In this document: positions 1 to 64,000 of the stretch, piece after piece
Layout of the letters: each line of letters opens with the position of its first letter
Position numbering within the stretch: position 1 is the first letter of the stretch
Assembly: GCA_964276515.1 (NCBI GenBank)
Contig: OZ193910.1
Coordinates: 1,612,001 to 1,676,000 of the forward strand
Direction: 5' to 3'
Source: Gordius albopunctatus
Taxonomy: Eukaryota
Length of the DNA: 64,000 nucleotides
Notes under the pieces: model-generated
The model's database searches: none
What the model was told of the DNA's origin: nothing
What the model saw: only the letters and a program-made list of their open reading frames with translations
Program-made: the position numbers and the translations under genes

Positions 1-237
1 TACCATCTGCTCGAGTTTCTGCTCGGCCCTCGAGCATTTTTATATGCTACTGCTCCGCCTACTGCACCCAACAGCGAGCACATATTGTGGTAACATCGCG
101 CATATTAAGCAACTCAGTGTGCGCACTCGCGTCTGGAGTTTGAAGCAATTTAACAACTCTACGATATAACTGAGAGATCGTCATCACATAGCTAACTTTA
201 AGCATAACACTGTTTGGGGGCGTTGGAAATTTTGCAG

Positions 238-3200
238 GTTTTTAGATTACGGCGACGAAAGGTGGAAGGCTCAAGTGCGTCAATACTTACCCAACCTGGA
301 GACTTATTGTCCAGAAGTGACGCGGAACTTTGAGGGAACTCTAGATTGGATCCGAGAACATGCGTGTTCTCGACAATATGGACTGGGTATACATTACAAT
401 TTCATTAATTTTTTTTTATATTCCCTACTTGTAAATGGATGAATTCTGTGAGTTTATAAATGATTTCAATAGGTTTCATGTTGAGTTTCATTTTATGAGT
501 TTCAATTTTTTGTATATAAATTGGTAGACTAGATAGACTGCTCATCATGAAATTTGAATAAATGCAACATTTTTCCACCATTTTGTAATGTGCACGAGGG
601 AGGGGAGTACAAAATTATAGAAATTTTGGTTAATTAACGTGTTTTTAAAACGTAATTAAAAAATATTAAACTAGTTAAATAACATAACAAACAGCATTTT
701 AATATATATGTGTGTGTATCATTACAAAATTTATAAAAATTAATATTTAAAATATTTAATGCCATCTGCATTTGATTTAATAAACATTTAATAAGGAATG
801 AGAAAGGTAAAATTCCTTTTTTCCGTTTTAACAATGGCGGCGGACACTGCAAAAAGACACATGGGGGAGATAGTTAAATTCAAAATGGTGGATATGACGT
901 GATCAGTCTATGTTTGCGCACTAGTTTTTTGTAATATTTTAAATTTTAACCCAAAATTTTTTCCTGCCCTCATGTATTCGTTACGTATTATAAATGATCA
1001 ACTTTTCGGTAATTAACATCGGTTTAATTGACGCTCATTACATTTATATATGAGTAAATATCTACTGATATATTTGTTTAAAACCATGCAACTGTTGATA
1101 ATCTTAAAGAAATTTGCTGCATTTTTATGTTCACTCTTTAATAAGCAGTAGAACGAACAGAGCAATGCTTTTACGTCATACAAATATACTGTGCGATCAT
1201 TGATGGAATCATTTAAAATTCTGACGCTTAACTTAAGTTCGAAGCAAAATTATTTCCAAAGAGTTGCTTAGGCCTACTAGAAAATAGGTTCAAATTATTT
1301 TTTTAATCGCCCCCCCCCTATCCTCTTCAGCAGAAATATTTATAAATCCATGGTAAAAATAATATAATTTGATTTTTATGGTTAAATTCATTCTTTTTAG
1401 AAAATAATTTTATTGTTAAATTCGCGTGTTTTCTTAATTCCAAGGTTCTCGCATCCCCTGGGACGATTGTTGGCTAATTGAATCGCTCTCGGATTCGACC
1501 ATTTACATGGCCTACTACACCATAGCTCATCTCCTGCAGGGCCGAGACCTCAAAGGAATTATGGGCAATGATATAGGCATCGAGTTTGTCTTTTTGAACC
1601 TCTGACAAAATATATTAATTTTGAGTTTTTAACCCGTAGATATTTTGGCAACATGGGAGTAGCCAGAATTGGAATTAGAGGGGGGGGGGCTAAAATTATT
1701 ATTTTTTAAAATTTCACCCATAATTTAAATAAATTCAACATTAAAAAGGTTGGTTTTTTCAAGTATGAATTGTTATTTTTATTCTGCTAGAAGCTTTAGT
1801 AATTGTTCTCGTAAAACACTAAGAATGAATGAGCTTGTAATAGCATTTTTAGCCCATAGAGATGCCTGAAGCGCATTTCATTTTGCATTGTTTCTAATTT
1901 ATAAAATGACGAAACTTTTAAAATAGCATTATTTTTTTTGTAATTGCCAATTTTTAACCAATTGATAAATTGCTTGATCCTTGAGATAAATTTTAGGGCC
2001 GATATTTAAACTTAGATTAATTTGCGAAACCCTTGGGGGTGGGCGGTTGAATTCATGTTGACATTTTGAAATGTTATTCCTTTTAAAAGATCTCACCTTG
2101 TCTACTTAGTACGCATATAGTATAATAAATTTGATTTTTATAAAATGCTGTTTTAGTTTCCTCGTGAATATAATATTTGTCAAAAACTCACTTTTATACA
2201 TATGCCATTATCGAAAATTTGTTTAAAATTGTAAAATTTAGACCGGATCAAATGACACCGCCTGTATGGGATTACATATTTTTGCCCAACACTCCATACC
2301 CCTCGGAATCATCCATCCCTCGAAACGTGCTAGATCGTCTGCGTATCGAATTTGAATATTGGTATCCGGTTGATGTACGCGTTTCTGGGAAAGATTTGGT
2401 GCCTAACCATTTGACTTATTACTTGTACAATCACATCGCTATGTGGCCGGAGCATAGGTTAGTCTGCCCCCCTCTAAATCCAAAAAGTTGTTTAAATTAT
2501 GGGGCTAACATTTCAAACAATCATCATTTTGCTTCCGCAATTGCCTTTTAATTGTATTACATATGTTTTTATACCATTTTTTAGCCTTTTTGTGTGTTTT
2601 GTGAACGTTTCTTTTAAGAGCTTCAACAGGAATTTATTTAGCTAGTTATATGATTGTAAATTGATACCGAGTATTTAGCGTTAACTTTAATATCCTTCTC
2701 CAGTTTTAGTGGTTTAATACTATAGTTTAGACCGAAGTTTCAGATTAAAGGCCATTTGACTTTAATAGCCATAAAGTTTGGCGTTAAATTAAAACGTCTT
2801 TATCATTTTCTAATGCGAAGAATAGAAAGTGTTGTGTATGAGTTTGGAGCTAAAATTTGTACATGCATTGTTTTATAATCCCCTAAATTTTCCTCATTCT
2901 ACACTCCCAGGAGGAGTTTATTTTGAATATTAGATTTTTAAAAGGTGTATTGTAATTTAAAAAAATAATTTTTGTTCTGTATCTGCTTTGTTATCCGTTT
3001 GAAGTCTAAGGACTCGTCTTCTTAATATCGGATTTTGCTGCGCAGCCAAAAATCTTCGTACGAGTTATAATAGGGCCGTGTCTTAACTTCGAATGCACTG
3101 CAGATTAAAATTTCAGACGCATAACATAACAGCGATTTTGTAGGATGCAAAATTTTTCCTAACCTTAGATGTTGAGTGTTTTTAAATCTTTAGGTGTAAC

Positions 3201-6200
3201 AGCAAAGTTTAGATTTAATCTCAGTAGAGTTGAAATAAGCAAAAGTTTAATAAATAATTAAGCCTGTGTTTGTGACCCGAGAAATTTAATCGGATATTTA
3301 GACAAAGTAAATTCGCGCGATTCGTATCTGAATCCTATATTAATAAGACAATCCCTTAAATGTATAACGGAGCAATTACTACGTTGCTTTTTTAATTAAT
3401 GCTGCCACGGTGTAAATTAACTGCTATGCAATTTACGGGCTCGCTCTTGGTTGTCGTGTCTTGTAATAATATCTTATAAAATAAGTGATTTGCAATTCCA
3501 AAATAATGTTTTTCTCTTATTTTTTTGTTTGCAAATTATTTTATTGCTTTTTCATCCTCAGCGAAAAATGGCCCCTTAGCGTGCGCGCCAATGGATTGCT
3601 ATACCTCAATTCCGAAAAGGTTTCATTAAATTGCCAATATCGTTAATAACCTTTGTTTCTCTCGCCAAATATAGCCATTTTTTGCCCGTTTTTAAAATAA
3701 AAATTATAAAAAATGTTTTATTGACGATAGTTCATTTTAAAATTTAATTTACTTTTGTTTGAGCGTTTCCTAATCATTTCCAAAACATTTAAGCATAGAA
3801 ATTACTTTTAATCTATATTTTAAAAAAACCAATAGTAGTCTTATTTGTCCCAAAGTTACTACGTTTATTAATAAGTACAAGTAAGTGTTATAGCCACAAC
3901 ACATTTTTCTTCAAATTAACGCCCCGAAAAATTAACTTTAACGACGACATCACATGTTACTATGCTATAGATGTCAAAATCGACCGGCAATTTTATGACC
4001 ATAAGTCAAGCGATTGACAAATTTTCAGCTGACGGGACCAGACTAGCTCTGGCTGACGCGGGAGATGGAATAGAAGACGCTAATTTTGCCCAAGCTACCG
4101 CGGAAACTGCGGGTTCGTTGAGACTTCACACCCTGTTGGAATGGGTTTTGGATCTTTTGAAAAACCAAGATTCAACCCTGAGGCACGGCTCTAAGGATAA
4201 CTCCTTCGCGGATAGATGTTTCGAAAAGTATCGCACAAATTACATCATTCGTGCTCTCGACCCTCATGTTTATATATAAACTTTGTTGGGTTTTTCGCTG
4301 GTATTTTATGTTTAAAAATTGTGAAAATATTTTTAGAAATATTATAGCTAATTTTGAATAACTTAAATGGTATAGTTTGTAGCCTAGTGTTGGAATAAAC
4401 TTGGGCTACTACTCTAAATCTATGAGTAAGCGTAAGTATGATAAAACCATAATCTGACACCTAATGTCCGTAAAAGACCTAAATTTTGCTATGGATCAAG
4501 AAAGAATTGTGCGTGCACATATTAGTGTCGTAAAAAGACCTGGTTTTTGTTTGGTCCTCTCTGGTCTGTTTTTTAAATTTTGACTAAGCCTATAGGTCGA
4601 CCAGACCAAACTAAAGCCAGTTGTTTTTACTTCAACACTACTACATTTATTAATTTCATTTTTTAAAGCGACATCAACGATACGATCGTTCAAGTTGATG
4701 CCCTCTACCAACGCATGCTATTTAAAGATGCCTTGAAAATTGGATTCTTCGAATTCCAAGTGAGAACTCATCTTCCCTCTTACCTCGCTTTATTTTTATT
4801 AATTCTCTTTCAGTCTCCAGATATTGCTCAAACTTAACTCGAGTAAACTAAGACAAGGATTTAAGTCCCTAAGGTCGGCCCCACAAAGCCCACCCTATTT
4901 TACGACACTGGTATTAGAGCTAACTAAACGCTAAACGCCATGCATTTAGTTGATTAATTAGATGTCAAAATTGCCTATGGAAAATAACCCTTCTACGATC
5001 TCCCTATTCTTTCTTTTTGCAATTTTTAACCGCACAAGAATCTCTTCCAAAATAGAGACTTAGTTTACTCAATTACGAAATTTAGTCGTTTGTCAGTCTG
5101 TCTAGAATTATTTTTCCAGGGTTGAAGCCGCCCGCTTTTCATTTTTTCAAGATTAATAGTCATTCTATCGTGTACTTTCGTTTTTACGAATTTTATTTTA
5201 AATTCAAAAAATAGAGCATATAGCCATATATATTTGTAAAAATTCTACTATTTATACTCTTGTAAAAAATATATATATGGAAAAATATATATCTTTTCGC
5301 CAACGTGTTGAATTATTAAATAATTTTTGATAAATTTTTTCATGTCTAATTTTACATATATTATCAGGCGGCGCGCGATAGGTACCGAGAACTGTGCATG
5401 GATTTGGGTATGAATTATTCCCTTATTTTCCGTTACATAGAGGTGCAATGCCTCCTCCTTTCGCCTATTTGTCCTCACTTGACGGAATACATATGGAAAC
5501 ATCTGTTGAACAAGGTTACTATTTGGTTTTTAAAATTTGCGAAAATTGGTGGGAGAAAATCTTTGGAAATCGATTTCATTCACCAGACCCTCTCATAGTT
5601 TTACCATTTTGTACGTATTATTTCCCAAAATTATGCCAAAATAGTAAAAAGCTTTTTAAATATTTTATATTGAAAGAAAGGCCAGTTTTCTGCCTGATAT
5701 ATATCATCCCTACTAACCTTAGCTTAAATCATTGTGTAAATGCCCCTAAAAATGAGGAATCATGCCTACCATCATCCATCATCCCTAACGATATTGAGAG
5801 AGTATGCGTGGGGGGGGGGTGGAACGTAGCCTCGTAAAACGGCTGGGATTTGTGGGCTCGACCTTTGGTTTTGGGCAAGCTCTAAGCTCTAAAAACAGAC
5901 CAGAGTTGAGCGTTAGCCTTGGTTAAAGCTCTGCCATTATTTCTCTCATCTGGAAACGCAAATTAATTTACATGAGCGAGGGGCTGGCTTGAGGGGAAGC
6001 GGTCTGTTATTAAACAGAGAAGGGGCTAAATTTGTCTTTTGTTTTGGCCGCGACTCAATTGCTCGAATTTAACGTCATTTGATTACATGTGTACAAGTAG
6101 TCGACGAGCAATTTTTTATCCCTACCTTCCAAGAATTAAAGGGAATTGTAACGTCTACAACTATCGTTTCGCCGCGTAAAAAAAGTAGAGAACTGCACGG

Positions 6201-8848
6201 GTGACCTTGACCCGTTGGAAATTTTGAAATGCTTTCGGGTTCGGGTTGAAAAACTAACTTTGCAGTTCTCTATTTGCAAGTTACTCTACTGCTACTATCC
6301 TCAAATATTCTTTGTTTCTCAGTCGACCTCTATAACTCAAGAATCTTGGCCAGTAGCTGGTCCGGTGGATGCCCGTCTCTTGGACGCTTCTAAATTTTTG
6401 TGGAAGTGTGCCCACGATTTTAGGGTTCATCTCAAAACGGTAACTTCGGGGAAAAAGGTAACTATTTTGCTCTCGATAGCACGCCAAATTGTATTGTTAT
6501 TAATATCGAATAGCCTTGTACGTTTGTAGAAAAACTTGAATTAATATGAAAATTACTGCTTTTTACTTGATAATTATAGCCTTTATATAGATCGAGTGTT
6601 TGACATATTTATATTTTTTGCTCTGTTTTTAACTAATAGATGTATATTATACCTTGGCATCCTTTAAAATTTGAATCTTGAATCGTTATTTTCATTAGGA
6701 ATACTAATTTGTCTATTTTTTAAAGTGTAAACTTTATTTAATCCCCTAATTTCAATTATATTTTATATATATCAAGGTTAAGTTAATATTAATTTGTACC
6801 GTTTCTTTATTTAGAAAGAATTGGCTGGCAAAAAACCGAGCCATGCCATCATATGCATAGCCAAGACGTTCCCACCCTGGCAGCAAGCTATTATAGAAAC
6901 ATTGGGCCAACTGAAAAAAGTTACTTTCCTAATTTGCTCTTTTCCCAAACTTTAACTTTTTTTAAAAATATTCTGTTTCAATATTTTTTCACCAATTTTA
7001 CAACAAATTAATAGAAAAGTTTATATGCTATGATGACTTTTCTTAAATTTTTCCGTCTTTAATTTTGTAATAGTTAATTTGATTTATTTTAGGAAAATGG
7101 AGGTACACTGCCCGATAACAAAGTTATTTCTGTAGCCCTAAATTCTATTCCCATTTTAAAAAAACACGGCAAAAAAGTCATGCCCCTCGTGCAGATGATC
7201 AAAGTAAATAATGTCGACAAAACTTTTTCCTACAATGCCCTTAATATTAGGACACGTTTGACGTTGAAGCTCTCATATTGGACGAACGAGAAATTTTGCT
7301 ACAAAATCGTAATTACCTCTGTAACACACTCGAAGTAAAAAGTCTTCCTTTATTCCTCATATTTATTATTCTTACCTTAATACTTGTTTTTAAATGGAAA
7401 AAATTGAGCAAATTGCTACAGAACTAGAGGTTTGTCTTTTGCCCATTTGGCTTAATATAAAAAACTAGCAAAATGTATCATTTTTATAAAAGAAGTTAAT
7501 CTTATTTTAAAATATTTAACAAGAAATTAATCATAATAAATGGTCAAGTTATGTTTGAAAGGGACATATTATATTTTTGAACCAGATTTTTGTATTAAGA
7601 AACACCCCTTTAAGTTAAAATCATCTATGGAATAGTCTATTAATCTTAGTATTTTGTGAAATCCTAAAAATGCTATTATAAATCATAGGTTATTGCCTAT
7701 AGTTCGTTTTAAGATCCCAACTTATAATTAGTTAAGCATCATATTAATTATTATACAGACAAATAACGTTTTTCCAGTATTATATAGTCTTAATACATTT
7801 TTAGTTTCTATCTATAGAAGTTTCTATGTCCCCTACGAATATAGGTATCTAGGATAGATGTAATTTACGCTCAAGATCTACCAGCAGATTATCCGTCGGG
7901 CGAAGGCATTATGGACGAATGTTGCCCGGGCAAACCGTTAATACTCTACCGGTTCGAGCCTTGCTTCACTCTGACATTGGTCAATCAGCAGCCCATGGTG
8001 CCCTATTTCGAAACTAACTTAGCCGTGGTTCAGGGGGAAACTGTTGGCCAGCTCATACCCAAGATCATGGCCGGAATAGGGGGTTCGTTTTTCCTCTGAA
8101 AAAATTAAAGCATTTGTATCGACTTTTTCCACGAATTTTATGCCTATTTAGATAGTTAATATTCATTACCGTAGTGGCAACCACAGTCGGATATTTAGGC
8201 GTTAAAGCTCTCGTCCTCTTGAATCGAATTGTAAAAGCGATCTCTAACGTCTCATTAAATTTGAAAGAGTACTTTTTAATCGGGCGTAAGATCACAATGG
8301 AAATCGTTAAATCCAACACGATTTCCATGCACACGGATCAATGCTATCCGTTTAATTTTAGCCGTTTTTATAGTTTTTATATCGTTTTGACAAATTTTTT
8401 TTGTGCACTGTTAAAAAATATTCTTAATTCCAATATTTTAAAATTGTCATAAATTTTTTTTACTATTTAACAGTTGACGGTGAGTCTAAGGGCTTGACTA
8501 ATGGTCATTCGGGGAATATGGGCAAAGAAATCAAGCTTTTTAGATACAAGGACCCATCTCTCGGGCCCAGAGTTATACCTTCATGCGACGATTATAGCCC
8601 CGGTTCTAACGATTCGCTCAGCCGTAATTAATCATCCATTATGAAAAAAAATATTTTTCATACGTTATTTATTTTATTTTAAAAATATGCTTAAAATTTA
8701 TTAAATTTTATATTTTAAAGCGTCTTCCTTGATAGTTATACCCAAGGAATCGGAGATTGTGAGAGATGACAAGGATGGCAAAATATACGTGAAACAAGAT
8801 AGCACCGTTCATGAAATTGGGCATCAATTAGTGTATCACGTTTACTGA
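238..8848 (+). CDS. LARS1: Cytoplasmic leucyl-tRNA synthetase, 3' portion (5' exons lie upstream of the window)
   Basis: Phase-consistent GT-AG exons reconstructed by hand: 238-386, 1445-1583, 2242-2457, 3562-3619, 3971-4227, 4669-4759, 5368-5514, 6323-6457, 6815-6919, 7093-7203, 7251-7334, 7845-8082, 8474-8623, 8721-8848 (TGA). Translation gives [68 protein letters not shown] (KMSKS), [16 protein letters not shown] and C-terminal [10 protein letters not shown], colinear with eukaryotic LeuRS. Confidence 0.96.
4523..4640. mobile_element. MITE family B (TIR about TAGTGTTGTAAAAAC...GTTTTTACAACACTA)
   Basis: Inverted termini around a ~115-155 bp core; related copies at 19145-19260, 38223-38377, ~46965-47139 and ends near 23565-23581 and 61100-61116. 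Confidence 0.65.
6186..6272. mobile_element. MITE family C (TIR TAGAGAACTGCA), probably hAT-derived
   Basis: Perfect 12-bp TIR TAGAGAACTGCA/TGCAGTTCTCTA; the related copy at 52100-52245 is flanked by ATCCAAGG/ATCCAGGG (8-bp TSD, one mismatch). Confidence 0.7.
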
Positions 8849-8899
8849 ATGTTATGCCATAATGCCTCGTTTTTATACACCTTTACCTGATTATTCTTT

Positions 8900-8905
8900 A
8901 ATAAA
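8900..8905 (+). promoter_or_regulatory. Candidate polyadenylation signal of LARS1
   Basis: AATAAA about 50 nt after the LARS1 stop; the AT-rich background limits specificity. Confidence 0.35.
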
Positions 8906-9302
8906 TTGTTTTACAACGCTGTGTTTTGAAATTATATATAAAAGTAAATAAAAGTGATTTTCAAAAAACATCTAAATAGGCGGTTATTTGCCAATACCAA
9001 TTTATTTGACCTAAACCGATACCAAATAGAAATACGTTTATTTAATTGTGCATTTTGAGAATAGTCGGGTAGAACGTTACAAAGGAGCAGTCTGTGTATC
9101 CTATGAATAAATTAGTAGGCTATTTATTGCAAATTATTAGTCATTTTATGGTTGCAATCGTTAGTAAGATAGATTCTAGACTATGCAGAACTATAAATAT
9201 CAAGTTGTAAAAAGGCAGTCCCTAACATTTTATTATAAATTATGCCATGACTTCTTAAATATTAAATTCAGACAGATTATAAGAGTCTATTAAAAATAAT
9301 TT

Positions 9303-12300
9303 ATACATACATACATAGGTCCGCCCCGACTAACAGTCGTTTTTTCTTAACGTTTACTCGGGTTAAGACGAGTGAAAGTCTACATCTTTAGAGATGTGTA
9401 TGAGGGCCTATTGAACTTGATGTCACAATAGTACAGGTGAGGTGCTGCAAGTCAGTAGGCAGCACACTCGGTTTATATAAATCAAAAGGACAAAACAAAA
9501 AAAATTTTTACATACCATCTACGACAATTGCTGGAGATAAGGGATAGTTTACCTCGTTCGGGTTCACACTGGTACCTGCTTGAATATTGTCAGACTGTGG
9601 GAAGAGGGCTTGGTGGTTTATGGATGGTAATCAATTTTTTAGGGGTGTTGGTAGGAAATTTGTAGGTTAGGTGATTGTTGACAAACTTTTTCCAAGCGTT
9701 CCTGTTCAAGAGGATCGTGTCTAGTTGGCCGAGTTGAAATACTATGCCGTTTAATTCTCTCGACGTGTTGTAGGTCCACGTACCACGGCATTTCCGGTAT
9801 CCTAATTGTGGGGGTCTCCATAGTAAAGTGGACATGCAGAGGTTGGGGGAGCCTCTCCGAAACTGGTGTGCTAAGAAGTTCCACTTTTTAACCAAAATCA
9901 TGTATTTTACCGGGGGAAGTTTGCATAGAAACCATAAATTCTCATTCTTAATTATTCTTGGGTAGAATATTTGACAGACAATTCTCAACATTTTGTTCAC
10001 CTTTGTTTGTATGTTTTTGATTGAGCTTGTCCTGAGGTTCCAAGTCTCGCAACCGTAAAAGAGTACTGGGAGAATTAAGGTTTTGTATAGGCGAAGTTTG
10101 GTGTTTCTTGAGAGCATTTTGCAATTCCAAATTCTGTTGCATTGTTTGAACCTGATGGTAGCCTTTGTTATTTTTTCTGAGACATCTAGCGTGGTATACT
10201 TGTCCGCGCACAGAGACACACCAAGGTATTTAACTTGGTCCGAGGGTTTGATAATAGAATTATGGCTCATGATACTCGCATTGGGTTGGGGGTTGAGGGC
10301 AAGTAGTGTGGATTTTCCTGCATTGGTGATCAGGCCTCCTCGGGCTGCTTCTTGAGCATATCTATCATGCATGTTTTGTAGGTTGGACAATGAGTCGGAG
10401 ATTAAGCCGATATCATCGGCAAACAAAAGAGACGAGATCCTCGTGTTGTTACTCAACAGCAAGCCATCGTTTGGGAATATCGATCTCTTCAGTATTAGGT
10501 TCAAGACCGAGATGAAGATCAGAGGGGATAAGGGGCACCCCTGCCTAACACCTGAGTTTGGAGTGATGGGTTTTGAGAGCAGCTGATAATGTCTGACAAA
10601 AAGTTTTTGGTTTTCATATAGCATGAAAATAAGTCTTATGATTTTTTTGGTAGGCCTAGTAGACAAAGGGTTTCCCATATATATAAATGTTGGATCGAGT
10701 CAAATGCTTTGGAGATGTCAAGGAATAGTATGTACAGGGGGCTTTTTGCGCAATTAGATATGTCGATCAAGTTTTTGATGGTTAATATATGTTCGGTGGT
10801 TGTGCGCGAGCTTCTGAAGCCGGCTTGTGTGTGATTTATTTTATTGTCCATGTACGATTTAACTCGGTGGTAGAGTATGTTTATTAAAATTTTTGAGGTG
10901 ACATTAATTAGTGTTATACCTCTGTAGTTATTGGGGTCAAAGTGGTTGCCTTTTTTGAAGATTTTTATCAGAACACTGTTTGACCATGATTCGGGAAGTT
11001 GTTCGTTCGTCCATATCCTTTTGAATAATGGTTGTAGGAGCTGGGAAGAGGTTTTAGGATTTGCCTTGTAGAGTTCGGCTGAGATTCCTTCTTTGTCGGC
11101 AGCTTTGTGGTTCTTAAGTTTTTTTATAGTTTGCATGATCTCGTAACCGCTAGGGGGTTGACAGTCTATGTTGGCCTCGCCTGGGCCTTTGAAGTCCTTG
11201 ATAAACCCTGCATAAATATCTGTATATGGGAATGGGGTGGGAAAGGAAAGAATGTCGCGAAAGTGTTTTCCCCATAATTTCAGTTGAACTATGGAATCTT
11301 TGGGTTTGGGATTGGTGGTTGCAATTGGATGCTCGTTGTAACTTAGGTTCAAGCCTTTGGTTAGGGCTTTAACGTTTTTATAAAGTTTGTGGTTATTGTT
11401 CGTTCTACTTGCAACTTCTGCTTCTTTTATTATTTCCGCCGCGTATATCCTCTTATCGCGTTGCACACTGGCCTTTATAAGCTTGTTGATTGCTTTAAGA
11501 TGTTCTTTCTTAAATTTGGCTGATGATCTGGTTATTGCGCCCCTCTCATCCATAAGGCGAAGGGACTCAAAGGAGAGTGATTTGTTATGATGAGGGGTGG
11601 GTTTTAAGTTGAGCGATGAAGTGATTAGGCTTTATGTTATCCAAGCGCTTTGTTCTTCAATGGTCATGTTAATTGGTTGCGGTGTAGACTCAATTCTCTT
11701 TTGCAGGTTCTCGTTGAATAATTTAATACTCTCTGTGTCGTTTGGGCGTGGCAAGGGAGTTACGCGAGCCTTTTTTGAGGTGTTATGTAGCGATGCTGAT
11801 GTGATATTGATATCTGCCTCTAACGTGTGGTGGTCCGATGATATGTAGGGGTTAGGGTAGGATGCGTAATTTCTAACAATCTTTTTGTATTTGAATTCGG
11901 TCAGGATGTGGTCGATTTGGGAGCCTGAGGCCCTATCAGACCTCTTGTAGGTCGCTAGTTCGTTGGAATTTAATGTGGAGAAAGTTGATCGAATGGACCA
12001 TTTGTGTTTATTACACCACTTGATCAGGATTTTGCCATTTCTGTTGGTGTGGCCAAAGTTGTTAGGTCCCACACATGAGGGGTGGCAGTTTGGGGATGAT
12101 TCCACGGAAGCGTTGAAGTCCCCTATAAGGATTTTTATGTCTTTTTTGGGGAGATAGGATATTTGTTGATGGATGTTTTGAAAAAATTCAACGATGTATT
12201 TTTTTGATAGTTTGAGGTGGGGCAATAAATGTTAATAAAGGTTAACCGTTTGTTTTTGTTAATCTCAAGGGTTAATAAAATGATTCTCGGGGAGACGGGG

Positions 12301-12536
12301 TTGTGGGAGATAATATGGAGTGAGTTCTTAACTACTATAGAGACTCCTGCACCATTCTCTGTTTTAGCACCTGAATTATATGATGTGAAACCATGAAACT
12401 TATGTAGGCCATCCTCTTTGATTCTGGTTTGCTGTAAAAGGAGGACATCTTTATTATGGATTTTCATGAAGGTTAATATGTCATCCCATTTGTCTTTGAC
12501 AGTATTTACGTTTATAGATGCTACCAGCAATTTCAT
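9303..12536 (-). mobile_element. RTE-type non-LTR retrotransposon (APE endonuclease plus RT), disrupted
   Basis: Four colinear minus-strand ORF pieces: APE (LLVASINVN, GVSIVVK, ILIGDFNA, SQIDHIL, SDHH) and RT (NYRGITLIN, QAGFR, FLDISKAFDSI, GVRQGCPLSP, LLFADD, KYLG, LYKTLILPVLFYGCETW). One in-frame TAA at 11632-11634 and two frameshifts in A7 runs; 3' end in (TATG)n near 9303-9318. The 5' boundary is uncertain and may extend past 13200. Confidence 0.9.
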
Positions 12537-13313
12537 TTTTTTTTAGCGAATGGTGGGAGGCGTTAAGTGGAGAAATCTTTGAAGAGAGGTAGCTAGCGAA
12601 TATTTGGTTGTTTGGGAACGGTAAGTCAGTAGGTTGTTAACGAAGTAAGTGAAAGGTTACAAATCTTTTCTGGGAGCGAGGCTAGCAGTAAACGCGTGGC
12701 AATTAATTTACTTAGCAGCATGATTTATCTGGATTGATTTGGGAGTAGGTGGATCTTAACCATAGCTTATATACGTAGAGATGTCAAGGTGAAGTAATAC
12801 CAAAGACATATGTGGGGAGTGAGTAATTACTAGGAGTTTTAATTATTTCAAATGTTGATTGAATCCTCTTTGTCCAATCACATATGAAGATTATTCATTG
12901 AAGTATCATGCACATACATATACCTTACATGAAGCCTAAATCCCCTGGGAGCGGCGTGGCTTGCTGTGTGGGAGGGGGTGAGAGCCGTGAAATAGTGTAG
13001 ATAGGCGTATACCGATAATGTCTAAAGAAGTGTATTCAGGACTGTGGGGGCGGGGGGGGTGGGGGTTGACTAGTCCGAATAATTTAAGTAAAGCCAGACT
13101 CGCAGGATCAAAATTTAGGCGGGATAGAATCATTACTAAAGTTTAAGCCTATAGACGAGGGAGCTCTAGGGTATTTCTTCTATATACGAGTTACTCATTG
13201 ATTAACAGTTTATTTGTTTCTAATTAGGTTGTTGAGTATAATGTTATAGTCATGGTATAAATATGTGCCTGTGGGCTCAAAATTTCCACGCTGCTTTTTA
13301 ATAAACTAGTAAA

Positions 13314-14578
13314 CAGAGCTGTTAAGAACTAGTTCATTTTGAACTAGTTCATAGAACTAGTTCACCTTTTTCTGAACTTAGAACTGAACTAGTTACCTTC
13401 CCAAAAATTTGAACTGTGAACTTGAACTAGTTCATTTTTTTAAGATTGAACTTGAACTAATTATTTTTTTTCTAATTCTGAACTTGAACTTGAACTATAC
13501 AATGTAATTGAACTAGTTCATCACAAATATATTATTTAAAATAAATTTATAAGCCGAGTGTGTTTGCATCAACAATTTGACGTGCATTGTCTTTTCGGTA
13601 ATCATACAGACACACAGTAACCGCGAATTTTTGATTTTAAAAACACAGAAATTTTTAGAAAAGATGGATACCCTTAGGGATTCGGGTATTTGCTCTGAAG
13701 TAGATAATAGGAACGAGGCAGCTCAATCTACCTTTTTACCTTGGCCTTCAATGGAAGTATACTTCAAATATGTATCTTCAGATAAAGATTCATTCAAAGT
13801 TAAGTGCAAACTATGCACTAAAGTTGTGGCGGCTTCAAGAACCTCAATAGCCAATTTATGGAGACATATAAAGGTAATAAGAATAACTTATTATAATTTA
13901 TAATATAATATCTAGGTGTCTCACTTTCAAAAACATGATGAGATTAAGAAGGCTGTCAAGAATAAGGCTGGAAAAAGTTGTGAAGCTAACAAAAAGTTAA
14001 CACAGGCATTTAATGTTTGCCTTCCATCTAGTGCTCCAGTTGAAAGGCTTTTAAGTCTGGGAAAGCTTATATTTGGAGATAAACGTACTTGTTTATTAAA
14101 CGATAATTTTGAGAACAATATTTTATTAAAGTCCAATTCACATCTACTTTCACATGATTTTTATTGTATATTATAATTGTATATTGTTTGTAATAAAGAT
14201 TTTAAACATTTTATAGTTGATGATTTTGTTATATATGAATATTTCCTTAAATTAGATTTTCAAATATATAATAAAATAAACTATGAAATTTATTTAAAAT
14301 TTTGGATAGCTCTCAACAAAAACTGATTTTAATTTAGGAATCATTTCCTAAATTGGATTAGATTTAAACTTTATCATATTTAAAAAAATGAACTGAACTT
14401 TAACTAGTTATTTTTGTAAAATTGAACTATTAACTTGAACTAGTTACATTTTTTCCTACATGAGCTTGAACTTGAACTGGTTACTTTTGAAAAAAAAATG
14501 AACTTGAACTAATGATTTTTTCAAATTGAACTATGAACTTGAACTAGTTCGTATCATAGATGAACTTTAACAGCTCTG
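13314..14578 (+). mobile_element. Internally deleted hAT DNA transposon
   Basis: TIR CAGAGCTGTTAA at 13314-13325 and its complement at 14567-14578; exact 8-bp TSD CTAGTAAA; many subterminal TGAACT/GAACTAGTT repeats; BED zinc finger and hAT dimerisation remnants inside. Confidence 0.95.
13664..14176 (+). CDS. Spliced mini-transposase ORF: BED finger joined in frame to hAT C-terminal dimerisation region (156 aa)
   Basis: Exon 13664-13873, 42-nt GT-AG intron 13874-13915, exon 13916-14176; splicing completes CKLC...RHIKVSH and continues to LPSSAPVERLLSLG...NFENNILLK. Confidence 0.55.
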
Positions 14579-15885
14579 CTAGTAAAGGACTCTAAAGAAA
14601 CTAGGATAAATATAAAAGAGAAAGAAAAACATAAACCATATGTGCTATGCTTGGTAGTTCTTTGCCTATTATGTATTAAATATTTTGCTAGCTGGATTGT
14701 TAGGTATCAGGCGGACCCTTATGTGTGAAGACAATAGAGGGGGGGGGCTTGACAAAAGGTTTTAAGCAAACTTGAGTGACATTGTATAAAATCGGTAAAC
14801 GTATTGAAAATTATTGATTACATACGCACGTGTGTCCTTATGTCAGCATGTTATTATTATTTTTTTTTAATAACGGAGAACTGAGGGCAGGAGGGATGGA
14901 GTGAGATAGTCTTAGCGAGCAGAGAAAAATTAAGGGAGGCTAACTTAAAATTTGACATTGTCATAAGATAAACTTCCACTAAGTTGATATAGTGTAAAAA
15001 ACTTTTAATTAAAGTATTTTTTATGAAAGAGAGTCATATGATGGTTACAAATTAAAAAAAAATATTTTCCTGGTCAGCCTATGGAATGTGTAATGACTTA
15101 AGGCATTTCATCTATAGTAAAATTACATAAATAGTAAATGTATACTAAAATATTCAATGATAAATACTAATAAGCTTAAGTAGGGAATGTAATATAGATA
15201 TGCAAAAATAATTGAGTTAAGAGCAAATCATAAGATATTGAATATATTGGCATAAAACAGTTTAAATTATTTTCAATAATTTCACAGGCTCCAATTAAAT
15301 ACTAACAAAATTCCATTAAAATACGTAAGTTACCCTAAAATGTATGGATGCTAATTTCCTATAAATATTATTCTAAATTTTGTATTCAGGTAAAATAAAT
15401 ATCCTAAAATGCTAACAGAACATCTTAATATTAGAGTTCGCGGTTGGTAAATCAGCTAGTATTTATTTGGGGTTGGACACTATGAGTTAGTTTGAATAAA
15501 GGTCTGGGCTTAAGGATGCTTAAATAATTTTTATACATTTGAGAGATAAATATGATGGTTAAGATATTAAATCTTCATATCAAAATTGCATGCTATAGTA
15601 TTTAAGTACTTTTTAATATTTATGTTCGAGCTAATATATAAATAGTTATCAATTATTTAAGAAAATATACAAAGATAATCTTATATTATACTTTATTACT
15701 TTAATATTTACATTTTCAAAGTTTAATAAGAATAGTTGCAGTTTTACCTTTGGGCTTCATAATAGTTTTACCTTTTGCCAAATATTATTACATGTTCCTA
15801 CTCCTTTTGTCGCTTCCAAGTAATCCTAGGGTTCCATATGCAGATGTGGTTAACACCAGATTTCATACAAAATTTTCCTAGAATC

Positions 15886-15961
15886 TTTGTAAACTTCTCC
15901 ATAAGTTCCGCTTCCAACTTTATGAATAAGTTCATAAATTTCGTGGGGGATTCTTTCTTGT
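15886..15961 (-). pseudogene. Isolated MAP4K/GCK-family kinase N-terminal fragment
   Basis: Reads TRKNP(+1 C)HEIYELIHKVGSGTYGEVYK, matching the RRNP...ELIQRIGSGTYGDVYK start of MAP4K3/5-type kinases; stops follow immediately. Confidence 0.6.
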
Positions 15962-17834
15962 AAAATTCGCGAGGAATGGAGACGATGAAACATAAAATTG
16001 CAATGTCAGGAAAGAAACTACTAAATGGTTTATTCTAATTTGAATCAATCACAACATCTGAAAAAAAAAAAATAATTTATAATTTTATTTCTAAACAAAA
16101 GGGTATACATATGTTAATCATATGTAAAAAGGATAATTTTATCAAGCCGTTTCGCAAATCAGTACCTGCATGATGTAAATTATTAAAATATTAATCATTT
16201 TAGCACTCCGTGGGTAGATGTACAAAATAAGTTAGTGAATATTATGATTCCATTTTCCCAGTAGCTTAACCAAATTTACCCTGGAGTATCTGCAAAATTT
16301 GGCTAGTTTTTATCCATTCGTTTTTAAGATAGTGTTTTAGCACCTTCCATAATATACAAAAAAAAATATCGGTATCTTTTCAATTGACAAAAGTTCATTT
16401 GTAAAAATCTCTAAATATCTAAACTCCCCCGCATTTTACATTTTTCAAGTGTATAATGTCAAAAGTTCAATTTGTTTTATCCCAAAAAAACACAGCAATT
16501 ATATTTAGGTTGACGTATTTAGCATGAAGGTAACTTATAATTATCCCTTATCTGTAAGCTTATTTATAACATTCTATGATTTTTTAGGAGAGGGTGTATC
16601 AGTTCTTCCTATAAATCCTTAGATTATACAACATTCATCAAATAAAAGCCTGTGCTATGAATGATTCCTTAAATTAATACTGATATTCATAAAAATGCAA
16701 GAGATTTTTAGATAACTATTAAGTAAAGTTTCTTACTGAATATGACTAATTTTGCTCATAACTTTTTTAATTTTATGGTTGATATAATAAGAACATATTA
16801 AATAATGTAGGAACTATAAATATAGAAAATTTGGCTGAAAAAAACTTAAAAACAAACAAAAAATTGAGTCATCAAAACTTAAGGAAGTCTTGACCCTTTA
16901 AATAAAAATACATCCTATAAGGTTATATTCAAGAAAAAATCTACATTTAATGTCTAAACATTATATACAACTATTAAAATGGTAATTTTTGTGTAAAAAT
17001 CAAGATTTCTGCCTATTTGTTTTGTATCAAATTTAATTTATTGTAGATTAAAAAGAAAATTATAATTATGTTACTTTATAAACATAGTATAATAAGTTCA
17101 TTAATTTAGAATTTTTGTTTATTAAATTACTAAGCTTTAATAATATTTACTATAAAGTATAAACTCTTAAAACTATAAAATTAGATTATGAAAAAAAGCT
17201 AAAATATTGTCATTTGCTAATTGTTAGAGCTTAATTTCGTCAAATAAAAGCCTATGCTAGATATATATAGATTAAATGAATAAAATAATAACCAATCTTT
17301 TACTCGTTGATAGATTACTCATTATTTACAATTTTCTAACCATGAATTTAAGAAATTCCATAAAATGTTATCAGAAATATACATGTAATATTTTCCAAAA
17401 CAAAATTTTTATAATGTGGGTGTAACTTACATTTCTATATAATATTAAGTATAAACACTCTTTTTCAAGTTAAATATCTTTTGGAAATTATTAAAAATGA
17501 TTGTTATATTACCATTATATAATATTTTTATATTTAATATATATATCTAATTCGATTTTATTTATATTTTAAATATGTATCCAAATGCGGTTTATTTTAC
17601 ATGTGCCCTTTTGTCAATTGAACCAGATTCAAAATATCAACATTTTTTTGTAATATATTATTGAAACCCATTTGTGGAAAAAATTTTTGTATACATTTCT
17701 TTTTATTGATATTTAAATTTTAAACTCTGATTTTAACATGTTAATTTTTCCTTGTGCTATGCCAAAGTACTTATATGTGTGATTTTTGATTTTTTTAATA
17801 TGTTTAATCTTGATAATTGCAGTATTTTTGATAG

Positions 17835-18245
17835 TTCTTCGTCTGGAGATGGTATATAAACAGTTATAACATTTTATCAAATAGTAGTCATGAATCTGAG
17901 AGTGAGTTAACAGGGGATAAAGATGAAGAGGAATTAATTGATATGTTTAACAAAAATAGTTACTTTTATGGTAAGTAACTTAGATGCTTTTATAATATGA
18001 TATATTTCAAAGGGAAAGTGGCACAAAAATTGTCCTAGTAAAAATGTAGAACAAGGAAATGGAATTTTGCTATGCAATTATTTGGAGAAAAGCCATATGG
18101 GTGGGCAGCCAATTCTCTCTTGATTATTTCAAATTATATATTACAGATGAAATAGTTTATAGTGTATTAACATTTAGCAACTAATGACGTATGAAGCAGA
18201 GGTGGCTTTGGTGTTAGCATTTTTAGAGCAATATATGTCACTAAT
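17835..18245 (+). mobile_element. Decayed piggyBac-like transposase remnant
   Basis: Broken frames give an acidic N-terminus, SYFYG...KWHKNCP, YITDEIVYSVLTFSN and GFGVSIFRAI, resembling piggyBac transposase N-terminal motifs; heavily degenerate. Confidence 0.4.
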
Positions 18246-18250
18246 TTGAA

Positions 18251-18596
18251 TTAGGATTGCCGCAATTAACTTAAAAGTACACTTTTAATAGCGCTATCTA
18301 TAGGCGATTTTATTTAGGGATTAATTTGACTTTATAGATCTCTATCTTTTTTAGCATGTGACTCGCAATTGATAACAGGTATAAAACATTTTCGCTCTTA
18401 TTAGAGCTCATCAGTATGCCATAGTTAATTTTCTTGTCACATTCAATAAGTGAGAAAACGTTATATGTCTGTTATCATTTTTGAGTTACGTGCTTAAAAA
18501 GATAGGGATATACATAGGCAAATTTGTCTTTAATTAAAATTGCATATATATTGCGCTAATTATAGTGTACTTTTAAATAAATTGCGGCACTCCTAA
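18251..18596. mobile_element. Palindromic element with ~150-bp inverted arms, probably a Penelope-like pseudo-LTR pair
   Basis: TTAGGATTGCCGCAATT... at 18251 is the reverse complement of ...AATTGCGGCACTCCTAA at 18596, and arm similarity runs inward to about 18400/18445; hammerhead motifs sit at the inner ends; a related single arm starts at ~36690. Confidence 0.7.
18378..18420 (-). ncRNA. Minimal type I hammerhead ribozyme (degenerate)
   Basis: Minus strand GGCATA-CTGATGA-GCTCT-AATA-AGAGC-GAAA-ATGT-TT-TATACC: intact core boxes and stem II; stem I has one mismatch. Confidence 0.7.
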
Positions 18597-19425
18597 AAGG
18601 GGTTATTAATATTATCTTCTTCAAATTATTAACAAACCTACATTTTATTAATTAATTTCAAATATAGTATGTTACTATATTTATAGCCTCATAAAATTTA
18701 TGATATAAACTTTTTCAGTTAAATATTTTTCATATTCTTAATTTTAATCTTTTATAATGTATCTGTATAAAAAATTTATAAAATAACATTTAAAATGTAA
18801 CTTTTTGCCTTAAAAAATACCTAAGTTTACACATCTCTGTTTTTACTTTTTGCATGTTATTTTTTACCAAATTTTCCACATTTCTAGTTTCAACCTTCTT
18901 TAATATGATCTTATTGATTAAAACATAAAATAAAAAATATTTTTTTTGATATGAGTCAAAATAGTCTTAGGGGGAAGAATTTTGGGGGTTGTTCTATTTA
19001 TAGATATAAAATTTTAGGCACTTACGCATAAGAGTTGAAATATTTTTTTGCCGATTTTTACAAGTTTATATTCTAAAACAACAAAATTATTATATATTTA
19101 AAGTTTGGGATTACCATAAGCCCCCCCCCCATCCGTGTTTGCATTAGTGTTGTAAAAACAGCTGAGTTTTATTTGGTCCATCTTTGGTTTTAGTCGCCTA
19201 AACATAAACAGATCAAAGGTTTTTTGGTCTATTTTTTCTAGTCGCATTTTTACAACAATAGTTAGCAATTGTTTCGGACTCAACTAGGCAACTTGTTAAG
19301 ACAATTAATTTCTAGCCTTGCATTACTAATTATTAATTTTACAAAATTTTAAAGCAGGATCTTTAAATTAAGGTGCGATGAGCTTCTATACGTTTTACTT
19401 GGGCGATTTCGCCTTACACGCCAAT

Positions 19426-19584
19426 CATGGGCTTAGGATGCAGGAAGGGGCAGCTCCCCCCCCCCCTAAATCCAAAACTTGTTAAAGTATATTAAGATAA
19501 TGGCTAAAATTTAAAAAAATGATAATTTTGCCCCTCCATAAATGATTATTGCCCCCCCTAATTTTAATGTTGGCTAAGCCCATG
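19426..19584. mobile_element. MITE family A (TIR about CATGGGCGTAGCCA), hAT-type, high copy
   Basis: ~160-180 bp element with inverted termini and G/C runs; near-identical 8-bp flanks ACGCCAAT/ACGACAAT here, CCATAAGC/CCACAAGC at 26134-26298, GTTTCTAT/GTTTCTAG at 29685-29852; further copies near 1652, 32218, 34410, 48700, 49120, 57082, 59685, 60295 and 60728. Confidence 0.85.
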
Positions 19585-20337
19585 ACGACAATAGTATATA
19601 CAAATTTAATATTCACATGTCTTCTCACACGAGTTTTATCATGATTTTTCTCATTAATATGTCATTTTTCTTTTTCCTGCCCCAATTTATATGTTAATTA
19701 ATAATTAATCTAATACTATGCTCAACTTAATTTATTCAATACGAATAGTAAGAATAATTCGAACGATAAAATCTTCTAGATTTTTAATCAAGTTTCAATT
19801 GACTTTTTTGGCTTAATAATTGATTTTTAGATCTTAGGACATAATTTTTATCGTTTATATGTTAAAACAACGTATAAATTTTTAATGGGTCTATCATTAT
19901 TTTTATCGCTCACGGTTTAAAAGGGGTATACAATAAAATTCTTAATCTGTTTAGAACGAGCTAGTCCACGCTGAATGAAAAAGATTTTTATAAACTAACT
20001 CTAAAATCTTTGATTATATTATCTATTTTATAATTTGAGAATAGTTAATTGAACACTCAATGTGATGGTTTTTAAATTTGCTATCATAAACTATTAAGAC
20101 CTAAAATAGTATACATTATAAATTAACTTTATTCAAGTTTTTATTGCACCTTCTGATAACGGTATTATTGTTTATAATTTGTGTATAATGATCAAAGTAT
20201 TACAAAAACAAGACATGATATATTATTAAATAAAATTGATTAAACCACGAATGATTGACTCTAACATATATACAATCAAAAGATAAAATTTGTAATTAAT
20301 ATTAAGTCTTAATAATTGTTATATGTTCCTTTTATAT

Positions 20338-21522
20338 TTAAAGCAGACTAGCACATTTGACTTTTATCATTTTATAAAATTTAACCATTAATTTTAGCAA
20401 TTGGTTTAAGTTTACGTTGAGGAGGAGGATAGCTAAGAGACCGAATGAACTTTTAAGCTTTAAGTAAATGTGAAGTGCATAGTAATAGGGAGCGGTGATG
20501 GTAGATGGTGTTTTGGAGAAATGTATCCAAAAGTAGACTGTCGTCAATATTATGTACAAAAAGTAGTGAACATTTATGAGGTGCAGAATGAAGATTATTT
20601 TTCTATGTCTACGTCGTCTAGCCTTCGCTTTGAAATGTGTTTTCATCACTTCCAACGCATTAAACATCATTGGTATAGGCATGATAGGCTTAACAGAACT
20701 ATTAGGTTGAGCCTGTTTATCCTTACGTTCATCTCTATATTTTGTGAGAGGCAAAGGGTGGATTCGATTCTTTTTTCTTAGGTAGTGGAGCAATATGAAG
20801 TTAGAAATTATGATCCCCACTGCCGGAATGTAATCTATGAGCACGGATTCTATCAGATTTACCATCATTCTGTGCATTTTATTTTTCTTGTACTTGCAAG
20901 CGTAGATGGGATGATACGATGCTAATAGTCTATCGTCTATAATGTTTACAATTTGAATGTAAATAGCGTTGGGTATGACTAAAGCTATGGAAAGCAAGGA
21001 GGAAAGTAGGCAAATTGTTAAAGTGAGCGGTTTGCTCATTAAACACTTATATTTGTGAGGCAATGCGACTGCAATAGCGCGATCTAGAGTAATCCAGAGT
21101 TTAAACAAGTTAGAGGCCCTAGTTAAACAGTTAATGGATAAGTCGAACAGTTTACATTCTATTAACATGAGGAACGAGCTGGTCCCTTTCGGGTGTCTGT
21201 TGTCTATATCCAACTTGCTAATTACAAAAGCCGTCGTGAAAAGGAGCGATTGCAATAGATCGCAACTAGACATGCCAGCTAAGTAGATATTCCAATTTGC
21301 AAATCTCTCTCTGTTCCAACCTCCGGCACCAGCCCTACCATTTTGTTGTCCGTTCCGATTCCTAGGTTTTACTTTACAAGCGTACGCGAAACCTATTGCG
21401 TTGAATATGACACCTAAGAATGTAACGACCCAAAGCACTTTGGGTAATCTGAAAAATAAGTATTCGTTCGTATCCATCTGCTTCAAGGCATTGTTAAGTA
21501 GTTTTTCTAATTTTTGGTCCAT
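20338..21522 (-). CDS. Intronless rhodopsin-family (class A) GPCR, peptide-receptor-like
   Basis: 394-aa ORF with about seven hydrophobic segments, TM1 GVIFN, TM2 YLAGMSSCDLL, TM3 Cys and TLDRAIAVALP (DRY-like), TM5 YIP...ISN. Confidence 0.85.
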   Translation of the reverse strand: MDQKLEKLLNNALKQMDTNEYLFFRLPKVLWVVTFLGVIFNAIGFAYACKVKPRNRNGQQNGRAGAGGWNRERFANWNIYLAGMSSCDLLQSLLFTTAFVISKLDIDNRHPKGTSSFLMLIECKLFDLSINCLTRASNLFKLWITLDRAIAVALPHKYKCLMSKPLTLTICLLSSLLSIALVIPNAIYIQIVNIIDDRLLASYHPIYACKYKKNKMHRMMVNLIESVLIDYIPAVGIIISNFILLHYLRKKNRIHPLPLTKYRDERKDKQAQPNSSVKPIMPIPMMFNALEVMKTHFKAKARRRRHRKIIFILHLINVHYFLYIILTTVYFWIHFSKTPSTITAPYYYALHIYLKLKSSFGLLAILLLNVNLNQLLKLMVKFYKMIKVKCASLL

Positions 21523-22029
21523 TTAGTAATCCAAATCATTCATGTAAATAAAATGCAATTTTTACTTATATCGGACATTTCTATTTACCAGATATTTTAG
21601 GAAATCAGAATTAAAGTCACGATGAGAAATAATTAACCAAAATATGGATTATTTCAAAGGGACAACAGGTATAAGATGGTTGAAATATTACGGTTCTTTG
21701 ATTAAAAAATTGTCAAAGGGTAGACTGTATTAGCCATTCATAGGGATAATTATCCTTAAACAGGAGACCGGATTACATGGGGTCCCTTTTGAATAATCAA
21801 TGTCTCCTATGATTTCGTGGATCTGCGCAGTTTCATAAATGCTCATTAAATATCAATCATGCTTTTGTCGTCTACCTTTTTAGACGCGTCCATTGTCGTG
21901 CCTCCATTTAAATTTTTTTACTATATATCAAATATTGCATATTAATTGCTATGCAATTTATGGGCTCGTTTTTTGTTGTCCGTCCGCCGTCCACCAAGTT
22001 ATTTACACCAGCTTCCCGACTTGCAAGGT

Positions 22030-22830
22030 CGAGGATCGAGACCCGGAGAGGACAAAATTTTTTTATTTTTTTTTAAATTAAATTAATATTTTGTTCTTGT
22101 TGATACCATTGATAATATGACTTTTTGACCGTCCGCAGGCTACTGATCAATTAAAAAAATGACCATTGGCCAAATAAATCGAAATTTTTAATTTTTCGTT
22201 TTTGAATAGTTTAACATTGATAATTACCCTATGCCCTCCCCTACAAGGGTATATGCCTCTATTGATATGGTTCCCTGTTCCCCTCCAAAGGCTTATGCCT
22301 CTATTTAATGTGGGTTTGAATCCCGGCGAAAGTTCTAAATTTATGGATCGAGACCCGGTGAGGACAAAAATTTTTATTTTTTTTTAAATTAAATTAATAT
22401 TTTGTTCTTGTTACTACCATTGTTATTATGACCTTTTGGTCGTCCGCTGGCTGCTGACCAATGGAAAAAATCACCATTGGCCAAAGTGAGCATCAAAAAT
22501 TTTTTTCCCGTTTTTTTGGCTATCATTGGCTTATAGAGTATCTGTTGGTACTGACCAATGAAAAAAAATGACCATTGGCCAAATTGTGAATCGAAATTTT
22601 TTTCCGTTTTTTTTACTCTTATGATTGTTCCTGTTAATAAAATTTATAATATGACTTTTTGGCCTTCCGCTGGCTGCTGACCAATGGAAAAAATGACCAT
22701 TGGCCAAAGTGAGCATCAAAAATTTTTTTCCCGTTTTTTTGGCTATCATTGGCTTATAGAGTATCTGTTGGTACTGACCAATGAAAAAAAATGACCATTG
22801 GCCAAATTGTGAATCGAAATTTTTTTGTTT
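22030..22830. repeat. Complex tandem array (GGATCGAGACCCGG and CTGACCAATGGAAAAAATGACCATTGGCCAAA units)
   Basis: Block from 22033 repeated from 22345; unit around 22445-22670 repeated around 22667-22826; the core CCAATG...CATTGG is itself palindromic. Confidence 0.8.
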
Positions 22831-22851
22831 TTATTTGACTCGTATTTTTAT

Positions 22852-23080
22852 AGTCCTATAATGAACCAATTTGCAGAAAAAAATATTCACTTAAATAGAT
22901 ATTAAAGATTTTGACATTTGTCACCTGTTTCACATTTAACAGGTGAAAAAATATTATTTTCGAGTTTAAAACTTTTTTTAGTCCTATAATGAACCAATTT
23001 GCAGAAAAAAATATTCATTTAAATAGATATTAAAGATTTTGACATTTGTCACCTGTTTCACATTTAACAGGTGAAAAAAA
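22852..23080. repeat. Direct duplication with ~128-bp period
   Basis: AGTCCTATAATGAACCAATTTGCAG...CAGGTGAAAAAA occurs at 22852 and again at 22980. Confidence 0.85.
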
Positions 23081-23269
23081 TATTTTTATAATACACCTTT
23101 AATGATCAGCATGAATTATGCATCGCATACCAATTGGAACAAATTATAGGTTGATTATAACTAACAAGTATGATACTTTTCAATTAGTGACGTCATTTCA
23201 TATTTCCTACAAAAATAAATAACTATTATATACAAAAATTTTAAAAACGTCACATATTTTCATACATAA

Positions 23270-23530
23270 CCCAAAACGACCAAAACCAAACCAAAAGGTT
23301 ACCAAAATAATTCACCTAAACGCCAAAGGTGTTTTTTTGTAAAAACGCCAAACGCCAAAGGTCGACCAAAAAATTTCACCCAAACACCCTTTGTGTTAGG
23401 GGTGTGAGAAACGCCAATACACCAAGGGTGAACCAAAAAATTTCACCCAAACACCGCCAATACACCAAGGGTGAACCAAAAAAATTCACCTAACACTGAA
23501 AGTGTTAGGCGTAATTTATACACCAATTAC
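23270..23530. repeat. Short tandem/subterminal-type repeats (ACGCCAA, CCAAAAAATTTCACCCAAACAC)
   Basis: Several imperfect 35-45 bp units; followed by TTGGCAACAC at ~23536, which resembles a hAT terminus. Confidence 0.6.
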
Positions 23531-24628
23531 CAAGCTTGGCAACACGCTGGGAAAAACCAGCCAGCCGTTTTTACAACACTAGTCATACTTTGTGTGATAA
23601 AGTGGATAAAACACTTTATATTCCATGGCTGATGAGGAATCACACTTTAATTCCCCATTAAATATGTTATAATATTAACATAGGTGAGGAAGACAATAAA
23701 AAGCTTGTGGTTTACCGAACCGTCTTTTTCATTACACGCAGAAACTAATACTTTTTATACTACTACTTTATGTAACAATGATAAAATATGAATTTAAATT
23801 ATTTATATCTAATATAAAAATGTGGCTAATGAATACATGCCTTTTAAACTTCCTTTAATCATGTGTTTTATAGTTTAATATCTAAATATAATTGTAAAGT
23901 TAAACTTACGCCTAACTTAAACCTAGATTGAGAAAATTAATGGGAAATGGTAAGGGTATAATTTAATTTATAAATACAAATGGAAATCGTTATATCCAAC
24001 ACGATTTTGATACACGAATTAATGCCACGCGTTTCGTTTAAACCTGTATTATATAAATCGGCAGTAGTAATTTCTTTTTATTGCTTACAATTATTTATTT
24101 ATAGGTATCAGGTATCCCAGAAAAATTCAACTCATACATTATTATATTGTGCTCTTCTTACTAGAATTTATGGGATCTTAAAATTTAATAATATTCACCT
24201 GGGACCCCTTTTAAATAACAAGGTGACAATCATTAAAATTAAAAAAAACAAGGTCTGTTTCGCGAATACATCAAATGCATCTTATTAATGTTTAAGCTGG
24301 TATGGTATTTGAATTAACATTTCAATGACATTATGAAGTACACTATTTTTTGCTCCCAAAAGATGATTTTGATAATCAATTGTATGCTTACAAAGATAGA
24401 GAAGTTCTAATTACGTTATTCATTTCCTTTTTTATTATATACAATGGTCACAAATCAAAATTACAGGATATTGCACCATTCATCGTTAAAAATTAAAAAT
24501 ATGATAAGAAATTGTAAAATCGAAGATAATAATTAAGTGCCTTAATCAAATTCAATTGTTATAAAGATTAACGCATATGATTTAATTGTTAACAACGATG
24601 AATGAGACAGAAAATTTGAAAATTGTAA

Positions 24629-25798
24629 ATGCAAAATCATCTAGATCATACTAATAGTGTTAATTCAAAGACTCAAAAAGTTAATAAAAACATTGATGCA
24701 AAACCGGAAGATAGTTTAAAGGTAGTCAGCCTTAGAAACGAAATACTTTTTGGGCAGTCTCTTACACAGTGTAAATCTGATTTCATATGTAAGTGGAAGG
24801 ATCCGCCACCTTGTCCAAAAGTCATAGATTCCGATTTTCAAAGAATTAGGGAATTGGGTGAAGGAGCGTTTGGACGCGTTTTATTGGTTAAACATAAAGC
24901 GTCTAATGCCTTATACGCTTCCAAGATTCTGAATAAAGAACACATCTTAAAGTCGAAATGTAAGGAACATGTCTTGACGGAAAAGAGAGTTTTGCAATGC
25001 GTTGACTTCCCATTTTTAATCAAACTCCACTTTTATTACAAGGACGACATCAATCTTTATCTCGTGCTAGAGTATGTTGAATCAGGAGATTTATTTGCGC
25101 ATTTAAAACGCGTTAGACGCTTCGATGATGCAACCGTTAAGTTCTTCGCAGCCCAAGTCGTGCTAGCAATGGAATACTTGCATTTCAACGATCTCTTATA
25201 TCGAGATCTTAAACCGGAAAATATATTACTCGACAATCGTTCATACGTTAAAATAACCGATTTTGGGTTCGTTAAGTTTACACCCGATAGGACTTGGACT
25301 ATATGTGGAACGCCAGAATACATGTCACCGGAAATTATCGAAAACAAAGGCTATAACAAATGTTCCGATTGGTGGTCTCTCGGTGTACTCATATACGAAA
25401 TGACCGCCGGCTATACACCATTTAGGGCTAACGAAGAGAGTGAAATATTTCGGAACATAGTCAACCGTCGTTACGTGAAATGTCCTCGCATGACTAAGGA
25501 ATGCTGTGACTTGGTGGACAATCTCTTACAGAGCGACGTGAGAAAAAGGTACGGCGCTCTTAAAAATGGTATAACAGATATAACGCATCATCCATGGTTT
25601 TACAAAACCGACTGGGAAGCTATATGTGCTAGGACCTTAATCAGCCCATACGCTCCTAAGTCAGTTGATAAAGAAGATCCATTAGCTAAGGATGAAAATA
25701 GAAAAACATTGCTTAAAGCCACACCTAAGACGCACTCTAACGACAAGGGCCCTGACACGATCACTACGACTCACTCTAAAAAAGGAGGGGTTAAGTGA
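24629..25798 (+). CDS. Intronless cAMP-dependent protein kinase catalytic subunit-like kinase
   Basis: 389-aa ORF: GEGAFGRV, YASK, EHVLTEKRVLQCVDFPFL, YRDLKPEN, DFGF, RTWTICGTPEY, KGYNK..DWWSLGVLIYEM, HPWF..TDW. Confidence 0.92.
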   Translation: MQNHLDHTNSVNSKTQKVNKNIDAKPEDSLKVVSLRNEILFGQSLTQCKSDFICKWKDPPPCPKVIDSDFQRIRELGEGAFGRVLLVKHKASNALYASKILNKEHILKSKCKEHVLTEKRVLQCVDFPFLIKLHFYYKDDINLYLVLEYVESGDLFAHLKRVRRFDDATVKFFAAQVVLAMEYLHFNDLLYRDLKPENILLDNRSYVKITDFGFVKFTPDRTWTICGTPEYMSPEIIENKGYNKCSDWWSLGVLIYEMTAGYTPFRANEESEIFRNIVNRRYVKCPRMTKECCDLVDNLLQSDVRKRYGALKNGITDITHHPWFYKTDWEAICARTLISPYAPKSVDKEDPLAKDENRKTLLKATPKTHSNDKGPDTITTTHSKKGGVK

Positions 25799-25946
25799 CA
25801 CCGAAATGACACGTTGAGTATTTTTCTCAACATTCCAACACGCACATAGAATAATTTATTTACTACATTAATCGCTCGATAACATAAAAGTAAAAATAGT
25901 AATGTTACATATGACAATTAATGTTTGAACGATTTGGGACAATTCT

Positions 25947-27143
25947 TCAGCCAGATTCTTTGCCAATCAGACCATCGTGATGCAACTTTTTCTGATATAA
26001 ATAAATTTTAAGGTAATATACATGAGGAAATGAAGGCGGGTTTTTATATCAATACAATCGTTTTTAAACTTTATTTCACGATTAAACATAAACTTATCTA
26101 GGTTTAAGCGTTTAATATAAGTACACCATAAGCCATGGCCGTAGCCAAGGAGGAAAGGAAAGGGCGATTGCCCCCTTTAAATCCAAATTTGTTGAAATTT
26201 ATTAAAAATTTGGCTAAAATTTATAAAAAAATAATCATTTTGCTCCTCTCTAAATCATTATCGCCTCCCCTCTAATTCCAATGCTGGCTAAGCCCATGCC
26301 ACAAGCCAAAATATTAAAATGTAATTCAACATACCATAACGTTAATTTTTTGTTCGCTAGATCCAAGATGTCCTACAATCATAATGATCGTATCATAGTA
26401 TGGACAAGGTCCATCTTTAGAAAAATTCCATCCTTCGGGGTATATTTTTTCTTGGAAAAACAAAAGTTATAAATGTTACTCTAAGGTGAACATATATCTA
26501 ACAAAAATAATAAACAGCGCTAACTTATGTAGATGGAAACTTCATCTTCTGGATCTTTTAAAATTAGAAATTTCCATTAAAATATGACAAGAAACAAGTA
26601 TTTAAACAAAATTTGCCAACTTACATTCTTTTGCAAATTCTATTTCGTAATATCGCTTCGTTATGGGGTCTTGATGGATTCCGACGCTAACTAGATGCAT
26701 ACAATGAACCTTTCAATAGTGTACACGTACAGTAGCTATAAAGCAACTTATTAAGCTATGTTAATTCTCATAGCGTATCGATATAATACGTATAGATAAT
26801 GCGAGTGATAAAGTAATAAGTATTTTGAATTTATCTAATAAACTAACTGCATTTAAACACCCTTTACTTAATACATCATATAAGACACATGGTAAAAATC
26901 AAAATTAGTTTATTTGTTCTTGCAGATAAATAAGAGCTAGACATCGTTGGATCTAAAGTGCTATATAAATTTTAAAACGTAAAATCCAGTTTAAACTCAG
27001 AAATCACAAAATAAATGCTGAATGCTTTCGAATTTACCTTGAAGGTCGCTATTAAATGAAAGGTTCTGCTTAACAGGCTTCGCGTGGACCGTCGTCAATC
27101 CTAGCACCAGCAAAGTAGCCAATATACTATTACAGCCCGTCAT
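25947..27143 (-). CDS. Candidate small secreted protein of unknown family (~120 aa, 5 exons; absent from the ORF track)
   Basis: Phase-consistent GT-AG exons 27143-27038, 26690-26625, 26554-26525, 26450-26335, 25991-25947; N-terminus MTGCNSILATLLVLGLTTVHA-KP looks like a signal peptide. The exon 2 acceptor and the last exon are uncertain. Confidence 0.45.
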
Positions 27144-27937
27144 ATCTTTTTTAAATTATATGAAAAAGTGTCAAAGATGATATAAAGAACTTTTTGTTTT
27201 TTCGATCGTGTACCTTAATAGTTGGTACATGATTTTGGCATTACCTTTTAATAAGAATTTAGACGATAAACATGTAAATAACATAATAAACAAGGTCGAG
27301 GTCATCATAGCTTATATGTTGATGTATATAAGTTAACAGTTCCAAGTTAGATTGGTTAACTAAACATTAGCCTAAAAAGGATTTATTGATTATTAAAATT
27401 CAAAGATTCATATTTTATTGCGCCATAATTTTCGCCATTTTATATTTTTTCCAGACAAAAAATTAAAAATATAATTATTTAAAAATTATAAACTAAGCTT
27501 TGCTGCAATCAGCTTTAATCCCAGTATTGAGAAATGTATGACACGTTTTGATTCTTATTGTTTATTTTATCTACCTCCTCCGTGCCAAGAAACTAAACTT
27601 TATCAACGCTGGGCTAAAAAAAATAGGGTCGGGTCAAAGGGCAATGAGGAAATAAGAAAGATGCTCCATCTAAATTCAAATATTATAATCTATATTTAAT
27701 GAATTTTAGCTTTTGACCCTCCCTAAATTATTGTTTAGCTTTTGACCCTCCTTTAATTTAAATCCTGGCTATCGTGCCCCCAGTTTTCATTTATATTAAT
27801 ACTGATCAAGTAGTTAGAGATCGCTCCTGCTCATCTCGATTAAAACGCAGCTCAACTAATCGTATTATAATTGGCAATTTAAAACATATATAAATGCATT
27901 TAGTACATTATTTAATATCTATATATGTTATATAATA

Positions 27938-28651
27938 TACTAGCTGTGCCCGGCCAAGCGTTGCTTTGGCTCAGTCCTCAAGTGGTTAAATGTGTATAAC
28001 CTATTAATAAGACTACTTATCTAAAATGGGGTCATAATTCAAATAAATAAAATATCCATAATATTTATTCAGAGCACGAATTTTATCCCGTCGTGGATTT
28101 TATGAACCCACTATTTTTAGTATATATATAATAAGACAAACCAAATGCGAATTCTGTTTTAGTCATCAAATCCGACTTACAATAATACCATTATTTTATT
28201 TTTCTAGTTATCTGATTTATTTGAAATACAATTTTCTTTAATATAATATAATAATTAATTGAAGGATGGATAATTATTAAAAATATGCTTCTATGATCGA
28301 CCACGTGATAATAATTTAAATATTATTTATTAAATTAAAATAGTTTGTTAAACCCCAATAATTTTGACCGTATACTGTAACATTTTTATTATACTTTTAA
28401 ATATCTAAATCGAAAAAACTTCAGCCTTGTATGTATGACGTCATTATTGTATATGCTGCTATAAATGAAACTGACCGGTAAATGTGCTATATTTTTAAAA
28501 CTAAAAGGAATTTTAGGATTCTGAAAAAGCTATTTTAGCCCTGGCCGCCCTGGGCATCTACGGTTAAATTTTCGCGCGAATCGGGCCTGTAGTTTTAGAA
28601 TTAAGCTATTTTTTAAAACTAAAAGGCCCATGTTTTTAAAACTAAAAGGAA
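27938..28651 (+). mobile_element. Helitron-like non-autonomous repeat, left part (continues at 36296-36418)
   Basis: Starts TACTAGCTGTGCCCGGCCAAGCGTTGC; its internal unit TTTTAGGATTC.GAAAAAGCTATTTTA..CCTGGCCGCCCTGGGCATCTACGG recurs just after the second gap. Confidence 0.55.
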
Positions 28652-28851
28652 NNNNNNNNNNNNNNNNNNNNNNNNNNNNNNNNNNNNNNNNNNNNNNNNN
28701 NNNNNNNNNNNNNNNNNNNNNNNNNNNNNNNNNNNNNNNNNNNNNNNNNNNNNNNNNNNNNNNNNNNNNNNNNNNNNNNNNNNNNNNNNNNNNNNNNNNN
28801 NNNNNNNNNNNNNNNNNNNNNNNNNNNNNNNNNNNNNNNNNNNNNNNNNNN
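28652..28851. other. Assembly gap (200 N)
   Basis: Run of exactly 200 N. Confidence 1.
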
Positions 28852-31496
28852 CATCCAGCAAACTTTATATTAAAATTTGGGTCATAATAGCCAAGATTTG
28901 GGGACTGGGGAGGGCAAATTGATAATTTGTTGTTTATCTAAAAATGATTTCATTAAATATCATAAATAAATTTAATAGGGGCAGCCGCCCCTTCTTGCCC
29001 CCCCCCCTGACCGCCCTCCTAGGAATCCATTATTTAAATGGTATCTAAGAGATGCCTTGATTTCTAGTAATACCGATTACCACTACTAGTAGAATTTTCA
29101 TTCTTCTCTTCATCACATGCATAAATCGATAAAGTCATCTAAACTAACCCTGGCCCCTCTCGTGCTGGTTTAGTGGCACAAGTGCTTAATGCGTTGACAT
29201 AGCTGAGGACAGGAGGACATCAGTACTGGAGGGGGGGGCAGGTTAAAAAGCGGGCAAATATAATATTTTTCTTTTAAACAATATTTGACTTTATTGTAGA
29301 AGCTGTGAAGTATGGGGGGGGGGGCAGTAGTTCCTCCTTGCCCCCTTGGCTAGTTGCCCTTACCCACCTAAATCTCTCACCTTCATCCCGATCGTAATTA
29401 TTGATTTTATATTTCGAAGCGCGACAAAGTCTTTTACCTAGTGTAGTATGATGATACTAGGGATTTGGAATTGGGACGCGCATAATTTGCTCTTAGCTTT
29501 CAATAATCACGCTAATTACCATTACTTAATTCGATATTATATATCCGATTAGGGGATGGGGCCACATTTTAAATTTCAACGGAAAAATAATTTTTTTCTA
29601 AATTGTCTGAATTGTGCATTTTATGTAAAAAATTTGCAGTCAAGTTTCATCAAATTACACTTTAAGAATCCAGGGTGTTTCTATCATGGGCGTAGCCAAA
29701 GGGGGCATGGAGGGGTGGCTGCCCCCCTCTAAATCCTAAAATGTGTTGAAATATATTAAAATTATGGGGCAAAATTTTCAAAAAATCATCATTTCGCCCC
29801 TCCTTAAAACAATATTGCCCCCCCTCTAATTCCAGTGCTGGCTTCGCGCAGGGTTTCTAGATCTCCTCCCACCCGCATTATATTATGTTTTCTTCAATTC
29901 AACCATACCTATAACTCAAAAACTGAAATATTTCTATACATTTGACTACACGACTTTAGCCCTTGGGCTTGTGTAAATAAATGAAAAAATCTTGTTAAAA
30001 ATCAATAAAGATGTGATAGCAGCTATATGATTCAACACCCATTTTAAAATCACGTAAGATGCCGCCTTTCTTCTTTACATAAAATTTGCAATCTGGCATT
30101 GCCTGAGGAGAGCCAACCTGAAGTATTAAAACTAACCAACAACAATACATAACATAGTATTATTGTATGTATATATAGTAAGTCTAAGTAGTGAACTCGT
30201 TCTCTCTCTCTCCCTATATGATATGGTATATGTCTTTTAGGAAGCAAGGGGTTGATAAAACTTGTGTGTTTTGTATTGTATGAAGTGTAGTAGTTGTAGT
30301 AGTATGACTTTTTTTACTAAGTTACACCGATGATGAGATGACATCGGTCTATTTGTGTGTCGTCAAACAACCCCCCACCCCCCACAAATCATAGGGAGGG
30401 GGGGGGGGTAGGGTATAACACGTGACTATATCACTAAACCGCCCGCCCCGCCCCCCGTTTATAAATATCGACCCCGTCTTTTATTTTAAATCGGTGTTAT
30501 ATGCATGTTATTGTGTTGTAGCACACTTCTCACTATTATCACTTCTGTGCAAAATGTAATATAGGCAAGGGTTAGATTCAGTGATTTATTTGATAATATG
30601 TATTTATTTGATATAAAATAGTATTATACATTTTGATATAACTCATTTTGTTTCAATTAACAATCATAGTATCCTTTTATTACCTACTTTTTTAGTACAT
30701 AATTACATGCGTATGAATATGCGTGACGACGGGTCTCAATTTCTAAAATACGCGAATATTACATTTTGCACCAGATTCACTATTATTCTACTATGATGAG
30801 ATGAGGACTATAGCAAACGCGGGCATCATATTCACTCTTCTCCAGCTCCACACACCATACTGACTGCTAGCCTAGCTGCATCAAAGCGGGGGGAAGGGGG
30901 GGGGCGGCGGCGGCGGCGGTAGGGGAGAAGCTCATCAAAGTGTGTGTGTACGTGTACGTGTAGTAAACCAATAAAAATGTATTAATAAAATAATAGAAGC
31001 AACACTCCCATCCCTATCATAATGTTCAGCGCACTTACAAACAAAGGCACCACCACCACCTACCAACTTACTTAAATATATAATAATTTCTTGGGTTGGG
31101 CAGCATTGAATCGAGAAATCATCGATAGAGATATATAGTGGTGTGGATTTGATAGGGGTCGGTGGTGGGATGGGGGTAGAGGCATTGATTTTTAATAACG
31201 TCACAAAACCTGGCTTCCCTTCGGAGTCCCTCCCGCATCAATATTCAATGGGACTTTTCGTAACGCGCGTCGCCCTGGTTACGACACTTTGTTAGAGCGT
31301 GGAGAGGACAAATTATATTATTGATAACTTTATCAAGCAGCCTCTGCGCGCTCGTTCTCAGTGTTAGTGTCGCGTTGCCAATTTGGCACACTATGCCCCC
31401 ACCCCCACACATTACGTTGATCGTCTCCAAAATCTATTTTGAATACTCTACGAGAGAAAGTTAATAATATCATATTGTTGTCGCGTAGTATAGTTA

Positions 31497-32210
31497 ATGG
31501 CTAATTACGACGAAAGCACTACTTCAAATTTAAACGCTGCTACTACTACAGCAGCAGCAACAACGCTTAGTAATACCATTCATTCCCCACCTGGTATAAA
31601 TAGCACGTATCGGATGAAGCGTAAAAAATTTATGAGTTTAACGTCAGCAGCGGTTACGCTCAAGAGTAAGCTACTCAAGCTTTCCCTCACCAAACTCGGC
31701 CAAATCACGGATCCAGAAATCAAGCTGAGACGCTGCGTACTCATATACAACGCTGCGAAGGCGCTCAAGCGCGAAATCGTGGCGCTAGAGGAGAAGCGTA
31801 GCGCTGCCCTTAACGCTTCTTGCCCATCTCCCTGCTCGATTAACGGGAAAAAAGGTCAGTACATTATAAAGGAAGAAGACGCTCTACTTAAAACTTACAA
31901 CGTTCCCCCAATTTCTAGCGATCCTACGACTGTATCAGCACCCTGCCCGGGTAAAGATCAATACAGGTATTCCAATAGCGGCGTTACCTATCATTTTTAT
32001 CCGACGTCCTCAAATCGTAATAACTACGAACCGCTTGACGCTCGGGGCTACCAAATAGGGGCGTCAAAAAACGCTACCACTTCGGCATCATATTCCATGT
32101 TGGATTTTTCGAAATATTCTCAACATCATCATACATTAACAAGTCCCTCATCATCCCCACCATTAATCGCAAATTCGCCAGTGGAAAGTTTAAAATTATT
32201 CGATTTTTAA
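31497..32210 (+). CDS. SERTA-domain protein (SERTAD/CDCA4/Taranis-like), duplicate copy
   Basis: 237-aa ORF with LLKLSLTKLGQITDPEIKLRRCVLIYNAAKALKREI, the SERTA signature; protein identical to 54734-55447. Confidence 0.8.
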   Translation: MANYDESTTSNLNAATTTAAATTLSNTIHSPPGINSTYRMKRKKFMSLTSAAVTLKSKLLKLSLTKLGQITDPEIKLRRCVLIYNAAKALKREIVALEEKRSAALNASCPSPCSINGKKGQYIIKEEDALLKTYNVPPISSDPTTVSAPCPGKDQYRYSNSGVTYHFYPTSSNRNNYEPLDARGYQIGASKNATTSASYSMLDFSKYSQHHHTLTSPSSSPPLIANSPVESLKLFDF

Positions 32211-33931
32211 TGATAACCACGGGCGTAGCCAAGGGAGGGGGGCAAGGAGGGGCGGCTGCCCCCTCTCTAATTCCAGGGCTGACTAAGCCCGTGTCGATTA
32301 CGATTGTTATCTAAAATTTTGTCAAAAAATAAAATGCGTTACCAAAAGATCTCTGTTTCTTCATTATTTACCCTGAAAATATTTATTGGGGACCGACCCG
32401 CATGAATTGAATCACGGAATGGCAATACGGATGAGACTATTTGTAAAATATGGACAACTCACAAATTTTTTATTGATGCGTACTACTATTTTATTATTTA
32501 TATGTGACATATCTATTTATATTTTGTGTCTCGTTAAAAGTGATCAATAAAATTGACCGTTATCTCTGGATATTTATTTAAGTTTCCAAAAAGTATAAGT
32601 TAGTAGCGTCGAATCTTTGTTTAGCGTTAAAAAAATATATATGGTTTGGCAGGATATATTTGAAAATCTGCCCCCCCCCCTTTAAATCTAAAAATTTGTT
32701 GAAATTTATTAAAATTATGGGGCTAAAATTTGAAAAACACTCATCTAAATGAACATTATACTTGAGTATGGACTTCTACAGGACGTGGCCAAATTTAAAT
32801 AACCTGTAAAATTAATTAAATTTTGGATTAAACTTGTGGAAAAATATTATTTGCCTTTCACTACATTATTATAATTAATATCTTGGCTTGTAATATAAAA
32901 AAATAATCTCCAAATTACAGTCACTTTTTAATTAAAAATAACCCCATTGTTTTACAATTCATAAATATTGAAGGATAAAATTATTAAGTTGGAGTTTTAA
33001 AGGAACTGAAATTGTGTTATTTATCCAAACTAGCTTGATTTAGAGAGAAAATTTAATATTGTTTGTCAATCTTAAATACCCGATTAGAAGATACATAAAG
33101 TAAATCAACAACCTAAAAAAGAATATTTTACTTTATAATACTTAAAGTTTAAGATTAATATTTTAAAAAATATAGCATTATTCGTAATAAATCAAATGAA
33201 TTTTTAAAAGAATTCTTAACAACAAATTAATTTATTTTTAATAATATTAATTACAAGCAAAAAAACTAAAATATAATAATCTATAAAATTCACCTTTTTT
33301 TAACACCCTCTAAATTGTTGTTCTTTTTTGGTGAAAAAATCAATTTTAAAAGATCACTTACTCTAGCTATACTGCTTATGGAGAGTGTATTAAAAGGTCA
33401 TTTAAGAAATCAATAACTGCCACCGATTGTTCCTATAATTGAAAGTGAAACTATAATACCTAAATTTTTATTTTGACACCTCATTACTCTTAAAAGTTGT
33501 CAGATTTCAAATAAATTAATTGCATTTTTTGCTAAAATTTAGTAAAAAAATTCTTAAAATTTATTTTAAAAAAGGACTAATTTTTTATATTACGAAAATG
33601 GAGAAAGAAAGAATGTATTTTTTTTAATTTCGCCCTAATTTGCTTGCATATATAAATTTTAAATTTAAAAAGAATAAGTCTAATTCTTATTTAAGATCAA
33701 ACTTTAAAACAAAAAGTTTAAAAAATGTAATTTCAATTGATGCTTTATTTATAATCAAATTATTAAACACGAAATTTTATTGCACGATTGCAGGGCTCCG
33801 TTCTAAAGAGTTGTAACTTTTTGTAATCTGATCCATTTAATTTTAATTTTTGTTTGAAACTTGATTTAGGAAGATGAAAAATTGCTGTAAAACTTCACGT
33901 TTCACGACTCTAAGTTATTCTAGGAGACATT

Positions 33932-36095
33932 TTAAAGTTGTAAGTATTGAGCGTAGTTGTATCCCGAAACAGAAAAATCTTGAGCATAGAGCTGAATTAA
34001 AGATCTAACTTGTTTTTTACTCAATTGTTTCATGTATTTCTTAACTACCCTTCCACTGGCACGGCTTTTTCTCTCTAAAGTATCATGTCTTAGGGTTGGA
34101 AATTGGGCCCGGAGCCTACCAAAATTAAGCCTAGAATGTCGTCGAGCTATTCTGTGTAAGATGTAATTTTTGTCGAAAGTAAAAGTTTCGAAATGTCCCA
34201 AAATATCGAAACGAGCTTTGCAAGGAGAACATAGTTCGACGAATGGCCTCCATAATTTGTCACCTTTCAAGGTTAGGTGGCGTTCGTACAGTATGTAAGA
34301 TACGAATTCTGGAAATGTGACATCGTGGCCCCTGTTAAAAAATTCATAAATTATGTGCAAATTGTAATTGGGTGATGGTTATAAATATAAATTTTATAAT
34401 AGTGACTTCCGGCCTAGCGAGGGGGTGTCAGAAAGGGGCAGCTGCCCCCCTCTCTAAATCCAAAAATTTGTCAAATTTTAATATAATCATGGATAAAATT
34501 ACTAAAAATTATTATTTTGCCCCTGACTAAATCATTTTTGTCCCCTATAAATCCAACCCTGGCTTCGCCTATGGTGACTATTTAATTTCAAAACAGGCGA
34601 GATCGGTTTAAACATTGTAAACATTTAGAAATAGTTGCTTCTTTTTCTTATGAAAGTTCAACATTATTGGATTCTGAAAATGTAAAGGACCCTGGATTAG
34701 AGAACTGTAAAGTAACTTTATTTCAACACGAACCTGACTTGAAATATTTCGAAAGTTTTTAACCTCCGCACGATCCGATCCGAAAGCATTTCAAAATTTC
34801 AATTGGAACCCGAAGGGATTCGGGTCACCCGTGCATGTTCCTACCTTGGATTCTCCTGTATTCCTCACCAAGTGTTATTATTGGAGTTTAAAAACAACAT
34901 TAATTTGTCACTAGGATTAGGCTTATTTTCAAATTCACCTTTTATATTAAAACGTAACATGTCGCCTTTAGAGGATGTGCACTCTGGCATGTGTATTTAA
35001 TTCGGATGATCTAAATAATAGAGGAAGTAGGCCCCGACTCTAGTTATTATTTACTCAAAGATGCCCTACCCCTATGTTTGCATATTTGCTCTAGTTTAAT
35101 TGCATTCTAACATTTTTATGACATCCGTTGCTTAGGCTAATATTAGTAAATTCGAGAATAAAGGGGCTCCTGAAGATCGTGAATTTAAAAAAAATAAAAT
35201 TTTTGTAAAATCCTGTATAATAATTTAAAATAGAATATACGCATTTCGTGCTTAGATCTTGTGGTTTTAATTTTGTTCAAAAAACTACCATTGACTCGCC
35301 TGATGAATAGAGTGTTAACCCAGGATTGGAATTGGAACTAGAGAGGGCAATTAAGATTTAAGGAGGGGCAAAAGGAAATTTTTTTGATATTTTCACCAAA
35401 CCTTTCCAAATAATTATGATATACTCAGTTTAAATTCCCCAATATAATTATGAATGAAAGTTGCCCAATTTTCAAATCCATAAGCAATGCTTAATGCCTT
35501 TTTAAATCGCTTTAGGCAAAATATGATAAAATTCCGGCCCAAACCCAAGCCCTATTATTTTATCAAATTTAGCCTTAGCCCCGCCCAAAACTTTTCAGGG
35601 CCGCCGGGCCGGGTCGGGCCTCGGGCGGCCCGTGTAGACTTACAAAACACGAGATGATAGGGAGGCGTTAGGTCTAAAGTGAGCTATTATGAAGGTACCG
35701 AGGTGTAATTGATAAAACCGATTCATTTCACCGGCTGCCAGTGTAAATTTATCTAGGTAAGCGGAAACCAATCTTTCGAAAGGATGACGAACGAAAGCGA
35801 AAGTCAGGAAAGACGTTGAAATGTTGGTAAAACATTTGTTTTCGGACCAATACCCATTTCCCGCATACAAATTATTTTTGTAATGAGCATCCAGCATCGA
35901 TATTCGATCTGCTAGTTGCTGATCATTTTGGAGAGCTTTGGCCGTGCCGAAATAATCGAGGATTGCCTTGGACTTTGATTTTTTAGTGTGCATTCTGAGT
36001 TTAGGAGTTACCATAGATTTCGCATATCGATCATACATATTGGAATTCGATCCTTCTGATTTTGAACGGGTTTCACTGAGTAACATAAGCATTTT
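33932..36095 (-). CDS. Carbohydrate sulfotransferase, duplicate copy 5'-truncated by the gap
   Basis: Exons 36095-35644 and 34331-33932 mirror the complete gene at 50304-53011. Confidence 0.8.
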
Positions 36096-36295
36096 NNNNN
36101 NNNNNNNNNNNNNNNNNNNNNNNNNNNNNNNNNNNNNNNNNNNNNNNNNNNNNNNNNNNNNNNNNNNNNNNNNNNNNNNNNNNNNNNNNNNNNNNNNNNN
36201 NNNNNNNNNNNNNNNNNNNNNNNNNNNNNNNNNNNNNNNNNNNNNNNNNNNNNNNNNNNNNNNNNNNNNNNNNNNNNNNNNNNNNNNNNNNNNNN
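36096..36295. other. Assembly gap (200 N)
   Basis: Run of exactly 200 N. Confidence 1.
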
Positions 36296-36418
36296 TTTTA
36301 GGATTCAGAAAAAGCTATTTTACCCCTGGCCGCCCTGGGCATCTACGGTTAAATTTTCGCACGAATCGGGCCGGTAGTTTCAGAGATTAGCCCTTACATA
36401 CATATATTATATAAAGAT
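36296..36418 (+). mobile_element. Helitron-like repeat, right part
   Basis: Near-copy of 28510-28600, then AATCGG...TAGTTT, (ACAT)n and TATATAAAGAT, an end structure seen in non-autonomous Helitron-like repeats. Confidence 0.55.
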
Positions 36419-36695
36419 ATATATAATGAAATAATATTAGCACATTTAGTTATTAAAAAAATGCCTATTATTATATGATTTAAATAATTTTACTTATAAC
36501 TTACTTTATTATAATTAAGAAATATTTCATAATATCTATTTCTTATAACCTTATTATATAATGCATTACTTTATTCAATTATATTTTTTACTTTAAATAT
36601 CTGAGTTTTAATTGAGTTCAGTAGGATTCTTAGAGATTACTTCAAGAAAAGTCGGTATATAGTCTGGATTACTATGTAGCTAGCAAAATAACTAT

Positions 36696-36738
36696 GGCAT
36701 ACTGATGAGCTCCAATAAGAGCAAAAACGTTATATGTC
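36696..36738 (+). ncRNA. Minimal hammerhead ribozyme relic (GAAA box mutated to AAAA)
   Basis: GGCATA-CTGATGA-GCTC-CAATAA-GAGC-AAAA-ACGT-TA-TATGTC; palindromic AACGTT stem III and UUA cleavage triplet. Confidence 0.65.
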
Positions 36739-37679
36739 TGTTTTTATTTTCAAGTCACATTCTAAAAGAGGTGGGAATAATTTAGTCAAATAAATTAGTC
36801 TCTAATTTAAAATATGTCCTAGATGGCATGTTAATTAGAGTTATTCTTATTTGATTCACGTGTATCACCCCCCCCGTCCCCACTAAATGACGAAAAAGAA
36901 AAATTTCGATGCAAAAACGTCTTAAAAATAAAAAAATAGGTTTCGCCCCCTTCCCCCCCCCTAATCCAAAACCTGGTTCTAAACTTCCTAAGAAGGGATT
37001 GTCTCTTATATGAATCCCGATTCTTTACGATCTGAGAACAACTTCATCGAAATAAAAGAGTTAAATATAATTCGGTATCCATAGTTATAATAAGAGCTTC
37101 ACGTATTTTATGTCAAATAATATCTATTCCGGACCAATAAAAATCTAAGGCCCGGGCTAGAATTTTCATTCTTCTAATTTTTAAGACCCTGCCTCATGTG
37201 ACTACTTTAAAAATGAAATTCTCGAAATGGGGGGGGGTAGAGGGGTAGCAATGTTTTTTTTGCTTTTACTAAATTTTATTGAAAAATCTTACTTTATAAG
37301 TGAGGAATAAAATAACTTTATCGCGGTGAGTAAGAGATTGAGACGCCAAAATGTGGGTAAATACAAATTAATATTAAGGCCTCCAAAATAGTTGCATTTA
37401 TTTTTTCTTAAATAAATGCAACTATATAATAAATACCGAATGCAACGGTATTTTTAATAAAAATTTATTATGGAGATTGTTAAATCTATTACATTATGTG
37501 GGACTTTTTTAATTTTTACCTCTTCATTTTGCCTTTCAATTATTATATAATAAGTATTTTGTATTTTTTCATAATTTTCCTAAACATTTCATGCTCCACA
37601 ACAATTATTAAATAATAAACACTTTGTAATTTCCGTACACACAACAGAGCGTAAAATAATAATAATAGAAAGTGGTTGT

Positions 37680-39923
37680 TTAGGCCACTTTTTTGCCGAA
37701 CAAAGATGTAATGGCGGTAGCTATGGCAGGGTTCCTCAAGGCTGTCATATTCAAGGTGGCCGCGTAGTCTAGAGCTTTGCCCAGCCCAGGCCTGGTCTGA
37801 TTCAAGTTAGATTTAGTGCCTTGCACGGCTAAACAATCAAGACCGGCTATTCGTTCAGCCATGTTCAAGCAGTGTTTTAACGTTACGTCAGCATCTAAAA
37901 TTTCTTTTTCGAAAGCCGCTTCTTTATTATCGGGGTCGGGAGAGTTTCTGGAACTTCGCAATAGTTGAGGGACTATCATGGCAAACCCGTTGGCTTGAGC
38001 TTCTAGTCCAGTAAATGGACGACCAGTTAATGCTATTTCACGCATGAAGGAGTCACTGTGTCCCATTAAATGGCTCAGCCTCTGCGTTAAACCCACGTCC
38101 GATGGAAATCCTAATTGCACCTCCTAAACGCCAAGCATAAATATTGAGAAATGATGATGATGATCGCTTTGAGAAAGTTTAAGCTAAAATAAAATGAAAT
38201 CATAGCCAAAAGTATGAAGGAGTAGCGTTGTAAAAACGCCTGGGTTTTGTTTGGACGACCTTCGGTTTAAGTAACACTCTCCAGTCTGTTTTTTCACATT
38301 TCGACTGAGCCTTGAGGCGGATTGAGAAAAGTAGACGACTAAAACCAGGGACCGATTCAGCCGTTTATACAACACTAGTATAGTTTATTTCGAAAAACGA
38401 GTTTTATCTTTAGCTCAAAACGATTAAAAAGACCTTCGGTTTAAGTAAGACTCTCCAGTCTGTTTTTTCACATTTCGACTGAGCCTTGAGGCGGATTGAG
38501 AAAAGTAGACGACTAAAACCAGGGACCGATTCAGCCGTTTATACAACACTAGTATGGATTATTTCGAAAAACGAGTTTTATCTTTAGCTCAAAACGATTA
38601 AAAATTCGGGGATTTGTTTGAATTAGGATGGCATATCGAAAATTGTTTAAAAAGTATGGCATGGTTGCAAACTAAAGGGCTAGAAAGCTAAGTATGACCG
38701 ATATATTAACTTTTATACAACTAAAAATGAATTTGAAATAATAAGCTGATTTGGGATATAATTTATTTGTATATTTGATGAGAGTATTCAGTTAATTGTC
38801 TATATAATTACTTTTAAGTAATTTAATATTCCTTAATTTAAAAAGTTTAAGTAAGGTCTTACTATTTAGACTTTGCTATAGCAATGATCATTAAGGAAAA
38901 ATAATTATTTTATGGTTCAAATTGCCTTCTTTTGCAGAATTTCAAGTAAAACACAAATAACTGATAGAATTGAAAGGCAATAATGACCCATTTTTAAATA
39001 TGGCAATATGTATTTTTATTAGTCAATTTAGGCAAAAAAACATGAATTTGTTATATTCTCATATAAATAAAAGATAAAGTTATATTCAAAGAATAACTTA
39101 AATAATTTTTAACAACAAAAATATAAAATAAAAATATGGGAGTGTAATATTTAAAATAACCAGTATTTAATATTTTTAATTTTTAATATACTTATACCAA
39201 AATAAAAACAATTAAAAAAGTAATACCCTTATTTGAAAAATGCTGTTAGGAGTGCAATATCGGATATCAGCGACTGAGGCTAAAGCCATCCCTGCTCCAT
39301 AGCACCCTCCATGAATGGCTGCAATAACAGGAACTCTACACTTCAATAATTTATTTATTATAAGAAAATTTTCAAGTTTTAATGACCCTTTTAAATTATT
39401 AATTCCTACAAATATAAGATTTGGAATCAATAATAAGTTTAAATTTATTACTTTTTCGATAGTATTAAAGACTTCTTGAATTTTAAATATGTGATTTCTC
39501 AATTGCAAACTCTTTTTGGCAAAGTCTTCATTTAATTTAGGATCCATACCTATTGACATCAAATTTTTCATTTCCCCAAAATCCAATCCTACAATCATTA
39601 ATGTTATTGTAATATATTTTTTATTTACCTGATGAAAACATATTACCTTCCCCTGATAAAATAACAACATGAATATTCTCACTTTCCTTAATTTGACTGA
39701 AGCATTTAATTATTTCCCTAAAAATGGCACATTTAAATTTATCTTAAAAAAATAACCGGAAAATTTTTGAATCTAATGAATTTTTTGTTTTTGACCTATT
39801 AAGTTTAACATGGCACACATTTTTGCATGGTTCTAAAACTATCAAATTTGTATAATCTGCAAATTTACGGACATATTTGAAATTGAAGGATTTGCCATAT
39901 GTTTTGAAAAGCAACATTGTCAT
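37680..39923 (-). CDS. ECH1: Delta(3,5)-Delta(2,4)-dienoyl-CoA isomerase-like (crotonase family)
   Basis: Exons 39923-39757, 39717-39629, 39588-39452, 39340-39227, 38123-37680; motifs HVKLNR, VVILSGEGNMFSSGLD, IEKCRVPVIAAIHGGCYGAG, ADIRYCT, REVQLGFPSDVGLTQRL, REIALTGR, AVQGTK.NL. Confidence 0.85.
38257..38604. repeat. Tandem duplication, 174-bp period, in ECH1 intron
   Basis: GACCTTCGGTTTAAGTAA...CGATTAAAAA at 38257-38430 and 38431-38604, nearly identical; includes the right half of a family B MITE. Confidence 0.92.
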
Positions 39924-40463
39924 CCAACTCGTCACTTGCCTACCATATGACGGCCAGATTTAAACTTGCGAACTTATGACACAATGGCGGAGACAAGGGG
40001 GATTTTGGGTTAGAGCCCCCAATTGACAAACAATTAACCTTTTTCTTGGTTTGTATGGAAAAAATCAATAATAATAAATTATTTATGTAAATTTTATTTT
40101 TGTATCTATCTTGTTATATAAAAAATGATGTGTTTTAATGTTTCTTAATAATTTTTATGAAAGGAAACAAATTTATTTACCTTGAAAGTGATTTGGTTGT
40201 GATACATACAAGGTGATAAGAGAAAGAATACACGAACAGAAATCAAAATTAATTTTTCTCCATTACTTTTTGATAGAACTTGTGATTATAAGAGGATCCT
40301 GAAAGCTTTTATTTTTTAATAGTTAGCAAACTAACAAAATTAGGTTATTTTTGTTAAATAACATAAATTTTGCGTTTCCAATCTATTTTATTCGAGGTCT
40401 CGCCTATCCAAAAAAAATTTTCCGGATTCAAATTAGTCTAATTGGGGGGGGGGGGGCAGCGCC

Positions 40464-40720
40464 TTAAATTCTAAATTTAATTAAATCCTATAGACGAACA
40501 CAACTCGTTCTATCCATCCAGCTCTACACTTTCCACTTGGCATGCTGAAATTGTTAATAATATTTATATTATGAATCTTATTTTTAAATTAAAAATTAAA
40601 TTCACAACAATTATATATTTTTTAACTAAGCTTAAATTCTAACTTTTATTAAATCCTATAGGCGAACACAACTCGTTCTATCCATCCAGCTCTACACTCC
40701 TCACTTTCCTTTGGCATGCT
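40464..40720. repeat. Direct repeat of ~85 bp
   Basis: TTAAATCCTATAG.CGAACACAACTCGTTCTATCCATCCAGCTCTACACT...TTGGCATGCT near 40481 and 40649. Confidence 0.85.
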
Positions 40721-41003
40721 ATAATTTAAAAATTTGATAAAATTAAATATTAAAAACATGCAATTACTATATAATGATGATACAGAAAAAAATAGATGTC
40801 TGAAAACCTATATAAAAAGTTTTTGCAATTTACTAAAAAATACTGAATATAGCCCAAGCCCCACAAAATTTTTAATAACTATAAAAATAATCAATATTCA
40901 TAATCAGATTTATGTAATATAAAATATACCTGCATAAATTACTATTTTTAAATCATAAAATTATTTAAATAAATTTAGAGTATTTCATAAATTTTTCTAA
41001 AAT

Positions 41004-41782
41004 TTGTGGTGCTTTCAGGTGGCTGGCCGGTCCGGATTGAGGGTACGGTGTATCTTTCTGGCGGGAGCCAAGTTCGTGAGGGATAATCGCCTGGGTTTTC
41101 GTCCGTGGGAATCCACTGGATATTGTAGCGGACGGCGAGGAGTGCGTTAAGCCCGTATTCCTTTACGAACCTGGAAATAAGTTCCTCGATGATGGGGGAG
41201 TTGGATCCCCCTTTTTGGAGGACGTAATATGCGGTGGTGGAGTCTGTTCGGATTCGGGGGAACGGGTTCCCTTCGTATTTTGCCACCAGGTAGCCGTATA
41301 GAGCTCCTAACGTTTCGCAGAGGGTGATGTGTGGTTCCGGCGGGAGCACGAAGTTGAACGCTGCCGCCGCATCTTCGAAGGTTATCGAGATGACGTTGTT
41401 GTGGATCGAGATTCCTATGTGGTCGCTGGAGGCATCTGTATATACTATGACGTCCGGGAGGACGTATAGCGGAATGCGCTGCTTAAGGGAGTTGACTATA
41501 GCAAATAGTTTAAAGCAAGCTGCGTTCATATCGAATAGGGAGGACCTTTCCGAGAGTTGTGCGTAAAACGGGGCCAAGAGTTTTGACATGCCGGTTAAGT
41601 TGTACAGAAAATAGTTTAACACTCCTAGAGCTTCTAGTAAAATTTTGGTAGGGGGCGGGGTGTTTGTAGTATAGGCATAGAATAAAATGTCAGCGGCATA
41701 TTCAAGACGCGTTACCGTTCTGTCCGAGCATCGAATGGAATGGTCTTCGAAAAAGATGTTCATCCCCAGGTACTCAATGTCC
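41004..41782 (-). pseudogene. Inverted pol fragment: RT thumb plus complete RNase H
   Basis: DIEYLGMNI...VYTDASSDHIG...HITLCETLGAL...IRTDSTTA...KGGS...QWIPTDENPGDYPSR (D-E-D-D set); matches 43517-43662 and 43663-43804 with 4 mismatches in 288 nt. Confidence 0.9.
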
Positions 41783-41787
41783 GGAAA

Positions 41788-42462
41788 ATGGTAAGACCTC
41801 ACAGGAGTGCACCAACAGGTACACCGGCAGCCCCGGAACCAGTGAGACAAGACTCAGGATCGAGCGAAAACGACTCACCGACCCCCTCAGGACACGATGA
41901 ACCAGTGGACATGTCCGAAATCCTTCGAGTCATCACCAGCCAAAACAGAAGGGCCCAAGCCCAATTTGCACAATCGCAACAGACAATCACACAGCTAATT
42001 CAACAGCTGAACGTCCAAAGAGTCGCCCCGCAGCCAGCGATCAATATTGTGCAGCCCGAAGTGGCCCCAAAAACTGCGAGGGAAAAGCTCACAGAGCTAG
42101 AAGACAAGGTCAACAAGTTGAAAGAACTCATGGCAAATTTCCCCACCAAAGTGTCCCAAAGAGACCGCAAGGAAGCTCAATACATCTTCCTGGTCTCGGA
42201 CACATTGTCGGAGGAGTCCCCAGACGCACTCCTCAGGGAAACAGCTGCCCGCCTTACCACGCTGGCAACAGCGATTAACTTCAACTGGGCCACGGCTATC
42301 CGCAACGACAAATCATTCGCGGAAGATTGGAATATTCCGAATCTAGAAGTCGTTCAGCCTAGACGACAGTTATTTCCTGGCGCTGGCAGAGGCAGAAGCT
42401 TCGCAAAGGGCCGCAACGTCAAAAAGGCGCCGGCCTCTTCCAGGGGTAAGGCGCAGGCTTAA
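41788..42462 (+). CDS. ORF1 of the RT element: gag/capsid-like protein, 224 aa
   Basis: ATG in strong context (GGAAAATGG) right after the inversion junction; the ATG at 41740 in the ORF track lies in the inverted arm. Pro/Ser-rich N-terminus, coiled-coil-like helices, RLTTLATAINFNWATA helix and basic RG-rich tail. Confidence 0.75.
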   Translation: MVRPHRSAPTGTPAAPEPVRQDSGSSENDSPTPSGHDEPVDMSEILRVITSQNRRAQAQFAQSQQTITQLIQQLNVQRVAPQPAINIVQPEVAPKTAREKLTELEDKVNKLKELMANFPTKVSQRDRKEAQYIFLVSDTLSEESPDALLRETAARLTTLATAINFNWATAIRNDKSFAEDWNIPNLEVVQPRRQLFPGAGRGRSFAKGRNVKKAPASSRGKAQA

Positions 42463-43884
42463 GACCTTGGCTGGATCATGGGAAGTCGGGCCTTCGGGCT
42501 TACCGCTTCCCGATGGGGCAAACACATCCAAGTCTCCCAGATGGCTTGCGCAACTTATATTTCAAATTCGGGAGACGCGCCGTTGGATTTTTTCCCAATC
42601 AGAACTTCCGTCGGGGGCGACGGGAGCGATCCAGTTGCCTGACACTAATTATTCCGATACATTTATTCCAGCCCCCGACTACGAGCATCGCATTAAACAG
42701 GTGGAGGCCGCCTTCGGCCGGGATCTGGGGTCTGAATCATTCCCCATTTTTAGCCTCCACAAATCATTATTCTGTTGGAACAAAGAGCCGTCACGGAACC
42801 CACCTACCGGGCCGTTAGACATCGCAACTTCTAGGCTCATACCACATCATTCGCAATCCCCTTTCACAAGAAGGATAGCCCGAAAAGGCTTCATGCCTAA
42901 GCTGGACATGGTTAAAATCCGGGAGCACGGAGGCATATACCTCACATCTCGTCGAAAAGCCATCTCCAGAGGTAAACCAGAGCATTTCCGCACCATGCTG
43001 GAGATGCAAACGGTAGAAAGGACCGACAAAAATATCATCAAGTCGGCCACCTTTTTCATCCCGAAAACAAACGGGGACGCTAGGGTCATTACGGACCTAT
43101 CCGAGGTCTCTAAGAACTTCGTTCACTATCCAATAAAACTAGCATCCATCCCCCTGACGTCCAGACAGCTGAGCAGGGCATCGTACGTGGCAAAAATAGA
43201 CCTCAAACCGGCTTTCTTTAGCATCCCACTAAATATCTGCAAGAAAATACGCAGCGTACACATTCGAAGGGCTCAAATACCGCTACAAAGTATTGTCCAT
43301 GGGAGCGTCATACTCCCCATACGTTCTACAGATGATCACCTCCGACTTAGCCAAGAAAGCGGTGGCCAAATGCAAATACAATGTCTACCTTGATGACATT
43401 CTTATATACGGAGACACCTACACAGATGTTCAAGAGGACCTAGAAAGCTTCTTCGGACTAGCAGCTGATTGGGGTCTCACGGTAAACGCTAGGAAATCTT
43501 CAATTCTACCGGAGAGGGACATTGAGTACCTGGGGATGAACATCTCTTTCGAAGAACATTCCATTCGATGCTCGGACAGAACGGTAACGCGTCTTGAATA
43601 TGCCGCTGACATTTTATTCTATGCCTATACTACAAACACCCCGCCCCCTACCAAAATTTTACGCACTCCTCGCCGTCCGCTACAATATCCAGTGGATTCC
43701 CACGGACGAAAACCCAGCCGATTATCCCTCACGAACTTGGCTCCCGCCAGAACGATACACCGTACCCTCAATCCGGACCGGCCAGCCACCTGAAAGCACC
43801 ACAATACCCGATATCCACGACGAAGAAGACGACCTCTTCGACTGGAACGATTGGGCAGGCGAAAAAATATATTTTCCGACCTAA
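42347..43884 (+). pseudogene. pol of the RT element (N-terminal domain, RT, RNase H remnant), disrupted
   Basis: Frame open from 42347; TFFIPK..GDARVITDLS, KIDLKPAFFSIPL, frameshift near 43235, YKVLSMGASYSPYVLQ, VYLDD, GLTVN..KS, IEYLG; 491-nt deletion at 43662/43663; NPADYPSR; stop at 43882-43884. Confidence 0.9.
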
Positions 43885-44069
43885 GGAAAAGAATACAATG
43901 CAACATGTTTAATCGATAGATTAAGTTAGGGCTTTATTAAACTAATTGATATGAAAATTATCTGAACGATATTTTAAAATAATGAATAAATACGTTGGAA
44001 TCCAAACTTGGGTTTCATTAGTTCTCCACTCTGCTATGCAAAAACTCTAACGGGGCATTCGTGATGAGG

Positions 44070-44240
44070 ACGAAGCTATGCGAAGCGAAAATTTCGATTG
44101 TCAATTTCAAATGTTTTAAGTGGATAATAGGGAAATATATATTATTTTAAACTTGTTCGATTGAGTCCATTATAAAAATCTAAATAATCTTGCACACTTT
44201 ATAAATTAGTGTCCTAAATTTTCGCTTCGCATCGTTTCGC
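44070..44240. mobile_element. Palindromic MITE-like repeat
   Basis: ATGCGAAGCGAAAATTT near 44078 is the reverse complement of AAATTTTCGCTTCGCAT near 44216-44232. Confidence 0.55.
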
Positions 44241-45269
44241 GCACATTATAAAGGCCGCGTCATATATTATATAAAAAAAATTTCCAATAGCTGTTTGTCA
44301 CACTAAAGTGGTCAGCTTCTTTAGATATTTGGATGATGGGTGATGATTGGCTATCCAGCGCTGACAGCCGTGTTCACGATGTGATTTTTACTCTTTTGAA
44401 ACCTGTGACACTTACTTCAAAGACTAAACCTATACCCACTACACCACCACGCCCCTATAAAGTTATATTATATTTACAGAAAAAGTCGAACATTAAAATA
44501 ATCTATAGGAATTTCTCGTGTTTTATCATCTACATACACACGATTTAAAGGGGGAGGGGCTGAGAAAGTTAGGGAAAAAAGAAAAAAAAACATAATTTCG
44601 TCACAATTTTTATGTGTATATTTGGCTTTATGGGCAGGCAACTGATCCTTCCAGTCTCCCCATATTTAAGCTCAGTGTTCTATTTTCACTTTAATTTTAT
44701 TTTAAGTTATAGACATTATAAAAAAGAATATACATAAAATTATAAGACGTCATCGTATGCCATCATAACGTACATTTTATTAATTTCTAGAAACGCCTCC
44801 TATTAGCATTTAATTTTATTTTAAGTTACGTTTAAAGTTTAAGTTACTCAAAATATCCAGTCCTATGAACATCTTTTACATTCTGGCATTATTATTAATT
44901 CTCATCGGAGAATCAACCTTGATTCTAATGGCACCTAACAATAACACGGTGCCCAAGAAAATTACAAAACGCGATAATATTAAGCATAGAAAGTTTAAAG
45001 GTAAAATTGTCAAAAATCCAAAATTCGACTAAATTATGATCTACTCAATCTCTCATTTTCCGTCATTATTTATTTTGAATCAATGTTTTTCCTTCCAAAT
45101 TTTTTAAACAAATTGATGTATATCTGTTTATTTTACATTTTATAATGTTTTGATTTAAAATAAAATGCTTTCTAATTACACTTATACTGAGTGAACGGTT
45201 GCCATAACCATTAAACAGTTGTTTTATTTTACTCAAAATGAGTTTCATTTATAGCTGCAATCTTCTATG

Positions 45270-46337
45270 CAGTCTTGTTAACGCTCCTTTTTAAAAGTAG
45301 CGACTCCCGCTCCTACCTTCTCAAAAGGAGCGAACTCCCGCTCCCGCTACTACATATTAAAAGGAGCGCTCCCGCTCCAACTAATGGAGTGCCGCTCCTT
45401 TGATTTTCATTTTTTAGAAGGTACACGGAACAAAATCCTATTTTTTTATCAAAACGTTTTATTTATATTATATGATATATCAAAATATTTATAATCCTTT
45501 ATTAGCTTTTAAAAGTAATAAATTTCTTAAATTAGAATCTAACAAACACCCACGCTTCTCCCCTAAGACCTGTTTTGCGATACTAAATAGGCGCTCCACA
45601 GGAGCACTAGAGGGAAGCGGGATATTGTATTTAATATAAATTTTTTTAATTCTTAGTATTGTTCAAAAATAGTAATTTTGCTATCATTATTTAAAAATAT
45701 CTATCCAATATATTATTTTCATGGTAATCGATTTCATTTAATCCAAAGAAATCTTCCAAATCATTACAAGGTTCCCGTGAATTAGTTGTAGCTATTTTTC
45801 CGTCGGTTATTTGTTTCCTTAAAAAATTAATTAATCTGGCTTTTAGTTCCATATTTTTTGGATCTTTTATCCATTCCCAATTCAATTTAAATGCAGGATG
45901 AACAATCGCTGCAATTATATTATCATCATTATAAATATTTGAAAATCTGCAATAAGGTTATTTAAAAAGATATAATTTATGTGTTATTATAAACCTTTTA
46001 TTAATACCGCTGATGAGAGACTTTACAAGAGGTTAGCAAAACTCTAAATCTGATAATTCATTTAATTTTGAAATGAGTTTAAAAATGGTAGGACTTAGGA
46101 AACCCATATAAATTTAGATAAAATTATATTTTAATTAAATTTTAATTAACAAATATTATTAATATTTAAAAAATAATATAATTTATATATTAAATTTAAA
46201 GGAGTGGAGGAGCGCCGCTCATCCGCTCCAGCCCTAAAAGGAGCTACTCCCGCTCCTCGTTTTTAAAAAGGAGGGGCGCTCCAACTTTTTTGGAAAAATG
46301 TAGCGGCGCTCCGGAGCGCCGCTCCTTAACAAGACTG
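45270..46337 (-). mobile_element. Internally deleted hAT DNA transposon (second family)
   Basis: TIR CAGTCTTGTTAA at both ends, exact 8-bp TSD CTTCTATG, subterminal GGAGCG/CGCTCC repeats, minus-strand remnants IIAAIVHPAFKL and YIKYNIPLPSSAPVERLFSIA. Confidence 0.93.
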
Positions 46338-47480
46338 CTTCTATGATTTTTTCAAATAATTTTCAAATTATAATTTTGGAAGTTATTATAAGATATGAAA
46401 ATAGGATTATGATAAAATCTGTAATCAAATTATCATTAAAGGTATACAATAGTGTTCAGAGGTCAGGTTTGGCTAAATTTTTCTGCCCAACTCCGGCCTG
46501 GTCCGATTTTAATCTAAATTGTTTGTAAAGCCCACCCTAACCCAACTAAACTAAGTGTCCGTTGGCCATGTCCCAATCAATAGAGCTTCCCGTCGCGAAA
46601 TGATGTTTTTTTTAATTTTGGCATTAAATATTTCGAACAATTTTAAATCCAATTTTCGATATGCAAAGATAAGAACTAAGATTAATAAATATTACATAGT
46701 CAAATTAAGAAGTGACAACATATTAAATTATAAAAACAATCTAATTGATCCCGAGTGCCCAAATTTATATGGTGTCCGCCCGAAAATCAAAATTAACGTG
46801 AATTGTCGGACTCTGGGCCTAGCGGACTGGACAGCGTGCCAAGTCCGGCTTTTTTGCTCTAAAATAATGCTATAGACAATTTGAATTTTTCGATAATAGG
46901 CAGAGTTTCCTAAAGGTTTAAAAAAACGTAATCCAAATAGCTTCTGGGGGGGGGGGGGCTATATAGGGTTGTAAAAACGGGTGGGGTTTGTCTGGTTGAC
47001 CTTTGGTTTCAGTGGACTAAACGTCAAAAGATAAAGGCGCATGTTTTTCTTAGTAGGCCTCTAGGCTACCAGAGTCTGCCATAAGTCTTGGTTTAACCAA
47101 AGGAAAACCAAACAAAACCCAGCTGTTTTTACAATACTAGGGCTAGATATAAGCATACACAAGACATATAAAACAACTCATCATAATACAACCAAGACTC
47201 CCTTACGGACTTGTGATTGACAAAACTACAATTTCTTTCTATTTATAGCTTATGTAATGTCCAAATTATATAATATGAATCTGCAATGTAGTAATAAGAA
47301 ATTAGTTACCAACATTAAATATTTTTCTTAGCATACAATATTAATGGCAATAAATTATATTCCAAATGTCAAAAAGATCAATATATTATTCAAGGTGAGA
47401 GACATTATGTGTGATGGGACTTGCTGGTAAATTTAATATAATAGATAAATAATACTTGATAAAATGTAAATTTATATGAG

Positions 47481-48248
<768 letters not shown>

Positions 48249-50303
48249 ATGGCAATTTATGATATTTTACGATGATTTTATATTATAGCAGACGCGAAAA
48301 ATATTTCAAATATAAAAGCATCATTATGCCAGAAAATATCATTCGTTCTAATATTCTGAGTTTATCTTATAAACAAATAATGGATCATAGGTTAGGTATT
48401 AACTATTAGCAAGTTTTGCTTGCAGAATATTAAACTCAAAGATTGTCTAACAAAAAATGAAAAATAAAGTAATTAAGCAAAACCTCAAACGCCCTACTTT
48501 AAACAGAGGTCTATGCATATATAATCAGTGATACAATGGTGTGTATTTTAAAATCAGCTTAAATTAGAAATGAGATAGAAAGTGGTTTGTTTATATAAGG
48601 TTGCCAAACCTCCCCGGTTTAATTAAAAACGAAGGGTAAAGCCATTCCCTTTTTAAAGTTTTAAATTGGGCCCTTTTGTAAACTTTAAAAAGGTAAATAT
48701 GTGGGCGTAGCCATGATTGTTAGGGGGGGGGCAATAATGTTTTAAGGAAGGAGCAAATGATGAGTTTTTAAAACTTTAGCCTTAATTATATGATATTTTA
48801 AAGTATTTTTGCATTAAGAGGGGCTCATCCGCCTTTCCCTGCCATCCCCTGGCTATGCCCATGGATACTTATCTTACACAACTACAACAAACCCCACAAT
48901 TTAAAAAATTTAATATTATAACCAAATGCTAGTCTAAACTCACATTTGATTGATTGACAGCTCATATTTAACACGGCTGGCCTCTGTTATACTACATGTA
49001 CATCGGGTTAAAGTTGGGGTGTATAAAATAGGTTATCGTTAATAATAACATTAGCGCCATCTATAATATCTTTTATAAAAGCTATAAAGCATTAATATTT
49101 TTCAAGTTATGAAACATGCTGTGGCGTAACTAGCCTTTTTGCCTTGGGGAGCTGAGCTGGTCAAGCCATCGGGAGGGGACAAAAAAAAAATTAACTACAT
49201 AAACCCTTAAAAATTAAAAAAAATATGTTTTGCCCCCCCCCCCAATCCAAAGCCTGTATACAACCATGGATCAAACGCAAATGAAAAATTTTTCCCTCAT
49301 AAACATTGGAAAAACTTAAAATTCCGCTACTACTTTGTGTATTTTTTCTAATAACGCCACGCTGGTATGTCTCAGACCCTAATGTTTATAGGGCATAAAA
49401 TAAATAAAATTTATTGATAAATAAAACAAAGTAATGTAGTTGAAACAATATAAAAAATTTCACTTGGTATAATAAGTTTTTGTGTAAATGAATTGTAAGG
49501 GCACAAAGTGGAACGGGGATATTAACAAGAAATCGTTGCCATTTTAAAAATTAATACAAATAGTAAAAACTATACAACAAAATTTTTATCCCACCTAGCT
49601 ACGTCACTGGAATCATGCTGCATGCGATCGTGATTAAGGAATATTTTTTTAACTTTTTGTCATCGAATTCACTTCTAAAAGCGAAAGATTACGTGGATAT
49701 AGTTAAACAATAAAAAAGTCAAAAAATTTTGATTTAAAATTTTTTTTTCGTAATTAAGATGAACAACGACTATGAAAATATATAAAATATGTAAATTTCA
49801 AAAGCATATTTATTGTGGTTTGAATCCCGATACGAGTTTTTAAAGTTATAAATCGCACAAATATATCATAGAATCAATTTCAACTAAAAAATATTATTGT
49901 GTCAATTACCAAAATAGTTTTTATATCTAAATTTATATTTTTTTATGAAATTTAGTTGACTTTGTTAATTTAAAAATAAGTGAAAATAAAAAATATACAA
50001 ACAATTTAGTTTCTTTTTCGCGACAATTGTCACTACTTGCACATGACTTCTATTGACCTTTATGGAAAAACTAACCTTATACAGGAAATAAAAAGAAAAA
50101 CGTGAACTATTTCCATAAAAAATTACACATATTTTTATTTAATGTTGGAATTTTGTTTTTCCCCAAGCTTTCTCTATTATTATTAATAATGATAATAATA
50201 TAAAAAAAAATAATTTTAAATATATAATTTTGACCTTTTTAAAATATAGGTCATAATTCAAGAAATAATATACGAAATTAAAAAATTTCCTTTCCATTAT
50301 GAA

Positions 50304-53011
50304 ATGATGAAGATTATAAAAAAATATAAATTCAAAACTGACTCGCGATCTACAATAATCGGATTTTTTATGTTAATTATTACGATTTGCATGTATTTTT
50401 GGCAACATTCAATTCATCAAAAATCTCTCACAAATTCATCCGAGATTATGAAACTGGAAAAAAGCTTATTTACATTCAAAAAAAACAAAAGTAAAAATTA
50501 ATTTTATTTAAATATATATTACACATCAATTTGCCTAATGCAAAATTTTAATTTCATTTATAGGCAAACAAAAATGTATTTCTCAAGATGAAATTTTCAA
50601 ACATAAAAAAGTATTTATTCATTGTAATTACCATTTTAATAATTAAAAAAATGTTATTGAAACTTAGATAAGTGCAGAAGAGTTGCCAGATTATTTTAAG
50701 ACGAGAAATAATGAACTGAATAAAAGGTGTCGCACTTTATACGGGGCTAGTATGGGCCCGCAGATAGATTATGAAAACTTTGTGGCGGAACCCACAACTG
50801 GTCTTTTGTATTGCATGGTTTATAAAGTGGCCACTACAAATTGGCTTAAAATGCTTATGTTACTCAGTGAAACCCGTTCAAAATCAGAAGGATCGAATTC
50901 CAATATGTATGATCGATATGCGAAATCTATGGTAACTCCTAAACTCAGAATGCACACTAAAAAATCAAAGTCCAAGGCAATCCTCGATTATTTCGGCACG
51001 GCCAAAGCTCTCCAAAATGATCAGCAACTAGCAGATCGAATATCGATGCTGGATGCTCATTACAAAAATAATTTGTATGCGGGAAATGGGTATTGGTCCG
51101 AAAACAAATGTTTTACCAACATTTCAACGTCTTTCCTGACTTTCGCTTTCGTTCGTCATCCTTTCGAAAGATTGGTTTCCGCTTACCTAGATAAATTTAC
51201 ACTGGCAGCCGGTGAAATGAATCGGTTTTATCAATTACACCTCGGTACCTTCATAATAGCTCACTTTAGACCTAACGCCTCCCTATCATCTCGTGTTTTG
51301 TAAGTCTACACGGGCCGCCCGAGGCCCGACCCGGCCCGGCGGCCCTGAAAAGTTTTGGGCGGGGCTAAGGCTAAATTTGATAAAATAATAGGGCTTGGGT
51401 TTGGGCCGGAATTTTATCATATTTTGCCTAAAGCGATTTAAAAAGGCATTAAGCATTGCTTATGGATTTGAAAATTGGGCAACTTTCATTCATAATTATA
51501 TTGGGGAATTTAAACTGAGTATATCATAATTATTTGGAAAGGTTTGGTGAAAATATCAAAAAAATTTCCTTTTGCCCCTCCTTAAATCTTAATTGCCCTC
51601 TCTAGTTCCAATTCCAATCCTGGGTTAACACTCTATTCATCAGGCGAGTCAATGGTAGTTTTTTGAACAAAATTAAAACCACAAGATCTAAGCACGAAAT
51701 GCGTATATTCTATTTTAAATTATTATACAGGATTTTACAAAAATTTTATTTTTTTTAAATTCACGATCTTCAGGAGCCCCTTTATTCTCGAATTTACTAA
51801 TATTAGCCTAAGCAACGGATGTCATAAAAATGTTAGAATGCAATTAAACTAGAGCAAATATGCAAACATAGGGGTAGGGCATCTTTGAGTAAATAATAAC
51901 TAGAGCCGGGGCCTACTTCCTCTATTATTTAGATCATCCGAATTAAATACACATGCCAGAGTGCACATCCTCTAAAGGCGACATGTTACGTTTTAATATA
52001 AAAGGTGAATTTGAAAATAAGCCTAATCCTAGTGACAAATTAATGTTGTTTTTAAACTCCAATAATAACACTTGGTGAGGAATACAGGAGAATCCAAGGT
52101 AGGAACATGCACGGGTGACCCGAATCCCTTCGGGTTCCAATTGAAATTTTGAAATGCTTTCGGATCGGATCGTGCGGAGGTTAAAAACTTTCGAAATATT
52201 TCAAGTCAGGTTCGTGTTGAAATAAAGTTACTTTACAGTTCTCTAATCCAGGGTCCTTTACATTTTCAGAATCCAATAATGTTGAACTTTCATAAGAAAA
52301 AGAAGCAACTATTTCTAAATGTTTACAATGTTTAAACCGATCTCGCCTGTTTTGAAATTAAATAGTCACCATAGGCGAAGCCAGTGTTGGATTTATAGGG
52401 GACAAAAATGATTTAGGCAGGGGCAAAATAATAATTTTTAGTAATTTTATCCATGATTATATTAAAATTTGACAAATTTTCGGATTTAGAGAGGGGGGCA
52501 GCTGCCCCTTTCTGACACCCCCTCGCTAGGCCGGAAGTCACTATTATAAAATTTATATTTATAACCATCACCCAATTACAATTTGCACATAATTTATGAA
52601 TTTTTTAACAGGGGCCACGATGTCACATTTCCAGAATTCGTATCTTACATACTGTACGAACGCCACCTAACCTTGAAAGGTGACAAATTATGGAGGCCAT
52701 TCGTCGAACTATGTTCTCCTTGCAAAGCTCGTTTCGATATTTTGGGACATTTCGAAACTTTTACTTTCGACAAAAATTACATCTTACACAGAATAGCTCG
52801 ACGACATTCTAGGCTTAATTTTGGTAGGCTCCGGGCCCAATTTCCAACCCTAAGACATGATACTTTAGAGAGAAAAAGCCGTGCCAGTGGAAGGGTAGTT
52901 AAGAAATACATGAAACAATTGAGTAAAAAACAAGTTAGATCTTTAATTCAGCTCTATGCTCAAGATTTTTCTGTTTCGGGATACAACTACGCTCAATACT
53001 TACAACTTTAA
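50304..53011 (+). CDS. Golgi carbohydrate sulfotransferase (HNK-1ST/CHST8-14 family)
   Basis: Exons 50304-50490, 50564-50610, 50668-51299, 52612-53011; N-terminal TM anchor, 5'-PSB YCMVYKVATTNW, 3'-PB FAFVRHPFERLVSAY, WRP...CSPC, GHFET, LYAQDF. Confidence 0.9.
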
Positions 53012-54733
53012 AATGTCTCCTAGAATAACTTAGAGTCGTGAAACGTGAAGTTTTACAGCAATTTTTCATCTTCCTAAATCAAGTTTCAAACAAAAATTAA
53101 AATTAAATGGATCAGATTACAAAAAGTTACAACTCTTTAGAACGGAGCCCTGCAATCGTGCAATAAAATTTCGTGTTTAATAATTTGATTATAAATAAAG
53201 CATTAATTGAAATTACATTTTTTAAACTTTTTGTTTTAAAGTTTGATCTTAAATAAGAATTAGACTTATTCTTTTTAAATTTAAAATTTATATATGCAAA
53301 CAAATTAGGCCGAAATTAAAAAAAAATACATTCTTTCTTTCTCCATTTTCGTAATATAAAAAATTAGTCCTTTTTTAAAATAAATTTTAAGAATTTTTTT
53401 ACTAAATTTTAGCAAAAAATGCAATTAATTTATTTGAAATCTGACAACTTTTAAGAGTGATGAGGTGTCAAAATAAAAATTTAGGTATTATAGTTTCACT
53501 TTCAATTATAGGAACAATCGGTGGCAGTTATTGATTTCTTAAATGACCTTTTAATACACTCTCCATAAGCAGTATAGCTAGAGTAAGTGATCTTTTAAAA
53601 TTGATTTTTTCACCAAAAAAGAACAACAATTTAGAGGGTGTTAAAAAAAGGTGAATTTTATAGATTATTATATTTTAGTTTTTTTGCTTGTAATTAATAT
53701 TATTAAAAATAAATTAATTTGTTGTTAAGAATTCTTTTAAAAATTCATTTGATTTATTACGAATAATGCTATATTTTTTAAAATATTAATCTTAAACTTT
53801 AAGTATTATAAAGTAAAATATTCTTTTTTAGGTTGTTGATTTACTTTATGTATCTTCTAATCGGGTATTTAAGATTGACAAACAATATTAAATTTTCTCT
53901 CTAAATCAAGCTAGTTTGGATAAATAACACAATTTCAGTTCCTTTAAAACTCCAACTTAATAATTTTATCCTTCAATATTTATGAATTGTAAAACAATGG
54001 GGTTATTTTTAATTAAAAAGTGACTGTAATTTGGAGATTATTTTTTTATATTACAAGCCAAGATATTAATTATAATAATGTAGTGAAAGGCAAATAATAT
54101 TTTTCCACAAGTTTAATCCAAAATTTAATTAATTTTACAGGTTATTTAAATTTGGCCACGTCCTGTAGAAGTCCATACTCAAGTATAATGTTCATTTAGA
54201 TGAGTGTTTTTCAAATTTTAGCCCCATAATTTTAATAAATTTCAACAAATTTTTAGATTTAAAGGGGGGGGGGCAGATTTTCAAATATATCCTGCCAAAC
54301 CATATATATTTTTTTAACGCTAAACAAAGATTCGACGCTACTAACTTATACTTTTTGGAAACTTAAATAAATATCCAGAGATAACGGTCAATTTTATTGA
54401 TCACTTTTAACGAGACACAAAATATAAATAGATATGTCACATATAAATAATAAAATAGTAGTACGCATCAATAAAAAATTTGTGAGTTGTCCATATTTTA
54501 CAAATAGTCTCATCCGTATTGCCATTCCGTGATTCAATTCATGCGGGTCGGTCCCCAATAAATATTTTCAGGGTAAATAATGAAGAAACAGAGATCTTTT
54601 GGTAACGCATTTTATTTTTTGACAAAATTTTAGATAACAATCGTAATCGACACGGGCTTAGTCAGCCCTGGAATTAGAGAGGGGGCAGCCGCCCCTCCTT
54701 GCCCCCCTCCCTTGGCTACGCCCGTGGTTATCA

Positions 54734-55447
54734 TTAAAAATCGAATAATTTTAAACTTTCCACTGGCGAATTTGCGATTAATGGTGGGGATGATGAGGGA
54801 CTTGTTAATGTATGATGATGTTGAGAATATTTCGAAAAATCCAACATGGAATATGATGCCGAAGTGGTAGCGTTTTTTGACGCCCCTATTTGGTAGCCCC
54901 GAGCGTCAAGCGGTTCGTAGTTATTACGATTTGAGGACGTCGGATAAAAATGATAGGTAACGCCGCTATTGGAATACCTGTATTGATCTTTACCCGGGCA
55001 GGGTGCTGATACAGTCGTAGGATCGCTAGAAATTGGGGGAACGTTGTAAGTTTTAAGTAGAGCGTCTTCTTCCTTTATAATGTACTGACCTTTTTTCCCG
55101 TTAATCGAGCAGGGAGATGGGCAAGAAGCGTTAAGGGCAGCGCTACGCTTCTCCTCTAGCGCCACGATTTCGCGCTTGAGCGCCTTCGCAGCGTTGTATA
55201 TGAGTACGCAGCGTCTCAGCTTGATTTCTGGATCCGTGATTTGGCCGAGTTTGGTGAGGGAAAGCTTGAGTAGCTTACTCTTGAGCGTAACCGCTGCCGA
55301 CGTTAAACTCATAAATTTTTTACGCTTCATCCGATACGTGCTATTTATACCAGGTGGGGAATGAATGGTATTACTAAGCGTTGTTGCTGCTGCTGTAGTA
55401 GTAGCAGCGTTTAAATTTGAAGTAGTGCTTTCGTCGTAATTAGCCAT
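54734..55447 (-). CDS. SERTA-domain protein (SERTAD/CDCA4/Taranis-like)
   Basis: 237-aa single-exon ORF with the SERTA signature LSL.KL....DPE..LRR.VLI.N. Confidence 0.85.
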   Translation of the reverse strand: MANYDESTTSNLNAATTTAAATTLSNTIHSPPGINSTYRMKRKKFMSLTSAAVTLKSKLLKLSLTKLGQITDPEIKLRRCVLIYNAAKALKREIVALEEKRSAALNASCPSPCSINGKKGQYIIKEEDALLKTYNVPPISSDPTTVSAPCPGKDQYRYSNSGVTYHFYPTSSNRNNYEPLDARGYQIGASKNATTSASYSMLDFSKYSQHHHTLTSPSSSPPLIANSPVESLKLFDF

Positions 55448-58400
55448 TAACTATACTACGCGACAACAATATGATATTATTAACTTTCTCTCGTAGAGTA
55501 TTCAAAATAGATTTTGGAGACGATCAACGTAATGTGTGGGGGTGGGGGCATAGTGTGCCAAATTGGCAACGCGACACTAACACTGAGAACGAGCGCGCAG
55601 AGGCTGCTTGATAAAGTTATCAATAATATAATTTGTCCTCTCCACGCTCTAACAAAGTGTCGTAACCAGGGCGACGCGCGTTACGAAAAGTCCCATTGAA
55701 TATTGATGCGGGAGGGACTCCGAAGGGAAGCCAGGTTTTGTGACGTTATTAAAAAATCAATGCCTCTACCCCCATCCCACGACCGACCCCTATCAAATCC
55801 ACACCACTATATATCTCTATCGATGATTTCTCGATTCAATGCTGCCCAACCCAAGAAATTATTATATATTTAAGTAAGTTGGTAGGTGGTGGTGCCTTTG
55901 TTTGTAAGTGCGCTGAACATTATGATAGGGATGGGAGTGTTGCTTCTATTATTTTATTAATACATTTTTATTGGTTTACTACACGTACACGTACACACAC
56001 ACTTTGATGAGCTTCTCCCCTACCGCCGCCGCCGCCGCCCCCCCCCTTCCCCCCGCTTTGATGCAGCTAGGCTAGCAGTCAGTATGGTGTGTGGAGCTGG
56101 AGAAGAGTGAATATGATGCCCGCGTTTGCTATAGTCCTCATCTCATCATAGTAGAATAATAGTGAATCTGGTGCAAAATGTAATATTCGCGTATTTTAGA
56201 AATTGAGACCCGTCGTCACGCATATTCATACGCATGTAATATGTACTAAAAAAGTAGGTAATAAAAGGATACTATGATTGTTAATTGAAACAAAATGAGT
56301 TATATCAAAATGTATAATACTATTTTATATCAAATAAATACATATTATCAAATAAATCACTGAATCTAACCCTTGCCTATATTACATTTTGCACAGAAGT
56401 GATAATAGTGAGAAGTGTGCTACAACACAACAACATGCATATAACACCGATTTAAAATAAAAGACGGGGTCGATATTTATAAACGGGGGGCGGGGCGGGC
56501 GGTTTAGTGATATAGTCACGTGTTATACCCCCCCCCCCCTATGATTTGTGGGGGGTTGTTTGACGACACACAAATAGACCGATGTCATCTCATCATCGGT
56601 GTAACTTAGTAAAAAAAGTCATACATCTAACTACAACTACACTTCATACAATACAAAACACACAAGTTTTATCAACCCCTTGCTTCCTAAAAGACATATA
56701 CCATATCGGGAGAGAGAACGAGTTCACTACTTAGACTTACTATATATACATAACATACAATAATACTATGTTATGTATTGTTGTTGTTGGTTAGTTTTAA
56801 TACTTCAGGTTGGCTCTCCTCAGGCAATGCCAGATTGCAAATTTTATGTAAAGAAGAAAGGCGGCATCTTACGTGATTTTAAAATGGGTGTTGAATCATA
56901 TAGCTGCTATCACATCTTTATTGATTTTTAACAAGATTTTTTCATTTATTTACACAAGCCCAAGGGCTAAAGTCGTGTAGTCAAATGTATAGAAATATTT
57001 CAGTTTTTGAGTTATAGGTATGGTTGAATTGAAGAAAACATAATATAAGTGATTTTTTGCGGGTGGGAGGAGATCTAGAAACCCTGCGCGAAGCCAGCAT
57101 TGGAATTAGAGGGGGGGGCAATATTGTTTTAAGGAGGGGCGAAATGATGATTTTTTGAAATTTTTGCCCCATAATTTTAATATATTTCAACACATTTTAG
57201 GATTTAGAGGGGGGCAGCCGCCCCTCCATGCCCCCCCCCCCCCCTTGGCTACGCCCATGATAGAAACACCCTGGATTCTTAAAGTGTAATTTGGTGAAAC
57301 TTGACTGCAAATTTTTTACATAAAATGCACAATTCAGACAATTTAAAAAAAATTGATTTTCCGTTGAAATTTAAAATGTGGCCCCATCCCCTAATCGGAT
57401 ATATAATATCGAATTAAGTAATGGTAATTAGCGTGATTATTGAAAGCTAAGAGCAAATTATGCGCGTCACAATTCCAAATCCCTAGTATCATCATACTAC
57501 ACTAGGTAAAAGACTTTGTCGCGCTTCGAAATATAAAATCAATAATTACGATCGGGATGAAGGTGAGAAATTTAGGTGGGTAAGGGCAACTAACCAAGGG
57601 GGCAAGGAGGAACTATTGCCCCCCCCCCCATACTTCAAAACTTCTACAATAAAGTCAAATATTGTTTAAAAGAAAAATATTATATTTGCCCGCTTTTTAA
57701 CCTGCCCCCCCCTCCAGTACTGATGTCCTCCTGTCCTCAGCTATGTCAACGCATTAAGCACTTGTGCCACTAAACTAGCACGAGAGGGGCCAGGGTTAGT
57801 TTAGATGACTTTATCGATTTATGCATGTGATGGAGAGAAGAATGAAAATTCTACTAGTAGTGGTAATCGGTATTACTAGAAATCAAGGCATCTCTTAGAT
57901 ACCATTTAAATAATGGATTCCTAGGAGGGTGGTCAGGGGGGGGGCAAGAAGGGGCGGCTGCCCCTATTAAATTTATTTATGATATTTAATGAAATCATTT
58001 TTAGATAAACAACAAATTATCAATTTGCCCTCCCCAGTCCCCAAATCTTGACTATTATGACCCAAATTGGATGTTTTGTTATGTTAGCCGGTAGTGTACA
58101 CAATTAGGTAGATAAATTTGCTGACTTAGGATTTTAATTGCCATAAAAAATCATTAAAATATTTTTAAATTTTCATCAATATTCTTGAAGATGTAATGCT
58201 CAGATAAAAAAATAGAATATTTAAAGAAAAAGGAACTAAAGCAGTTCTAGGAATTAGTTTTGAGAACGAATAGGTTTAAAGTCAGCCCCTGACCCTACAA
58301 CACTACATTCAAAGTTTTATAGGCATTTTTTGCGTACTTTTATCCTAAGTTATCGAAAAATTAAGTAATTTTAACATTTTTCTTTAAATATTAGAGGAAA

Positions 58401-61400
58401 AAATTGAAAAAGGTTCACCGCCCCCCCCCCCCTAAATATAAGAAAAAAATACAATTTTAGCGATTAATTTGATCGTATCAAATAAATTTTACAAAAATCA
58501 ATAAAAAGAAGGGGGAGTGAGTGGGAAACGATGTTAAAACAATCTAACGAGAGTGGTTTTTATTTTATTTATAAAAATGTTTTTTTTTCTCGGTTTTTAA
58601 AAAGCACATTTCGATCGACCTTGATAGATGCATTGCCAAAAGCGCGTATTTCGTTGCGCTGCCAATTGTATGGTTATTTAACCAAGAATCCTTTAATTTA
58701 CCTGCTTTTTGTCGATGAGGGTAAATTAGAAAATATTTTATCTGATTACATTTGTATAGTTGATTTTAATGAAAATGTCCACTTTTTCTATCTGAATAAA
58801 TCTGTAGGCTCTTGATTTAAACAAATTTTGATTGAAAAACATTATAAAATGGGAAAATTGTCATTTTTATTTGCATTAAGATGAGCCTAAGCATTTGCTA
58901 AAATCCTTTTATATGATTTAAACATATATGTTTTTTACGGTGAAACAATCAATGTTTTAATGCAAGTATCCAAAAAGTAATTTATAAAAAATAGTTAATA
59001 AAAGTTGAAATAATATCCCGAGGGAATTAGAAGGTCGATCTTATATTATACAGTAAGATGTCAAAAAATATAAACCTTCATTATGCTACTTGTATTATAT
59101 AAAATCAATTGAATTTTTCTATAAATTTATCGGAGTTATAGTTTGTAAATTAAGAAAAATATATATAAGGATGATTTGTTTTATATATCGCAAGAAAATA
59201 AGTAATATTTAAACTGTTAAATTTTTGAGTAATTTGTTATAAATATTTAAACTGATAAATTTTTGATTAATTTGTAGCAAAATTAGTTTTTTTACGGCCA
59301 TGAAGACATTTTATTAAAATATTTACGTACCCTTGTAAGTTATATACATACTCCATAATACTCACATTCCCCTAAAATTATATTTAATATACTCCCATTT
59401 TTGTAATAAAAATTTATTTCACAATCAAAAATCAAATTAAACACAGCAACTTATTTTTTTACAAACCAAATTTATCTATAATAAAATATAGTAGTTTAAT
59501 AATAATTATTTAAACATATTTTCTGCGTCATGACTTTAACAGTTCAACTTCTTAGTATCTCTCCATTATAAATTGTCTTCTTACTAATAACCCTGGTGTA
59601 TGAACATAAAGGTTTATTAACTTATACAGGTGGTGTTCAGTCAAGCAGATGTACATTTATAACGGTCATTTATATATACAACGATATGGATTTGAGGCAG
59701 GGAGGGGCGGCTGCCCCCCTCTAAATCCAAAAATGTGTTGAAATTAATTAAAATGATGGCTAAAATTTCAAAAAATGTTCATTTTGCCCCATCCTAAATC
59801 ATTTTTGCCCCCCCCCCCCACGATTCCAATGCTGGCTACTCTCATGATGGTTGATATTTCACCAAATAAATATACATAAACATGCCTTTGATAGCAATTA
59901 TTATTAAGACTTTGACAAAAACTGGTATTTTATCAAACGTTTCAATTCTTTTATTTACTGACATTACAAATTCTATACCTATTTAAACCCCAAAAAATAT
60001 AACCAATAACAATGATCCCTTATAAAGCAACAACCTAGACAAATTGCCAAAAAAAACTTATATATAAAGGTCGGCAACTGGGGACAAAAATAATATTGGA
60101 TTTTAGGATCGGGCGAGGTCGAAAAAATGAAAGCCAATCGGCGGTCATTAGCTAGTCTATTTGCGAAAGCAAAATTAATATCTTTTACGGAAGCATAAGT
60201 CCACAGCCATTGAAAACCTGAATAATTTGCCACATCAAGTTTTGAAAAATTACAAGAAAAACGAACCCATAAATTGCGTAGCAATTAATATTTTAGCCAA
60301 GAGGGGGGGGCAATAATGATTTAGGGAGGGGCAATATGAAAATTTTTTGAAGTTTTAGCCATATTTTTAATGAATTTCAACAAATTTTTGAATTTAAAGC
60401 CCATCTGCTAAGCCCATGACTTTAGTATTTTTAAAACTTATTTCAAAAAATTATTAACAAATTCATAAACGGGACCATTTTTTGTCGATTTCCTTGCCAA
60501 AAGCATGGTGGTAAAAAACTATGAGCGCGCGCGCGCGACTGTAAATTTAAGTGCGTGGAGACAAAGGCAGCTCTTTGAGGTTTGTTCAAAAGGGGGGAGA
60601 GTAGAGAGAGCGAAGACATGTCATTTATGCATTATTTATGCCAAGGACGTCTTCTTCAGCTTCTTCCACTTTCAACTAATCCCTTTCTTCTTAACCTACT
60701 AACTAACCAATAATATGCTATAGGTTACATGGGCGTAACCAAGCGGAGGGGCAGGAAGGCGCGGCTGCCCCCCCCCTCTTAATCCAAAAAAATGTTAAAC
60801 TTTATTAAAATTATGGGGCTAAAATTTCAAAAAAGGATCATTTTGCCCCTCCCTAAGTCATTATTGCCCCCCCCCTCTAATCCCAATGCTGGCTACACCC
60901 ATACCCTCGTTGACTTATCTTTTGACTAATATATTTACAGCATAGAATTCAGGGTAGAAAATAATAAACACTTGACATCATACCTGATAGGAGATGCGTC
61001 CTGATAAAAAAGGTGACACTGCATTACCCCAAATAATGAACCTTTGGTCTGTATATGTTTAGTCGACTAAAAACCAAAGGGTGACCAAACGGAACCCACC
61101 CGTTTTTACAACACTAGTGTATGGAGGGAGGTGTCCGTGGCGGTTAAAAAAAATTAGCCATTTGTCAAACTTAATAATCGGCTATTCCAATCCAATTTTT
61201 AATATTTCAATATTCACTTGAATTCTTACATTTTTAAGTCGATATCAATATTTTGTTCAAAAATCTTAGATCTTGGCTCTTTCGTTTACCCTCGACTAAC
61301 ACATGAGCAGGCGAAATTAGAGACCCGCCACGGGCCTCTTTAAGTCAATCTACCCGCCCGTTACATTACACCTAAATTTTTATTTTGCATCTCTTAATAT

Positions 61401-62270
61401 TCATTTTGATTTTTCATTAAAGAAACAATATATATGTCACAGATGTTAATTATAATCCTGTAAAAAATATACTTATCTAAATATTAAATTAGCCTATTCC
61501 AAGGTTTATAGATTTTCGAAGGAATGATTGGAGGAGTGTATCACGTCTATATATATGGTCTCCAATTAACACTTATTGATTTGAAATGCGCGTTGAAATA
61601 CTGATGAATCAATGAGCAAGGAGAAATATATATTGTTTTGTTAATTTAATAAGCATTACATAAAATTAATATAAAACATCATAAAAAACACACCGTTGTT
61701 TATACTTTATAATAAACAAAAAATCCATAGTGTTGCAAAAAGGGCTGAGCGCTGTTTGGTAGACTTTTCGATTAATAGAATAACGTTTTTTGGTCTACTT
61801 TTCTTAGTAGACCACTCGGCTAAGTCGAAATGTGAAAAATGGACCGAATTCGACCCTTAGTCTTAAACAAACCAAAGGACGACCAAAATGACCTGTAACG
61901 GCCTGAGCACTTTGTTATATTACAGCCTGCGCCCGGCCCGTTGTTTCCTTCCTTCAAAGTAAAAGATTGCGGGTAATTTGGCTCGTGCAGGTCTCGGAGC
62001 GAGATTCTACAGTGAAAAATGCATCTAGTTAAATAACAAAGAAACGATGTAATTCAAGAACAATGTTAAACTTTGGCAAATAAATAAGTCAAACACGTAA
62101 ATCAATTATCATTACTAATCTATATTAATGAAACTTGGCTTGTATTTGTATTGCACCTTCATATTCTATTTTAAAAGTTGAGAAATCTCTTCTCAGTCTA
62201 AAACACAAGGGACGGAAATTATTTGTATAAATCGTTTTCTATCTAAATTAAATCTCAAGTTATTTAAGGT

Positions 62271-63040
62271 TATTCTTCTTCTTTATCAGTTATTCGGTCC
62301 CACATTCGTGTGGTTTGTTTTGATAAGTTTCTTCCATCTTGACCGGGTGAGTGCCATTGACGAATCTCTTTAGTTTTCATGACTTTATCGAGTTGCCCTT
62401 TCCACGTGACACGGGGTCGTCCTCTTCCTCTCTTCCCCAGCTCCATGCCCAGTACTTTTCAATTTACGTCATCCATATCCCTTCTAAGTATATGCCCCCC
62501 ATACCACCTTAGCCGATTTTCGTTAATCATGTCCGCCATAGGTTGTTGAATACCCATTTTTGTCATGAGAAAGTCATTCGTCATATGGTCGAGCTTAGTA
62601 TACCCCAAGCTCCACCCTATCATTCTCATCTCTGTGGCTTGTAATAGCTTTCCTTCCGTGGTGTTTAATGCCCATGTTTCACTTCCATAGAATAACACCG
62701 GTCTTACGATGGATTTGTAAGCTTTGCTTTTTAACCATATTGACATTTTCTTGTCGCACATTACACCGGATATATATCGCCATTTAAGCCATCCTTTTTG
62801 GATCTGCGCATTGACTTCCGTTGCGCAACCTCCCGAGTCCCGATGTAGCATCGAGCCGGGTATGTAAATCTTTCTACTTTTGGGTACTTTAGATGGTCAT
62901 CCAGCGATGGGGTGCCTTTACCGTGTATACCGTTTTTAAATCTTTGACTTTTAAACCATATCCAGCTAAGCGCTTTGACCACTTTTCGTCTTCTTCGAAT
63001 ACTTTCTCCCTTGTTTCCTCGCACCACAGTACCATATCAT
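62271..63040 (-). mobile_element. RTE-type LINE 3' fragment
   Basis: Broken frames DDMVLW..GYGLKV, WLKWRYISGVMCDKKM, YKSIVRPVLFYGSETW, RLRWYG.HILRR, RGRGRPR; (GAA)n 3' tail near 62274-62282. Confidence 0.85.
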
Positions 63041-63115
63041 TAGAGCTGTTAAAGTTCATCTTAATTATAAACTAGTTCAAGTTCAGTCGATCTTGCCAAA
63101 TTAGTACAAGAGGAT

Positions 63116-63175
63116 CCAGACTTAAGTTCTGGCCTTCAAATGAGGTCGTGGGTTCAGATCCCACTTCTGACACCA
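63116..63175 (+). pseudogene. 3' 60-nt copy of mature tRNA-Leu(TAA) including CCA (extended primer-binding site)
   Basis: Anticodon arm CCAGA-CTTAAGT-TCTGG, long variable arm, T arm GTGGG-TTCAGAT-CCCAC, acceptor strand TTCTGAC-A-CCA; D arm and 5' acceptor strand absent. Confidence 0.9.
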
Positions 63176-63182
63176 CTTATTT

Positions 63183-63392
63183 TGAGCTGAATAATATACT
63201 TTCGAAAGAGGTGGTTAAAATATTTATTATATAATTCCAAAATAATACAAGATAAAAATTATTCGGTAAACGAATTAATACAGCTGTAATAATAATATAT
63301 TTTCGTCAATACGTTACAATGTCGATAATTCACTTTTATATAATACAAGTTATAATACTAATTCCTGCATGGAGAAGTTACAACTCCTTACA
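63183..63392 (-). mobile_element. Short LTR (~210 bp) followed by a tRNA-Leu PBS
   Basis: Minus strand TGTAAGGAG...CAGCTCA with internal TATATAAAAG and AATAAA, then after 7 nt TGGTGTCAGAAGTGGGAT; the whole insert 63086-63392 is flanked by AGTTCA repeats. Confidence 0.7.
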
Positions 63393-64000
63393 AGTTCATA
63401 GTTCATTTTGGAAAATAAAATTAGTTTTAGTTCAAGTTCAAATTTTACAAAATGAACTAGTTCAAGTTCAATTCACAGTTCATTTCATTAAAAAAATATA
63501 TTATAGAATTTTAATCCGATCCGAGAGGTTTTTGAAAAACGTTCTGATTAAAAATCACTTCTAAATCCAATCCGCAATTTTAAAACTCTATGAATCAAAT
63601 TTTTATTTATGATTAAGTTTATTTAAACTTATTGTTTATTTTAAGTTAGAAATAGCCCATTATAAAATCTAAGTTAATAAACATTTTTCATATATCAATA
63701 AGCTTTTTTATACAAAACTAAATTAGCCATATAATAACAATTATATGTGTAAAACTTTTGATTTCAAACAATATAACTGTCGTGGTTTCTTCTGCGCTAA
63801 CCCTCACCTTTCTCTCTCTCTCTCCTTGCAATTGATGATAGAAATCAAGGGGAAATAGATGGGAAACTTCAATAATATATTATTTTCAGAATTATTATTT
63901 AATAAAGATGAAAGTTTATCCACAAAGAGAGGTTTTCCTAAATTGAACAGTCTTTCAACAAGAGCACTAGATGGAATGCAAACGTTATATTTAATAAAAA

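Follow-up and report, generated by a model that had tools for sequence, protein, structure and literature searches.

A dead, 3'-truncated copy from a multi-copy RT-RNase H family in the horsehair worm Gordius albopunctatus, possibly of an undescribed DIRS-order lineage

We analyzed a 64,000-nucleotide stretch of the Gordius albopunctatus genome (contig OZ193910.1, positions 1,612,001 to 1,676,000; hereafter, the window) that contains a GC-rich, reverse transcriptase (RT)-encoding island. The island is a dead copy, and the reading we favor, to which we give about an even chance, is that it derives from an undescribed, divergent lineage of tyrosine recombinase (YR)-type, that is, DIRS-order, retrotransposons. 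Rather than being a one-off accident, although an earlier note on this DNA had envisaged an accidental integration, the copy represents a multi-copy family under coding constraint, the host of which is likely a nematomorph. In the part of the tree that is occupied by YR elements and hepadnaviruses, the family forms a deep RT-RNase H clade with good support.

The island is readily delineated by base composition, as the earlier note had pointed out, with GC content of about 0.46-0.62 in most 100-nt bins over 41001-43800 versus 0.13-0.23 in the adjoining bins. The two-gene layout described there also stands: ORF1 of 224 amino acids (41788-42462, plus strand) is overlapped by a pol frame that is open from 42347. 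The island itself contains neither an LTR nor a poly(A), nor any protease, integrase or YR, in agreement with the same note, and a profile built from 9 Pfam-matched YR ORFs found no YR in the six frames of the window, where the copy is 3'-truncated. The natural ends of the element are missing from it. There is no direct repeat inside the island, split direct repeats having the form A1-B1-A2-B2, and its inverted arms are coding duplicates, not ITRs.

The description of the island as a compact replicon without an integration enzyme was read from this truncated copy and is not supported. Copies of the family were observed as Logan contigs from three public runs (X1, X2 and X3), in which the similarity to the window ends sharply at 43862 and is followed by letters common to those contigs; the contigs extending beyond this point number 5 (of 45) for X1, 5 (of 39) for X2 and 1 (of 4) for X3, with an agreement of 0.82. 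Across 43862, depth falls from 6,483 to 537, the single-copy level, in X1 and from 1,127 to 79 in X2. Because family similarity is lost here while other copies continue with common letters, the copy is 3'-truncated, at the place where a YR usually lies, and therefore, whether the family is devoid of an integration enzyme cannot be judged from it. The right end, previously placed at 43890, thus moves to 43862; the remaining 43863-43890 is single-copy host flank, and so is the apparent pol stop (43884) that lies within it. The contigs of other copies end 42-79 nt beyond the truncation point (176 nt in X3), and no YR is seen in them within this reach of at most 176 nt past 43862.

Over the RNase H end, the family comprises roughly 10-24 diverged copies, and most of the contigs in this region are near single-copy depth. 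Among the variant sites listed between 43692 and 43827, 24 of 30 are at third codon positions of pol, and past RNase H, in the acidic tail, the variation points to constraint on no frame other than pol. In both X1 and X2, eight contigs have loose letters that precede 43661, and contigs 925-1,692 nt long pass through; hence other copies lack the internal deletion that interrupts the pol gene of this one.

The 5' frame of pol (42347-43232, plus strand) starts with 168 open codons without an ATG, overlapping the end of ORF1, followed by a DIRS-like N-terminal RT motif and the RT fingers (FFIPK, RVITDLS, KIDLK). The RT frame breaks near 43232-43235, where the earlier note had located a frameshift (43235), and a single-copy X2 contig crosses the break with 0 differences from the window. 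The palm and thumb (SMGASYSPY, YLDD, YLG; 43233-43662, plus strand) follow the break and end at the deletion; the end of RNase H (NPADYPSR) and the acidic tail occupy 43663-43862 on the same strand, up to the truncation. RVT_1 matches 43233-43790 with E 3.5e-17, and all RT and RNase H motifs named earlier were recovered in the window. In the natural relatives P0001 and P0009, RT and RNase H lie in one ORF. Judging by its sequence, the RNase H is YR-type: the TD-to-NPAD spacing is 50, with a K-G-x-S helix, compared with 46-48 in YR-type rows and 38 in hepadnaviruses (5 of 5). The open frame 43610-43912 was considered as an overlapping downstream ORF but discarded, having no ATG after 43662 and no Pfam match, with variation that fits the pol frame.

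ORF1, which begins just 5 nt downstream of the start of the main copy, consists of a Pro/Ser-rich start, a coiled coil, a three-helix bundle and a basic tail, and is likely gag-like. For the fold comparison proposed in the earlier note, an AF2 single-sequence model was obtained (pLDDT 67.5); the searches with it gave generic helical-bundle matches only, with no capsid, core or gag structure among the matches listed. ORF1 matches no Pfam family above the cut-off, no profile of the core of 15 hepadnaviruses and none of the 1,126 ORFs of the collected loci; a search of viral contigs with ORF1 yielded no loci. Its C-terminal part shows a weak likeness to ORF1 of locus L094 (E 0.047). The region of the ORF1/pol overlap (42314-42715, no strand assigned) is high-copy, with a summed contig depth 10-40 times that of RT. 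It shows neither an unusual RNA fold nor an Rfam match, and a third open frame of 122 codons (42450-42818) has no Pfam match. There is no slippery heptamer near the overlap.

The only close relatives found are 12 proteins of Gordionus (Nematomorpha), encoded on 5 different long contigs and 32-48% identical to the longer window pieces; those reaching the RNase H end all stop after the acidic tail. The next-best database matches are DIRS-type RT-RH(-MT) proteins, and profile scores of P0001 are 157 bits for DIRS/PAT, 72 for NPAD-YR and 50 for hepadnaviruses. The nearest Atlas clusters consist of 538-548-aa proteins of Euglenozoa (0.96), which we infer to be VIPER/TATE, with hepadnaviral P at rank 20 (0.93). 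Word-indexed protein searches with single window pieces returned no matches, by a method that missed even P0001. The family profile found no loci in viral or metagenome contigs; P0022, P0033 and the L094 pol found none in viral contigs, the L094 pol none in prokaryote genomes, and the W-form NPAD pattern nothing in viral contigs. When the P0009 model was compared with viral structures, caulimoviral, hepadnaviral and retroviral RTs ranked together, without discrimination.

The combination of a putative gag-like ORF with an RT-RNase H, without a protease or DDE integrase, is a feature of the DIRS order. DIRS1-like and PAT-like elements give the highest profile score, and the relatives share with them the N-terminal RT motif as well as HIN-x-x-E-[IL]-LA and TDS-x-x-A-Y; the family differs from them in having PMG instead of PFG, with no ITR/ICR seen in this truncated copy, and in lacking the methyltransferase (MT) domain, the Dam domain having no match in the Gordionus relatives whereas the control DIRS proteins P0020, P0024 and P0032 match. 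YR elements with split direct repeats or an NPAD-type RNase H (Ngaro-like, VIPER/TATE-like; PMC6681497) resemble the family in the gag-like ORF1 that overlaps a protease-less RT-RNase H ORF, in PMG, in the RNase H with a K-G-x-S helix ending in W-x-x-[ST]-x-x-NPADxPSR, and in the absence of a methyltransferase. Unlike these, the family forms its own clade and has an acidic tail after RNase H, and no YR or terminal repeats are seen in it, the 3' part being missing. Among the NPADxPSR loci with at least 1 kb downstream, 37 of 52 contain a YR ORF, which begins where RNase H ends or overlaps that end; the remaining 15 have none, one of these being a BEL-like row missed by the filter. Against a YR reading stand the absence of an MT domain and, in a copy that has lost its natural ends, of a YR, ITR/ICR and split direct repeats; the acidic tail, in the place where the YR ORF of NPAD loci starts or overlaps; the position of the clade outside DIRS/PAT; and the near-single-copy depth of most RNase H-end contigs, a pattern also compatible with repeated capture of a diverse virus. 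Kuafuorterviruses and Troyka likewise represent an LTR-like RT lineage of animals that falls outside the classic superfamilies, but, in the accessible descriptions (PMC11673190, PMC12440569), they possess LTRs, a protease and an integrase, whereas here ORF1 and RT have no protease between them, and the pol of the relatives ends after RNase H.

In phylogenetic trees, the family of the window is a strongly supported, long-stemmed, separate clade. It falls outside DIRS/PAT in three trees (support 99/98 in the RT-RNase H tree, with the DIRS/PAT group thus supported also drawing in the one Gypsy row) and apart from the one Ngaro-like row, in a row set with no named VIPER/TATE. One tree dropped 14 of 50 rows (truncated, redundant or very divergent); the RT-RNase H tree additionally left out 7 rows chosen for removal, another 5 that lacked an RNase H end, and the window row. 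The earlier placement of this RT-RNase H within the radiation of YR retrotransposons and hepadnaviruses, not nested in ordinary DIRS/PAT, is borne out. The best RT tree makes the family sister to hepadnaviruses (support 45/34), a position that is not rejected (p-AU 0.34); neither is sisterhood with DIRS/PAT (RT only; p-AU 0.064) nor grouping with unnamed NPAD-type YR elements (p-AU 0.11).

This unsupported sisterhood, along with the PMG-SP and DFS/DLS-x-x-S motifs that resemble hepadnaviral ones, would fit an endogenized member of Blubervirales (a hepadna-, nackedna- or proto-nackednavirus), an origin that we consider improbable. Endogenous copies of integrase-less viruses are typically rearranged, which is compatible with it. 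Further likeness lies in the small two-ORF layout, NPADxPSR and the lack of an integrase, as far as these viruses are described in the available parts of PMC12691608 and PMC11551314. However, many YR elements carry NPADxPSR, PMG is also found in Ngaro rows (including P0041) and all 7 tick HEART rows have PFG; the motif argument for hepadnaviral kinship made in the earlier note is therefore unsupported, these motifs being non-discriminating. The terminal protein was not detected either with Pfam (DNA_pol_viral_N, no match at E up to 1) or with a profile built from 17 hepadnaviruses (best E 0.54 among the 45 ORFs scanned), a profile without nackedna/PnNV terminal proteins, and there is no core profile match. 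At the signature sites, the window has SATFFIPK, RVITDLSEVS and YLDD (compared with supplement rows and loci L002-L019), in place of the TG-x-x-FLV[DN]K, RLVV[DN][FY]SQ[FY]S (with its RLVV[DN] and Q[FY]S parts) and YMDD that hepadna- and PnNV rows share throughout the available parts of the PMC12691608 supplement. In addition, the RNase H is longer, given its spacing, the hepadnavirus profile score is the lowest, and the family is multi-copy and genomic.

A more serious alternative, although one that we hold only tentatively and at clearly less than an even chance, is an element or virus-like replicon of about 2.5-3 kb that has ORF1 and RT-RNase H but neither a recombinase nor a terminal protein, replicates outside the chromosome and repeatedly enters the genome via host LINE machinery or break repair, a HEART-like way of life. 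HEART retroelements reportedly go back to Gong and Han in 2018. The absence of a YR from the window, the Gordionus proteins that stop after the acidic tail, and the many diverged, roughly single-copy members under purifying selection are consistent with such a replicon, as are the deep branch, with the hepadnavirus sisterhood of the best RT tree, and the head-to-head, doubly truncated insertion with a possible short target-site duplication. Among the collected loci outside Gordionus, none matches the family profile better than L094 (105 bits), which has the same two-ORF layout with no YR in the 150 nt after its pol, yet lies outside the family in trees. Against such a replicon, the lack of a YR is read from a truncated copy, the RNase H and the RT N-terminus are YR-type, and YR is present in most NPAD-type elements with enough flank. 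Like the family, HEART elements are RT elements of invertebrate genomes that lie close to the base of the branch leading to hepadnaviruses (PMC12691608 and PMC12440569, in their accessible parts), and their mobilization is called unresolved in the latter; by eye, all 7 tick rows in the supplement of PMC12691608 differ from the family, with PFG and a DN active site ([YH][IL]DN) as opposed to PMG and YLDD.

The second option of the earlier note, a recombinase-less DIRS offshoot, comes close to the DIRS-order reading that we prefer; its recombinase-less part is unsupported, the 3' end being missing. Under the preferred reading, the predicted gag-like ORF1 would package the element RNA, from which the overlapping RT-RNase H would make a DNA circle; integration of this circle would fall to a putative recombinase encoded beyond the 43862 truncation point. 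As the first 180 codons of its frame contain no ATG, pol would be produced by frameshift or from an internal start. Intact-looking ORFs are already annotated in the chromosome-scale Gordionus assembly, where the question of the recombinase can be quickly answered. If a YR is present, this would be a divergent DIRS-order lineage and the first record in Nematomorpha within the searched literature; two bioRxiv genome-paper supplements may list these repeats, and a survey of transposable elements, which counts weakly against the preferred reading because its annotation is automated, reports, in its available part, DIRS exclusively in Mermis, with none in nematomorphs (bioRxiv 10.1101/2024.06.11.598342). 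Without a YR, the family would represent a new lineage devoid of an integrase, in which HEART-like replication could be studied as a tractable model. Possibly, although at less than an even chance, horsehair worms hold old, diverse two-gene RT replicons without an integration enzyme or terminal protein, between YR retrotransposons and hepadnaviruses; these would record, as dozens of independently captured genomic copies, a recombinase-less stage that could have given rise to hepadna-like viruses with protein priming. A caution also follows: 'missing integrase' calls from a single copy and PMG/NPAD motifs are no evidence of hepadnaviral kinship.

The copy itself is rearranged. Upstream of the main copy lies an inverted second piece of pol (41004-41782, minus strand; 259 stop-free codons, 41005-41781) that encompasses the RT thumb, the connection, the whole RNase H and the start of the acidic tail, and matches the Gordionus proteins with a phmmer E of 2.5e-35. 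There are two pairs of inverted arms, 41637-41782/43517-43662 (146 nt, 2 mismatches) and 41004-41150/43658-43804 (147 nt, 3 mismatches), and about 490 nt retained in the left arm are missing from the right copy, as the earlier note (491 nt) had recognized. The deletion junction shows a short microhomology (43658-43662), and the deletion likely occurred after the insertion or resulted from a template jump. The two cDNA pieces are arranged head to head, the 3' end of each bordering on host DNA, and, contrary to the earlier statement that there is no target-site duplication, a 5-nt direct repeat is present on the plus strand at 40999-41003 and 43864-43868, the latter within the single-copy host flank; it is suggestive only, with a chance expectation of 2-3%. 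Because the arrangement and the possible duplication are what twin priming or double-strand-break repair would leave, this copy likely was inserted passively, not via a recombinase. Between two N gaps, the window also carries an inverted duplicate of 7.2 kb with near-identical sequence, and the deletion junction is unbridged among the contigs listed, as could be expected if the inverted arms and deletion were an assembly artefact of an ordinary DIRS/Ngaro copy. This is the least probable of the explanations: the RT nests neither in DIRS/PAT nor with the Ngaro row, the arms differ at 5 of 293 positions, and single-copy contigs follow the right copy up to 30 nt beyond its last distinguishing base. 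Furthermore, the distal part of the left arm is matched by contigs at single-copy depth (X1, record 4), and a single-copy contig (43833-44222) spans the right flank junction.

The GC-rich island at 41004-43862 (GC about 50%, with flanks of about 20%) contains the features described in the earlier note, namely, ORF1 (41788-42462, plus strand, 224 aa), an overlapping pol frame and every motif named there; the RT palm matches RVT_1 with E 3.5e-17. An inverted piece of pol, spanning the RT thumb to RNase H (41004-41782, minus strand), is a single stop-free stretch, the ends of which are identical to the right copy at 144/146 nt and 144/147 nt. The middle of this piece, about 490 nt, is missing in the right copy, and the RT frame is disrupted near 43232-43235, both as noticed previously. 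An assembly artefact is very unlikely: the arrangement is most likely real because one single-copy contig from sequencing run X2 matches the window across the frame break without difference, and single-copy contigs match the right copy up to 30 nt beyond the last base that distinguishes the arms and also cover the distal part of the left arm and the right flank junction. Among the pieces listed, no contig bridges the deletion junction.

Copies of the family to which the island belongs were assessed on contigs of three public sequencing runs (X1, X2 and X3) at 80% likeness. Single-copy DNA has a depth of 537 in X1, whereas the summed depth over the RNase H end is 5,400-18,000, and 17 contigs contain one variant alone. 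This suggests roughly 10-24 diverged copies, summed contig depth being a rough measure. Across 43862, the depth falls to the single-copy level in X1 and X2. The contigs that extend further (5/45 in X1, 5/39 in X2 and 1/4 in X3) agree among themselves (agreement 0.82), differ from the window and stop 42-79 nt beyond this position (176 nt in X3). The island copy is 3'-truncated at 43862, where the family similarity ends, and the apparent pol stop at 43884, previously taken for the end of pol, is host DNA. The strong claim of the earlier note, a replicon without an integration enzyme, fails on this copy because the region that usually holds a tyrosine recombinase (YR) is gone. Other copies lack the internal deletion, given that 8 contigs each in X1 and X2 continue ahead of 43661 and that there are contigs of 925-1,692 nt running straight through; an 814-nt contig with about 85% identity to the window has no frame break. 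Among the variant sites listed in 43692-43827, 24/30 are at third codon positions of pol, an excess showing that the family diverged under coding constraint. At 42314-42715, the summed contig depth is 10- to 40-fold that in the RT region. This may be due either to dual coding, with more diverged members staying above the identity threshold, or to a short derivative present at high copy.

Its position, coiled coil and basic tail suggest that ORF1 encodes a gag-like protein. The single-sequence model (pLDDT 67.5) combines a three-helix bundle with a long helix, and its basic tail is disordered; in the fold comparison proposed earlier, the matches listed are generic bundles. The pol frame is open for 168 codons ahead of the RT, a length with a chance probability of about 5e-4 given the antisense stop rate of the island, and contains no ATG before 42893, so that pol is likely to be produced by frameshift or from an unusual start.

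A phmmer search over 1.84 billion representative proteins gave 7 matches, 4 of them below E 1e-10, and all 4 from Gordionus sp. m RMFG-2023; adding a profile search brings the total to 12 Gordionus proteins, spread over 5 different contigs, all of them long. These relatives make a nematomorph the probable host. Two of these (P0001 and P0009) combine RT and RNase H within one ORF; those reaching the RNase H end stop after NPADxPSR, mostly with an acidic tail, and contain no methyltransferase or integrase. The next matches start at E 1e-28; most are DIRS-type RT-RH-MT proteins, joined by three unplaced ones (P0022, P0031 and P0033) and followed by Ngaro-like, Gypsy and retroviral rows, with these types assigned from motifs and Pfam. 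The literature matches listed include no account of such a family in Nematomorpha, and the main text of the Gordionus genome preprint has zero occurrences of 'DIRS' and 'virus'; apparently, this is an undescribed deep branch.

The motif argument for hepadnaviral kinship did not hold: neither PMG nor NPADxPSR is specific to hepadnaviruses. PMG is present in an Ngaro row. In PMC12691608 supplement 6, each of the 7 HEART rows shows PFG together with a DN active site. A scan for the W-form NPADxPSR pattern gave at least 120 metagenome loci, with the motif in frame in 117 of those listed; when only loci with at least 1 kb downstream were counted and BEL-like ones were removed (n=52), a YR ORF was present in 37/52 among the matches listed. 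Nine YR ORFs of NPADxPSR loci match Pfam Phage_integrase, 6 of these above its cut-off. A true Blubervirales fossil is very unlikely. The hepadnavirus and proto-nackednavirus rows compared from the same supplement share TG-x-x-FLV[DN]K, RLVV[DN][FY]SQ[FY]S and YMDD, in place of which the window has SATFFIPK, RVITDLSEVS and YLDD, and profiles of the hepadnaviral terminal protein (17 sequences) and core (15) matched none of 45 ORFs. The TD-to-NPAD spacing in the RNase H is 50 residues, with a K-G-x-S helix, compared with 46-48 in YR-type rows and 38 in 5/5 hepadnaviruses. P0001 scores 157, 72 and 50 bits against the DIRS/PAT, NPAD-YR and hepadnavirus profiles, respectively, which differ in breadth. 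Among Atlas neighbours, Euglenozoa clusters are at the top (0.96) and hepadnaviral P ranks 20 (0.93); the kinetoplastid VIPER/TATE RNase H is itself described as hepadnavirus-like in PMC6681497.

In phylogenies built without HEART, nackedna-, proto-nackednavirus and named VIPER/TATE sequences, the window and Gordionus form one clade with a long stem in two trees (97/98 and 100/99). The clade lies outside DIRS/PAT in 3/3 informative trees, consistent with the non-nesting anticipated in the earlier note. Its sister differs between trees: hepadnaviruses in the best RT tree (45/34) and the DIRS/PAT-Gypsy group in the RT-RH tree (63/69). AU tests rejected neither grouping with DIRS/PAT (p 0.064), nor with hepadnaviruses and P0022 (p 0.34), nor with NPAD-type elements (p 0.11). 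P0022, an RT-RNase H protein of 725 aa from a cluster of 3, ends with NPADLPSR and has no terminal protein match. The RT-RH tree places it as the sister of hepadnaviruses (79/85), and its score against the hepadnavirus profile, 76 bits, is higher than that of the Gordionus family. By these comparisons, P0022 would outrank the island as a HEART/proto-nackedna-like candidate.

In elements of the DIRS order, gag packages the RNA, RT-RNase H copies it into a circle, and a YR integrates the circle. We see an even chance that the island is a divergent retrotransposon of this order, with its recombinase beyond 43862. By analogy, the family RNA would be packaged by the gag-like ORF1 product and converted to circular DNA by RT-RNase H, and the circle would be integrated by a YR encoded past 43862. 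Against this reading, no YR is seen in the window or in the family contigs, which end at most 176 nt past 43862; an acidic tail occupies the place where NPAD-type elements begin their YR; no terminal repeats are seen in the island, a 3'-truncated copy; many diverged members are near single-copy depth; and, in one automated survey (bioRxiv 10.1101/2024.06.11.598342), DIRS are unreported in nematomorphs. The main rival, which we regard as possible and less probable, is a recombinase-less, HEART-like replicon that was captured repeatedly.

Under either leading reading, the island is a dead copy that likely entered the genome passively, given that its two pieces lie head to head, with both 3' ends toward host DNA and separated by 58 nt on the map of the element, and that a 5-nt direct repeat (chance 2-3%) is present at its flanks. 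LINE-type machinery, such as that of the frameshifted LINE at 9590-12542 (minus strand), with frames that we take to be endonuclease-like and RT-like, could have inserted it in trans. Twin priming predicts inverted cDNA pieces at both ends of a break (bioRxiv 10.1101/2024.12.14.628481); its application to the island is speculative because the large overlap of the pieces would require two templates or a switch.

In a 3,007-nt metagenome contig (L094:1-3007), ORF1 overlaps a 790-codon frame with a long acidic, proline-rich start, RT and RNase H ending with NPADVPSR; the layout is the same as in the island, but the branch is separate. This contig has no YR, terminal protein or core match and no terminal repeat, with just 150 nt present past the stop; P0006 is an RNase H fragment resembling that of L094. 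L042:4853-9231 and L067:811-5189 carry a 926-codon RT-RNase H-like frame with an NPAD end and a divergently oriented 563-codon ORF with a terminal CCCH zinc finger (in L042, a cobW-type gene follows downstream); no YR was detected within about 5 kb downstream and 2 kb upstream. The RNase H ends of L047, L051 and L077 are similar.

In the window, enoyl-CoA hydratase-like exons (37680-39959, minus strand) lie to the left of the island, and high-copy host repeats are found on either side (40300-41000 and 44050-44460). Fragments at 45489-45957 (minus strand) presumably resemble the end of a hAT transposase; the single piece scanned has no Pfam match. The regions 28874-36095 and 50848-58068 form a 7.2-kb inverted duplicate with 98.7% identity; the first copy is flanked by two 200-N gaps and is likely a misplaced haplotig.

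Follow-up and report, generated by a model that had tools for sequence, protein, structure and literature searches.

The window, a stretch of 64 kb with 33% G+C, carries GPCR, SERTA and sulfotransferase genes, a PKA-like ORF, and LINEs, and LINE reverse transcriptase fragments are abundant within it. Its content is that of an animal genome, and protein comparison of the PKA-like ORF pointed to a mixture of animal phyla. One of these fragments adjoins a hAT-like repeat (hereafter the host repeat), which is interrupted by a 307 bp insert at positions 63086–63392. On its minus strand the insert combines an LTR-like unit, a primer-binding site (PBS) and a long tract complementary to tRNA-Leu. The features of the region are collected in Table 1.

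Table 1. Features of the insert and of the repeat that it interrupts (positions in the window).
Feature	Position	Strand	Basis
LINE reverse transcriptase fragment, 5′-truncated, adjoining the host repeat	62459..63023	-	ORF with RT-like C-terminal motifs
Host repeat start, hAT-like terminus TAGAGCTGTT, AGTTCA subrepeats, interrupted by the insert	63041..63079	+	comparison with in-window copy
Left copy of target-site duplication, AGTTCA	63080..63085	.	direct reading; empty paralogous site in window; contigs skipping 313 bp
Leader segment past the tRNA tract, starting GTC	63086..63115	-	weak likeness to 5′ third of tRNA-Leu; highly covered in related runs; continues leftward in other copies
PBS extension, complement of tRNA-Leu positions 27–58 (anticodon arm, variable arm, 5′ half of T arm)	63116..63157	-	comparison with tRNA-Leu genes
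Classical 18 nt PBS TGGTGTCAGAAGTGGGAT, complementary to tRNA-Leu positions 59–76 including CCA	63158..63175	-	exact 18/18; also in LTR element L130
LTR-like unit, 217 bp (210 bp if ending at the CA of GCTCA, 63183)	63176..63392	-	motif order; right terminus recurring with other flanks; purine-rich flank in organism B
AATAAA	63228-63223	-	motif reading
TATA-like box TATATAAAAG	63342-63333	-	motif reading
Right copy of target-site duplication, AGTTCA	63393..63398	.	direct reading; empty paralogous site in window; related-run contigs
Host repeat resuming past the insert	63399..63600	+	in-window copy; related-run contigs

The insert was compared with contigs from public sequencing runs, comprising two runs of organism A (X1 and X2; 0.49 and 0.42 of words), four of organism B (X3 and X6 among them) and others, including X7; none of the runs listed was of RNA. 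Contig depth in the related runs is very high over 62924–63023, within the LINE fragment, and there are loose ends at 63023.

A second copy of the host repeat, the reverse complement of 14381–14620, is uninterrupted and reads ...CAGAGCTGTTAAAGTTCATCT...AACTAGTTCAAGTTCA followed by TAGTTCAATTTG. This empty site has one AGTTCA fewer than the insert-bearing copy, in which ...AACTAGTTCAAGTTCA is followed by the 307 bp, then AGTTCA and TAGTTCATTTTG. The terminus of the host repeat is CAGAGCTGTT in the second copy and TAGAGCTGTT at 63041 in the insert-bearing copy. Its CAGAG/TAGAG start is what we take to be a hAT-style terminus motif, and judged on its letters the host repeat is plausibly a hAT end. 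Contigs of organism B carry joints that skip 313 bp, the length of the insert plus 6 (63077 to 63391, with 8 ambiguous bases, in five contigs of X3 and three of X6), and one further contig of X3 has a 313 bp skip from 63080 to 63394. Another 21, 26 and 21 contigs (X1, X3 and X6, respectively) depart from the window at 63085 into uninterrupted host repeat. The number of AGTTCA units varies across the host repeat family, as seen in joints skipping 320 and 326 bp, so for the exact duplication length we rely on the majority form together with the in-window copy. A duplication of 6 bp lies within the 4–6 bp that characterise LTR retrotransposons. A first-pass annotation of this DNA, made from the letters alone, had described a 307 bp insert with AGTTCA on both sides, and the empty paralogous site and the 313 bp skips confirm it.

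Read on the minus strand, the insert opens with TGTAAGG at 63392, and the LTR-like unit runs directly into the 18 nt PBS, which is followed by 42 more bases complementary to tRNA. The landmarks along the element strand are the TG start, the TATA-like box at 51–60, AATAAA at 165–170, CA at 209–210 and the PBS at 218–235; they sit in the order found in LTRs, and motifs of these kinds are common in AT-rich DNA. Read on the plus strand, CCA is followed by 217 AT-rich bases that end in ...CTCCTTACA, and no A-rich or simple-repeat tail is present at that end. Runs of four T occur on the plus strand at 63180–63183 (5 nt past CCA), 63300–63303 and 63334–63337. The right terminus of the insert (63392/63393) is common to contigs of X1 and X2 with other adjoining sequence. 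In organism B, the 12 bases adjoining the LTR start include 11 purines on the element strand (one contig each from X3 and X6), as would be expected of a polypurine tract ahead of a 3′ LTR. No second copy of the insert is present within the 64 kb window, and neither the window nor the related-run contigs showed a second LTR, an internal coding region or a full-length copy. The hints of a two-LTR structure are confined to this purine flank and to a leftward continuation shared by other copies (see below).

The tRNA-related part of the insert reads, on the plus strand, as 30 nt (GTCGATC...GGAT), the anticodon arm CCAGA-CTTAAGT-TCTGG, a long variable arm, the T arm GTGGG-TTCAGAT-CCCAC, the acceptor strand TTCTGACA and CCA at 63173–63175. 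On the minus strand, 63116 to 63175 forms one contiguous 60 nt complement of tRNA-Leu, from position 27 to position 76. The part next to the LTR-like unit (63175–63158) matches the tRNA 3′ end with its CCA at all 18 nt, as in the PBS of an LTR retrotransposon. Position 58 of the tRNA corresponds to 63157, a G on the plus strand, and position 34 to 63123, a T.

For comparison, metagenome contigs were scanned for the T-arm and acceptor stretch, with A or G allowed at position 58 and all other bases of 52–73 required intact, a design in which only A or G is detectable at position 58. The scan gave at least 134 matches in at least 126 loci. Genuine tRNA-Leu genes with anticodon CAA, of the form GTCAGGATGGCCGAGTGGTCTAAGGCG-CCAGACTCAAGTTCTGG-..., make up most of the matches listed, and some genes with AAG, CAG or TAG anticodons among them have the same 3′ end. 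Among the matches listed are 29 distinct intron-less tRNA-Leu genes, the closest of which is identical to the tract (63116–63172) at 51 of 57 positions without a gap. The differences fall at position 34 (C to T), position 44, two bases of the variable loop, position 47 and position 58 (A to G). Position 58 is A in 133 of the 134 matches listed, and the sole G belongs to another CCA-bearing retroelement tract.

The anticodon letters of the tract are TAA. A TAA anticodon arm on the backbone of the tract was found at none of the 126 loci listed, against 66 gene matches with the CAA arm. A tRNA-Leu(TAA) is therefore doubtful as the source. Unless a TAA gene of that kind exists in this animal, the tract appears to derive from a CAA-type tRNA-Leu whose wobble base has changed. 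Mitochondrial tRNA-Leu(UAA) was considered and rejected, as the long variable arm, the T arm and the acceptor are of the cytosolic gene type. No tRNA gene was called in the window by ARAGORN. Over 63095–63172 the Rfam tRNA model gives an end-to-end alignment, with a score of 16.4 bits against a threshold of 29.

The likeness to tRNA falls sharply to the left of position 27. The 30 nt from 63086 to 63115 reach about half identity, with 3 gaps needed, and the same score was reached by 170 of 5000 shuffles and by 114 of 5000 30-mers from the window. The insert begins where position 1 of a tRNA would be expected, with GTC as in the genes, and its tRNA-like part up to A73 measures 87 nt, compared with 84 nt in the genes. 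Several observations of the first-pass annotation thus hold: the exact PBS with its CCA, the complementarity continuing beyond it (42 bases, ungapped), the G in place of A at position 58 and the end of similarity at position 27. Its assignment to tRNA-Leu(TAA) stands for the anticodon letters only, the backbone being that of tRNA-Leu(CAA) genes.

The insert alone was matched to the contigs of the related runs at 80% likeness. Contigs were numerous in both organisms: 90 in X1 (36 of them at least 99% alike), 65 in X2 (29) and 135 in X3 (72), while X7 gave a single contig, below 99%. The first-pass annotation had proposed a search for other copies of the LTR; they are found in these three runs, and nowhere else in the window. 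At 63244 the window has A and every covering contig has G, which makes this a change private to the window copy. Summed depth, which is no copy number, ranges over the blocks of the insert from 2.4k to 36k in X1 and from 1.1k to 10k in X2, and contigs that are long or bear a junction have depths of 350–463 (X1) and 148–188 (X2). This pattern gives a rough indication that the copies number from several to tens. The absence of variant letters at 63157 and 63123 was considered as proof that G58 and T34 are universal and was rejected, because not all variant letters of the contigs are reported (none is for the X7 contig, which differs at 7 letters).

At the left end, five contigs of X1 and four of X2 pass 63086 into one common sequence (agreement 0.96 and 0.93), which places the tract within a longer repeated unit and indicates that the window copy is cut at 63086. 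The leftmost 33 nt are among the best-covered parts of the insert (summed depth 26–31k in X1). Two contigs of X2 depart at 63125 into a diverged version of the anticodon stem and variable arm, and depth dips at 63130–63140 and in the middle of the LTR; together these suggest subfamilies, the window belonging to the one whose tract is best preserved. Coverage in organism B is almost nil over the middle of the LTR (63185–63294), while the LTR ends and the part from the T arm to CCA are covered. A 541 nt contig present in both X1 and X2 matches only 63116–63175, that is, position 27 to CCA, with 8 other letters and in another context. Further contigs of organism A have only 63141–63175 in common with the insert and continue past CCA into other sequence. 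The single contig of X7 stops at A73, where a gene would also end.

Tracts of this general kind occur in other elements. CCA follows 3 of the 134 metagenome matches listed, and all three lose their tRNA likeness upstream. Their ungapped tracts, CCA included, measure 40 nt (L040; about 45 nt with a 2 nt gap), 36 nt (L055) and 34 nt (L100), compared with 60 nt in the window. Small but complete as an LTR element, L040 has two 125 bp TG..CA LTRs that are 99% identical and a purine tract ahead of the 3′ LTR; its 265 aa ORF has no Pfam match. A58 to G is the sole substitution within its tract, and the two shorter tracts retain A58. Three of four matches in IMG/VR (L127, L129 and L130) end at exactly 18 nt, and in L130 the identical 18 nt PBS lies ahead of reverse transcriptase and RNase H. 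Searches of genome contig and viral contig collections gave no match to the CCA–LTR junction, and none to CCA-bearing tracts with any base at position 58.

On balance, and by a modest margin of confidence, the insert is read as a 5′ LTR with the first 90 nt of the leader, a minus-strand fragment of a multi-copy LTR family (possibly TRIM-like) in which the PBS continues as an unusually long, contiguous tRNA-Leu tract of 60 nt in all. The reading as an LTR element, which may be of TRIM size, is favoured by the landmarks in LTR order, the lack of a credible Pol III promoter and of a tail, and a PBS like that of L130. Since many contigs of related genomes show this arrangement too, the tract is likely to be an inherited feature of the family and not a fresh record of one reverse transcription accident. 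We infer that it came with the family and was not produced in this insertion event. This agrees with an alternative that the first-pass annotation had offered, a family stably carrying a long tRNA tract, which the many contigs in two related organisms and their shared leftward sequence now favour.

Several points count against an LTR family. The nearest CA lies 7 nt ahead of the PBS, the LTR-like unit has no terminal inverted repeat, and a second LTR, a coding region and a full-length copy are missing from the window and the related-run contigs. An LTR with 90 nt attached and an exact 6 bp duplication around the whole is not a normal product of LTR biology, and the left boundary at the expected tRNA position 1, with a tRNA-like part close to gene length, is another adverse point. 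In X1, moreover, the leader has a summed depth of 26–31k compared with 31–36k for the best-covered part of the LTR, where a two-LTR element would give about 1:2.

Some of these points suit a composite SINE-like retroposon better, lying on the plus strand, with a CCA-bearing head derived from tRNA-Leu and a body derived from an LTR, copied by a LINE and either full-length or 5′-truncated here. The strong-stop-DNA hypothesis for tRNA-derived SINEs, which the review PMC3747384 does not treat, predicts such a composite unit. The clean 6 bp duplication, the GTC start as position 1 with a weakly tRNA-like 5′ 30 nt, the similar summed depths of leader and LTR parts and the abundant LINE reverse transcriptase fragments of the window all fit it, as does a 3′ end constant at 63392 combined with 5′ sides that differ between copies, the pattern of 5′ truncation. 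However, a run of four T follows only 5 nt past CCA and two more lie in the body, and a functional internal Pol III promoter is not recognisable: the A-box region is degenerate, G occupies position 58, which we take to be a B-box site (by its consensus), ARAGORN finds nothing and the Rfam score is below threshold. The insert thus has neither the functional A and B boxes nor the Pol III-transcribable body and LINE-type, A-rich or simple-repeat tail of a tRNA-derived SINE. Its 3′ end corresponds instead to the TG start of a unit that, on the opposite strand, has its TATA and AATAAA motifs in LTR order; that end adjoins a purine tract in organism B, and copies running left of 63086 do so with one common sequence and not with varied flanks. 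A SINE-like retroposon is considered improbable, though it is the strongest of the competing explanations. The first-pass annotation had named an ordinary tRNA-derived SINE unrelated to any LTR, present in many copies, as the case that would overturn its account; many copies do exist, yet they do not have that look.

The account preferred in that annotation was a one-off integrated plus-strand strong-stop DNA, in which reverse transcriptase misincorporated at m1A58 (giving G) and stopped at m2,2G26, so that modifications of the primer it used are preserved in the letters. Such an event would leave the structure seen here, in which an LTR is joined to copied tRNA, only one of the two ends is an LTR end and the target site is duplicated; CCA, the sharp 26/27 boundary, and G58 where 133 of 134 listed matches have A, agree with it. 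It cannot easily be squared with the recurrence of the tract, the LTR junction and the left 30 nt in many contigs of two organisms (X1, X2 and X3), nor with other copies that go past 63086 into common sequence. A product stopped at G26 would also be without the 30 non-tRNA nt beyond position 27, and G37 is unchanged. This explanation is accordingly very unlikely. Less likely still, and close to dismissal, is a chimera formed in one step, with a LINE reverse transcriptase copying an RNA 3′ end before jumping to the CCA end of a mature tRNA-Leu as its new template. It would account for the duplication and for a tRNA part with CCA on the 5′ side, LINEs lie nearby, and chimeric tRNA/LINE-1 insertions with duplications have been described (bioRxiv 10.1101/2025.02.02.635956). 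In that preprint, however, the tRNA parts are mostly 5′ halves (1–37), antisense to the LINE, whereas the partner here is no LINE tail and the identical junction is multi-copy.

For the favoured LTR family, a route to the long tract can be proposed. Plus-strand strong-stop synthesis would pass m1A58 and go on copying the primer until it met the hard block that follows, m2,2G26. Because this extension pairs with the minus strand, the 60 nt copy would be retained: second-strand transfer would go ahead despite read-through, and annealing of the primer could span 60 nt. The window copy itself may go back to an incomplete cDNA that was integrated or was captured at a break; such an entry would explain why only one end is a true LTR end, why the other is arbitrary and why the duplication is clean. 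Deletion of a full-length element after insertion was considered as another source of the window copy and rejected, as it needs a breakpoint exactly at the boundary between element and duplication, where there is no microhomology.

Read-through of m1A58 with a stop at G26 is a plausible origin for the tract of the family, as judged from the tract itself. The sharp 26/27 boundary and G58 speak for it, as does the independent element L040, with A58 to G as its sole substitution. Against it stand the unchanged G37 and the fact that a single A to G transition is a cheap explanation of G58. In tRNA-Leu, G37 is normally m1G, which should scar a raw copy. A stronger version, in which the leader of the family was written and is kept fresh by its own primer, so that the 27–76 tract, the decay at 26/27 and G58 would be a germline fossil of reverse transcriptase reading a modified tRNA, is offered as a tentative idea that is more probably wrong than right.

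The window insert is an ordinary-looking fragment, and its value lies in the family to which it belongs. If the proposed origin is true, a 60 nt copy of a mature tRNA ending at the next blocking modification would show that read-through products can be heritable. In that case genomes would hold natural records of tRNA modification sites and of reverse transcriptase misincorporation; shorter tracts (34–40 nt) are present in unrelated metagenomic elements. A proposal made for lentiviruses, in which pairing as far as the following stop buffers against hypomodified primers, would also extend to invertebrate elements. Interest would rise if the genomic ends of tracts and the letters at position 58 were to track tRNA modification sites.

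No description of a contiguous 60 nt tRNA tract behind a PBS was found in open-access full text, the related work concerning Ty1 and HIV. The primer sites of retroviruses and LTR elements are 18-mers because m1A58 stops the enzyme. The insert resembles this classical arrangement in its exact complement of positions 59–76, with CCA beside the LTR-like unit, and the same 18 nt occur in L130, L127 and L129; it differs in that complementarity passes position 59 and runs on for 42 ungapped bases to position 27. CCA-bearing tRNA-derived SINEs, in the hypothesis that derives them from retroviral strong-stop DNA, likewise have a tRNA-like head with CCA joined to LTR-like sequence, whereas the head here has no functional Pol III promoter, T4 comes immediately after it and the unit has its LTR polarity on the other strand.

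The nearest parallel in mechanism is lentiviral. According to PMC8599865, m1A58 provides the plus-strand strong-stop, lentiviral genomes are complementary to tRNA-Lys3 until one base before m5Um54, a second stop, and read-through that goes beyond this pairing is considered lethal to the product. Signatures of misincorporation by reverse transcriptase at m1A, m2,2G and m1G are likewise documented in PMC8062790. The likeness lies in the idea that complementarity up to the next blocking modification keeps read-through products usable; the difference is that the extension there is about 4 bases, compared with 42 here, where it would reach the block at position 26, with tRNA-Leu as the primer and in an invertebrate-type genome.

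Ty1 has an 'extended PBS', consisting of a 10 nt PBS and boxes complementary to other segments of tRNA-iMet (PMC3592414). As in the window, the element RNA could pair with the primer tRNA far from the acceptor end. In Ty1, however, the boxes are separate and short and do not form one contiguous near-perfect copy, and PMC3592414 gives no hint of templating by the tRNA. In size the insert is closest to biv-TRIM, compared here by description only, for which PMC6934838 gives terminal repeats of 202–218 bp, an inner domain of 77–80 bp, and solo and tandem forms. The 210–217 bp unit and the short tRNA-related inner segment of the insert belong to the same size class. According to PMC6934838, biv-TRIM has no clear PBS, whereas the insert has an exact one, and a second repeat and polypurine tract of its family are not seen in the window.

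The window carries two pairs of open reading frames, one with a SERTA motif and one encoding a sulfotransferase, which lie in mirror order. The two SERTA-motif ORFs are identical in length and in Pfam scores. BLAST matches are mirrored as well (e.g., 33221-33249 versus 53723-53695), and they too suggest a large inverted duplication within the window.

Repeats and ORFs located in the window
Feature	Position	Strand	Remark
AGTTCA-rich host repeat, further copy	13417-13497		
AGTTCA-rich host repeat, further copy	14389-14577	-	
LINE fragment	9590-12231	-	
LINE fragment	43233-43793	+	
SERTA-motif ORF	31494-32210	+	Pfam
SERTA-motif ORF	54734-55450	-	Pfam
Sulfotransferase ORF	35640-36314	-	
Sulfotransferase ORF	50668-51303	+	
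Inverted repeat arms	60303-60360 and 60817-60874		58-nt arms

The inverted repeat arms are 90% complementary, separated by 456 nt, and have G/C homopolymer ends; the repeat resembles a foldback element or a MITE. In the LINE fragments, the endonuclease and RT domains are split across several frames. By far the deepest coverage in the public sequencing runs fell on an RT piece at 62924-63023, close to the insert. The host-repeat copy at about 14534-14577 retains the terminus CAGAGCTGTT and is an empty site for the insert.

In L040, a metagenomic contig with a small LTR element (spans L040:130-269 and L040:1453-1592), the PBS comes directly after the 5′ LTR. Past the 3′ LTR, 15 nt of this tRNA-Leu PBS occur again, with unrelated DNA beyond; either the elements are arranged in tandem, or this is another 'LTR plus primer copy' junction. 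The IMG/VR contig L127 carries a baculovirus F-type envelope ORF (L127:316-2142, plus strand) upstream of its 18-nt tRNA-Leu PBS. The arrangement is errantivirus-like, and the contig is classed there with viral contigs.
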